Source: Octopus sinensis
Taxonomy: Eukaryota
Length of the DNA: 64,000 bases
Reading direction: 5' to 3'
Assembly (NCBI RefSeq): GCF_006345805.1
Contig: NC_043014.1
Location: forward strand, 36,456,001-36,520,000
Shown: positions 1 through 64,000 of the stretch, in pieces
Layout: the number at the start of each line of letters is the position of its first letter
Position numbering within the stretch: the first letter of the stretch is position 1
Made by a program: the position numbers and the translations under genes
Notes under the pieces: model-generated
What the model was told of the DNA's origin: nothing
Databases searched by the model: none
Seen by the model: the letters and a program-made list of their open reading frames with translations, nothing else

Positions 1-28
1 CCCTAGGTTAGGGGAAGTATAAAGAGAA

Positions 29-51
29 ATGACATTGTCTTACGTTGACAG
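29..51 (+). CDS. Ig-GPI gene copy 1, coding exon 1 (MTLSYVD-R; signal peptide n-region)
   Basis: ATG at 29, phase-2 donor AG|GTATAG at 52. The same exon in copy 2 joins in frame to the hydrophobic exon 2. Confidence 0.55.
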
Positions 52-2031
52 GTATAGTGTAGCGGAACTAAAATGGTATTGGAAAATGTGTAAAGTTTTT
101 GAAAATTTTGGTCAATCAATCCCAATGGAATCAAATTACAGATCAGCTAACTTTATAGTTGTAGTTGGCTTGAATGTAGGATTATATACAGCTTAGCATA
201 AGCCAAACGTTAATTTTAATGTTGATAAATTCTCAAATCGTCCCTGTTCAATTACAATCTTTATTATTGATAGTTTCGCATATAATATTTAGCTGGTCTG
301 CGTCGAATGCGGGTCATTATAAGGTAGCACTCGCTAGAGTGAGATATGTAGAAAAATTAGTTATATTCAAAGTAGTGAATCAGTTAACAGCCCTTCCTGC
401 AGGAACACTTGAATACTACAATTGGTAGACAAAGGTGTAGGTCTGGAGACGGAATAAATGAGGATATAATTAACAATAAACCTGATTGGTGAAACACGTA
501 TGTATATATATAGGACATGTGCCCTACTATGAGAACCTAACTATTCGAACCCGCTACCTTGACTATAAGTAATAGCAAGAGAGGGGAATGATGGAAATTG
601 AGGGATGTTAAGAAATTATAAGGAGCGAAAATGCTTAAGTAAACCGAACTCAACTTGCAGCCGTATGAAAACATTAGGTAGTTGGTTGTAAAGTGTAAGC
701 AGCAAAACACTGCACACAGTAGGGAAAAACAAGAAATAGTAAAATCGGTAAAGGATTACGTCTCGAGAAAAATGATATATCCAGTATTTACCCTTGATGT
801 ATCCCTCTGATTGCTTCCGCTTTCTTCGCTGCATTAGATAAACTCTTCAGTAAATCTATTAGATATCATAAAACATTTTATAGACATCGTTAATGTGTCT
901 TACGCAACTACCCTATTATAAAATATACCTCCAATGGAATAATAAAATCTTACTCAACAGGTCTTTTCTAATATTTATAATTGCAATGTAAATGACTCTA
1001 CAGGCTGCACATAGACCAGGAGTCGATGTATTGGTAGATAATGTGCGAGAGAATGGAAAGTATTTCATATGTGACACCAACACAACTACTCAAGATATAT
1101 CCGACGATCGACTCAGTAGTGGTAATAGTAATAATGTTAACAATTACAGTAATAGTCCTTTCTACAATGGTTTCAAGACCAAATCTTGTGGAAGGGGATA
1201 GTCGATTCTATCTAAGCCAGTTCTAAACTGGTTATTATCTTATCGACCCCGAAATGGTGAAAGACAAATTCGAGCTCGATGATATTTGAACTCAGAAGGT
1301 AAAAGACAAGAAATGTTGATAAACATTTGTTCCGTTGTTGTAACGATTGTGCCAACTCTTAGCATCGGCATTTATCGTGTTAATGATGGTAGGAACAGCA
1401 TAATATTAGTTCTAGTTATTATAATAAATGAAATTAAAATCATGAAGATAGTAGTAAAAATAGTGAAAATACTTGTGATGCTAATAGTAATGCCAGTTAT
1501 GACTAGAATAATGCAATAATTTGCAACTTTAGAATTACGATAAATATACAACACTGGTACTTCACCATCTCTCTCCTGCTCTCACTCTCTCTCTCTCTAT
1601 CTCTCTCTCTCTTTCTCTGTCTTGCAGTTTTGCTGTTTCCTACTCCTCTCTTTCTTCCTTCTTTCTCTCTCTCTCTCTCTCTTCTCTCCCTCGCTCTCTC
1701 TTGCCCTTTGCTGTTTTCCTTCTCTCTCTTTTTTCCTTTGTTCGTGTCCTCTGGCTTGATAGCCATATATCTCATCTACAGCAGCACACCTATTTCTGCT
1801 CTCATTCTTGGTCTCTTTCTCTCACTGGGTAGCCATGGAGCTTCTCTATAGCAATATCCTATTTCTACTACTCCTATTTCTTTGCAAGACAACTACCTTT
1901 AATCATCAGATATCGGGCCACCTCCTCCAATGGTCCATATATATATATATATGTGTGTGTGGTGTGTGGTGTGTGTGTGTACCGTTTGCGATCAGATATC
2001 GGGCCACCTCCTCCAATGGTTCCATATATAT

Positions 2032-2064
<33 letters not shown>

Positions 2065-2154
2065 TGTTCATTCTTCTTTCCTGAGCGTCCAATAATACTA
2101 TATTTGTTCCACATCCTCGCGTTGTTGTGTTTTTGTGCTTTTTTGTTTGGATTA

Positions 2155-2191
2155 ACTTTATATATATATATATATTATATACAAATAATAT

Positions 2192-2263
<72 letters not shown>
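2155..2263. repeat. (TA)n microsatellite, one of many (e.g. 7725-7801, 8065-8205, 13490-13650, 35300-35410, 39440-39570, 56545-56680)
   Basis: Direct reading; these tracts generate most spurious YI/HT/VC-repeat ORFs. Confidence 0.97.
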
Positions 2264-2267
<4 letters not shown>

Positions 2268-3680
2268 TAGAGGAATTTATCTCTTAATGTTTACATATGC
2301 GAATTATTCTGTAGCCATGATAAAACTCCGAGAAAAAAAAAACAGGGTTCAGAGTAACAATACAGAGAAAAAGGCATATGGGAGTATACAAAGTGTGTAA
2401 ACCACGTCTCTATTACGCACATACAATTATGCACGCGTACACAAACCCCCTATATGCGACATACCCGCACACGTCCATACACGCCAACACACACCATTAA
2501 GGAAAAAACTATACTCTATGAAACATTTAGAGAAAATTAGAGACTGTATGCGCATAAGATGGAAGATATTATCCATATAAATCAAATGGGGTGATTATAA
2601 TCGCCCCATTTGATTTATATGGATAATAACCTTACTAAATCTGGTACCTGTATATATATATTATATAATATAATTTATAATGATAAAATTAGGAGTATGG
2701 CTCCAAACTTATACAGGGAAAATTAGATTTTAGGATTAAATCAAATTTCACAGTATAAATATATAAATATGAATTAGAGATAAAACCACTATTAGGCAAC
2801 TCAAACAGTTTGAGTGCCTAATAGTGGTTTTATCTCTAATTCATATATATCTATATATGTAAATGTAAAAAAATACAAAACTGGGACAAGAACGTGAAAA
2901 CATTTAGAAGACGATTATGATAACGATAGTCACTGTGGTTGAACAATTAGCTTAACGTCCACTCCACTTCAATAGCGAAATTCTTCCCAAGCCTTCGAAC
3001 ATTCTTTCAATAACGTACCCTTCCCCACTCCACTTGTTCCCTACCTACTATCCTTAACCCTCTCTTCCTACTATCTATCTTTGACGTCAATTCTTCTAAC
3101 GATTTTTTAAAAATCACTCATTATCGTTTTGTTTACAATGTAGGCATTCATCGAAATTTTTGTTCGTCTTTTTGTCGAGAGAGGCTCCTTTCTATCCTGA
3201 TGAGAAGATTGCATAATGCACCTTTATTCATTTGGAATGAAACCATGATTGTCTTCAAACATATGTCGAGAGTAAAGGAATTTGCTAACATCTTCGTTCG
3301 ACTCCATTCTTCTTATTTATTCATTACAACACAAAAATTTCTGCACATGAACCCGGAGTTTCTACCGTTGAACAGGTCGCTTCAACCGTGTTTTGACGTG
3401 AATTTGCTACCCTGGTTTCGGTCAACGAATTTTTCCATGCTTACGATAAACATAGGATAATTCATTCACCTATTTAAATATATATATATATATATATATA
3501 AATATATATAAATTGTAGCCAACCTACCGACTACTTTAATATGCTTGTATATCCAACCAAATACAGTGCTGATCAGCAGGTAAATGACCTCTACGAAGCA
3601 ACAACTGTGAGTGGCAGAAATTTCAAAATTATGTTTGCAGGACCGAACGGTCAGTGGGTAAGGTGATGCTGGTTGACGGA

Positions 3681-4411
3681 TCAGGCTGGAGATAACTCTC
3701 GTTGTTGGCAAAGCAGTTGCCAGATTCAGCATCATTGACGTATGTAACATAATTCCTACAGATAAACCTGCTCGCTTACCGAATATATTTATGGTAGGAG
3801 GAATTGAGAACTTTCAAAGGATCCAGTGGAGTGGAACGCCAATCAACTAAGCAGAGTTATGAGATATTCTGTTGAAGAAACAGTGAGCTTGATGTTTAAT
3901 AAAAGATGTTTTATAAACACATTCTACCAGTATACGAAGTTTAAGTGTTTTGTTGCGTGGAACTTATTTAAAAAAAAACTGCCGTTCAAACCGAAAAGAT
4001 CCCGTACGTTTCATTTCCAATCCCTTCTGCTTCACCAGTAAGGTCAGGCTGGAGATAACTCTCGTTGTTGGCAAAGCAGTTGCCAGATTCAGCATCATTG
4101 ACGTATGTAACAATAATTCCTACAGATAAACTGCTCGCTTACCGAATATATTTATGGTAGGAGGAATTGAGAACTTTCAAAGGACCAGTGGAGTGGAACG
4201 CCAATCAACTAAGCAGAGTTATGAGATATTCTGTTGAAGAAAGAAAACAGTGAGCTTGATGTTTAATAAAAGATGTTTTATAAACACATTCTACCAGTAT
4301 ACGAAGTTTAAAAGTGTTTTGTTGCGTGGAAATTATTTTAAAAAAACTGCCGTTCAAACCGAAAAGTTCCCGTACCGTTTCATTTCCAATCCCTTCTGCT
4401 TCACCAGTAAG
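3681..4411. repeat. About 365-bp local tandem duplication private to copy 1
   Basis: tcaggctggagataactctcg...caccagtaag at 3681 and 4044; single-copy in copies 2/3. Confidence 0.9.
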
Positions 4412-5214
4412 TTACCTTGTGGTATGTGTAGCAGCAATCCAGACTGCTCGGGGAGTGGAGTAAATCCTTTTTTTTCTGAACTGCTTCGATGACCTTACAA
4501 TGAAGAAGGAGCTTTCGACAAGGTAGAAATCCTGATAAGCCTACCACTCCCCACGATTCCTTTTGGCATGAATCAACCGAGTCGGAAGAATGCTTAGGAA
4601 GCTGTTCAAGCAGCTAGGTCAGCAAGGTCAGCTAGGTCATCCAGTGTCCAGTGTAGCGTCATATTGAAAAATCAATTAGAAAAATACCAAACAAATGTAG
4701 TAAAAAAAAGAAAATGTCTTTGTTCTCTTTTTTTTCTCTCTCTCTCACTTTCTCTCCTCTTACACTCTTCCTCTATATCTTTGTCCCTTTCACTCCCTCC
4801 CTCTCACTTTTCCATGACGTTCTTCTTAATCTTTTACTGTAACTCCTTCTTGCCAATCTTCCTTCTTCTCTCCCTTCTTACTTTCATATCCTTATAACTT
4901 TCCCTCACTTTCCTCTCCGCGTCCTAAGTCGGCGTCTTTTTCTTAATCACAATACTTCTTTCACCCAATCTCTCACATACTTCGAAATTCTCTATCTTTC
5001 TTTCATCCTTGTATGTGTATATGGGTGAGTGTGTGTTTTTGCGTGCGCATGTGCATGGTTGCTGCTTGTGTACGTGTGTGTGTACTTAAGTTCCGTTTTA
5101 AGAATTTTACTTCCGGTTTTCTAGCGTTAGTGAATCTATATCTCTATCTATATCTCTTTATCCTCTTCTCTCTATTTATCTCAATCTCTCTATATTTCTC
5201 TATCTATATCTCAC

Positions 5215-5490
<276 letters not shown>

Positions 5491-5736
5491 AGTTTTACCT
5501 GCCTTCTCGAAGCAGAAAAGAGAAAGAGAGAAAAACAGACAGACAGAGTGAGGGAGAAAGAGAAAGATAGAGAGAGAAAAAGAAGAAACAGAAAGTTGAC
5601 TTGCGTTTTTTTCTCTCTAATTCTGTATGTTTGGCCATTTCGACTACGCGCATTTGTAAGAGATATCTTTTCGTAAATTTCTGCTTTCTGGAAGCCGACA
5701 ATCATTTCTCCTCCTGCCTTATACCTGTCGCACAAG

Positions 5737-5788
5737 ATCAACAATGTGTTAGTTATGATGTTACTGATGTCTTCTTACACTTCGGCTT
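5737..5788 (+). CDS. Ig-GPI gene copy 1, exon 2 (signal peptide core ...VMMLLMSSYTSA); one base short, frameshifted as assembled
   Basis: Pyrimidine tract plus AAG acceptor and phase-1 donor T|GTAAGT. It is 52 nt versus 53 nt in copies 2/3 (atgtgttagtt vs atgttgatagtt), giving TGT TAG in the exon-1 frame. Confidence 0.7.
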
Positions 5789-5886
5789 GTAAGTTAATAT
5801 TAAGAAACATAATATTTTTCGGTTACAACACTTGAATTCTTCTCTTAGATAACCTGCTTTCATCTTTGAACGACACAGTATACACA

Positions 5887-5942
<56 letters not shown>

Positions 5943-6009
5943 CACACGCACACACACACACACACACACACATTATCAACACACCGGCATACACTTTTCA
6001 ACACAAATA

Positions 6010-6243
6010 CCTATTTCTTTACTGCCCACAATGGGCTACACACAGAAAGGGGACAAACAAGGACAGACATAGGTATTAAGTCGATTACATCGACCCCAGT
6101 GCGAAATTGGTTCTTAATTTATCGACCCCGAAAGATGATAGGCAAAGTCGACCTCGGCGGAATTTGAACTCAGACCTTAACGCAGACGAAATACGGCTAA
6201 GCATTTCACCCGTCGTTTTAACGTTTCTGCCAGCTCGCCACGA
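6010..6243 (-). mobile_element. tRNA-derived SINE, family A (counterparts about 37890-38095 and 55005-55210)
   Basis: Reverse-strand head ggcgagctggcagaaacgtt...gagttcaaattccgccgaggtcgactttgcc with a B-box-like GTTCAAAT. Confidence 0.8.
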
Positions 6244-6674
6244 ATACCATAATACGAACAACACACACACACTGTTTAATTCAGTACACACACCACACAC
6301 CATCATGCACACTCACACCCACACAAACACATAATATCTGAACACAGAGAATATATAGATACACACGCAACACGCATTGACACGGATAACATTCGCTCAC
6401 AAAAATACACTATAGATGTGCACAATATTTGATTACAGATAAACACACACACACACACATACACACGTGCACACACCACCTGAATAAGCTCACATGAACG
6501 GCTACACGTGCAACACAACAGACACACGCGCACACAGACACGTTAGCTTCACACATATACACACGTCGTCCATATGCACACACACACACAGGGGAATACA
6601 CAAAACGCACATTTCTCCACACAACACATACGCTAGGTTAATTTTACACACAAACACACACACACAAACACACA

Positions 6675-6778
6675 CACATACATACATACATAGATACGTA
6701 CGTATGTACGTACGTACATACATACACACATACATACATACATACATACATACATACATACATACATACATACATACA

Positions 6779-6809
<31 letters not shown>

Positions 6810-6810
6810 C
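6675..6810. repeat. (TACA)n microsatellite; larger tracts at 24978-25084 and 31103-31565
   Basis: Direct reading. Confidence 0.95.
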
Positions 6811-6914
6811 TCGTTCTGTCTGTGTTTGTAAAAGTTTATAAAGACAGTATTTTTGAACTGATTTCCTCCAAACTGCGAACGTACATTACTTATGTTCCAG
6901 GGATGGCTTTAGAC

Positions 6915-7212
6915 CAGTGGTTTCCAACCAGGGTTCCGCGGAACCTTAGGGTTCCACCAGCACAGTCCAGGGGTTCCGCCAGAAGTTACAAAACTGCTAG
7001 GATCTTTTCATTTTGAAAGCCAGATTTTTCAGTTTTTTTCTAATGAACTAAATAACGCAAGAAGTTACAAAACTGCTAAAATCGGCTGTAATTTTTAATT
7101 CTCCTGTGCAGATATGTGTGCATAAGACTATTAAATTATGGCACAGGGGTTCCTCGAGCCAGTGCAATGTTTCCTTGGGGTTCCACTCCAGCAAAAAGTT
7201 TGAAAAGCACTG
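6915..7212. mobile_element. hAT-family MITE with 8-bp TSD (copy 1)
   Basis: CAGTGGTTTCCAACC...AAAAGCACTG termini flanked by CTTTAGAC at 6907-6914 and 7213-7220. Confidence 0.85.
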
Positions 7213-7730
7213 CTTTAGACTCTTAAAATTTCTCACATAGTCAGTAACGTGCCCCTTGGGAGCAGAAAAATACATACATCTGTACGCACACTCTCACACC
7301 AACCAGTATATGGAATGCATGTCACTTCACATAATGTACACACTGACACACAGAAGTCCACATAATTTTCAGCTAACCCACTCACACACTAGCATCCATT
7401 CTCATAAACTCATTCACGGACACCGTCCTCCCAAACACACATGCGCTTGTGCACCTAAGCTCCTTGGATATTACCGTTATCGTCATGATTATTATCTCAC
7501 TTTCATTCAACCTCTATTTTCCGGTCATCTCGCCATGTTGGACAATTTTTCCCTGCACTTCCGTTTCTTTCCCAATTTTCTTTATTCTTTCAGTTTTCAT
7601 CATTCTCTCTCCGTTTTGTTTCCTCTTATCCTTCTGTCGAAAAGCATAGGCTCGAGACTTAAAAGACTTTTGCTTTCATCCCGAGCGTTAAAATAATACA
7701 CCTGCTGTCTTCGTCTTCTGTATATTTATA

Positions 7731-7773
<43 letters not shown>

Positions 7774-8080
7774 ATATATATTTATGATATATATATATAT
7801 ATGAAATTAGCCAGTGTTTTTCAAACGATGAGTAGCTTTGCGTAAACCATGTATCGTTTGTTCTCTTACTTTGTTATCATCTTATAATCATCTCATAATA
7901 ATGACTTTTATGACTCGTATTACTACCTCAGTCAATCTAAATGTATATATTTGTCGTTACCTGTCATAAATAGCCTTCTTCTATTTGCAATGTGCATTTT
8001 CGTAGATTTTCATATTTTACCTTTACATTTCCACGTGTATTTTATCTTTCTTTTTATAAAATATTTTCTACTATATATAG

Positions 8081-8195
<115 letters not shown>

Positions 8196-8666
8196 TATAT
8201 ATAAATATAAAGTTCAGCAAATTTAGATCCAGATGATATGGTACTTAAGTTAAAGGCACCAGAATTTGGTATGGTATTATCCATATAAATCAAATGGGGT
8301 GATTATAATCAAATAAGCAACAAGCATATCCAAGGTAGTGTAGTACAATCGTTTCATGCTACTTCATTTTATTTACACTGTAAGAATTACGTCAGTGTTA
8401 AATGTCGAGCAATCATCAGCAATATATAGAAGTTATATTAAATTAAATGGACGATGTACATATTTACTTATTTCATTTTGCCAACATTACAAAGAGGGTT
8501 ATATATTATAGACAGAGAGGTTAATTTCATCATTAAGAACGTGGTGATAGTTTGTCCTTCTCCATTGGTAGATTTCTTATCACTGTGTTCACTTTGCTAT
8601 TTAGATCTATCGGTGGGGAGGGGGTTTCTTATCTTGGTTCAATGGAGACAAACAAGAATATTCTAT

Positions 8667-8819
8667 TATAGATAGAGGAAGGGGTAGTACAAATGTCAAA
8701 AACCATAAATCCATCCTTATATGAAGATTTAATTCTTAAGCATTTTGAATGTATTTTAGCAAACGTTTGTAGGTGAAGTGTATGGTTTTGACATTTTACT
8801 ACCCTTTCCTCTATCTATA
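8667..8819. mobile_element. About 150-bp MITE with about 40-bp terminal inverted repeats (counterparts near 40360-40520 and 57472-57627)
   Basis: tatagatagaggaaggggtagtacaaatgtcaaaaccata versus tatggttttgacattttactaccctttcctctatctata; TA at both ends. Confidence 0.75.
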
Positions 8820-9769
8820 AATGTTAACATTTAACATTATTGATCGAGGTTACCGGGGTATTTTCCGAAGGCTTTTCCTTCCACGGATAAACCCTATTTA
8901 CTTTCCCCCTTACACTTTACATCATGACATTACTGTGATACACGATCCCTATTGATCGTTATTTTTCTTTCTTTCCCTTTTACGATCTCTTTTGATCGAA
9001 AAGCTACCCCCATTTTTTTCTTTTCCCCCCATAAAGAACAGCGAGTAGTTGGAATTTTGGGAGCAGGCGTTTGGGATGCAGGAGCTTGGCAAGTTGGAGT
9101 TAGCGGCACGGAGAGAGATATATACAGAGGAATAGGCGGCTGTTAGAGAGGAACTACAATATGGGACACTGGCTATTCAATTTGGAATTAAGGTATTTAA
9201 TTGTATTGATACGTGCTACGATGTAAAAGAAAAAAAAGAAAGAAGAGAGAAAAAAAGGACTCTGATGTAGTCGTTAAAGACATTGAACTGTATATGACTT
9301 GTTGATGTGTTTTGAAATAGAACTGTGTTTTCGGACGTATACCTTTGAAATTCTGATGTATTGACCTTGTTGTGTCGTTACCGGACGGTTATATTGTTAC
9401 TTGCATGTTTAAATGCTTTGATCTGTTGTATACCTGTATTGATTTGTTGTTTCCTTTAAATGCTTTGATCTGTGGTATACCCGTATGATGTATTGAGTTG
9501 TCACGTGCATGTCCTCCTTTAAATGTATCTGAAACGTATTTGATGTAACAATTGATTGTCATATAAACTAGTTGTGTAAATGTAAGCCAGTGGTGCCTTG
9601 CCTCTTTGTGTCTCTCTCGGTTGCTCTGTATCTCTCTGTGCTGCTGCTGCTGTTGTTGCTGTCTCTCCTCTCTCCTCTTTGTGTTCCGTGGCGAACTTGC
9701 CCGTTCGGGCGAGCGACGGCGGGTTGTGATTCCGTAACAATATATATATATCTTCATCGTTTGTCTTTT

Positions 9770-10040
9770 ACTTACTTCAGTCATTAGACTGCAGTCATGC
9801 TGGGCACCGTCTTGAGATTTTAATCGATTGAATAGACCCCATTATTATAATTTAAGGCCTGGTAACTATTCTATCGTCTCTTTTGTCAACCCCCTCTAAG
9901 TTACGGAGACGTCGTAAACACCTCACCAGTTGTCAAGTGGTGATGGGGAGACAAACACAGACATATACACATAGATATATATATATATATACATATATAC
10001 ATAGACATATACATATATATACATATATATGCGACAGGCA
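9770..10040 (-). mobile_element. SINE family B, diverged partial copy (counterparts about 43865-44160 and 60980-61280)
   Basis: ttcagtcattagactgcagtcatgctgg...gacaaacacag body. Confidence 0.7.
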
Positions 10041-10249
10041 TATATTTAACAAATATAATATTGATGTCACAGTTCTATATTTAAGAGATGAGGAATTATG
10101 TACATTATTTACAATATTTACATTTGATGGATATTTGTCCTCATTTTGTTTGTTGTTAACACAACGTTTCGGCTGATATACCCTCCGGCCTTCATAAGGT
10201 TTCAAATTTCCCCAAGACACCTGATGATGGCTGGAGGGTATATCAGCCC

Positions 10250-10680
10250 GTAGGAGTGGCTATGTGGTATGTATCTTGCTTACGAACAACATGGTTCCGG
10301 GTTCAGTCCCACTGCGTGGCAACTTGGGCAAGTGTCTTCTACTATAACCTCGGGCCGACCAAAGCCTTGTGAGCGGATTTGGTAGACTGAAACTGAAAGA
10401 AGCCCATCGTATATATATATATATATATATATACATATATATATAGGTATGTGTGTGTGTATGTTTGTGTGTGTGTATGTTTGTGTGTCTGTGTTTGTCC
10501 CCAACATCGCTTGACAACCGATGCTGGAGTGTTTACGCCCCCGTAACTTAGCGGTTCGGCAAAAGAAACCAATAGAATAAGTACTAGGCTTACAAAGAAT
10601 AATTCCTGGGGTCGATTTGCTCGACTAAAAGCGGTGCTCCAGCATGGCCACAATCAAATGACTGAAAGAAGTACAAGAGT
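10250..10680 (+). mobile_element. tRNA-derived SINE, family B, full length (copy 1 only)
   Basis: ggagtggctatgtggt...ggttccgggttcagtcccactgcgtggc head, central (TA)/(TG) tract, ...ccagcatggccacaatcaaatgactgaaa tail. Confidence 0.85.
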
Positions 10681-11301
10681 AACAAACAAGATGAGGACAA
10701 ATATCCGTCAAATGTAAAGAATGTAAATAATGTACATATTGTTGTGTTTGCGAACCGCTTCCACACAATCTCAGTCTACCAAATTCCCTCACACGGCGAT
10801 AAAAGGAGACAATTGCTGAAGATGTCGCGCAGTGGGACTGAACTCACAAAGGTATGGTTGCAAAGTTTAACCACGCAGCTATGTTTGCGCGTACGTTAGA
10901 CAATTATTGTTTTTCTTCTCCATACAACCTGATACAAAAAAAAAATTCTCCAAAACTATGTACCTAAGCACCCTCACACACACAAACACACACACACACA
11001 CCACACACAAACACACACACAGACACACAAATGCAAACACACACACAGACACACACACACACACATACAAATACAAACACACACACAGACACAGACACAC
11101 AAACACACACACACACACACACACAAACACACACGTGCAATGTCGAAGGTCAAATCATGTATGTGTTTGTATGTGTTTGTATGTGTTTGTATGTGTTTGT
11201 ATGTGTGAGTGTGTGTGTTTGTGAGAAAGAGAGAGAGAGAGAGAGAGGAGAGAAGAAAGAGAGAAGGAAGAGAGAAAGGGACAAAGAAGAGAGAGAGAGA
11301 T

Positions 11302-11334
<33 letters not shown>

Positions 11335-11797
11335 AATTGTAGAGACAGAGAGGTACAAGGAGGTATATTTTAAAGCCATTTACTGACTTTCTACTTTTCC
11401 ATTCTAATATTTCCAGGAAGAATCCTTGAGTCTTTTTAGGAAAGTTATCTGTGAATATCTCTGAGAGTTTTTTTGTTTTTTTTCTGTTTTTTTTAACTTC
11501 ATCTATTTTATCTGCTAACTTTATCTTCCTACACTATCAACAGATTCCACTATTGCACTCCAAATCAATATTTTATATCTTACTTTTTGCTCTCTTTTTA
11601 TTATTTCTCACCAACCCTCTTTCTCTTCGTCTCTCATCACTCCCCCTCTCGTTCTCCCTCGGTGCCTCTCACTCACACTACCACTCACTTTTTCTCTTAC
11701 GCTTATAGCCACTTCCTTATTCTTTTCAACCTGTTCGTATCAATCAGTTTTGTTTTCTTTTGTTTTTGTTTTTGTTTTATTTATACCATTCAAAACT

Positions 11798-12079
11798 TCA
11801 TTTCTTCCACCCTCTTGACAATATTCCATAAATCGTCTTCAAAGGCCTCCAAATTGCAGTTTGGTGGGGGAAATTTCTTCGTCTGAAAGTTCTTTTAAAA
11901 ACTTCAGTATCTTTTTTATGTGGGTTATTTTCTTTTATAAAATCCTTTTCATGGTAAAAAGCCACCCAACGGATTCTATGAATGAATTCAAAAGTCTTAT
12001 TAATCAGATCCTTCATGAAATCCTTTCTAGGTGGAATAGGAAAGTCTTTTAAAGATAAGTGAATCGGTAATTTCTCCAT
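11798..12079 (-). mobile_element. Penelope-like element ORF N-terminal fragment (copy 1 only)
   Basis: LSLKDFPIPPRKDFMKDLINKTFEFIHRIRWVAFY resembles the SLKNIPIP...RMRWKAFF N-terminus of invertebrate Penelope-like ORFs (recognised from memory). Confidence 0.6.
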
Positions 12080-13219
12080 TGAGACCAGCGAAAATATGTA
12101 TTAATATTACTTAAATAATATACAAATATATTATTATAAATCAAACTAAGAAAAAGAACCATTTCAATCAATATATAATAAACATTGATTTATGATGCTA
12201 TTCTCCTCTGATAAACCAAGTAAATTTGTGTTACTTTCTTATTTACTAAAACTAAAGTTTATATTAATACGAATAAATAAATTAGAACAATTATTATATA
12301 TAATTATATATAATTTTGAACAATTTTGCATATATGAATGTTTCTTGTAGACCCTATAAAATTTAGCATATATCATCATATGTTCTTTCGAACTTGTATA
12401 TACACATAAAAACTTATGTGTACACTACGGTAGTAGTTGAATAATATTCTTAACGTAGCTTTTTGTTGCAGTTGGCGTCTTCCAAGTAGTCTCACTAATT
12501 CACTTTTAATCCAAATCAAATTTAGTTTTTAAAATTATGTTTGACTAGTGATAAGCTACATTTAGACATAAAATACTTAAAATCTGGTGCAGTAGAACAA
12601 AAGAGAAAAAGTGTATAGACGAAACTGGTTGATTGACGGGTAATAAAGCCCGACATCGGCATTTTGAATCCACACCATTCTTTTAATTTTGAACAAGAAT
12701 TATTATATTGATATTAATATGAAAGGAAATGTTAAAGGAATATATTGGTAAAGGTTTCGTAAAATGTTATCCATTAGAAAAAGGTTATTAATTTTAATTC
12801 AGAAATTTGTATCAATTTTTGCGCGATATTAAAGGGACTAGACATGTATGAACTAAACTATTTCTTAGTTGCACACACAACAAAAGATAAACGACAACAC
12901 AAATCAATACAAAATGTTCTATTTATTTTCTTTAGTATAAATTACTTTTTATAAATAAATGAATTTTTTGCTTAACTTTTTGTAGTGTGGCTTTTTAAAG
13001 TCCATTTTTGAATAATTTACTTTAACAACAAGATTATTTGATAAAAATATTCAAATATTTTTTATATTTTGTCTCTATGAGCAGTATTCTATCATGTTGT
13101 AGGGCTGTTCAGAAAAGGCAAATGACAAAAATTCTAATATTTTAAGACACTTGCTTCCCAGCTGTATGGCTGGGAAGCAAGCGTCTTACAGTGACTCCTA
13201 GAGAGAGAGCAAGAGAGAG

Positions 13220-13256
<37 letters not shown>

Positions 13257-13488
13257 GAGAGAGAGAGAGAAAGAGAGTGAGTGAGGCAGAAATATTTCGA
13301 TAAATAAATGCATAGATATGCATGCATATATACTAATGTATAGATGTATCAACCAATATATCTATATATATAAATTTGTCTCTCTCTTTCTATATATGAT
13401 ATACATGTATGTATGTATGAATGTATGCATATATATATATTTACGGGGACACACACGGACTTACACATACACACACACACATATATAC

Positions 13489-13541
<53 letters not shown>

Positions 13542-13553
13542 TATACATATAAA

Positions 13554-13599
<46 letters not shown>

Positions 13600-13854
13600 T
13601 ATACATATATTTATATATATACATATATATACATATATTTATATGTATATATATGTGTGTGTGTGTGTATGTGTAAGTCCGTGTGTGTGTCCGTAAATAC
13701 ATACTTATGTATCAAGATATTTTCAACTGAGACGTTAGAACCGTATTTAATAATAAATATCAAAAACTAACTGCAAAGTTTTATTTGTGGATAGATGTAA
13801 TCCGTATTCAAAACAACCGTTATTTTTATTGGTTCTCTTTTTCCTACTTCTGTC

Positions 13855-14040
13855 ATTCTTCTTCTTCTTCTTCTTCTTCTTCTTCTTCTTCTTCTTCTTC
13901 TTCTTCTTCTTCTTCTTCTTCTTCTTTTTCTTCTTCTTCTTCTTTTTTTCTTCTTCTTCTTTTTTCTTTCTTCTTCTTCTTCTTCTTCTTCTTCTTCTTC
14001 TTCTTCTTCTTCTTCTTCTTCTTCTTCTTCTTCTTCTTCT
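13855..14040. repeat. (TTC)n tract upstream of the Ig1 acceptor (counterparts about 45800-46095 and 62925-63123)
   Basis: Direct reading. Confidence 0.97.
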
Positions 14041-14103
14041 ATAGTTACATTTATATATTTTTTATAACATCTATATCTGATCTATGATTTTTTTTCTATG
14101 CAG

Positions 14104-14436
14104 TTATTGAGATTGCAGATGTGTTACCTTCAAGCAATATTGATTTTGAAAACAGAACATTCTTAACTATAAAATGTCGGTATGCTATAGAAAATCTCCT
14201 TCAGTTTTTTCTCGTGCGAAATCACAGTGAAGTTATTGTTCAAATCTATTATCAAAAAAAGACACGAAGTTTTGCGGTTGTAAGCAGGAGAAAGGGTTTT
14301 GACTGTACTGTACCTAAAGTACCTGGAGATAAGAAAGGTGTGATTACCTGCTCGAAACATTATCCCTCTTGTGAGGATGCGACATACTACAAATGTTCAA
14401 CATATAAAGAATCCTCAAAATCTAGACTTGTAAGAG
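14104..14436 (+). CDS. Ig-GPI gene copy 1, exon 3: V-like Ig domain (Ig1)
   Basis: ttttttctatgcag acceptor, G|GTCAGT donor, 333-nt symmetric phase 1-1 exon, open frame. B-strand LTIKC and F-strand EDATYYKC (D-x3-Y-x-C) motifs. Overlaps ORF 14121-14618. Confidence 0.87.
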
Positions 14437-14559
14437 GTCAGTTTACTCGTTCTATTTTTACTTCCGTTTCTTGTTTTGCACGTATTCAACTCCATTGTCT
14501 TTATTTTTATTTCTATTGCGTGTTTCTATTGCACTATCGAACACAAGTTTCATCCAGTC

Positions 14560-14900
14560 AGGTCAATTGCCCAGGCCAGCCTGACTACCTCTCTCCATCA
14601 CTCCTGATCTTCCATTAGTGTTTTTAGGCCTTCAACTTGGCATCCAACATCTTCTGCAAGCTGTTGTATATATGTCTTCCGTGGTCTTCCAGTCGCTGTG
14701 GTACCGTGATTTGGTGCCCACAACAACTCCTTACTCACAAGTTTTTCTTTACTTCTCCAGCAATGGTCAGCATAAACCCAATGTCCGCTCTTAGATGATT
14801 GATGAGAAAGTTGATACATTCCCATATAACCTTTGTTTTGCTGGGTGCTCCCTCCATTAAATGTAGGGCACTGCACGTAACATTCTGGTGTAGGTACCGT
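14560..14900 (-). mobile_element. RTE/RTEX-type LINE 3' fragment in the Ig1-Ig2 intron (counterparts about 46620-46940 and 63650-63980)
   Basis: YADHCWRSKEKLVSKELLWAPNHGTTATGRPRKTYIQQLAEDVGC resembles the AGHCWRS...GRPRKTY C-terminus of RTE-related ORF2. Confidence 0.75.
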
Positions 14901-14939
14901 CCAGCATGCACTTAAGTCCCTCTCTTTCTTTTCTCTCTT

Positions 14940-15066
14940 TTACTTATTTCAGTCATTTGACAGCGGCCATGCTGGAGCACCGCCTTTAGTCGAGCAAATC
15001 AACACCGGGACTTATTCTTTGTAAGCCCAGTACTTATTCTATTGGTCTCTTTTGCCGAACCGCCAA
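14940..15066 (-). mobile_element. SINE family B, 3' fragment (counterpart about 46985-47115)
   Basis: ttcagtcatttgacagcggccatgctggagcaccgcc...gccgaaccgc. Confidence 0.75.
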
Positions 15067-15477
15067 GTGCATGTCTGTATATGCATGCATGAATGTATGT
15101 AAATATGTTTGCGTATGTGAATATATCTGTATCTATATATGTGTCCACATATTCATACATGCGCACACACACACATACATACACGCACACACGCAAATAT
15201 ATATAATTGCACACAAATACATGCTTATGTGTAAGTAAATATACACGTGTTTGAATGTGTCATTCATCTGTTGTGGAGTTATTGCTAGTCTTTGGTTCCA
15301 CACAGCCTTAGCACTGCTTACACAGTTAACCACTTCTAAGCAACAGTTCCCAAAGTCCAGGATTAACAATAATTGGAGTGTTGTCAAATGTTTTAGTCTT
15401 GTATGAAGATTGTAGTTTACATTAGTGAAACTACTCTTTTATTGTGAGGCCCTTTGTTCGAAGATAAGCATATTTCG

Positions 15478-15680
15478 ATTCTCTTTACTCTTTTTACTCT
15501 TTTATTTGTTTCAGTCATTTGACTGCGGCCATGCTGGCGCACCGCCTTTAGTCGAGCAAATCGACCCAGGGTCTTATTCTTTGTAAGCCCAGTACATATT
15601 CTATCGGTATCTTTTGCCGAACCGCTAAGTGACGGGGACGTAAATAAAACAGCATCGGTTGTCAAGCAATGCTAGGGGGA

Positions 15681-15760
<80 letters not shown>

Positions 15761-15920
15761 CGACAGGCTTCTTTCAGTTTCCGTCTACCAAATCCACTCA
15801 CAAGGCATTAGTCGGCCCGGGGCTATAGCAGAAGAAACTTGCCCAAGATGCCACGCAGTGGGACTGAACCCCGAACCATGTGGTTGGTTAGCAAGCTACT
15901 TACCACACAGCCACTCCCTG
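15478..15920 (-). mobile_element. SINE family B, full length, abutting the Ig2 acceptor (counterpart about 47525-47980)
   Basis: Reverse complement of the 10250-10680 type; head ends about 30 nt before 15952. Confidence 0.85.
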
Positions 15921-15951
15921 GCCTATTCGCTTTTGTTTTTTTTCTTTTCAG

Positions 15952-16260
15952 TGAGATCTTTCATTAAGAAACTTGAATTTCTTAACCCGCCCGCTGAAGT
16001 AAACAAGCTAGCGATCTTCAGATGTTCAGCATACATCGGTGCACCTTTTGGCGCTACTGACTTTTTATGGAGTCATGAGACAAAACACTACAATTGGATA
16101 AATGTGAGTCAAGTGCATGTTCGACCGCATGGAAAGTGTTTATCTCCAGCAGTGTCAATTAAGAAAATCGTTATAAGAGAGGGGGACATTGGTAACTCAT
16201 GTTCCGTCTCATGTTCCGTATACAGTGAATCACGCACTCTACAGCTCACCAGCAAAACAG
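15952..16260 (+). CDS. Ig-GPI gene copy 1, exon 4: C2/I-like Ig domain (Ig2)
   Basis: tttcttttcag acceptor, CAG|GTAAAC donor, 309-nt phase 1-1 exon. IFRCSA...FLWS...VSCSV gives the Cys-Trp-Cys Ig core. Overlaps ORF 15669-16319. Confidence 0.87.
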
Positions 16261-16786
16261 GTAAACAAATTTTCTTTGTGTTATCTTCCTTAACGCCTTT
16301 ATATATTCTTGTTCATTAATATCTCCTGATACAATATTTCTGGTTAAATTACACCTTCCAGTAAATTTGTACATCCACTCACGGTTATATTGACAATTAT
16401 ATTTATCCTTGAAAGGTATATCATTACGATTAACCAAATTTATATAGTTTCTTTTTTAAGATTCTGGAGATATTTAGTTGATATAAGAAGCTGCATCCTT
16501 TAAATGCACTCTATATGACATGGTTTGCATAAAGTCCTCCTTATGGCGGAAATTGTAGTGAAAAGGTCCGTACAGCACGGAAAAGCGGACTTTCTCATTA
16601 TAAATACATACACATGCACGCTTGCACGTGTACACGTACCCACGCAGGAACGCACGAACACGCACACACACATGCATACACACACGGACACACTATACAC
16701 ACAGTCGTAGAGAAATGGTGCACCCCGTCCCACGTGGCAAAGTGGTATGACTCAGCCACTATAAAGTCAGCAATCATTTGTTGTTT

Positions 16787-18590
16787 GGTCAGTCAGTAGT
16801 AGCAGAGTTGTTATTTCATTTGCAGGCTAGTTAACATCTTTAATTTTTCTGTGATTTGAATTGGTTTTCACTGTGTTTGACTGTTTTGTGTCCAACGGCA
16901 CATCGTTTTGCTGCCTAAGGCGGCTTTGTTGATGCTTTCCTCCTTGTTTGAAAGGGGAGGCGCGGTAATGGAGACCGAGAACTGAAAAGGTTAGCTCCTC
17001 AGACTTGTAGTCCGAAGAGGATCTTGTTAAAAGTTTGAAAAAGATTGACGAGGCGATGGAGGCCAAGAACTCCAGGCGGTTAAAGATAAATGTGAGGACG
17101 TATGCTTGGAAGAATTGAATCAATTCAAGGAAATCTTTGAAATTGAGGGGAACGATGTAAAGGTGTTCCTTTCCAGTGGGACAACGGAACGAGTTAAAAA
17201 GAAGAACCGTATTGTGCAGAACTTACAGTTTGTAATTACAGCGAACAGAGGTCGCAACCACAACACAGGTTGAAAAGGCATAGAGGAAGTGAAGGAAGTG
17301 AATATGGAAGGAAGTGAATTAGCTTGCCAGAAGCAGAAGATATGCAACGGGGGAGGTGCGTTTTGCGTCGAAGTCTTGGGCCAGGTAGCATGGCGTGACT
17401 CCCTTCAAAACGGGTGAAGTGGTCTTTCTAACCATTTACCTGGGAAGGCGTGCTTCTGGGGTAAGGGTAGAAAAGATCCCTCCTTAGGTGGGTGTAGCCT
17501 GGCTAGTTGCTGCCATCCCGTTTGAAATGGCAGATAAGTTTGTGAGCTTCCAGGCCAAAAGTGTACCACAAAGAAATTGGCACTGGAAATGATAGTCCAG
17601 GCCGCCGTGGGAGATTCAGAGAAGATGGTAGAAACCATCACATTTAGAGAGGATATAAAGCTGAGAGTCTTAGTGGATAGTAGGACTCACTGTTGCTTTA
17701 AATGCGGTCAAAAATGCACATAAAACAGGATACACTCCACCTGCCGTAAAGGAACCAACGAAAGTAACTGCACCTCCACCGCTTGCGATGTCATGTGTGA
17801 GCAAAAAAGAACCGGAGAAGGAGGAAGATAATCAGGTGGCAGAAGAGAAACATGGATGGAATACGGCACCAAAGAAACTGAAGAATGGGAAAAGAACAAA
17901 TCAAGGCGAAATTGTGAATTCCTACCCTACTCCCACCCTGCCCTACGCTGTCCCACCATCTCCCTGCAGTCACCAGCAGCAACTCAAAGAACAAGAACGG
18001 CTATTTCTTTATTGCCCACAGGGACCAAACATAGAGGGCACGATACAAATGAGGGAGGAGTGGATAAAACGAATGATTTTAGAATAGATGAATAGTTAAA
18101 AATTTACGTTAACAATTTTTATAAATAGGATTATACTATGCGGATTCTTCATTCTCAACAAACTCGCTACAGCTTTCCATCGTTTTCCGTATAAATCAGG
18201 TGACAGGCATTTTATCTCCACCCTTATTTTTCTCTTAAGATGGTAGATGAGGAAATTAACCAGTCCAAGGCTGGAGATGAAGATGCCTCTCACGATTCTT
18301 TTCACGTGGGTCTTCCATACTACCTCTTTCGGTATAGTGACCACAATGAGAAAACGAGCCATGCTGTCTTTGTTAAAAGAGGAAGCAGGAACAATCTATA
18401 CAATCGACTCAAAAGACAGTTGTACTCTTCCCAGCCGCGTCAGCGGGTGTTCAAGGTAAACCCACATTTCGGAAATTTTGGGTCATTGTACAATAGCGTG
18501 CAGAACAGTTTCCCTGTCCTGCTCGCATCATGGGCGCGCGGGTGCGCAAGGTTCACCATGCTTTACGAGTTTATCGCGAAATGGTAAGGC
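16787..18590 (+). mobile_element. Decayed Tx1/L1-clade LINE 5' part: ORF1 with zinc-knuckle relic and endonuclease relic (counterpart about 48847-50689)
   Basis: CFKCGQK-HIKQD knuckle relic at about 17694; RYSDHN (APE SDH motif) in ORF 18240-18587; many stops and frameshifts. Confidence 0.68.
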
Positions 18591-19770
18591 TCCTCAGTAA
18601 CACTGCCAGGTGGGGAATCTTTGGAAGTTATCCAAGGGTCTTGGCCCAAGTGTCCTTCGGAACAGGCAGGCTAGTTGACCCTCATCGAAGCCTAGAGTCT
18701 TCCCCACACATCGTCGTCACACTGAACCTCAACCAACCCTCTATAAAATACGAAGTGGAACCCCCTCCGCTGGCGTTGCCCATGTGACAGAGAAGCTTGA
18801 GTGCCTCACAACACTTCGCTTGCCAAGCACTCAACTTTCGTCTACACTTGACCCAAGGTCCTAGTTCACTCAAATTAGTAAGCTTAGGAAATAACAACCG
18901 ACCGGACGGAGACCACACCTGTTCACTATCCAGGTAGAGACACAGATACCTCAGCATCAGCGCACGTCTGCGCATCAACAGCCAAGACATCCCTTGCCCA
19001 CCATTTAGTGGGTCCTGGCAGCAGACAGAGCGCTTTACAAGAGGATTTCTACTCCACAAAAAAACGGAAGAGCAGCCCCTCTAAATTGATCAGCCACGAA
19101 CGGGGGCAAGGCACGACGGTTAGGCGGTAGGTAATCATAGAAGCGATAAACACAACAGCGACCTCTGCCCTTCCTTTCAGGGAGAGCCGCCATTGAGACC
19201 AGGTCTGAGTTAGCTGGATCACCCTGCTCGTCACCTCGCTCCAATACTTTATCTGGAGATCTGGACAAAACTAAACCCCTAGCATTTTAACCAGCCCCTC
19301 CGTCCAACGCCCTACGACGTTGTTGGAAGGTATCGTCTTGCCTTGCCCGGTGCCGAGTTGCAAGCCGACTGACTTATTCCAGTTAACTTTTGCTCCTGCG
19401 TCATAGCCTTTAATGGCTTTGCCTACCCTCTGTAGGTGTACCATTTCGGACACTACGATGGTGATGTAATTCGCATACGCCGAAACCTTCCCACTGCAAC
19501 CTAGATCTCGTGGGACGAACTTTAATCTCTCCAACTTCCGCAGCAAGAACTCTAGAGCCAATACATACAGAAGTGGGGAGAGAGGACACCTTTGTTGAAC
19601 AGAGTGCTTGATGTTGAACGGCTTCAAGAAGAACCCGTTCGCCCGAACGATCGACTCAATGTTACTGTATAAAGCAATGATCCACCCTCTACAGACGGGG
19701 CCGAACCCGAATGCTGTAAGGACCAACACCGGATACCGATGGTCAACCTTGTCAAAAGCTTTGATGAATT
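18590..19770 (-). mobile_element. Tx1/L1-clade reverse transcriptase fragment, decayed
   Basis: IKAFDKVDH...SVQQRCPLSPLLYVLALE...SAYANY match RT motifs (KAFDRV, GVRQGCPLSP, YADD) in degenerate form. Confidence 0.85.
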
Positions 19771-20130
19771 TTAATTGACAGGAAAAACTATTAAAAATTA
19801 AAAGCAAACTTTTAATGGTACACCTGGGAACGACGTAAACCCATTAGGGGTAGAAATAAGATACGATCCTCTGCCTCCTGTGTTGGATTTCGAAAAACTG
19901 AAACCGCTTTCAATTTGCTAAGATAATTATTCGGATAAACGTTGGATTAAAAATAGTGTAAAATATAGTTAAAATGGTAAACACGGAAGTGAGGTCGAGT
20001 AGTAGCCATTACACCATTTTTATATAATTTCATTTCATTCATCCGTTCATGTTGTTTGTCCTACTTGTGCATTGTAGTCTGTCCTTGTTCGTCCCCTCTC
20101 TGTATGCCCTTGTAGGCAATAGAGAAACAA

Positions 20131-20945
20131 GGTCAGTCAGTAGTAGAGAAACATTTGGTAAGCTAAAGTTCTATTATTTTTTGGCGTTATATTGTTGTTT
20201 AATTGTTGTAGTGTTCCTTGAACACTTAAGTTTGTGCTGTCTTGCGGCAGTTTATTTGTGCTTTCCCTCCTCATAGAAGAAGGTAGACTGAATAAAAAGA
20301 AAAGATGTCAGAAGAGGAAGATATCAGCTACTCAGAACTGTCCTCGTCGGAACAGTCAGAGCAATCGTCGTGGTCAGAGATTTCGTGGAGTACAATAGAG
20401 AAACTGAACGAAGAACGGATAACAGAGAACAAAAACTTCGCAGAAATCGCAAAGTGTAAGGAATATCAAATCGAATGGGTAAAATGGAGAAATTACATGA
20501 CAATGATGAGTCGCGAAGATAGACATAATGACTACTTACAAAATAGAGAAGGCACTAAGGCCAATCTGACAAGAGATAACGTGTCTTACCGGGGGCAAGT
20601 ATGGAAATGTAGAGGTGAGATTTAATGAGGCAGAAAAGGCAAAGGAGAACGCGGCAACCATTATAAAGAGTGATGAAGTGATACTATTATATATATGTAC
20701 AATAGAAGGCGTGCTTTAAAAGTTAGCGTAGAGGGAATCCCACCAGAAGTTGACGTGGTCTGGATAGCAGCCACTGTCCTACATGGAAATGAGAAAGAGA
20801 TAGCGGTTCTCCAGGCCACAACGACGGAAAATAGGCATTGCGAAGGCCAAACCGTAAACACGGTCATTCAAGCGCCAAAGAAAACTATTGAGAAAATGCC
20901 AGAAACGATAACGATAGATGATGTAATAATGGCCCGATTTCAATC
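20131..20945 (+). mobile_element. Second Tx1/L1-like 5' UTR/ORF1 fragment
   Basis: Starts with the same GGTCAGTCAGTAGTAG 16-mer as 16787. Acidic N-terminus, then RRRALKVSVEGIPPEVDVVWIAA (ORF1-like). Confidence 0.55.
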
Positions 20946-22564
20946 AAATTTTCAACATAGTAAAGTGTAAGCGGATTTGTAATTTAAGCGTGGAAATGGG
21001 TTCAAAGTTTGAAAATTAAGGCGATATTTCTGAAGTTGAAAGAAATTTCTTTTACGTATTTTTGCTTTTTAGTTTTCATTGTTTACAGTTTAGAGCTTTC
21101 ATTTGATTGGTCAATCGTCGAAAACTTCCCAAAATAAGTACTAAATTTAACAAAGAAATCCATTTTTTCCTTATTTTTAATCACTCAAATAGTGACACGT
21201 ACAAAAGGCATGTGTGCTTTCCGTTTTCACTGCCTGATATTTATGATTGATCTTTCAAAATATTTCCTTTCTCAACTTACACAAGATCTTTTGTTTTTTA
21301 TAAATGGGAGAGAGATAGATAAAGAAAGATAGAGAGTGAGAGAAAGCGAGGGAGAGTCCGAGAGAAAGGAAGAGTAAGAGAGTGGGAAAGTGAGAGAGAA
21401 AAGAGAGAGAAACAAAGAGGGAGAATGTGGTGATTAGAAACAGAAAGGAAGCAACAGAAAGTAATAACTACACTCTCACCCACGCATAGAGCGGGTCACC
21501 TTAAGCTAGTAACATATATTTTTGCGATTTTTTTTACTTTGTTTCGTTTGTTCTATGTCCCCACAAGGAGACATAGAACAAACGAAACAAATTAAAGACA
21601 TCTTCGTTGGAGCAGAATACAGCTGAGTTTAGACAGCAAGAGAAAAGAGAACTACATGTCTGCATCCTGAAGGAATTTCTATGCGTTAAATAGCAGCTAA
21701 ATCTCCCTGATGCCTATTCTATCGTACTAGTAAAAGAAAGTTTCATTCGACTATGAAGACTTAGCTATAAAAATAAAAATCAAAAACACTAACATAATCT
21801 CTCTAATTATATCTTTTCGTTTAAAAAGTATGAATAACTTTCGTTAATATAATTCAAACCATGTCTAAAGTAAAAGACAGGGTGGTTACGGAGGGAAAAA
21901 TCTTCGATCATAGGTCAAAGTTATCAGGAATGATCTTAAGATAAGCAACATATTTCGACTGGTTCCAGCAATTTGTCATAAAGAGAATACTTCACGAGAA
22001 TGCTTCAGTTTGTCTGAATGACATACAATACAATACAATTTCATATTTCAGAGATGAGGAGCTTGCAGTAGAAAAATATAGAGCGTGGCAAGTCAACATA
22101 GAAATAAACAAGAACACATAGTATAAAGAAAAAATTTCAATACCGGTATAAAAGATTTATATTAAACAAAAGGAGAAAAGATTGATCATACTTTTCGATT
22201 GTAGCTCTGGTTAAATATATATATATATAGTTAATTCAAACATGAAAACCCAAAGAGAAAACACAACAACGCGAGGACTTGGAACAAATATATCATTATT
22301 GGACGCTCAGGAAGGAATGGAAGAAGGAGGGTTCAACATTTCGAGCGGAGCTCTTCGTCAGAAACATAGAAGGAAAGATCCAGAGAAGGGAAGACGGAGG
22401 GAAAAAATCGCTAACGGTACACACGCGGTCACATTTTGAATGATAAACATTTTGATTTCATTTCCAATTTGGAAAACAAAACTGCATTGAAAACTAAGAT
22501 AAAAACTTAAATATTATGTTTCTATATATTATTTTGTTTATAATTTTAAAATTTTTATTTCTAG

Positions 22565-22597
22565 GTACTGAGCAGAAAGCAATCAGAGACAATGCAG
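22565..22597 (+). CDS. Ig-GPI gene copy 1, exon 5: 33-nt stalk microexon (GTEQKAIRDNA)
   Basis: atttttatttctag acceptor, CAG|GTATCT donor, symmetric phase 1, in frame between Ig2 and the terminal exon. Confidence 0.62.
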
Positions 22598-22989
22598 GTA
22601 TCTTTAATCTTCTAACTTTTGCTTCTTTCAGTTACTGGATGGTGGCCATGCTGGGCTATTTTCTAATAGTCTTTGTCATACTTATTCCCGAACTGATACG
22701 TTGTGGGCACGTAAACAAACCAACACTGGTTTTCCAGTGATGGTGGGGAACAAACACTAATGTACACATCTATACATACATACATGCACACGCTACACAC
22801 ACTCACACACACATACATACACACAGATACCGCGCACACACAAATATATACACGACATTCTTGGGTCAAGCATAGACCTATGCAGGGTACCTGACACCTA
22901 GTGTGACATCAGGCGCTCACACCTCTGTCAGCAGGGTATTGGTCTTAGTGGACGTTGCACCGAGATCATCTACTCACAATTGGTGGTGA

Positions 22990-23590
22990 GTAAAAGTGAC
23001 AACATCCTCTAGGAATCTCTGAGTGTCAAGGAAGGCCAACTGCCCAGTCGTTTTCGAAGAAGTTTTGCGCCGGGTTCCATTGATAATTTACAAAAATCCC
23101 TTGCCTGGCAGTGCTACAGAATAACATTGCCGATTCGTAATAAAGTGTACCGGCATGATATTCCCCTCAGCTGCTCTTGCCCTTGATGCACATTGCATGA
23201 TGAAGATTTTCTACACGTATTAGTATAGTGCTTGAGCATCGTTGAATTCTGGAGTTACGTCTACCAGCTGCAATCACTTCTCGGACGGATCTGGTTATAG
23301 GTCGAATCCAAAGTGAAGATTGCTTCCTTGCATTCCTTTTATCTTGAAGGGTAGGCAGATTTCCTCCATTAGGTGCTTTTGGTGAAAGATGATGCGATTA
23401 ATGAGAAAGAGACCAAACCTTCATTGACTTTTCATGTTTAAAAGGAAAGTGAGCGTGGAGAGCAAGGTCCTTTCTCCCAGTAAAACTTACACTGTGGATG
23501 AATATAGCAAGAATGGCTCGAGTGAATTGTCGTAACCTAAGCGTGCCCATGTAGTTACAGCAGTACGGAGGTGAGAGAAACACAACAGTA
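22990..23590 (+). mobile_element. Tx1/L1-like ORF2 3' fragment, decayed
   Basis: LPIRNKVYRH...CP-C relic of the C-terminal zinc-finger region at about 23125-23200. Confidence 0.5.
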
Positions 23591-23841
23591 TTCCTGGTAA
23601 CAGGGTGACTCAGGATTACTTGGTTACTGTGAGGTTACTTGGTTACCCTTGGCGGCATTTTGTCCGGCTTTCTGAGTTAAAATGCCACCGAAGTTGACTT
23701 TACTTTTCATTCTTTCAGAGTCAATGAAATAGGCACCAATTGAATACTGGAGTTGATGTAATCGATGTCCACCTTCACCAAAGTTTTTGGTCTTGTACCA
23801 AAATTAAAATGAAATGTGCTTTTTTTTACTTTCTATTACAG

Positions 23842-23921
23842 ATAAATTATCTGATGCAAATATTATTACTAAGATTTTGAAATTTGCAGCAACACTGCTT
23901 GTTATTGGCCATTTTCATTAA
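23842..23921 (+). CDS. Ig-GPI gene copy 1, exon 6: terminal exon with GPI-anchor-like signal (DKLSDANIITKILKFAATLLVIGHFH*)
   Basis: Strong acceptor ttttttttactttctattacag, phase-1 entry, small-residue cluster S-D-A-N, hydrophobic C-terminal stretch, TAA at 23919-23921. No canonical AATAAA seen nearby. Confidence 0.65.
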
Positions 23922-24020
23922 GGATTTCGGAAAACAAGCCCCAGCAGAATCAAAAAGTGGTTAGTATTGTATTTTTCATTTTCGTTCCTTTGATTTTGTT
24001 ATTCTTCTATATAATATATT

Positions 24021-24251
24021 TCTTTACTACCCACAGAGGGGTATGTATGTATGTAAACACAGAGGGGGCAAACAAGGACAGATTAAGTTGATTACATCGA
24101 CCCCAGTGCGTAACTGGTACTTAATTTATCGACCCCGAAAGGATGAAAGGCAAAGTCGACATCGGCGGAATTTGAACTCAGAACGTAACGGCAGACGAAA
24201 TACGGCTACGCATTTCGCCCGGCGAGCTAACGTTTCTGCCAGCTCGCCGCC
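24021..24251 (-). mobile_element. tRNA-derived SINE, family A
   Basis: Same head and body as 6010-6243, ending gccagctcgccgcc. Confidence 0.82.
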
Positions 24252-24845
24252 GTTCTTCTATATAATATTATTGATTAAGTTTGCGATTATGTCGCAGTGG
24301 AAATGGTACACCCCTCCCACGGGACAAATGGTATGATTCAGCCACTATAAAGTGCGACAACGTCAACCAGTACGGGTAGTCGTCTATCAGTCGTTGTAGA
24401 ATAGTTGCACGTGTTCTCTGTTGGAGTTAAGTGTCAGTTAAGGGTTATAGTCAAGTTCGAGTCAACAGTGATGGTAGGCGGTTCAAAGTCGCTGTCTTGC
24501 AGAGCTATCAGCAATAGCACGATAGACGAAGCGATGTATTACTACTCCGGTATAGAAGAGATAAACTGTATCCGATACCAGAAAAATGTCCACTATAGTA
24601 GATACAACAGCTACAGTCACAAGAGGCACCACACATTATAAATATGGAAAACACCACATCATAACAGCTTACTGCATTGGTTTTATTCTAAACTCATCGT
24701 TATGCTCATTCTTCTTTAATATTCAGATAAACATTCATCGAGCAAAAGCATTCGATTACTGAACATACCAGGTTTTCACGGGCGTAGATGATCTTCTTAA
24801 CTTGTTTCAGTCACTAGACTGCGACCACGCTTGGCTACCAGCTTA

Positions 24846-24990
24846 AACTGTCGAACAAAGAGGCCTCACTACCTATTTTTAAGTTTGGTACTTATTCGAT
24901 CATCACTTTTACTAAACCTCTAAATTATGGATCCGTATTCAAGCAACACCAGTCGTGAAGCGCTGGCTGAAGTTAAATACATACATACAT
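24846..24990 (+). repeat. About 140-bp direct repeat, first copy (second at about 31232-31375), each followed by (TACA)n
   Basis: aaactgtcgaacaaagag...ggatccgtattcaagc...gctgaagttaaatacatac occurs twice, bracketing the CR1 and RTE elements. Confidence 0.88.
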
Positions 24991-25084
24991 ACATACATAC
25001 ATACATACATACATACATACATACATACATACATACGTACATACATACGTACATACATACTTACATACATAGGTACATACATAC

Positions 25085-26930
25085 GTGCAAAAGGAAGAAC
25101 GCTTCAGTTATGATTACAAAATCGCGGTAAACGCCAGTAGCAATCCAAAAACATTCTTTGCCCATGTCCAACGGAATTCCCGCTTGAACAACAAAATTGC
25201 AACGTTGGTAGACTCAACAGGCGTATCGATTGAGGACCCTTATCAACAAAGTCAATTATTTGCCGAGGCTTTTTCAACTGTTTTCAAACAAGATGATGTC
25301 GTGAACCTCTCCATTTGATAGATCGGTACCTCCAATGCCTCGATTGGTCATCACGCGGGACGAGGTCAAACGTGTTATTCAAGGCCTCGATGTCAACAAG
25401 GGTCACGGCCCTGACGGCATACACCCACGGGTTATCAAAGTGTTGGCTCCGGTCATCTGCGAGCCCTCAACACGTCTATTCAATATGTCATTGGCGAAGG
25501 GTGTTATACCTGCGGACTGGAGAACAGCGATAATCTGCCCAATTTTCAAGAAAGGGAGCTGCGAAGACCCGCTTAACTACCGACCGGTTTCCCTTACATC
25601 AATAATCAGCAAGATGTTCGAAACCATCCTTAAGAAAAAGTATGATGCTCCACCTCCAAAACACAGCCTCTATCTCTGATTCCCAACACGGCTTCGTGCC
25701 GAAGAGATCATGCTTGACCAACTTACTGGTAATGGAAGAATTGGTGACGCGCATCCTCGATGATAGTGATGCTGTTGACATCGTTTTATTGAACTTTGCC
25801 AAAGCTTTTGACTCGGTAAACCACCGCCTATTACTTGTCAAGCTTCAAGCATATAGTTTCCATCCGGATATTGTACGATGGGTTGGTGCCTTCCTCTCAG
25901 ATCGCTCCTTCCAAGTCCAAGTTAATGGTTCGCGGTCTCCAGGGCGAGCAGTGGCGTGCCTCAAGGTTCAGTGCTTGGGCCCTTATTGTTCTTAGTCTTC
26001 ATAAATGACTTGCCCGACGACCTCATGCAACACACCCTTCTATTTGCCGACGATGTCAAACTGCTCGCTCCTCGCGGTGATATAGAGGATCTTCGTCGAT
26101 GCCTCCACCAAATTTGGAGGTGGTCTAACGAATGAGACCTGTGTCTGAACGTGTCAAAGTGCTGTCATCTGCCTGTTGGCTCTCCTCCTGCAACTCAACT
26201 TGATTTCGAGCCGGGTCGTCTGCTGCTGGAGAGGACCGATCAGGTAAAGGACCTGGGTATCTTGGTGGATTCCTCCTTTTCGCCTTCGGCCCAGTGCGTC
26301 CATGCTGCCAACAAAGCACGCGGAACTCTGTTCTTGATTCGACGGTCATTCGGAAAGCTCACAGCAGCCATATTCCTACCGCTCTATGTCACGCTGGTGA
26401 GACCCATATTGGAGTACGGGATTCAAGCCTCTTCTCCTTATCTCCTCAAAGACATACAGCATCACGAAAGAGTCCAGAAGCTGGCTATCCGCATGGTTCA
26501 TGGTCTCAAGAATTTCTCTTATGAAGAAAGACTGAAGACGCTCGACCTTTATTCTCTAGAAAAACGCCGCCGCCGTGGTGATCTCATTCTCGCTCACAAC
26601 TTCATATGCGGAAAGTGTAACCTCTCGAAAGAGCTGTTCTTCACTCCTGCTCCAGAGCGTCGACTGCGGGGTCATTGCGAAAAGCTCTACCTGCGACGAT
26701 TTCATCTCAATCGAAGGAGAGGAGCTTTCTCCGTCCGGGTTGCGGATCCGTGGAACAAGCTGCCAGACGAGATGATGAAGATGCCGACGACCGCTTTGTT
26801 CAAAGTCTCCCTTGACCTCAAGTGGCCTGAACTCTTTACATGAACACCACCCTGTACTTAACTCCATGTCCCCCTACATGGCCTTGCTTTTTGCATTTGA
26901 GCCAAAACATTAACTAACTAACTAACTAAC
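25085..26930 (+). mobile_element. CR1-clade LINE, 5'-truncated, frameshifted RT
   Basis: [81 protein letters not shown]; (TAAC)n tail at about 26910-26930. Confidence 0.92.
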
Positions 26931-26934
26931 ATAC

Positions 26935-29900
26935 ATGATGGCCGTTCACTTGTGACCGAGCAAGACCATTGCCGACCTTCAGGAACATTGTGCGCTCTAG
27001 GACTAACTTATATTTTGCATTTGCGGCTCCGTTGGTGGCTAATGAGCCCTGCTCTTGACAAGCATACACGACTGCAAACATTGCAGACCAAGCTTTCCCC
27101 ATTCACTATACGAGCCGTGCGCTATCGCGCAGCTTGCTTAAGTTCTTCATGCTGGATACGTGCTCTGTCGAAAGTGTCGATCCCCTCCTTAACCTGTTTC
27201 CTCCATCTGTGGCGATGACAGGCATTGTTCTCCCAGTCAGTGTCCTGCATATCAAAGGCCTTTAACGAGGACTTGACACAGTCCTTAAATCGCAGCCTTG
27301 GTTTCTGCCGGAGTCTCATTCCATTCACAAGTTCTCCATAGAGCATCTGCTTAGGAACCCTTCTATCCTCCATTCTAATAAGGTGTCCAGTCCAACTCAA
27401 CCGGTGCTTGTTTACCATCGCCTCAATACTCAAGATATCAGCTGTCCTCAAGATCTGTGTGTCCAGAATTTTTGAGGTCCAGCCAACATTGAGAATGTGT
27501 CTGAGACATCTCTGATGAAAACGTTCAAGTATCCTTACCTGACGCTTGTACAGAGTCCATGTCTCACATGAGTAGAGAAGCGATGTCAGTACACAAGCAC
27601 GGTACACAGCAACTTTTGTTCTCCTTGCGATGCCATGTTGGGATCAGACACGAGACTGAAGAGACCGGAAGGAATTAGTTGCTCTCTGCAACCTGAAAGA
27701 TATATCCTCATCCAGGGAGCAAGAACGGCTGAGTGTGCTGCCCAGGTAGACAAACTTGCCTACTACCTTCAGAGTTGTTCCTTCAACCAAGATAGCTGGT
27801 TCTATATATGGACTCCCTGGTGCAGGCTGGAACATTACAACAGTCTTGTCCAGGCCAATGCTGAGTCCAAATGCCCTGCAAGAAGCAGAAATGCAATTCA
27901 TGAGTATTTGCATGTCATCCACTGTATGAGTGACTAAGTCACAGTCATCTGCATAAAGGAGGTCACGAATAATAGACTGGGACACCTTTGAATTGGCAGC
28001 AAATCGGCGAAGATTAAAGAGGCGGCCAGAAGATCGATATCTAACATATATTCCCAGAGAGTTAACCTTAGCAAAAGCATGAGTAAAAACAGCAGCAAAG
28101 TACAAAGAAAAGAGAGTTGGGGCAAGGATGTCACCCTGCTTGACACCATTCTCTACAGGAATGGGTCCCGCCATGGCACCACCAACATTGACCCAAGCCT
28201 CCATCCCATCATGAAATGATTTAATTATAGATACAAAGTGATCCGGACATCCAAGTTTGCCAAGTATTTTCCACAGTAAGGCCCTATTTACAGTATCAAA
28301 GGCCTTAGTCAAATCAATGAATACCTGGACAAGATCCATATTCTGCTCATAGCACTTTTACTGCATCTGTCTTGCTGTGAAAATCATATCCATTGTCCCT
28401 CTACCAGATCGGAAGCCACATTGAGATTCAGATAGGACATCATTTACGAGAAACCCATTCAGACGGGTAAGAAGAATATTTGCCAGAACCTTGCCAGCAG
28501 CTGATAGTAGAGCAATACCTCTGTTGTTACCACACACTGTTCTGGCTCCTTTCCTTTATATAGAGGAAGAATAATTGCATCCTTCCAGTCCTTAGGGATT
28601 GCACCATCCCTCCAGACTGCACTAATAAGTTCATGAAGGGACTGTGTGATGCAATTACCACCAAATCGCAAGGCCTCAGCACAAATTCCATCCTTTCCAG
28701 GTGCCCTACCAAGATTCAATTTACTTATTGATGTCATTACTTCATGTATTGATGACGAGGAGTCTAAGGAGTCAATGATAGGTCTCTGTTTCATAGTATC
28801 AATCACTGTTTCATCCACAACTGACTCATGAATTAGGAGTTTAGAGAAGTGTTCGATCCAGCGACCTGTGATTACTATTGATTTAGTAAACAGAGTGGAA
28901 GACTCCTTGGAAAGCAAAGGAGCTGATGTGGAGCTCTTAGGTCCATAAGCTCGCTTCATAAGATGGTAAAGCTTCTTACAGTCATTTGCATCAGCAGCAG
29001 CATGAAGATCACGAGCAAGATCCTCCCACCAAGTGTTCTGGATCTTCCTGAGAGATCGCTGCAGTAGTGATTTTACAGTTATAGTGGGCAAGTGCTAGAC
29101 TCCGCTGCACAGTAGACAGTTCTCTGTGCAGCAACACACTGTGGGCATGGCGCTTCACTACTAAGAGTCGTTGAATTTCAGCATCATTCTCATCAAACCA
29201 GTCTCTGTGTCTGGCAGTAACATACCCTAGTGCTTCGGCTGCACATTGAACAACCTGGTCTCGAAAATCTTCCCATGCTGCAGCAGTTTCAATGCTGGAC
29301 AAGCGAGTCTGAAGCTCTTTCCTAACCACAACGTCATATACCTTGTGGACATTTAGACGGCGAAGAATGCTGACTGGTCCTCTTCTCTCTATCGCCAGAA
29401 TCACCATTCGGAACTTTGCTCGCACCAGACTGGTCTGTCCAGCATTCTGATCCATGCAAGGACTTGACTTTACAAATGTCATAAATATCGCGTTTGCGGA
29501 TGATAACGTAATCCAGCAACTGCCAAACTTTGGACCTTGGATGCATCCATGTTTTTGTGTGATCACCTTTGTGCACAAAATGAGTACTTGCAATGTAAAG
29601 TCCGTGTTCTTCGCAAATCTGCAGTAGCATGAGACCATTGCTATTCATTTTCCCTACTCCAAAACGTCCTAGAGAGTTCCATGTTTGCCAGTCTGTTCCT
29701 ACTCTGGCATTAAAATCCCCCAGTAGAATGACTTCATCAGAATTGGGGATTTTTCTAAGCATGGCTCTCAGCTGGGTATAAAAGATTATTTTATCTTCAT
29801 CACAGCTAGTCAAAGTAGGTGCATAAGCACTTATTAGAGTAGCAAACCGCTTACCTTTCAAGTGCAACCGTAGGGTCATTATACGTTCATTTATAGGAAC

Positions 29901-30480
29901 AGGGAGCTCTTCCAACTTCTTCAGGATATCAGATCGGACTGTAAATCCAACACCAGCCTCTCTGCACTCCTCCTTCTGCCTTCCTTTCCAAAAAAAAGGT
30001 GTATCCGCCTCCTACTTCCTCAAGCTGACCATCACCTTCTATACGAGTCTCTGAGAGTGCAGCTATATCAATTTTATAACGGTTCAGCTCACGAGCAACA
30101 AGTGCAGTGCGTCTTTCAGGCCTGCAATCACTCTTGTTGTCCAACAGAGTACGCACATTCCAACATGAAATGTTTAAGTTCCGTCCAGATTTTATAGATA
30201 AAAGACTCTTCGTTTTTCGAGCGCAGGGTAGACATCCGTCAGTCGCGCTAAACTGACCAGATATGGAAAGACAGGCAATTTTTGGTTCACCTTTTCTAGA
30301 ACCTCCCCGGTCTCCAGGTGAGCAGTGCCCTCTCCAAATGGAGCTGCTCAGACACCCATGCAGCAACCGAATCCTACCGCTGTCTTGGGCGACAAGGAGA
30401 CGACTTTATATCTAGCATGGGCCGCCAACGTGCAGGTCGCTGACAACATGCTTCCAACCCGTCAGGTCTGCATGCTTCAC
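26935..30480 (-). mobile_element. Near full-length RTE-clade (BovB-like) LINE with frameshifts
   Basis: Endonuclease WNVRTL...IAALSETR, ISAYAPTL, LGDFNARVG; RT FIDLTKAFDTV, GVKQGDILAPTLF, LYADD, YLGS; C-terminal GRQK/KPRLRFKD region. Confidence 0.93.
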
Positions 30481-31125
30481 CACCTTCCCATCGCCGCAAG
30501 ACTTCCGAAAAAAAAATTACTAAAAATGAAGAAAATATATACTAAAAATAAGATATGTATATATAAAGAAAAAGTCGGCAGTGCCTGTGCAGAGTTTTAG
30601 GTCCAATAAGGCTTTCACAACACCTCATAGACCCTCTCAACTCTATTGACATTATCCAGAGACAAGCCGGAGCAAGATGTCTGGTGCCAATATGAGTCGC
30701 AGGCTCAGGGATGTGGGAGCGGCGTGATCTCTAGCACAAACCAAAGATCCCCAAAATGTTCAATACCATTCCCTGAATATATGGTTTTATATCAGAGTGA
30801 CCTTCTCCTAGACGTGCTTTAACAAAAGCTGAGGGGCGCCTCAGTCCCAGTGGTCTTTCAGCACGCCGAACACCACCCCGGAATTTCTACGTACACGTGC
30901 TAACATTTATTGGATGGCCGTTGACTCTCAAGAGGTCCTCCGCCCTTTGACTGGTTTTGTTTTTCATTCCGCAGGGTGTCCAATAAACACCCTCCTCACC
31001 AAGCAAGCTTAGTGGGGTTGCCGATTTAGTCGCCGACGACCCGACCATGCAACAAATTGTACTGGGTTACATGCTACCAGTAGCACTCGAAGGTGACCTG
31101 ACACATACATACATACATACATACA

Positions 31126-31157
<32 letters not shown>

Positions 31158-31417
31158 CGAGCATGCATGCACATACATACATACATACATACATACATAC
31201 ATACATACATACATACATACATACATACATACAAACTGTCGAACAAAGAGACCTCACTACCTATTTTTAAGTTTGGTACTTATTCGATCATCACTTTTAC
31301 AAAACCTCTAAATTATGGATCCGTATTCAAGCAAAACCAGTTGTGAAGCTCTGGCTGAAGTTAAATACATACATACGAACATACATACATACATACATAC
31401 ATACATACATACATACA

Positions 31418-31451
<34 letters not shown>

Positions 31452-31815
31452 CATAGGTACATACATACATACATACATACATACATACGAGCATGCATAC
31501 GTGCATACATACATACATACATACATACATACATACATACATACATACATACATACTTACATACACGTATAGTTTCTTTCTAAATTGGCAATGCTTTCTT
31601 TTTTACAGGTTATTTCGAAACTTCCAAGCGAAAATTAACTCACATTTTCTCCGGAAATAAATATTTGACTCCATACTATATATTGTGTGCTTTCTGCAGT
31701 TAGTGCTTGTTGATTTCTGATATTGAAAACATACCTTAATGTGTGTTTGTGTGTATATGGGTACATATGCTCTGATACACATAAATCTAGAAAGATATAA
31801 TACAACAATTTTTCG

Positions 31816-31822
31816 TATATAA
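31816..31822 (+). promoter_or_regulatory. Candidate TATA box (TATATAA) for copy 2
   Basis: Lies about 70 nt upstream of the exon-1 ATG (31890). Motif only, in AT-rich DNA. Confidence 0.3.
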
Positions 31823-31889
31823 GTACACAATCTCTATCGTTTTGCAACTAGTAACTATTTTCCCTAGGATAGGGGAAGTATAAAGAGAA

Positions 31890-31912
31890 ATGACATTGTT
31901 TTACGTTGACAG
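31890..31912 (+). CDS. Ig-GPI gene copy 2, coding exon 1 (MTLFYVD-R)
   Basis: ATG, phase-2 donor AG|GTATAG. Joined to 37556 it gives the 25-aa signal peptide MTLFYVDRSIMLIVMMLLMSSYTSA. Confidence 0.58.
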
Positions 31913-33490
31913 GTATAGTGTAGCGGAACTAAAATGGTATTGGAAAATGTGTAAAGTTTTTGAAAATTTTGGTCAATCAATCCAAATGGAATCAAATTAC
32001 AGATCAGCTAACTTTATAGATGTAGCTGGCTTGAATGTAGGATTATATGCAGCTTAGCATAATCCAAACGTTAATTTTAATGTTGATAGATTCTCAAATC
32101 ATCCCTGTGCAATTATAATCTTTATTATTGATAGTTTCGCATATAATATCTAGCTGGTCTGCGTCGAATGCGGGTCATTATAAGGTAGCACTCGCTAGAG
32201 TGAGATATGTAGAAAAATTAGTTATATTCAAAGTAGTGAATCAGTTAACAGCCCTTCTTGCAGGAACACTTAATACTACAATTGGTAGACAAAGGTGTAG
32301 GTCTGGAGACAGAATAAATGAGGATATAATTAACAATAAGCGTGATTGGTGAAACACGTATGTATATAAAGGACATGTCCCCTACTATGAGAACCTAACT
32401 ATTCGAACCCGCTACCTTGACTATAAGTAATAGCAAGAGAGGGGAATGATGGAAATTGAGGGATGTTAAGAAATTATAAGGAGCGAAAATACTTAAGTAA
32501 CGGAACTACAACTAGCAGCTGTATTCAAACATTAGGTAGTGGTGAAAAGTATAAGCAAAACACTGCACACAGTAGGGAAAACAAGAATAGTAAAATCGGT
32601 AAAGGATTACGTCAGAAAAAATGATATATCCAGTATTTAACCTTGATGTATTCCCTCTGATTGCTTCCGCTTTCTTCGCTGCATTAGATAAACTCTTCAG
32701 TAAATGTATTAGATATCATAAAACATTTTAATAGACATATCGTTAATGTGTCTTACGCAACTACCCTATTATAAAATATACCTCCAATGGAATAATAAAA
32801 TCTTACTCAACAGGTCTTTTCTAATATTTATAATTGCAATGTAAATGACTCTACAGGCTGCACATAGACCAGGAGTCGATGTATTGGTAGATAATGTGCG
32901 AGAGAATGGAAAGTATTTCATATGTGACACCAACACAACTACTCAAGATATATCCGATGTTCGACTCAGTAGTGGTAATAGTAATAATGTTAACAATTAC
33001 AGTAATAGTCCTTTCTACAATGTGTTGAAACCAAATCTTGTGGAAGGGGATAGTCGATTCTATCTAAGCCAGTTCTAAACTGGTTATTATTTTCTCGACC
33101 CCGAAACTGTGAAAGACAACTTCGAGCTCGATGATATTTGAACTCAGAAGGTAAAAGACAAGAAATGTCGATAAACATTTGTTCCGTTGTTGTAACGATT
33201 GTGCCAACTCTCCGCATCAGCATTTACCGTATTAATGATGGTAGGAACAGCATAATATTAGTTCTAGGTATTATAATAAATGAAATTAATATCATGAAGA
33301 TAGTAGCAAAAATAGTGAAAATACTTGTGATGCTAATAGTAATGCTAGTCATGACTAGAATAATGCAATAAAATTGGCAACTTTAGAATTACGGATAAAT
33401 ATACACTGGTACTTCACCATCTCTCTCCTGCTCTCTCTCTCTCTCTCTCACTCTTTCTCTCTCTGTCTTGCACTTTTGCTGTTTCCTACT

Positions 33491-33533
<43 letters not shown>

Positions 33534-33801
33534 CCTCGCTCTCTCTTGCCCTTTTGCTGTTTCCTTCTCTCTCTTTCCTTTGTTCTTGTCTCCGGCTGGA
33601 TAGCCATATATCTCATCTACAGCAGCACACCTATTTCTGCTCTCATTCTTGGTCTCTCTCTCTCACTGGGTAGCCATGGAGCTTCTCTATAGCAATACCC
33701 TATTTCTACTACTCTATTTCTTTGTAAGACACTAACCTTTCATCATCAGATATCGGGCCACCTCCTCCAATGGTTCCATATATATATATATGTGTGTGTG
33801 T

Positions 33802-33842
<41 letters not shown>

Positions 33843-34052
33843 CGTTGGCGATTTTTTTCTTCTATCTTCTCTTCTCTGGATCTTTCCTTCTCCTATGTTT
33901 CCGATGAAGAGCTCCGCTCGAAACTTTAAGCCCTCCTTCTTTCCTTCTTTCCTGAGCGTCCAATAATACTATAATTGTTCCACGTCCTCGCGTTGTTGTG
34001 TTTTTTTGTGCTTTCTTGTTTGGATTAACATTATATATATATATATATACAA

Positions 34053-34093
<41 letters not shown>

Positions 34094-34462
34094 GGAATTT
34101 ATCTCTGAATGTAATATATGCGAATTATTCTGTAGCCATGATAAAACTCCGAGAAAAAAAACAGGGTTCAGAGTAACAATACAGAGAAAACGCATATGGG
34201 AGTATACAAAGAGTAAACCACGTCTATATATGCACATACAATTATGCACGCGCACACACACCCCTATATGCGACATACCCGCACACGTCTATACACGCAC
34301 ACACACCATTATGGAAACTATACTCTATGAAACATTTAGAGAAAATTAGAGACCTGATTTTGCGCATAAGATGGAAGATATTATCCATATAAATCAAATG
34401 GGGTGATTATAATAGCCCCATTTGATTTATATGGATAATACCTTACTAAATTCTGGTACCTG

Positions 34463-34494
<32 letters not shown>

Positions 34495-34638
34495 GGCTCC
34501 AAACTTACAGGGAAAAATTAGATTTAGGATTAAATCAAATTTCACATTATAAATATATAAAATATGAATCAGAGATAAAACCACTATTAGGCAACTCAAA
34601 CAGTTTGAGTTGCCTAATAGAGGTTTTATCTCTAATTC

Positions 34639-34674
<36 letters not shown>

Positions 34675-35304
34675 AATGTAAAAAAAATACAAACTAGGAC
34701 AAGAACGTGAAACGTTTTGAAGACGATTATGATAACGATAGTCACTGTGGTTTGAACAATTAGCTTAACGTCCACTCCACTTCAATAGCGAAATTCTTTC
34801 CCAGCCTTCGAACATTCTTTCAATCAACGTACCCTTCCCACTCCACTTGTTCCCTACCTACTATTCCTTTAACCCTTCTCTTCCTACTATCTATCTTTGA
34901 CGTCAATTCTTCTAACGATTTTTTAAAAATCACTCATTATCGTTTTGTTTACCATGTAGGCAGTCATCGAAATTTTTGTTTGTCTTTTTGTCGAGAGAGG
35001 CTCCCTTTCTTTTTTGATGAGAAGACTGCATAATGCACCCTTTATTCATTTGGAATGAAACCATGTTGTCTTCGAAACATATGTCGAGAGTAAAGGAATT
35101 TTGCTAACATCTTCGTTCGACCCCATTCTTTCATTTATTCATATATAACACACAAATTTCTGCACATGAACCCGGAGTTTCTACCGTTGAACAGGTCGCT
35201 TCAACCGTGTTTCTGAGTTTCTGACGTGAATTTGCTACCCTGGTTTCGGTTCAACGAATTTTCCATGCTTACGATAAACGTAGGATAATTCATTCACCTA
35301 TTTA

Positions 35305-35413
<109 letters not shown>

Positions 35414-35819
35414 TGTAGCCAACCTGCCGACTACTTTAATATGCTTGTATATCCAACCAAATACAGTGTTGATCAGCAGGTAAATGACCACTACGAAGCA
35501 ACAAGTGTGAGTGGCAGAAATTTCAAAATTATGTTTGCAGGACCGAACGGTCAGTGGGTAAGGTGATGCTGGTTGACGGCTCAGGCTGGAGATAACTCTC
35601 GTTGTTGGCAAAGCAGTTGCCAGATTCAGCATCATTGACGTATGTAACAATAATTCCTACAGATAAACCTGCTCGCTTACCGAATATATTTATGGTAGGA
35701 GGAATTGAGAACTTTCAAAGGATCCAGTGGAGGGGAACGCCAATCTACTAAGCAGAGTTATGAGATATTCTGTTGAAGAAACAGTGAGCTTGTTGCTAAG
35801 CACAATGTCAGAATTCGAA

Positions 35820-36270
35820 GAGATGAACGTACCGTGGATCTTTGCGGTTTGAACGGCAGTTTTTTCTTGCGGTGTCATATGAAATTGTCACCCATAATTA
35901 TGTCCCTGGTATCGATCTGTTTTAGGTTTAGGTTAGTTAGGTTAGGGTTTGGGGTGGGGGGAAGGGTACCTTTATTTCTTCAGAAATGTAAATAAACCCA
36001 ATCTGATTCTTAAACGAGGGACAGATTCATACGGCACATAATGTTTTTACCTCAATAGATGTCATTGATTGGTTGAAATTGCAGAAATTGAAGAAGAAAA
36101 AACAACAAATAACCTACAAACTATAGAATTGTCTCAATAAAGCCAAGAGAAAAAGATGTTTTATAAACACATTCTACCAGTATAAGAAGTTTAAAAGTGT
36201 TTTGTTGCGTGGAAATTATTTTTAAAAAACTGCCGTTCAAACCGAAAAGATCCCGTACCGTTTCATTTTC
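35820..36270. mobile_element. Non-autonomous DNA element with subterminal inverted repeats (also about 52950-53395; only the right half remains in copy 1)
   Basis: ggatctttgcggtttgaacggcagtttttt versus aaaaaactgccgttcaaaccgaaaagatcc; internal gttagggtt-type motif. Confidence 0.65.
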
Positions 36271-37162
36271 AATCCCTTCTGCTTCACCAGTAAGTTACCT
36301 TGTGGTATGTGTAGCAGCAATCCAGACTGCTCGGGGTGTGGAGTAAATCCTTTTTTTTCTCAAATGCCTGGATGACCTTACAATAAAGAAGGAGCTTCGA
36401 TAAGGTAGAAATCCTGGTAAGCCTACCACTCCCGACGATTCCCTTTGGCATGAATCAACCGAGTCGGAAGAATGCTTAGGAAGCTGTTCAAGCAGCTAGG
36501 TCAGCAAGGTCAGCTAGGTCATCCAGTGTCCAGTGTAGCGCCATATTGAAAAATCAATTAGAAAAATACCAAACAAATGTAGTAAGAAAAAGAAAATGTC
36601 TTGACTCTTTTTTCTCTCTCTCTCTCTTTCTCTCCTCCTACTTTTTCTCTATATCTTTGTCCCTTTCACTCCCTCCCTCTCACTTTTCCATGACGTTCTT
36701 CTTAATCTTTGACTGTAACTCCTTCTTGCCAATCTTCCTTCTTCTCTCCCTTTCTTACTTTCATATCCTTATAACTTTCCCTCAATTTCCTCTCCCGCGT
36801 CCTAAGTCGGCGTCTTTTTCTTAATCACAATACTTCTTTCACCCAATCTCTCAATACTTCGAAATTCTCTATCTTTCTTTTCATCTTTGTATGTGTATAT
36901 GTGTGAGTGTGTGTTTTGGCTGTGCGCGTGCGCATGTGCGTGCGTGCTTGTGTACGTGTGTGTGTACTAAGTTACTGTTTTTAAGAATATTTACTTCCGG
37001 TTTTCTAGCGTTAGTGACATCTATATCTCTATCTATATCTCTTTATCCATCTCTCTCTATTTATCTCAATCTCTCTATATTTCTCTATCTATATCTCACT
37101 ATCTATCTGTCTATATTTTATCTATCTACCTATCTACCTACCTATCTGTTATCTATCTATCT

Positions 37163-37219
<57 letters not shown>

Positions 37220-37555
37220 TTGTCTATATCTTTCTAACTATCTATCTATCTATCTATGTACCCTACCTATCTATCTAAGTTTACCTGCCTTCTCGATGCA
37301 GAAAAGAGAAAGAGAGAGAAACAACAGACAGAGAAGAGGGAGAAAAAGGAAGATAGAGAGAGAAAAAGAATGAAACAGAAAGATGGGACTTTCAGTTCAC
37401 TCACACTTCAAGTTGGACTTGCGTTTTTTCTCTATTTCTGTTATGTTTAGCCATTTCGCGACTACGCTATTTGTAAGAGATATCTTTTCGTAAAAATTTC
37501 TGCTTTCTGGAAGCCGACAATCATTTCTCCTCCTGCCTTATACCTGTCGCACAAG

Positions 37556-37608
37556 ATCAATAATGTTGATAGTTATGATGTTACTGATGTCTTCTTACAC
37601 TTCGGCCT
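37556..37608 (+). CDS. Ig-GPI gene copy 2, exon 2 (signal peptide core, intact)
   Basis: 53 nt, AAG acceptor, phase-1 T|GTAAGT donor. Encodes SIMLIVMMLLMSSYTSA; the ATG at 37563 could also initiate. Confidence 0.75.
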
Positions 37609-37715
37609 GTAAGTTAATATTAAGAAACATAATATTTTTTTCTGTTACAACACTGAATCTTCTTCTCTTAGATAACATGCTTTCATCTTCGAACGACACA
37701 GTATACACACACGCA

Positions 37716-37791
<76 letters not shown>

Positions 37792-38624
37792 CAGACAAAC
37801 GCACACATACACATACACACACGCACACACACACACACACATTATCAACACACCGACATACACTTTTCAACAGCGTCACCTCAAATACCTATTTCTTTAC
37901 TGCCCACAAGGGGCTACACAGAAAGAGGGGACAAACAAGGACAGACATAGGTATTAAGTCGATTACATCGACCCCAGTGCGAAAGATGATAGCCAAAAAG
38001 TCGACCTCGGCGGAATTGAACTCAGACCTTAACGGCAGACGAAATACGGCTAAGCATTTCACCCGTCGTTTTAACGTTTCTGCCAGCTCGCCACGAATAG
38101 CATAATACGAACAACACAACACACTGTTTAATTCAGTACACACACCACACACTGTTTAATTCAGTACACACACCACACACCATCATGCACACTCTCACAC
38201 CCTCACAAACACATAATATCTGAACACAGAGAATATATAGATACACACGCAACACGCATAAACATGCATTACACGCATTGACACGGATAACATTCGCTCA
38301 CAAAAATACACACGTCCATATGCACACACACACACAGGGGAATACACAAAACGCATATTTCTCCACACAACACATACTCTAGGTTAATTTTACACACAAA
38401 CACACACAAACACACACACATACATACATGCATACGTACGTACATACATACCTACATACATACATACATACATACATACATACAGACATACAGACATACA
38501 TACGTACATACATACATATCTCGTTCTTTCTGTGTTTGTAAAAGTTTATAAAGACAGTATTTTTCAACTGATTTCCTCCAAACTGCGAACGTACATTACT
38601 TATGTTCCAGGGATGACTTTAGAC

Positions 38625-38920
38625 CAGTGGTTTTCAACCAGGGTTCCGCGGAACCTTAGCGTTCCACCAGTACATTCCAGGGTTCCGCAAGAAGTTACAA
38701 AACTGCTAGGATCTTTTCATTTTGAAAGCCAGATATTTCAGTTTTTTTCTAATGAAGTAAATAACGCAAGAAGTTACAAAACTGCTAAAATCCGCTGTAA
38801 TTTTTAATCTCCTGTGCAGATATGTGTGCATAAGACTATTAAATTATGGCACAGGGGTTCCTCGAGCCAGTGGAATGTTTCCTTGGGGTTCCGCTCCAGC
38901 AAAAAGTTTGAAAAGCACTG
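38625..38920. mobile_element. hAT-family MITE (copy 2 counterpart)
   Basis: Same termini and CTTTAGAC TSD. Confidence 0.85.
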
Positions 38921-39446
38921 CTTTAGACTCTTAAAATTTCTCACATAATCAGTAACGTGCCCCTTGGGAGCAGAAAAATACATACATCCGTACGCACACA
39001 CTCACACCAACCAGTACATGGAATGCATGTCACTTCACATAATGTACACACTGACACACAGAAGTCCACATAATTTTCAGCTAACCCACTCACACACTAG
39101 CATCCATTCACATAAACACATTCACAGACACCGTCCTCCCAAACACACATGCGCTTGTGCACCTAAGCTCCTTGGATATTACCGTTATCGTTATGATTAT
39201 TATCTCGCTTTCATTCAACCTCTATTTTCCGGTCATCTCGCCATGTTGGACAATTTTTCTCTGCACTTCCATTTCTTTCCCAATTTTCTTTATTCTTTCA
39301 CAGTTTTCATCATTCTCTCTCCATTTTTTTCCTCTTAATCCTTTCTGTCGAAAAGCATAGGCTCGAGACTTAAAAGACTTTTGCTTTCATCCCGAGCGTT
39401 AAAATAATACACCTGCTGTCTTCGTCTTCTGTTTATATATTATATA

Positions 39447-39515
<69 letters not shown>

Positions 39516-39518
39516 ATG

Positions 39519-39576
<58 letters not shown>

Positions 39577-39836
39577 TAGCCGGTGTTTTTCAAACGATAG
39601 CTTTTGGGTAACCATGGATCGTTTTGTTCTCTTACTTTGTTATCACCTTATAATCATCTCATAATAATGACTTTTATTACTCGTATTACTACCTCAGTCA
39701 ATCTAAATGTATATATTTGTCGTTACCTGTCATAAATAGCCTTTTTCTATTTGCAATGTGCATTTTCGTAGATTTTTCATATTTTACCCTTACATTTCCA
39801 CGTGTATTTTATCTTTTCTTTTTATACATATTTCTA

Positions 39837-39897
<61 letters not shown>

Positions 39898-40828
39898 TAA
39901 AGTTTACCAAAATTAGATCCAGATGAATATGGTACTTAAGTTAAAGGCACCAGAATTTGGTATGGTATTATCCATATAAATCAAATGGGGTGATTATAAT
40001 CAAAATAAGCAACAAGCATATCCAGGTAGTGTAGTACAATCGTTTCATGCTACTTCATTTTATTATACACTCTAAGTATTACGTCAGTTGTTAAATGTCG
40101 AGCAATCATCAGCCACACATAGAAGTTTTTTTAAAATTAAATGGACAATGTACATATTTATACTTATTTCATTTGCCAACATTACAAAGAGGGTAGATAT
40201 ATAGACAGAGAGGTTAATCTCATCATTAAGAACGTGGTGGTAGTATGTCCTTCTCCATTGGTAGATTTGTTATCACTGAGTTCACTTGCTATTTAGATCT
40301 ATCAGTGAGGAGGGGGTTTCTTATCTTGGTTCAATGAAGACAAACAAGAATTTTCTATTTATAGATAGAGGAAGGGGTAGTACAAATGTCAAAACCATAA
40401 ATCCATCCTTATTATGAAGAATTTAACTTAAGCATATTTGAATGTATTTTAGCAAACGCTTGTAGGCTGAAGTGTATGGTTTTGACATTTGTACTACCCT
40501 TTCCTCTATCTATAAATGTTAACATTTGACATTATTGACCGAGGTTACCGGGGTATTTACGAAGGCTTTTCCTTCCACGGATAAACCCTATTTACTTTCC
40601 CCCTTACACTTTACATCATCACATTACTATGATACACGATCCCTATTGATCGTTATTTTTCTTTCTTTCACTTTTACGATCCCTTTTGATCGAAAACCTA
40701 CCCCCATTTTTTTCTTCCCCCCCCCCCCCCATAGAACAGCTCTACTTTGTAATCTGTCCCATCTATGTGCAGCCCTGTGTGGCTAATAAAGAAACATACC
40801 TAACTATCTCTATCTTTCTATCCATTCA

Positions 40829-40859
<31 letters not shown>

Positions 40860-40909
40860 CTCTCTCTCTCTCCTCTCTCTAAATATATATATATATAATA
40901 TATATATAT

Positions 40910-43126
40910 TGTTATGGTTTGGCTAGTGCAGTATTTTTTGACCCACTTTGTGTGAGTGACGCCTGCAGGTCTGGAGTCAAAAACGAAAGGCCTTTGTTTA
41001 CTGGAAGAGGAATGGCTTTTGGAGGGACCTTTGGCCTTGTGCAGTCAATTGGAGGTCGTTCTAGACACCCCTTGAAGAAGAGGAAGAGGAAAGTAGTGAG
41101 AAAGATAGAGTAAGGAATCTCAGAGCAGATAGAGAGGATGACAGCAGCAGCGCCGATAAAGGTATGTGATGCTGTACCCAAGAAATCTTGTGATTTGGAA
41201 CCCGTAGAGGTTGAGGAAACCGAAGGGCCTGTTGAAGGTGTTATGGCTGATGCTGTTGTTCCCTGTCTGGAGCCCTTGGCATCTCGACCCCTGTCTCTCG
41301 GAGCTCAGGACGAAGAGCTGGCGAGGTCTGGGGCAGATATCGCTGAGTCCGAGGTTCCGGATCTGTGTGTGGTGGTCGCGGCAGGTGTTATGCCGTGTGC
41401 GAGTCCTTTGGTGTCTGGGCCCCTGTCTCTCGGGGCTCAGAAGGACTGTATGGTTTCCACTGTGGAGAGGCCACAGGCGTGGATGGACTGGCGGCCGAGC
41501 GTGTGTGTTGTGAAGCCTTCGGTGCAGAAGCTGGTGAGGAAGAGGACCAAGCCCGTTGACGAGGCGAGACGGCTACGAACGGTGGTGGGTCCACCAAGAC
41601 CAGGAAGACTGCTTCAGTGTTGGGTGAGCTGTGTGGTTGATGGCTGCTTGGGGCCGGTGGAGCCCGACAGGCAGTGCATAGTAAAAGCTCAATTGAGGGT
41701 CGGGTGGACCCTAGTAAAAGCAGAAGCTGGCAGAGCGCTGGCTGGGTCGGCCGATCGTTTGGAAGTGGCATAGGCGATTTGTAGAAGGCAAACCGAGGAA
41801 TCGTGCCAGATGGCGAACCAGTGGTGGGGCCAGTTCTGCCGATACGGCAACGCAGTTGAAGGAGATGGTGGCCCACTGATGCAGTTGCGGAAGCGGTCCG
41901 CAAGGAGTCGCTGGTGCTTGGTTGGCACTCGGGTGAGCTCTGTATTCGATGGTTGCGTGGGGCTGGTGGAGCCCAACAGGCAGTGCATAGTAAGGGCTCA
42001 ATTGAGGGTCGGCTGGACCCTGGTGGAGGCAGAAGTTGACAGAGTGCTGGTTGGGTCGGCCGATTTATGAAGGCTGCGCAGGCGATTTGTAGAGGGCAAA
42101 TCGTGGAACTGCGCCGGACGGTGAACCAGCGGCGGGGACAGTTCTGCCAGTACGGCAATGCAGTTGAAGGAGATGGTGGTCCACCGATGCAGTTGCGGAA
42201 GAAGGAACCGTTGGTGAAAAGCGCAGGAGGACGTTGGTCGCGAGGGTTGTCGGATGTTGGTCGCACAAACATGGCAGAGTGCTTCATCAACCAAGGCGGT
42301 CGTCGCTTGAGGAAGCAGCGAGGCCGGAGGAAAGTCCCAGTACGGCAGCGAAAGAGGAGATATCGGCGACAGGGAACAGTGGAAAAGCGGAATGGTCCCT
42401 GGTCGTCGGCGATAATTGCACGGAACGAAGACGGCACAGCAAGATGCTACGTGGGGTATAGAGCCCTGAGGAGGGTGGCCACTGTGAAGGATTGGCCGGA
42501 CCCTGCCTGTGTGAAGGATTTGAGGAACTTCCTCGGACGGTGCGCCTATTGTAGGCGGCTTGTAGGAAGCTTGGCGGCCTTGGCAGAGGTGTTACCCGAG
42601 CCGCAGAGGGAAGGTGCCAACCTGTGGCCAGTGGTGAAGTGGTGGCCGTGGGATGTGAGACCCCCGGAAGAGAAACCACCCAAGGGGACCTCCAGTTCCT
42701 GGAACATCTGCTGGGGCTCGCCCTCAGAGGTGCGGGTTTGTTGTGCTTTTTGTCGGGTCGACAAAGCTTAGGTAGGGGGTAGTGTTATGGTTTGGCTAGT
42801 GCAGTAGTTCTTGACCCACTTTGTGGGAGTGGCGCCTGCAGGTCTGGAGTCAAAAACGAAAGGCCTTTGTTTACTGGAAGAGTAATGGCTTTTGGAGGAA
42901 TCTTTGGCCTTGTGCGGTCGATTGGAGGTCGTTCTAGACACCCCTTGAAGGAGAGGAAGAGGAAAGTAGTGAGAAAGATAGAGTAAGGAATCTGAGAGCA
43001 GATAGAGAGGATGACAGCAGCAGCGCCGATAAAGATAGGGACATAGGACCAGGCGGGATAGAGAGAGTATAAGGCTAAGAGACAGATTGAGGGTAGTGAT
43101 AAAGACAGTTGGTATTCGGTCGTCAA
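40910..43126 (+). mobile_element. Internally deleted Gypsy-type LTR retrotransposon (copy 2)
   Basis: Direct repeats starting TGTTATGGTTTGGC at 40910 and 42783; polypurine tract aggtagggggtag at 42770-42782; pol relics PWSSAIIARNEDGTARCYVGYRAL and VKDWPDPACVKDLRNFLGRCAYCRR. The 3' LTR end is uncertain. Confidence 0.85.
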
Positions 43127-45176
43127 AGCGAGTAGTTGGAATTTTGGGAGCAGGCGTTTGGGATGCAGGAGCTTGGCAAGTTGGAGTTACGGCACGGAGA
43201 GAGATATATACAGAGGAATAGGCGGCTGTTAGAGAGGAACTACAATATGGGACACTGGCTATTCAATTAGGAATTAAGGTATTTAATTGTATTGATACGT
43301 GCTACGATTTAAAGAGACTGTACAAGAAAAAAAAGAAGAAGAAAGAGAGAGAAAAAGAAGGACTCTGATGTAGTCGTTAAAGACATTGAACTGTATATGA
43401 CTTGTTGATGTGTTTTGAAATAGAACTGTGTTTTCGGACGTGTACCTTTGAAATGCTGATGTATTAACCTTGTTGTGTCGTTACCGGCGGTTATATTGTT
43501 ACTTGCATGTTTAAATGCTTTGATCTGTTGTATACTCTGTATTGATTTGTTGTTTCCTTTAAATGCTTTGATCTGTGGTATACCCGTATGATGTATTGAG
43601 TTGTCACGTGCATGTCCTCCTTTAAATGTATCTAAAATGTATTTGATGTAACAGTTGATTGTCATATAAACTAGTTGTTAAATGTAAGCCAGTGGTGCCT
43701 TGCCTCTTTGTGTCTCTCTCGGTTGCCTCTGTATCTCTCTGTGCTGCTGCTGCTGTTGTTGCTGTCTCTCCTCTCTCCTCTTTGTGTTCCGTGGCGAACT
43801 TGCCCGTTCGGGCGAGCGACGGCGGGTGATTCCGTAACAATATATATATATCTTTCATCGTTTGTCTTTTACTTACTTCAGTCATTAGACTGCAGTCATG
43901 CTGGGGCACCGTCTTGAGATTTTAATCGATTGAATAGACCCCATTACTTATAATTTAAGCCTGGTACCTATTCTATCGGTCTCTTTTGTCAACCCCCTCT
44001 AAGTTACGGAGACGTAAACACCAACACCAGTTGTCAAGTGGTGATGGGGAGACAAACACAGACATATACACATAGATATATATATAATACAATATACATA
44101 GACATATACATATATATACATATATATGCGACAGGCTTCTTTCAGTTTCCGTCTACCAAAGAACCATTTCAATCAATATCTAATAAACATTGATTTATGA
44201 TGCTATTCTCCTCTGATAAACCAAGTAAAATTTGTGTTACTTTCTTATTTACTAAGACTAAAGTTTATATTAATACGAATAAATAAATTAGAACAATTAC
44301 TATATATAATTATATAAAATTTTGAACAATTTTGCATATATGAATGTTTCTTGTAGACCCTATAAAATTTAGCATATATCATCATATGTTCTTTCGAACT
44401 TGTATATACACATAAAAAACTTATGTGTACACTACGGTAGTAGTTGAATAATATTCTTAACGTAGCTTTTTGTTGCAGTTGGCGTCTTCCAAGTAGTCTC
44501 ACTAATTCACTTTAAATCCAAATCAAATTTAGTTTTTAAAATTATGTTTGACTTGTGATAAGCTACATTTAGACATAAAATACTTAAAGTCTGGTGCAGT
44601 AGAACAAAAGAGAAAAAGCGTATAGACCAAACTGGTTGACTGACGGGTAATAAAGCCCGACATCGGCATTTTGAATCCACACCATTCTTTTAATTTTGAT
44701 CAAGAATTATTATATTGATATTAATATGAAAGGAAATGTTAAAGGAATATATTGGTAAAGGTTTCGTAAAATGTTATCCATTAGAAAAAAGTTATTAATT
44801 TCAATTCTCAAATTTGTATCAATTTTTGCGTGATATTAAAGGGACTAGACATGTATGAACTAAACTATTTCTTAGTTGCACACACAAGAAAATACAAACG
44901 ACAACACAAATCAATACAAAGTGTTCTATTTATTTTCTTTAGTATAAATTACTTTTTATAAAAAGTGAATTTTTTTGCTTAACTTTTTGTAGTGTGGCTT
45001 TTTAACGTCCATTTTTGAATAAATTATTTTAATAACAAGATTATTTGATAAAAATATTAAGTATTCTATCATGTTGTAGGGCTGTTCAGAAAAGGCAAAT
45101 GACAAAAATTCTAATATTTTAAGACACTTGCTTCCCAGCTATATGGCTGGGAAGCAAGCGTCTTACAGTGACTCCT

Positions 45177-45210
<34 letters not shown>

Positions 45211-46157
45211 TGAATGAGGCAGAAAGATTTCAATAAATAAATGCATAGATATGCATGCATATATGCTAATGTATAGATGTATCAACCAATATATCTATAT
45301 ATATAAATTTGTCTCTCTCTTTCTATATATGATATACATGTATGTATGTATGAATGTATGCATATATATATTATATATATATATATATAATATATATATA
45401 ATAATATATATATATATATATATATATACATACATATTTTATATGTATATATGTGTGTGTGTGTGTATGTGTAAGTCCGTGTGTGTGTCCGTAAATAAAT
45501 ACTTATGTATCAAGATATTTTTAACTGAGACGTTAGAACCATATTTAATACTTGAAGAGCTTAAATTGTGTGCATGTGCATATATTTACCACATTGATGA
45601 TATCTATCACAGGTTTTTCCCATTGTGTTGATGAACTATTTTCTATGATTAATAAAACTGTCGGTATTTTGACGACACAGGTATGTTAGTATAATAATAA
45701 ATATCAAAAACTAACTGCAAAGTTTTATTTGTGGATAGATGTAATCCGTATTCCAACAACCGTTATTTATTGGCTCTCTTTTTCTCTTCTGATTCTGTTC
45801 TTCTTCTTTTTCTTCTTCTGTCTTTCTCTCTTCTTCTTTCTTCTTCTTCTTCTCTTTTCTTCTTCTTCTTTCTCTTCTTCGTCTCTTCTTCTTCTTCTTC
45901 TTCTTTCTTCTTCTTTCTTCTTCTTTCTTCTTCCGTATTCTTCTTCTTCTTTTCTTCTTTCTCTTTCTACTACTTCTTCTTCTTTTTTCTCTTCTTCTTC
46001 TTCTTCTTTCTTCTCTTCTTCTTCTTTCTCTCTTCTTCTTCTTCTTCTTCTTTCTTCTTCTTCTCTTCTCTTTTTCTTCTTCTTTCTTCTTTTCATAGTT
46101 ACATTTATATTTTTTTTATGACATCTATCTCTGATCTATGATTTTTTTTCTATGCAG

Positions 46158-46490
46158 TTATTGAGATTGCAGATGTGTTTCCTTCAAGCAATATTGATTT
46201 TGCACACGCAACATTCTTAACTATAAAATGTCGGTATGATATAGAAAATCTTCTTATGTTTTTTCTCGTGCGAAATCACAGTGAAATTATTGTTCGAATC
46301 AATTTTCAATTGAAGACACGAATTTTTGAGGTAGTAACCAGTAGAAAGGGTTTTGACTGTACTATACCTACATTACCTGTACGTAAGAAAGGTGTGATTA
46401 CCTGCTCGAAACGTTATCCCTCTTGTGAGGATGCGACATACTACAAATGTTCAGCAAATAAAGAATCTTCAAAATCTAGAGTTGTAAGAG
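46158..46490 (+). CDS. Ig-GPI gene copy 2, exon 3: V-like Ig1 (intact)
   Basis: Same splice sites as copy 1, 333 nt, open frame, all five Cys conserved, 87/111 aa identical to copy 1. Confidence 0.88.
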
Positions 46491-47736
46491 GTCAGTTTAC
46501 TCGTTCTATTTTTACTTCCGTTTCTTTTTTTGCACGTATTCAATTCCATTATCATTATTTTTATTTCTATTGTGTGTTTCTATTGCACTATCGAACACAA
46601 GTTTCATCCAGTCATGTCAATTGCCAAGGCCAGCCTGACTACTCCTCTCTCCATCACTCCCGATCTTCCATTAGTGTTTTTAGGTCTTCAACTTGGCATC
46701 CAACATCTTCTGCAAGCTGTTGTATATATGTCTTCCGTGGTCTTCCAGTCGCTGTAGTACCGTGATTTCGTGCCCAACACTCGTTACTCACAAGTTCTTC
46801 TTTACTTCTCCAGCAATGGTCAGCAAAACCAATGTCCGCTCTTAGATGATTGATGAGAAAGTTGATACATTCCCATATAACCTTTGTTTAGTTGGGTGCT
46901 CCCTCCATTAAATGTTGGGCACTGCACGTAACATTCTGGTGTAGGTACCGTCCAGCATGCACTTAAGTCCCTCTCTTTCTTTTCTCTCTTTACTTATTTC
47001 AGTCATTTGACAGCGGCCATGCTGGAGCACCGCCTTTAGTCGAGCAAATCAACACCGGGACTTATTCTTTGTAAGCCCAGTACTTATTCTATTGGTCTCT
47101 TTTCGTCGGACCGCCAAGTGCATGTCTGTATATGCATGCATGAATGTATGTAAATGTTTGCGTATGTGAATATATCTGTATCTATATATGTGTCCACATA
47201 TTCATACATGCGCACACACACACATACATACACGCACACACGCAAATATATATAATTGCACACAAATACATGCTTATGTGTAAGTAAATATACACGTGTA
47301 TGAATGTGTCATTCATTTGTTGTGGAGTTACTGCTAGTGACTTGGCCCCACACAGCCTTAGCACTGCTTACACAGTTAACCACTTCCAAGCAACAGTTCC
47401 CAAAGTCCAGGATTAACAATAATTGGAGTGTTGTCAAATGTTTTAGTTTAGTATGAATTGTAGTTTACATTAGTGAAACTACTCTTTGATTGTGAGGCCC
47501 TTTGTTCGAAGATAAGCATATTTCGATTCTCTTTACTCTTTTACTCTTTTACTTGTTTCAGTCATTTGACTGCGGCCATGCTGGAGCACCGCATTTAGTC
47601 GAGCAAATCGACCCGGGACTTATTCTTTTTAAGCCCAGTACATATTTTATCGGTCTCTTTTGCCGAACCGCTAAGTGACGGGGACGTAAATAAAACAGCA
47701 TCGGTTGTCAAGCAATGCTAGGGGGACAAACAAACA

Positions 47737-47776
<40 letters not shown>

Positions 47777-47786
47777 TATATATATA

Positions 47787-47824
<38 letters not shown>

Positions 47825-48011
47825 GGCTTCTTTCAGTTTCCGTCTACTACAAATCCACTCACAAGGCATTAGTCGGCCCGGGCTATAGCAGAAGACACTT
47901 GCCCAAGATGCCACGCAGTGGGACTGAACCCCGAACCATGTGGTTGGTTAGCAAGCTACTTACTACACAGCCACTCCCCTGGCCTATTCTTTTTGTTTTT
48001 TTTCTTTTCAG

Positions 48012-48317
48012 TGAGATCTTTCATTAAGAAACTTGAATTTCTTAACCCGCCCGCTGAAGTAAACAAGCTAGCGATCTTCAGATGTTCAGCATACATCGGT
48101 GCACCTTTTGGCGCTACTGACTTTTTATGGAGTCATGAGACAAAACACCACAATTGGATAAATGTGAATGAAGTGCATGTTCGACCTCATGGAAAGTGTT
48201 TATCTCCAGCAGTGTCACTTAAGAAATTCGTTATAAGAGAGGGGGACATTGGTAACTCAAGCGTCTCATGTTCTGTATACAGTGAATCACGCACTCTACA
48301 GCTCACCAGCAAAACAG
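48012..48317 (+). CDS. Ig-GPI gene copy 2, exon 4: Ig2 (intact; reads through to TAA at 48376 if the donor is unused)
   Basis: 306-nt phase 1-1 exon, about 94% aa identical to copy 1. Exons 5-6 are not assembled (expected in or behind the gap). Confidence 0.87.
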
Positions 48318-50689
48318 GTAAACAAATTTTCTTTGTGTTATCTTCCTTAACGCCTTTATATATTCTTGTTCATTAATATCTCCTGAAACAATATTTCTGG
48401 TTAAGTTACACCTTCCAGTAAATTTGTACATCCACTCACGGTTATATTGACAATTATATTTATCCTTGACAGGTATATCATTACGATTAACCAAATTTAT
48501 ATATTTGCTTTTTTAAGATTCTGGAGACATTTAGTTGATATAAGAAGCTGCATTCTTTAAATGCACTCTATATGACATGGTTTGCATAAATTCTTCCTTA
48601 TGGCGGAAATTGTAGTGAAAAGGTCCGTAGAGCACGGAAAGTGGACATTCTCTTTATAAATACATGCATACACATGCACGAACGCACGTACACACGAATG
48701 CACACAGGAACGCACGCACACGCACACACACATGCACACACGCACGCACACACTATACACACAGTAGTAGAGGAATGGTACACACCCTTACCACGTGGCA
48801 AAGTGGTATGACTCAGCCACTATAAGTCAGCAATCATTTGTTGTTTGGTCAGTCAGTAGTAGCAGAGTTGTTATTTCATTTGCAGGCTGGTTAACATCTT
48901 GAAATTTTCTGTGATTTGAATTGGTTTTCACTGTGTTTGACTGTTTTGTGTCCAACGGCACATCGTTTTGCTGCCTCAGGCGGCTTTGTTGACGCTTTCC
49001 TCCTTGTTTGAAAGGGGAGGCGCGGTAATGGAGACGAGAACTGAAAAGGTTAGCTCCTCAGACTTGTCGTCCGAGGAGGAACTTGTTAAAAGTTTGAAAA
49101 AGATTGACGAGGCAATGGAGTCCAAGAACTCCAGGCGGTGAAAGAGAAAAGTGAGGACGTATGCTTGCAAGAATTGAATCAATTCAAGGAAATCTTTGAA
49201 ATTGAGGGGAACGATGTAAAGGTGTCCATTTCCAGTGAGATAACGGAAGGAGTTAAAAGAAGAACCGTAGTGTGCAGAACTTACAGTTTGTAATTACAGC
49301 GAACAGAGGTCGCAACCACAACACAGGTTGAAATGGCAGAGAGGATTTAAGGAAGTGAATATGGAAGGAAGTGAATTACCTTGCTAGAAGCAGAAGATAG
49401 ACAACGGGAGAGGTGCGTTTTACGTCGAAATTTTGGGCCAGGTAGCATGGCATGACTCCCTTCAAAACGGGTGAAGTGGTCTTTCTAACCATTTACCTGG
49501 GAAGGCGTGCTTCTGGGGTAAGGGTAAGAGATATCTCCTTAGGTGGGTGTAGCCTGGTGGTGGCCGCCATCCCGTTGGAAATAACAGATAAATTTGTGAG
49601 CTTCCAGGCCAAAAGTGTACCACAAAGAAATTGGCACTGGAAATGATAATCCAGGCCGCCGTGGGAGATTCAGAGAAGATGGTAGAAACCATCACATTTG
49701 GAGAGGATGTAAAGCTGAGAGTCTTAGTGGAGAGCAGGATTCACTGTTGCTTTAAATGCTGTCAAACAGGCACATAAACAGGATACACTCCACCTGCCGC
49801 AAAGGAACCAACGAAGGAAAGCGCACCTCCACCGCTTGCGATGTCATGTGTGAGCAAAAAAGAACTGGAGAAGGAGGAAGATAATCAGGTGGCAGAAGAG
49901 AAACATGGATGGAATACGGCACCAAAGAAACGGAAGAGAGGGAAAAGAAGAACAAGCGAAAATGTGAATTCCTACCCTACTCCCACCCTGCTCAACGCTG
50001 TCCCACCATCCCCTGCAGTCACCAACAGCAAGTCAAAGAACATGAACGACTATTTTTTAGTGCCCACAGGGTCCAAACATAGAGGGGACGATACAAATGA
50101 GGGAGGAGTGGATAAACGAATGATTTTAGAATAGATGAATAGTTAAAAATTACGTTAAGAATTTTTATAAATAGGATGAACCAAACATAACCATACAATG
50201 AAGTGGGGGACGGCTTCGCTTCGACCCCGCAAACCCATGCCACATTGTAACCTTTTGTATAATCTTATGGATATACTATGCGGATTCTTCATTCTCAACA
50301 AACTCGCTACAGCTTTCCCATCGTTTTCCGTATAAATCAGGTGCAGGCATTTTATATCTCCACCTTATTTTTCTCTAAGATGGTATATGAGGAAATTAAC
50401 CAGTCAAGGCTGGAGATGAAGATGCCTCTCACGATTCTTTTCACGTGGGTCTTCCGTACTACTTCTTTCGGTATAGCGGACCACAATGAGAAAACGAGCC
50501 ATGCTGTCTTTGTTAAAAGAGGAACAGGAACAATCTATACAATCGACTCGAAAGACAGTCGTACTCTTCCCAGCCGCGTCAGCGGTGTTCAAGGTAAACC
50601 CACATTTCGGAAATTTTGGGTCATTGTACAATCGCGTGCGGAACAGTTTCCTGTCCTGCTCGCATCATGGGCGCGCGGGTGCGCAAGGA

Positions 50690-50789
50690 NNNNNNNNNNN
50701 NNNNNNNNNNNNNNNNNNNNNNNNNNNNNNNNNNNNNNNNNNNNNNNNNNNNNNNNNNNNNNNNNNNNNNNNNNNNNNNNNNNNNNNNN
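50690..50789. other. Assembly gap (100 N, true size unknown)
   Basis: Run of exactly 100 N. Confidence 1.
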
Positions 50790-50876
50790 AGCAATACCCT
50801 ATTTCTACTACTCTATTTCTTTGTAAGACACTAACCTTTCATCATCAGATATCGGGCCACCTCCTCCAATGGTTCC

Positions 50877-50910
<34 letters not shown>

Positions 50911-51729
50911 ACCGTTGGCGATTTTTTTTGCTCTATCTTCCCATCTCTGGATCTTTCCTTCTCCAATGTTTCCGATGAAGAGCTCCGCTCGAAACTTTAA
51001 GCTCTCCTTCTTTCCTTCTTTCCTGAGCGTCCAATAATACTATATTTGTTCCACGTCCTCGCGTTGTTGTGTTTTTTTGTGCTTTCTTGTTTGGATTAAC
51101 TCTCTCTATATATATATATACAAATAAATAAATATATATATATATATATATATATGTATAAATAGAGGAATTTATCTCTTTATGTTTACATATGCGAATT
51201 ATTCTGTAGCCATGATAAAACTCCGAGAAAAAAAGCAGGGTTCAGAGTAACGATACAGAGAAAAGGCATATGGGAGTATACAAAGAGTAAACCACGTCTA
51301 TATACGCACATACAATTATGCACGCGCACACACACGCCTATATGCGACATACCCGCACACGTCTATACACTCACACACGCCATTAAGGAAACTATACTCT
51401 ATGAAACATTTAGAGAAAATTAGAGACCTGATTATGCGCATAAGATGGAAGATATTATCCATATAAATCAAATGGGGTGATTATAATCGCCCCATTTGAT
51501 TTATATGGATAATACCTTACTAAATTCTGGTACCTGTATATATATATATATAATATATTATAATGATAAAATTAGGGAGTATGGCTCCAAACTTACAGGG
51601 AAAAATTAGATTTAGGATTAAATCAAATTTCACAGTATAAATATATAAAATATGAATTAGAGATAAAACCACTATTAGGCAACTCAAACAGTTTGAGTTG
51701 CCTAATAGTGGTTTTATCTCTAATTCATA

Positions 51730-51805
<76 letters not shown>

Positions 51806-52464
51806 AATGTAAAAAAATACAAACTGGGACAAGAACATGAAACATTTAGAAGTCGATTATGATAACGATAGTCACTGTGGTTTGAACAATTAGCTTAAGG
51901 TCCACTCCACTTCAATAGCGAAATTCTTTCCCAGCCTTCGAACATTCTTTCAATCAACGTACCCTTCCCACTCCACTTGTTCCCTACCTACTATTCCTTT
52001 AACCCTTCTCTTCCTACTATCTATCTTTGACGTCAATTCTTCTAACGATTTTTTAAAAATCACTCATTATCGTTTTGTTTACATGTAGGCAGTCATCGAA
52101 ATTTTTGTTTGTCTTTTTGTCGAGAGAGGCTCCCTTTCTTTTTTGATGAGAAGACTGCATAATGCACCCTTTATTCATTTGGAATGAAACCATGTTGTCT
52201 TCGAAACATATGTCGAGAGTAAAGGAATTTGCTAACATCTTCGTTCGACCCCATTCTTTCATTTATTCATATATAACACACAAATTTCTGCACATGAACC
52301 CGGAGTTTCTACCGTTGAACAGGTCGCTTCAACCGTGTTTCTGAGTTTCTGACGTGAATTTGCTACCCTGGTTTCGGTTCAACGAATTTTCCATGCTTAC
52401 GATAAACGTAGGATAATTCATTCACTATTTAAATATATATATATATATAATACATATATATATA

Positions 52465-52532
<68 letters not shown>

Positions 52533-54268
52533 TATATAAATTGTAGCCAACCTGCCGACTACTTTAATATGCTTGTATATCCAACCAAATACAGTGTTGA
52601 TCAGCAGGTAAATGACCACTACGAAGCAACAAGTGTGAGTGGCAGAAATTTCAAAATTATGTTTGCAGGACCGAACGGTCAGTGGTAAGGTGATGCTGGT
52701 TGACGGCCAGGCTGGAGATAACTCTCGTTGTTGGCAAAGCAGTTGCCAGATTCAGCATCATTGACGTATTGTAACAATAACCTACAGATAAACCTGCTCG
52801 CTTACCGAATATATTTATGGTAGGAGGAATTGAGAACTTTCAAAGGATCCAGTGGAGGGGAACGCCAATCTACTAAGCAGAGTTATGAGATATTCTGTGA
52901 AGAAAGAAGAAACAGTGAGCTTGTTGCTAAGCACAATGTCAGAATTCGAAGAGATGAACGTACCGGATCTTTGCGGTTTTGAACGGCAGTTTTTTCTTGC
53001 GGTGTCATATGAAATTGTCACCCATAATTATGTCCCTGGTATCGATCTGTTTTAGGTTTAGGTTAGTTAGGTTAGGGTTGGGGTGGGGGGAAGGGTACCT
53101 TATTTCTTCAGAAATGTAAATAAACCAATCTGATTCTTAAACGAGGGACAGATTCATACGGCACATAATGTTTTTACCTCAATAGATGTCATTGATTGGT
53201 TGAAATTGCAGAAATTGAAGAAGAGAAAAAACAACAAATAACCTACAAACTATAGAATTGTCTCAATAAAGCCAAGAGAAAAAGATGTTTTATAAACACA
53301 TTCTACCAGTATAAGAAGTTAAAAGGTGTTTGTTGCGTGGAAATTATTTTTAAAAACTGCCGTTCAAACCGAAAAGATCCCGTACCGTTCATTTTCAATC
53401 CCTTCTGCTTCACCAGTAAGTTACTTGTGGTATGTGTAGCAGCAATCCAGACTGCTCGGGGTGTGGAGTAAATCCTTTTTTTCTCAAATGCCTGGATGAC
53501 CTTACAATAAAGAAGGAGCTTCGATAAGGTAGAAATCCTGGTAAGCCTACCACTCCCGACGATTCCCTTTGGCATGAATCAACCGAGTCGGAAGAATGCT
53601 TAGGAAGCTGTTCAAGCAGCTAGGTCAGCAAGGTCAGCTAGGTCATCCAGTGTCCAGTGTAGCGCCATATTGAAAAATCAATTAGAAAAATACCAAACAA
53701 ATGTAGTAAGAAAAAGAAAATGTCTTGACTCTTTTTTCTCTCTCTCTCTCTTTCTCTCCTCCTACGTTCTTTCTCTATATCTTTGTCCCTTTCACTCCCT
53801 CCCTCTCACTTTTCCATGACGTTCTTCTTAATCTTTGACTGTAACTCCTTCTTGCCAATCTTCCTTCTTCTCTCCCTTTCTTACTTTCATATCCTTATAA
53901 CTTTCCCTCAATTTCCTCTCCCGCGTCCTAAGTCGGCGTCTTTTTCTTAATCACAATACTTCTTTCACCCAATCTCTCAATACTTCGAAATTCTCTATCT
54001 TTCTTTTCATCTTTGTATGTGTATATGTGTGAGTGTGTGTTCTGGCGTGCGCATGTGCGTGCGTGCTTGTGTACGTGTGTGTGTACTTAAGTTACTGTTT
54101 TTAAGAATATTTACTTCCGGTTTTCTAGCGTTAGTGACATCTATATCTCTATCTATATCTCTTTATCCATCTCTCTCTATTTATCTCAATCTCTCTATAT
54201 TTCTCTATCTATATCTCACTATCTATCTGTCTATATTTTATCTATCTACCTATCTACCTACCTATCTG

Positions 54269-54337
<69 letters not shown>

Positions 54338-54672
54338 TTGTCTATATCTTTTCTAACTATCTATCTATCTATCTATGTACCTACCTATCTATCTAAGTTT
54401 TACCTGCCTTCTCGATGCAGAAAAGAGAAAGAGAGAGAAACAAACAGACAGAGAGAGGGAGAAAAAGGAAGATAGAGAGAGAAAAAGAATGAAACAGAAA
54501 GATGGGACTTTCAGTTCACTCACACTTCAAGTTGGACTTGCGTTTTTCTCTCTATTTCTGTTATGTTTAGCCATTTCGACTACGCTATTTGTAAGAGATA
54601 TCTTTTCGTAAAATTTCTGCTTTCTGGAAGCCGACAATCATTTCTCCTCCTGCCTTATACCTGTCGCACAAG

Positions 54673-54725
54673 ATCAATAATGTTGATAGTTATGATGTTA
54701 CTGATGTCTTCTTACACTTCGGCCT
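54673..54725 (+). CDS. Ig-GPI gene copy 3, exon 2 (signal peptide core, intact)
   Basis: Identical to copy 2 exon 2. Exon 1 is absent (would fall in the gap). Confidence 0.7.
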
Positions 54726-54829
54726 GTAAGTTAATATTAAGAAACATAATATTTTTTCGGTTACAACACTGAATCTTCTTCTCTTAGATAACATGCTTTC
54801 ATCTTTGAACGACACAGTATACACACGCA

Positions 54830-54900
<71 letters not shown>

Positions 54901-55736
54901 CCACAGACAGACAAACGCACACATACACATACACACACGCACACACACACCAACACATTATCAACACACCGACATACACTTTTCAACAGCGTCACCTCAA
55001 ATACCTATTTCTTTACTGCCCACAAGGGGCTACACAGAAAGAGGGGACAAACAAGGACAGACATAGGTATTAAGTCGATTACATCGACCCCAGTGCGAAA
55101 GATGATAGCCAAAGTCGACCTCGGCGGAATTTGAACTCAGACCTTAACGGCAGACGAAATACGGCTAAGCATTTCACCCGTCGTTTTAACGTTTCTGCCA
55201 GCTCGCCACGAATAGCATAATACGAACAACACAACACACTGTTTAATTCAGTACACACACCACACACTGTTTAATTCAGTACACACACCACACACCATCA
55301 TGCACACTCTCACACCCTCACAAACACATAATATCTGAACACAGAGAATATATAGATACACACGCAACACGCATAAACATGCATTACACGCATTGACACG
55401 GATAACATTCGCTCACACAAAATACACACGTCCATATGCACACCACACACAGGGGAATACACAAAACGCATATTCTCCACACAACACATACTCTAGGTTA
55501 ATTTTACACACAAACACACACAAACACACACACATACATACATGCATACGTACGTACATACATACCTACATATACATACATACATACATACATACAGACA
55601 TACAGACATACATACGTACATACATACATATCTCGTTCTTTCTGTGTTTGTAAAAGTTTATAAAGACAGTATTTTTCAACTGATTTCCTCCAAACTGCGA
55701 ACGTACATTACTTATGTTCCAGGGATGACTTTAGAC

Positions 55737-56033
55737 CAGTGGTTTTCAACCAGGGTTCCGCGGAACCTTAGCGTTCCACCAGTACATTCCAGGGGTTCCG
55801 CAAGAAGTTACAAAACTGCTAGGATCTTTTCATTTTGAAAGCCAGATATTTCAGTTTTTTTCTAATGAAGTAAATAACGCAAGAAGTTACAAAACTGCTA
55901 AAATCCGCTGTAATTTTTAATCTCCTGTGCAGATATGTGTGCATAAGACTATTAAATTATGGCACAGGGGTTCCTCGAGCCAGTGGAATGTTTCCTTGGG
56001 GTTCCGCTCCAGCAAAAAGTTTGAAAAGCACTG
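55737..56033. mobile_element. hAT-family MITE (copy 3 counterpart)
   Basis: Same termini and CTTTAGAC TSD. Confidence 0.85.
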
Positions 56034-56543
56034 CTTTAGACTCTTAAAATTTCTCACATAATCAGTAACGTGCCCCTTGGAGCAGAAAAATACATACATC
56101 CGTACGCACACACTCACACCAACCAGTACATGGAATGCATGTCACTTCACATAATGTACACACTGACACACAGAAGTCCACATAATTTTCAGCTAACCCA
56201 CTCACACACTAGCATCCATTCACATAAACACATTCACAGACACCGTCCTCCCAAACACACATGCGCTTGTGCACCTAAGCTCCTTGGATATACCGTTATC
56301 GTTTATGATTATTATCTCGCTTTCATTCAACCTCTATTTTCCGGTCATCTCGCCATGTTGGACAATTTTTCTCTGCACTTCCATTTCTTTCCCAATTTTC
56401 TTATTCTTTCACAGTTTTCATCATTCTCTCTCCATTTTTTTTCCTCTTAATCCTTTCTGTCGAAAAGCATAGGCTCGAGACTTAAAAGACTTTTGCTTTC
56501 ATCCCGAGCGTTAAAATAATACACCTGCTGTCTTCGTCTTCTG

Positions 56544-56682
<139 letters not shown>

Positions 56683-56946
56683 TAGCCGGTGTTTTTCAAA
56701 CGATGAGTAGCTTTGGGTAAACCATGGATCGTTTTGTTCTCTTACTTTGTTATCACCTTATAATCATCTCATAATAATGACTTTTATTACTCGTATTACT
56801 ACCTCAGTCAATCTAAATGTATATATTTGTCGTTACCTGTCATAAATAGCCTTTTTCTATTTGCAATGTGCATTTTCGTAGATTTTTCATATTTACCCTT
56901 ACATTTCCACGTGTATTTTATCTTTTCTTTTTATTACATATTTCTA

Positions 56947-57007
<61 letters not shown>

Positions 57008-57942
57008 TAAAGTTTACCAAAATTTAGATCCAGATGAATATGGTACTTAAGTTAAAGGCACCAGAATTTGGTATGGTATTATCCATATAAATCAAATGGG
57101 GTGATTATAATCAAAATAAGCAACAAGCATATCCAAGGTAGTGTAGTACAATCGTTTCATGCTACTTCATTTTATTATACACTCTAAGTATTACGTCAGT
57201 TGTTAAATGTCGAGCAATCATCAGCCACACATAGAAGTTTTTTTAAAATTAAATGGACAATGTACATATTTATACTTATTTCATTTGCCAACATTACAAA
57301 GAGGGTAGATATATAGACAGAGAGGTTAATCTCATCATTAAGAACGTGGTGGTAGTATGTCCTTCTCCATTGGTAGATTTGTTATCACTGAGTTCACTTT
57401 GCTATTTAGATCTATCAGTGAGGAGGGGGTTTCTTATCTTGGTTCAATGAAGACAAACAAGAATTTTCTATTTATAGATAGAGGAAGGGGTAGTACAAAT
57501 GTCAAAACCATAAATCCATCCTTATTATGAAGAATTTAACTTAAGCATATTTGAATGTATTTTAGCAAACGCTTGTAGGCTGAAGTGTATGGTTTTGACA
57601 TTTGTACTACCCTTTCCTCTATCTATAAATGTTAACATTTGACATTATTGACCGAGGTTACCGGGGGTATTTACGAAGGCTTTTCCTTCCACGGATAAAC
57701 CCTATTTACTTTCCCCCTTACACTTTACATCATCACATTACTATGATACACGATCCCTATTGATCGTTATTTTTCTTTCTTTCACTTTTACGATCCCTTT
57801 TGATCGAAAACCTACCCCCATTTTTTCTTCCCCCCCCCCCATAAAGAACAGCTCTACTTTGTAATCTGTCCCATCTATGTGCAGCCCTGTGTGGCTAATA
57901 AAGAAACATATCTAACTATCTAGCTATCTTTCTATCCATTCA

Positions 57943-58024
<82 letters not shown>

Positions 58025-58028
<4 letters not shown>

Positions 58029-60242
58029 ATGGTTTGGCTAGTGCAGTATTTTTTGACCCACTTTGTGTGAGTGACGCCTGCAGGTCTGGAGTCAAAAACG
58101 AAAGGCCTTTGTTTACTGGAAGAGGAATGGCTTTTGGAGGGACCTTGGCCTTGTGCAGTCAATTGGAGGTCGTTCTAGACACCCTTGAAGAAGAGGAAGA
58201 GGAAAGTAGTGAGAAAGATAGAGTAAGGAATCTCAGAGCAGATAGAGAGGATGACAGCAGCAGCGCCGATAAAGGTATGTGATGCTGTACCCAAGAAATC
58301 TTGTGATTTGGAACCCGTAGAGGTTGAGGAAACCGAAGGCCTGGACTGTTGAAGGTGTTATGGCTGATGCTGTTGTTCCCTGTCTGGAGCCCTTGGCATC
58401 TCGACCCCTGTCTCTCGGAGCTCAGGACGAAGAGCTGGCGAGGTCTGGGGCAGATATCGCTGAGTCCGAGGTCCGGATCTGTCTGTGTGTGGTGGTCGCG
58501 GCAGGTGTTATGCCGTGTGCGAGTCCTTTGGTGTCTGGGCCCTGTCTCTCGGGGCTCAGAAGGACTGTATGGTTTCCACTGTGGAGAGGCCACAGGCGTG
58601 GATGGACTGGCGGCCGAGCGTGTGTGTTGTGAAGCCTTCGGTGCAGAAGCTGGTGAGGAGGAAGAGGACCAAGCCCGTTGACGAGGCGAGACGGCTACGA
58701 ACGGTGGTGGGTCCACCAAGACCAGGAAGACTGCTTCAGTGTTGGGTGAGCTGTGTGGTTGATGGCTGCTTGGGGCCGGTGGAGCCCGACAGGCAGTGCA
58801 TAGTAAAAGCTCAATTGAGGGTCGGGTGGACCCTAGTAAAAGCAGAAGCTGGCAGAGCGCTGGCTGGGTCGGCCGATCGTTTGGAAGTGGCATAGGCGAT
58901 TTGTAGAAGGCAAACCGAGGAATCGTGCCAGATGGCGAACCAGTGGTGGGGCCAGTTCTGCCGATACGGCAACGCAGTTGAAGGAGATGGTGGCCCACTG
59001 ATGCAGTTGCGGAAGCGGTCCGCAAGGAGTCGCTGGTGCTTGGTTGGCACTCGGGTGAGCTCTGTATTCGATGGTTGCGTGGGGCTGGTGGAGCCCAACA
59101 GGCAGTGCATAGTAAGGGCTCAATTGAGGGTCGGCTGGACCCTGGTGGAGGCAGAAGTTGACAGAGTGCTGGTTGGGTCGGCCGATTTATTGAAGGCTGC
59201 GCAGGCGATTTGTAGAGGGCAAATCGTGGAACTGCGCCGGACGGTGAACCAGCGGCGGGGACAGTTCTGCCAGTACGGCAATGCAGTTGAAGGAGATGGT
59301 GGTCCACCGATGCAGTTGCGGAAGAAGGAACCGTTGGTGAAAAGCGCAGGAGGACGTTGGTCGCGAGGGTTGTCGGATGTTGGTCGCACAAACATGGCAG
59401 AGTGCTTCATCAACCAAGGCGGTCGTCGCTTGAGGAAGCAGCGAGGCCGGAGGAAAGTCCCAGTACGGCAGCGAAAGAGGAGATATCGGCGACAGGGAAC
59501 AGTGGAAAAGCGGAATGGTCCTGGTCGTCGGCGATAATTGCACGGAACGAAGACGGCACAGCAAGATGCTACGTGGGGTATAGAGCCCTGAGGAGGGTGG
59601 CCACTGTGAAGGATTGGCCGGACCCTGCCTGTGTGAAGGATTTGAGGAACTTCCTCGGACGGTGCGCCTATTGTAGGCGGCTTGTAGGAAGCTTGGCGGC
59701 CTTGGCAGAGGTGTTACCCGAGCCGCAGAGGGAAGGTGCCAACCTGTGGCCAGTGGTGAAGTGGTGGCCGGGGAGTGAGACCCCGGAAGAGAAACCACCC
59801 AAGGGGACCTCCAGTTCCTGGAACATCTGCTGGGGCTCGCCCTCAGAGGTGCGGGTTTGTTGTGCTTTTTGTCGGGTCGACAAAGCTTAGGTAGGGGGTA
59901 GTGTTATGGTTGGCTAGTGCAGTAGTTCTTGACCCACTTTGTGGGAGTGGCGCCTGCAGGTCTGGAGTCAAAAACGAAAGGCCTTTGTTTACTGAAGAGT
60001 AATGGCTTTTGGAGGAATCTTTGGCCTTGTGCGGTCGATTGGAGGTCGTTCTAGACACCCCTTGAAGGAGAGGAAGAGGAAAGTAGTGAGAAAGATAGAG
60101 TAAGGAATCTGAGAGCAGATAGAGAGGATGACAGCAGCAGCGCCGATAAAGATAGGGACATAGGACCAGGCGGGATAGAGAGAGTATAAGGCTAAGAGAC
60201 AGATTGAGGGTAGTGATAAAGACAGTTGGTATTCGGTCGTCA
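58025..60242 (+). mobile_element. Internally deleted Gypsy-type LTR retrotransposon (copy 3)
   Basis: Same structure; LTR starts at 58025 and 59902. Confidence 0.85.
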
Positions 60243-62295
60243 AAGCGAGTAGTTGGAATTTTGGGAGCAGGCGTTTGGGATGCAGGAGCTTGGCAAGTTG
60301 GAGTTACGGCACGGAGAGAGATATATACAGAGGAATAGGCGGCTGTTAGAGAGGAACTACAATATGGGACACTGGCTATTCAATTAGGAATTAAGGTATT
60401 TAATTGTATTGATACGTGCTACGATGTAAAGAGACTGTACAAGAAAAAAAGAAAGAAGAAAGAGAGAGAAAAAGAAGGACTCTGATGTAGTCGTTAAAGA
60501 CATTGAACTGTATATGACTTGTTGATGTGTTTTGAAATAGAACTGTGTTTTCGGACGTGTACCTTTGAAATGCTGATGTATTAACCTTGTTGTGTCGTTA
60601 CCGGACGGTTATATTGTTACTTGCATGTTTAAATGCTTTGATCTGTTGTATACCTGTATTGATTTGTTGTTTCCTTTAAATGCTTTGATCTGTGGTATAC
60701 CCGTATGATGTATTGAGTTGTCACGTGCATGTCCTCCTTTAAATGTATCTAAAATGTATTTGATGTAACAGTTGATTGTCATATAAACTAGTTGTTAAAT
60801 GTAAGCCAGTGGTGCCTTGCCTCTTTGTGTCTCTCTCGGTTGCCTCTGTATCTCTCTGTGCTGCTGCTGCTGTTGTTGCTGTCTCACCTCTCTCCTCTTT
60901 GTGTTCCGTGGCGAACTTGCCCGTTCGGGCGAGCGACGGCGGGTGATTCCGTAACAATATATATATATCTTTCATCGTTTGTCTTTTACTTACTTCAGTC
61001 ATTAGACTGCAGTCATGCTGGGGCACCGTCTTGAGATTTTAATCGATTGAATAGACCCCATTACTTATAATTTAAGCCTGGTACTTATTCTATCGGTCTC
61101 TTTTGTCAACCCCCTCTAAGTTACGGAGACGTAAACACACCAACACCAGTTGTCAAGTGGTGATGGGGAGACAAACACAGACATATACACATAGATATAT
61201 ATATATACATATATACATAGACATATACATATATATACATATATATGCGACAGGCTTCTTTCAGTTTCCGTCTACCAAAGAACCATTTCAATCAATATCT
61301 AATAAACATTGATTTATGATGCTATTCTCCTCTGATAAACCAAGTAAATTTGTGTTACTTTCTTATTTACTAAGACTAAAGTTTATATTAATACGAATAA
61401 ATAAATTAGAACAATTACTATATATAATTATATAAAATTTTGAACAATTTTGCATATATGAATGTTTCTTGTAGACCCTATAAAATTTAGCATATATCAT
61501 CATATGTTCTTTCGAACTTGTATATACACATAAAAAACTTATGTGTACACTACGGTAGTAGTTGAATAATATTCTTAACGTAGCTTTTTGTTGCAGTTGG
61601 CGTCTTCCAAGTAGTCTCACTAATTCACTTTAAATCCAAATCAAATTTAGTTTTTAAAATTATGTTTGACTTGTGATAAGCTACATTTAGACATAAAATA
61701 CTTAAAGTCTGGTGCAGTAGAACAAAAGAGAAAAAGTATAGACCAAACTGGTTGACTGACGGGTAATAAAGCCCGACATCGGCATTTTGAATCCACACCA
61801 TTCTTTTAATTTTGATCAAGAATTATTATATTGATATTAATATGAAAGGAAATGTTAAAGGAATATATTGGTAAAGGTTTCGTAAAATGTTATCCATTAG
61901 AAAAAAGTTATTAATTTCAATTCTCAAATTTGTATCAATTTTTGCGTGATATTAAAGGGACTAGACATGTATGAACTAAACTATTTCTTAGTTGCACACA
62001 CAAGAAAATACAAACGACAACACAAATCAATACAAAGTGTTCTATTTATTTTCTTTAGTATAAATTACTTTTATAAAAGTGAAGTGAATTTTTTTGCTTA
62101 AATTTTTGTGTAGTGTGGCTTTTAACGTCCATTTTGAATATAATTATTTTAATAACAAGATTATTTGATAAAAATATTAAGTATTCTATCATGTTGTAGG
62201 GCTGTTCAGAAAAGGCAAATGACAAAAATTCTAATATTTTAAGACACTTGCTTCCCAGCTATTGGCTGGGAAGCAAGCGTCTTACAGTGACTCCT

Positions 62296-62341
<46 letters not shown>

Positions 62342-62490
62342 TGAGGCAGAAAGATTTCAATAAATAAATGCATAGATATGCATGCATATATGCTAATGTA
62401 TAGATGTATCAACCAATATATCTATATATATAAATTTGTCTCTCTCTTTCTATATATGATATACATGTATGTATGTATGAATGTATGCAT

Positions 62491-62560
<70 letters not shown>

Positions 62561-63032
62561 CATATATTTATATGTATATATGTGTGTGTGTGTGTATGTG
62601 TAAGTCCGTGTGTGTGTCCGTAATAAATACTTATGTATCAAGATATTTTTAACTGAGACGTTAGAACCATATTAATACTTGAAGAGTTAAATTGTGTGCA
62701 TGTGCATATATTTACCACATTGATGATATCTATCACAGGTTTTTCATTGTGTTGATGAACTATTTTCTATGATTAATAAAACTGTCGGTATTTTGACGAC
62801 ACAGGTATGTTAGTATAATAATAAATATCAAAAACTAACTGCAAAGTTTTATTTGTGGATAGATGTAATCCGTATTCACAACAACCGTTATTTTTATTGG
62901 CTCTCTTTTTCCTACTTCTGTCATTCTTCTTCTTCTTCTTTTTCTTCTTCTTCTTCTTCTTTTCTTCTTCTTCTTCTTCTTCTTCTTCTTCTTCTTCTTC
63001 TTCTTCTTCTTCTTTTCTTCTTCTTCTTCTAC

Positions 63033-63064
<32 letters not shown>

Positions 63065-63186
63065 CTTCTTCTTCTTCTTTTTTCTTTTCTTCTTCTTCTT
63101 CTTCTTCTTCTTCTTCTTCTTCCATAGTTACATTTATATATTTTTTATGACATCTATCTCTGATCTATGATTTTTTTTCTATGCAG

Positions 63187-63523
63187 TTATTGAGATTGCA
63201 GATGTGTTTCCTTCAAGCAATATTGATTTTGCACACGCAACATTCTTAACTATAAAATGTCGGTATGATATAGAAAATCTTCTTATGTTTTTTCTCGTGC
63301 GAAATCACAGTGAAATTATTGTTGTTCGAATCAATTTTCAAAATTGAAGACACGAATTTTGAGGTAGTAACCAGTAGAAAGGGTTTTGACTGTACTATAC
63401 CTACATTACCTGTACGTAAGAAAGGTGTGATTACCTGCTCGAAACGTTATCCCTCTTGTGAGGATGCGACATACTACAAATGTTCAGCAAATAAAGAATC
63501 TTCAAAATCTAGAGTTGTAAGAG
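63187..63523 (+). pseudogene. Ig-GPI gene copy 3, exon 3 (Ig1), frameshifted as assembled
   Basis: 337 nt. Identical to copy 2 except +3 (gtt), +2 (aa) and -1 (t) indels clustered at about 63320-63360; may be sequencing error. Confidence 0.65.
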
Positions 63524-64000
63524 GTCAGTTTACTCGTTCTATTTTTACTTCCGTTTCTTTTTTTGCACGTATTCAATTCCATTATCATTATTTTTATTTC
63601 TATTGTGTGTTTCTATTGCACTATCGAACACAAGTTTCATCCAGTCATGTCAATTGCCAAGGCCAGCCTGACTACCTCTCTCCATCACTCCCGATCTTCC
63701 ATTAGTGTTTTTAGGTCTTCAACTTGGCATCCAACATCTTCTGCAAGCTGTTGTATATATGTCTTCCGTGGTCTTCCAGTCGCTGTAGTACCGTGATTTC
63801 GTGCCCACAACAACTCGTTACTCACAAGTTCTTCTTTACTTCTCCAGCAATGGTCAGCAAAACCCAATGTCCGCTCTTAGATGATTGATGAGAAAGTTGA
63901 TACATTCCCATATAACCTTTGTTTAGTTGGGTGCTCCCTCCATTAAATGTTGGGCACTGCACGTAACATTCTGGTGTAGGTACCGTCCAGCATGCACTTA

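What the first reader, a model, noticed from the sequence alone, without database searches (positions are those of the whole stretch)
14104..14436. Distal Ig1 domain shows a strong excess of amino-acid change between paralogs
Manual codon alignment of 14104-14436 with 46158-46490 gave 24 non-synonymous codons (29 nt) and 3 synonymous ones, 32/333 nt (about 9.6%). A non-coding control (about 61-490 vs 31922-32350) gave about 14 substitutions in about 430 nt (about 3%). Ig2 has only 5 non-synonymous and 2 synonymous changes plus one small indel. All five Cys and the EDATYYKC motif are invariant, while changes cluster at ENR/AHA, QIYYQK/RINFQL, SFAVVSR/IFEVVTS, KVPGD/TLPVR and TY/AN. Inference: diversifying selection on a ligand-binding face, as in allorecognition (Hydractinia Alr-like), immune, gamete or neuronal-identity receptors.
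Basis: partly seen in the sequence, partly recalled or inferred. Interest (0 to 1): 0.9.

Follow-up and report, generated by a model that had tools for sequence, protein, structure and literature searches.

The report
Fast-evolving octopus surface receptor domain
The outermost antibody-like domain of a tandem, octopus-only family of small cell-surface proteins has changed amino acids more than twice as fast as the neighbouring introns, a sign of selection for diversity in a recognition receptor whose ligand is unknown.

Summary
Exon 14104-14436 and exon 46158-46490 align without gaps and differ at 32/333 nt: 24 amino-acid changes and about 3.7 synonymous changes. Adjacent intron differs by 4.7-4.8%, and the whole repeat unit by 4.35%.

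The A/B pair alone is not significant on its own synonymous sites (omega 1.6-2.2, P=0.13). It is significant against the intron rate (P=2.5e-4).

With seven intact paralogs from the same Octopus sinensis cluster:
- dN exceeds dS in all 21 pairs.
- One-ratio omega is 3.4-4.3, and omega=1 is rejected (P=2.6e-4 to 1.9e-5).
- pN is 2.3x the intron rate (CI 1.7-3.0).
- Ig2 is about neutral on average.

Low dS excludes import from distant paralogs. Variant patches are, however, clearly shuffled among close paralogs.

AlphaFold and Foldseek show a V-type Ig domain followed by a C-type Ig domain. A short signal peptide and a GPI-like tail flank them. Variation concentrates in the CDR-like loops and the C'-C'' hairpin.

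The family was found only in octopods, and no paper on it was found.

Copy C is a re-representation of B across a 100-N scaffold gap.

Function (immune, self-recognition, gamete or neuronal) remains open.

The parts
5744..5788 (+). Gene A exon 1, the signal peptide (..VLVMMLLMSSYTSA, donor GTAAGT). Compared with B, C and the O. vulgaris orthologs it has a 1-nt deletion right after the ancestral ATG (5744). The first in-frame ATG is at 5755, giving MMLLMSSYTSA.
   Evidence: tblastn with P0004; sequence reading; O. vulgaris SP exons are intact.
14104..14436 (+). Gene A exon 2, the V-type Ig domain ('Ig1'), phase 1-1. This is the exon of the finding.
   Evidence: AG/GT boundaries and open frame; AF2 pLDDT 91.2 with V-set fold hits.
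15952..16260 (+). Gene A exon 3, the second Ig domain ('Ig2', C-type), phase 1-1.
   Evidence: two-domain model and V+C fold hits.
22565..22597 (+). Gene A exon 4, the stalk (GTEQKAIRDNA), phase 1-1.
   Evidence: tblastn 100% to the P0001/P0003 tail; boundaries.
23842..23921 (+). Gene A exon 5. It encodes DKLSDANIITKILKFAATLLVIGHFH plus the stop. This is a C-terminal hydrophobic tail with no cytoplasmic part, read as a GPI-anchor-like signal.
   Evidence: Every close paralog has its own copy 7-10 kb downstream of Ig2.
37563..37608 (+). Gene B exon 1, the signal peptide MLIVMMLLMSSYTSA.
46158..46490 (+). Gene B exon 2, the V-type Ig domain. This is the paralog compared in the finding.
48012..48317 (+). 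Gene B exon 3, Ig2. It is one codon shorter than A's: NS-SVSC instead of NSCSVSC.
50690..50789 (.). A 100-N scaffold gap exactly at the B/C junction.
50790..64000 (+). Copy C, a second representation of B 33691-46965. It shows 0.3-0.7% mismatches and many 1-3 nt indels. Its SP exon is at 54680-54725 and its Ig1 exon at 63187-63523. That Ig1 exon has 0 substitutions and 3 indels relative to B.
13860..14040 (+). A long (CTT)n tract directly upstream of the Ig1 acceptor. It is present in all copies.

Best explanation
WHAT THE WINDOW HOLDS. The window is from Octopus sinensis chromosome-scale scaffold C18, 36.456-36.520 Mb. It holds two neighbouring genes, A and B, plus an assembly re-copy of B called C. 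They belong to an octopod-restricted, tandemly arrayed family of small surface proteins.

GENE ARCHITECTURE.
- a short signal peptide
- a V-type Ig domain, one phase 1-1 exon
- a C-type Ig domain, one phase 1-1 exon
- an 11-residue stalk exon
- a hydrophobic C-terminal tail with no cytoplasmic part, inferred to be replaced by a GPI anchor

WHAT IS SHOWN.
- Within the youngest subfamily (seven intact genes spread over about 215 kb), amino-acid-changing substitutions in the V domain accumulated about 2.3 times faster than neutral intron substitutions. They also accumulated 3-4 times faster than synonymous ones. This is positive, diversifying selection.
- The changes concentrate in the BC, C'C'', DE and FG loops and in the C'-C'' hairpin.
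- Short variant patches have been exchanged between paralogs, so the genes carry different combinations of a shared pool of variants.
- Once formed, each paralog seems stable. The O. sinensis / O. vulgaris orthologs differ by only 1-2 residues.

WHAT IS INFERRED.
- The V domain's membrane-distal end binds a ligand that itself changes quickly. That ligand could be a pathogen or symbiont surface, or a conspecific or self surface molecule.
- Duplication plus selection builds a germline panel of specificities.
- Having no cytoplasmic tail, the proteins would signal through a partner or act as adhesion or decoy molecules.
For: GENE MODEL

DIVERGENCE, A VERSUS B
- Exon 9.6% against adjacent intron 4.7-4.8% and whole unit 4.35%.
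- Nonsynonymous sites against intron rate: P=2.5e-4.

SEVEN PARALOGS
- dN 0.074-0.187, dS 0-0.084, intron K 0.02-0.06. Omega >1 in 21 of 21 pairs, 12 of them with P<0.05.
- 52 of 110 residues vary, but only 7 codons show synonymous variation.
- Nucleotide tree length: Ig1 0.398, introns 0.185, Ig2 0.181.
- Codon ML M0 omega 3.4/4.3, omega=1 rejected.
- pN/p_intron 2.31, CI 1.72-3.03. pS/p_intron 0.65, so there is no hypermutation.

STRUCTURE
- AF2 pLDDT 86.6 and 91.2. Foldseek hits are antibody light chains, TCR beta, butyrophilins, the VGSC beta4 V domain, nanobodies and nectin-2 D1.
- Sub-threshold Pfam V-set hit.
- Variation is enriched in the top loops plus the C'C'' hairpin, P=1.4e-5.

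EXCHANGE BETWEEN PARALOGS
- g1/g2 have identical Ig1, yet 13 substitutions in Ig2 with 0.7% intron divergence.

INDEPENDENT ASSEMBLY
- The O. vulgaris A ortholog differs from A by 1 residue and the g6 ortholog from g6 by 2.

TAXONOMIC RANGE
- 46 representatives at E<1e-3 among 1.84 billion. All true hits sampled are Octopus spp. or Argonauta hians.
Against: - The A/B pair alone is not significant on synonymous sites (P=0.13).
- The strong M2a-vs-M1a LRT (2dl 45-59) is unreliable, because recombination among paralogs is evident.
- The codon models were my own implementation, not codeml or HyPhy.
- Gene A has a 1-nt deletion just after its start codon. This may be a real defect or one of this assembly's many indel errors.
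- No expression, anchoring or binding data were available.
- The GPI signal was judged by eye only.
- Loop 'top/bottom' assignment rests on canonical V-set topology plus the AF2 secondary structure. No 3-D coordinates were available.
- Three putative haplotype pairs show no Ig1 substitution. There is therefore no sign of strong allelic polymorphism, although power is low.
Confidence: 0.75

Rival explanations
1. The exon-confined A/B divergence comes from exon-scale gene conversion, not from selection on A or B. One gene's Ig1 exon, or patches of it, was overwritten from another cluster member.
For: - The Ig1 tree disagrees with the intron tree. Introns group gA+g6 at 98%, while Ig1 groups g6+gB.
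- 154 of 325 site pairs fail the four-gamete test, and the PHI-like P is 0.002.
- B shares EIIVRI.FQLKTR with g6 and F..AHA with g3.
- g1/g2 give a clean example. Ig2 differs by 13 substitutions while the introns differ by 0.7% and Ig1 by 0.
Against: - Conversion only redistributes differences. It cannot create the family-wide excess of nonsynonymous over synonymous and intron change (omega 3.4-4.3; pN/p_intron 2.3).
- Donors outside the young subfamily are excluded, because exon dS (0-0.08) is no higher than intron divergence.
- A carries about eight private residues (E15, Y48, S60, K71, V72, G74, H85, Y100) found in no other O. sinensis paralog.
Confidence: 0.15
2. The cause is relaxed constraint. 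A and B would be decaying pseudogenes of a redundant family, and the amino-acid changes would be neutral.
For: - A has a frameshift right after its start codon.
- Copies g2, C, u1 and u2 have frame-breaking indels.
- Ig2 has omega about 1 on average.
- B has no 3' exons before the gap.
Against: - Neutral decay gives omega about 1 and pN about equal to the intron rate. Observed omega is significantly above 1, and pN is 2.3x the intron rate.
- All seven Ig1 and Ig2 exons keep open frames, splice sites, five Cys and the DATYY.C motif.
- Orthologs are nearly unchanged between the two species.
- The broken copies differ from intact ones by indels only, at the same density as in the introns. They also lie at a scaffold gap or on an unplaced haplotig. 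This points to assembly error.
- B's missing tail is explained by the gap. The next tail exon follows C.
Confidence: 0.06
3. The cause is an assembly or sequencing artefact. The exon differences would reflect errors or mis-joined haplotypes in a repeat-rich long-read assembly.
For: The assembly does contain a false-duplication-like structure, with B/C lying across a 100-N gap. It also has many small indels.
Against: - The errors seen are indels, not substitutions.
- B and C agree at all 333 aligned exon positions.
- An independent O. vulgaris assembly reproduces the A-type exon with 1 amino-acid difference and the g6-type exon with 2.
Confidence: 0.02

Closest known systems
CEACAM / PSG family (mammalian IgSF)
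   Same: - Tandem, lineage-specific gene cluster.
- Membrane-distal V-like N domain under positive selection, with inter-paralog gene conversion.
- Several members are GPI-anchored and lack a cytoplasmic tail.
- Gene content differs between sister species.
   Different: - No detectable sequence homology. The family profile finds only octopod proteins.
- The octopus V domain has five Cys including the canonical B-F pair, whereas the CEACAM N domain lacks that disulfide (from general knowledge).
- The ligand and the selective agent are unknown here.
Butyrophilin / B7 and antibody light-chain-type V+C ectodomains
   Same: These are the best structural matches of the two-domain model. Each has a V domain followed by a C-type domain.
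   Different: - Sequence identity is only 10-17% and TM 0.3-0.5 for the pair of domains.
- Butyrophilins are transmembrane with B30.2 tails. Here the tail is GPI-like.
Hydractinia Alr1/Alr2 allorecognition genes
   Same: Invertebrate IgSF genes in a cluster, with a highly variable membrane-distal V-like domain.
   Different: - Alr proteins are transmembrane with cytoplasmic tails, and their hallmark is extreme allelic polymorphism (general knowledge).
- Here the tail is GPI-like.
- The three putative haplotype pairs show 0 substitutions in Ig1.
- No homology was found.
Amphioxus VCBPs and gastropod FREPs (invertebrate immune-type IgSF)
   Same: Germline-expanded, diversified V-type or IgSF domains in animals without adaptive immunity.
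   Different: - VCBPs carry a chitin-binding domain and FREPs a fibrinogen domain.
- The octopus proteins have only V + C Ig domains plus an anchor.
- An immune role is untested.
Small GPI-anchored IgSF adhesion or wiring molecules (CD48/CD58, Thy-1, IgLON, Drosophila Dpr/DIP)
   Same: Two- or three-Ig ectodomain on a lipid anchor, forming multigene families that build interaction codes.
   Different: Those families are mostly under purifying selection and are conserved across phyla. This one is octopod-only and has omega >1.

Membership tests
Immunoglobulin superfamily, V-set domain (Ig1) | Two-sheet beta sandwich with the additional C' and C'' strands | tested here: met
   - The AF2 model of A's exon has pLDDT 91.2.
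- Its strands are A2-7, B19-27, C33-38, C'42-50, C''55-61, D65-67, E77-85 and F94-98.
- Top Foldseek hits are V domains (VGSC beta4, nanobodies, VH/VL, nectin-2 D1), with prob 1.0 and TM 0.5-0.6.
Immunoglobulin superfamily, V-set domain (Ig1) | Canonical B-strand Cys and F-strand D-x-(A/G)-x-Y-x-C motif | tested here: met
   TIKC (C24) and EDATYYKC (C97) are present in A, B and the close paralogs. C24 is invariant and C97 is at least 90% conserved across 21 family members.
Immunoglobulin superfamily, V-set domain (Ig1) | Invariant Trp in strand C | tested here: not met
   Strand C reads QFFLVR, with Phe in place of Trp, in all close paralogs.
Immunoglobulin superfamily, V-set domain (Ig1) | Pfam V-set/ig/I-set HMM above the gathering score | tested here: not met
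   - The exon translations give no Ig hit.
- Full-length P0004 scores 14.5 bits against V-set (cut-off 26), E=0.042.
- The PDB profile search finds nothing significant.
Gene under positive diversifying selection | dN/dS significantly above 1 and dN above a neutral reference | tested here: met
   - M0 omega is 3.4/4.3, and omega=1 is rejected at P=2.6e-4 / 1.9e-5.
- pN/p_intron is 2.31, CI 1.72-3.03.
- The A/B pair alone gives P=0.13.
GPI-anchored protein | N-terminal signal peptide plus a C-terminal small-residue site, spacer and hydrophobic tail, with no cytoplasmic domain | tested here: inconclusive
   - The sequence shows MLIVMMLLMSSYTSA at the N terminus and ..DKLSDANIITKILKFAATLLVIGHFH-stop at the C terminus.
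- No GPI predictor or PI-PLC assay was available.
- The hydrophobic stretch is rather short.
Hydractinia Alr-type allorecognition determinant | Extreme allelic polymorphism of the distal domain | tested here: not met
   Putative haplotype pairs B/C, g4/u1 and g5/u2 have 0 substitutions in 333 nt of Ig1, against 0.1-1.35% in the introns. This is one individual, so power is low.
Hydractinia Alr-type allorecognition determinant | Sequence homology; transmembrane protein with a cytoplasmic tail | tested here: not met
   The profile search finds only octopod proteins. The C terminus has no cytoplasmic part.
CEACAM-like decoy or pathogen-receptor family | Binding of pathogen adhesins to the N domain; paired inhibitory and decoy members | not testable with these tools
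   The resemblance is only evolutionary and architectural.

The most novel reading that the evidence does not exclude
Octopods would possess a private, germline-diversified V-type receptor repertoire. It comprises 40 or more V-domain exons in two clusters on one chromosome. Its CDR-like loops are driven apart by positive selection and reshuffled by inter-paralog conversion. It would serve non-self or self recognition. Two candidate roles are a haemocyte or epithelial pathogen-recognition panel, or the molecular basis of the skin-sucker self-recognition known from octopus behaviour.
Probability: 0.2. Interest if true: 0.85.

Novelty: new member of a known kind. Interest (0 to 1): 0.58.

Why it matters
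Cephalopods have complex tissues, long-lived large bodies and no adaptive immunity. Their known lineage-specific expansions are protocadherins, zinc fingers and chemotactile receptors.

A second, undescribed expansion is reported here: small V+C Ig surface proteins restricted to octopods. Their ligand-facing domain shows omega of 3-4 and patchwork exchange between paralogs. This gives a concrete candidate set for molecular recognition in these animals, whether immune, self/non-self, gamete or neuronal.

The phenomenon itself is familiar from vertebrate CEACAM, KIR and LILR families: positive selection on the distal Ig domain of a tandem family. The advance is therefore a new family and lineage, not a new principle.

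The case also shows how a scaffold-gap false duplication and indel errors can mimic pseudogenes in this assembly.

Tried and rejected
- Pfam on the exon translations found no Ig family. The Ig label had to be established by structure prediction.
Tail exons were mapped by coordinates only.
I folded P0004 with a family alignment, and A's exon alone, instead.
- Word-index homolog searches gave only 4-5 proteins. The exhaustive profile search was needed.
- A PDB sequence-profile search found nothing significant.
- Five literature searches found no description of the family or of its LOC identifiers.
- dN/dS among the more distant paralogs (30-47% identity) was not attempted, because synonymous sites would be saturated.
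- A mutational explanation (hypermutation or editing-like bias) was rejected. Exon pS is 0.65x the intron rate, and the exon spectrum is not transition- or A>G-biased (10 ts: 22 tv).
- My first pairwise Ig2 figures were wrong because of a frame slip in the alignment columns. They were redone.

Full report
1. WHAT IS AT THE COORDINATES

The window is eukaryotic, AT-rich and full of microsatellites. It is G000:C18:36456001-36520000 of a 2.72-Gb, 13,516-contig genome.

Positions 14104-14436 and 46158-46490 are AG/GT-bounded exons of 333 nt in phase 1-1. They align without gaps and differ at 32 positions, with 24 changed residues.

A self-comparison shows three copies of a 17-18 kb unit:
- A: 1-18551
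- B: 31862-50688
- C: 50790-64000

2. GENE MODEL

A protein search found O. vulgaris hypothetical proteins and O. bimaculoides LOC106880713 (P0004, 263 aa). Mapping these onto the window gives gene A:
- signal-peptide exon, 5744/5755-5788
- Ig1, 14104-14436
- Ig2, 15952-16260
- an 11-residue exon, 22565-22597
- a last exon, 23842-23921, encoding DKLSDANIITKILKFAATLLVIGHFH-stop

That last exon is a hydrophobic tail with no cytoplasmic part. I read it as a GPI-anchor signal. This is inference; no predictor was available.

Gene B has exons at 37563-37608, 46158-46490 and 48012-48317. It has no tail exons before copy C begins.

3. B AND C ARE PROBABLY ONE GENE

- A run of 100 N sits at 50690-50789, exactly at the B/C junction.
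- B and C differ by 0.3-0.7% substitutions in the two introns flanking Ig2 but by many 1-3 nt indels.
- In the Ig1 exon they differ by three indels and no substitution.
- The next tail exon lies downstream of C, at C18:36529180.
- The simplest reading is an un-merged contig overlap or haplotig.
- Contig C9019 likewise looks like a haplotig of the g4-g5 region. Its exon copies u1 and u2 differ from g4 and g5 by indels only.

4. THE FAMILY

- Searching the genome with the Ig1 translation gave 49 exon matches, 44 of them at E<0.02.
- Most lie in C18:36.05-36.88 Mb, with a second group at C18:6.40-6.56 Mb.
- Ig2 gave 26 matches.
- An exhaustive profile search of 1.84 billion representative proteins returned only 46 hits at E<1e-3.
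- The 20 hits I looked up were O. sinensis, O. vulgaris, O. bimaculoides or Argonauta hians. The only exceptions were two weak spurious hits, a WD40 protein and a titin-like protein.
- No paper mentioning the family or its LOC identifiers was found.

5. IS IT AN Ig DOMAIN?

- Pfam does not detect one above threshold. The best result is V-set at 14.5 bits against a cut-off of 26.
- No PDB sequence relative exists.
- AlphaFold2 with a 35-row family alignment gave a confident two-domain all-beta model (pLDDT 86.6).
- Its best Foldseek matches are V+C Ig molecules: antibody light chains, TCR beta and butyrophilins BTN2A1/BTN3A.
- A's Ig1 exon alone folded with pLDDT 91.2 and strands A, B, C, C', C'', D, E, F. 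It matched V-set domains at TM 0.5-0.6.
- The B-strand Cys and the F-strand DATYYKC are present. The strand-C Trp is replaced by Phe.

6. THE SELECTION TEST

For the A/B pair:
- NG86 gives Nd 28.3 over 257.7 sites and Sd 3.7 over 72.3 sites, so omega is 2.2.
- Other methods give omega 1.6-2.2.
- Fisher P is 0.13. The pair alone does not prove omega >1.

Against neutral references the exon stands out:
- The unit-wide mismatch rate is 4.35%. The 63 nt and 300 nt immediately flanking the exon differ by 4.8% and 4.7%.
- Nonsynonymous sites against flanking introns (165/3287) give P=2.5e-4.

I then took the eleven closest paralog units, seven of which have intact exons:
- Ig1 dN is 0.074-0.187, dS is 0-0.084 and intron K is 0.02-0.06.
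- Omega is at least 1.45 in all 21 pairs, and P<0.05 in 12 of them.
- 52 of 110 residues vary, but only 7 codons show any synonymous variation.
- Nucleotide tree lengths are 0.398 for Ig1, 0.185 for introns and 0.181 for Ig2.

My own Goldman-Yang F3x4 ML implementation gave the following:

| Exon | M0 omega | Test of omega=1 | M2a vs M1a |
|---|---|---|---|
| Ig1 | 3.4 (exon tree), 4.3 (intron tree) | rejected, P=2.6e-4 and 1.9e-5 | 2dl = 45-59 |
| Ig2 | 1.4-1.65 | not significant | P=0.005 to 1e-4 |

The Ig2 fit puts about 60% of sites at omega=0.

Bootstrap results:
- Ig1 pN/p_intron is 2.31 (CI 1.72-3.03).
- Ig2 pN/p_intron is 1.15 (CI 0.73-1.64).
- Ig1 pS/p_intron is 0.65, so the exon is not hypermutated.
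- The substitution spectrum is unremarkable.

7. GENE CONVERSION

- Exchange among the close paralogs is nevertheless real.
- Partition trees disagree.
- 154 of 325 informative site pairs in Ig1 fail the four-gamete test. A PHI-like permutation gives P=0.002 for Ig1 and 0.0002 for Ig2.
- g1 and g2 have identical Ig1 and 0.7% intron divergence, yet 13 substitutions in Ig2.
- The site-model LRT is therefore inflated. Part of the A/B difference may have been imported as patches.
- Conversion cannot generate the family-wide nonsynonymous excess.

8. WHERE THE CHANGES FALL

I used the AF2 strand boundaries and canonical V-set topology.

| Region | Variable residues | A/B differences |
|---|---|---|
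| BC, C'C'', DE and FG loops plus C'-C'' hairpin | 31 of 42 | 16 of 42 |
| Rest of the domain | 21 of 68 | 8 of 68 |
| Fisher P | 1.4e-5 | 0.0018 |

Some changes toggle N-glycosylation sequons. N16 (NRT) is present in A, g6, g1 and g4, and absent in B, g3 and g5. N50 and N81 in Ig2 also vary.

9. CROSS-SPECIES CHECK

Two O. vulgaris loci (L069 and L070, 130.7 kb when joined) hold orthologs in the same order: g5 tail, g6, A, then a recent A duplicate ('A2v'), then an orphan Ig2.
- Ortholog intron divergence is 0.8% for A and 2.0% for g6. Ig1 shows only 1 and 2 nonsynonymous differences respectively.
- The paralog differences therefore predate the species split, are reproduced in an independent assembly, and have since been stable.
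- A2v is 1.4-1.7% from A in the introns and already carries 6-7 nonsynonymous and 0-2 synonymous changes.
- O. vulgaris shows no B-type gene in this stretch. Gene content differs between the sibling species.

10. VERDICT

- The inference of diversifying selection on the membrane-distal V domain is supported once more paralogs and intron references are used.
- The function is open.
- The closest analogues in behaviour are vertebrate CEACAM-, KIR- and LILR-type clusters.
- Membership in any named family beyond 'IgSF V-set fold' is not supported.
- The Alr analogy is not supported by tail architecture, homology or the limited haplotype comparison.

Noticed in passing
window 50690-50789 and 50790-64000: A 100-N scaffold gap lies exactly between copies B and C. 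C repeats B 33691-46965 with about 0.6% mismatches and 141 gap openings. In the exons it differs by indels only. This is probably an un-merged contig overlap or haplotig, not a true tandem duplicate or pseudogene.
   Followed up: yes
window 5744-5760: Gene A's signal-peptide exon has a 1-nt deletion right after the ancestral ATG (ATGTGTTAG, against ATGTTGATAG in B/C and MLLVMM.. in O. vulgaris). That leaves only MMLLMSSYTSA in frame. It may be a real defect or an assembly indel error.
   Followed up: partly
window 18600-30400: Non-LTR retrotransposon fragments lie on both strands. Examples are RVT_1 at 27644-28357(-) and 19271-19843(-), and an endonuclease at 29334-30011(-). They surround gene A's exons 4 and 5. 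The whole stretch is shared at 97.5% with O. vulgaris, so the insertions are old.
   Followed up: partly
window 10253-10685 (+), 15491-15917 (-), 47541-47977 (-); partial copies at 43865-44160 and 60982-61279: A dispersed element of about 430 nt (86% identity between copies, SINE-like) is present in intron 1 and intron 2 of the genes.
   Followed up: no
window 40725-43126 and 57853-60243: A GC-rich insertion of about 2.4 kb is present in units B and C but not in A. It contains internal repeats and an 82-aa ORF (MTAAAPIKVC.., 41138-41383). The O. vulgaris annotation uses that ORF as a first exon (P0002). It has no Pfam match.
   Followed up: partly
L057/L058 (C18:36285900-36292100 and 36315100-36321300): Paralogs g1 and g2 have identical Ig1 exons apart from one 1-nt indel, and 0.7% intron divergence. 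Their Ig2 exons nevertheless differ by 13 substitutions plus a codon indel. g2's Ig2 is B-like. This is a clean exon-scale gene-conversion event.
   Followed up: partly
L018 (C3:157889027-157889311): A copy on another chromosome is identical in protein to the C18 gene at 36227896. It reads straight from Ig1 into Ig2 with no intron (..SKTFEVGSFIS..). This is a processed retrocopy, which implies germline expression of the parent gene.
   Followed up: no
L067/L068 (contig C9019): The unplaced 73-kb contig carries g4-like and g5-like genes in the same relative order, orientation and spacing as on C18. There are 0 substitutions in Ig1, and 0.1-1.35% in the introns, plus frame-breaking indels. It is probably an alternative haplotig with indel errors.
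   Followed up: partly
L069+L070 (O. vulgaris OX597833.1:44110192-44240884): Where O. sinensis has B(/C) after gene A, O. vulgaris has a recent duplicate of A. Its upstream half resembles B's upstream region and its downstream half resembles A, so it is chimeric. A duplicated pair of tail exons also follows the A ortholog. Gene content therefore differs between the sibling species.
   Followed up: partly
window 16197-16199 vs 48254-48258 (Ig2): The 3-nt indel in Ig2 adds or removes a cysteine: NSCSVSC in A, g6 and g1, against NS-SVSC in B, g3, g4 and g5. It also creates or removes an NSS glycosylation sequon. Ig1 has an odd number (5) of conserved Cys.
   Followed up: no
C18:36550293-36550598 (L066) and O. 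vulgaris L069 47150-47449: An orphan Ig2 exon with no detectable Ig1 or tail partner is conserved in position in both species.
   Followed up: no
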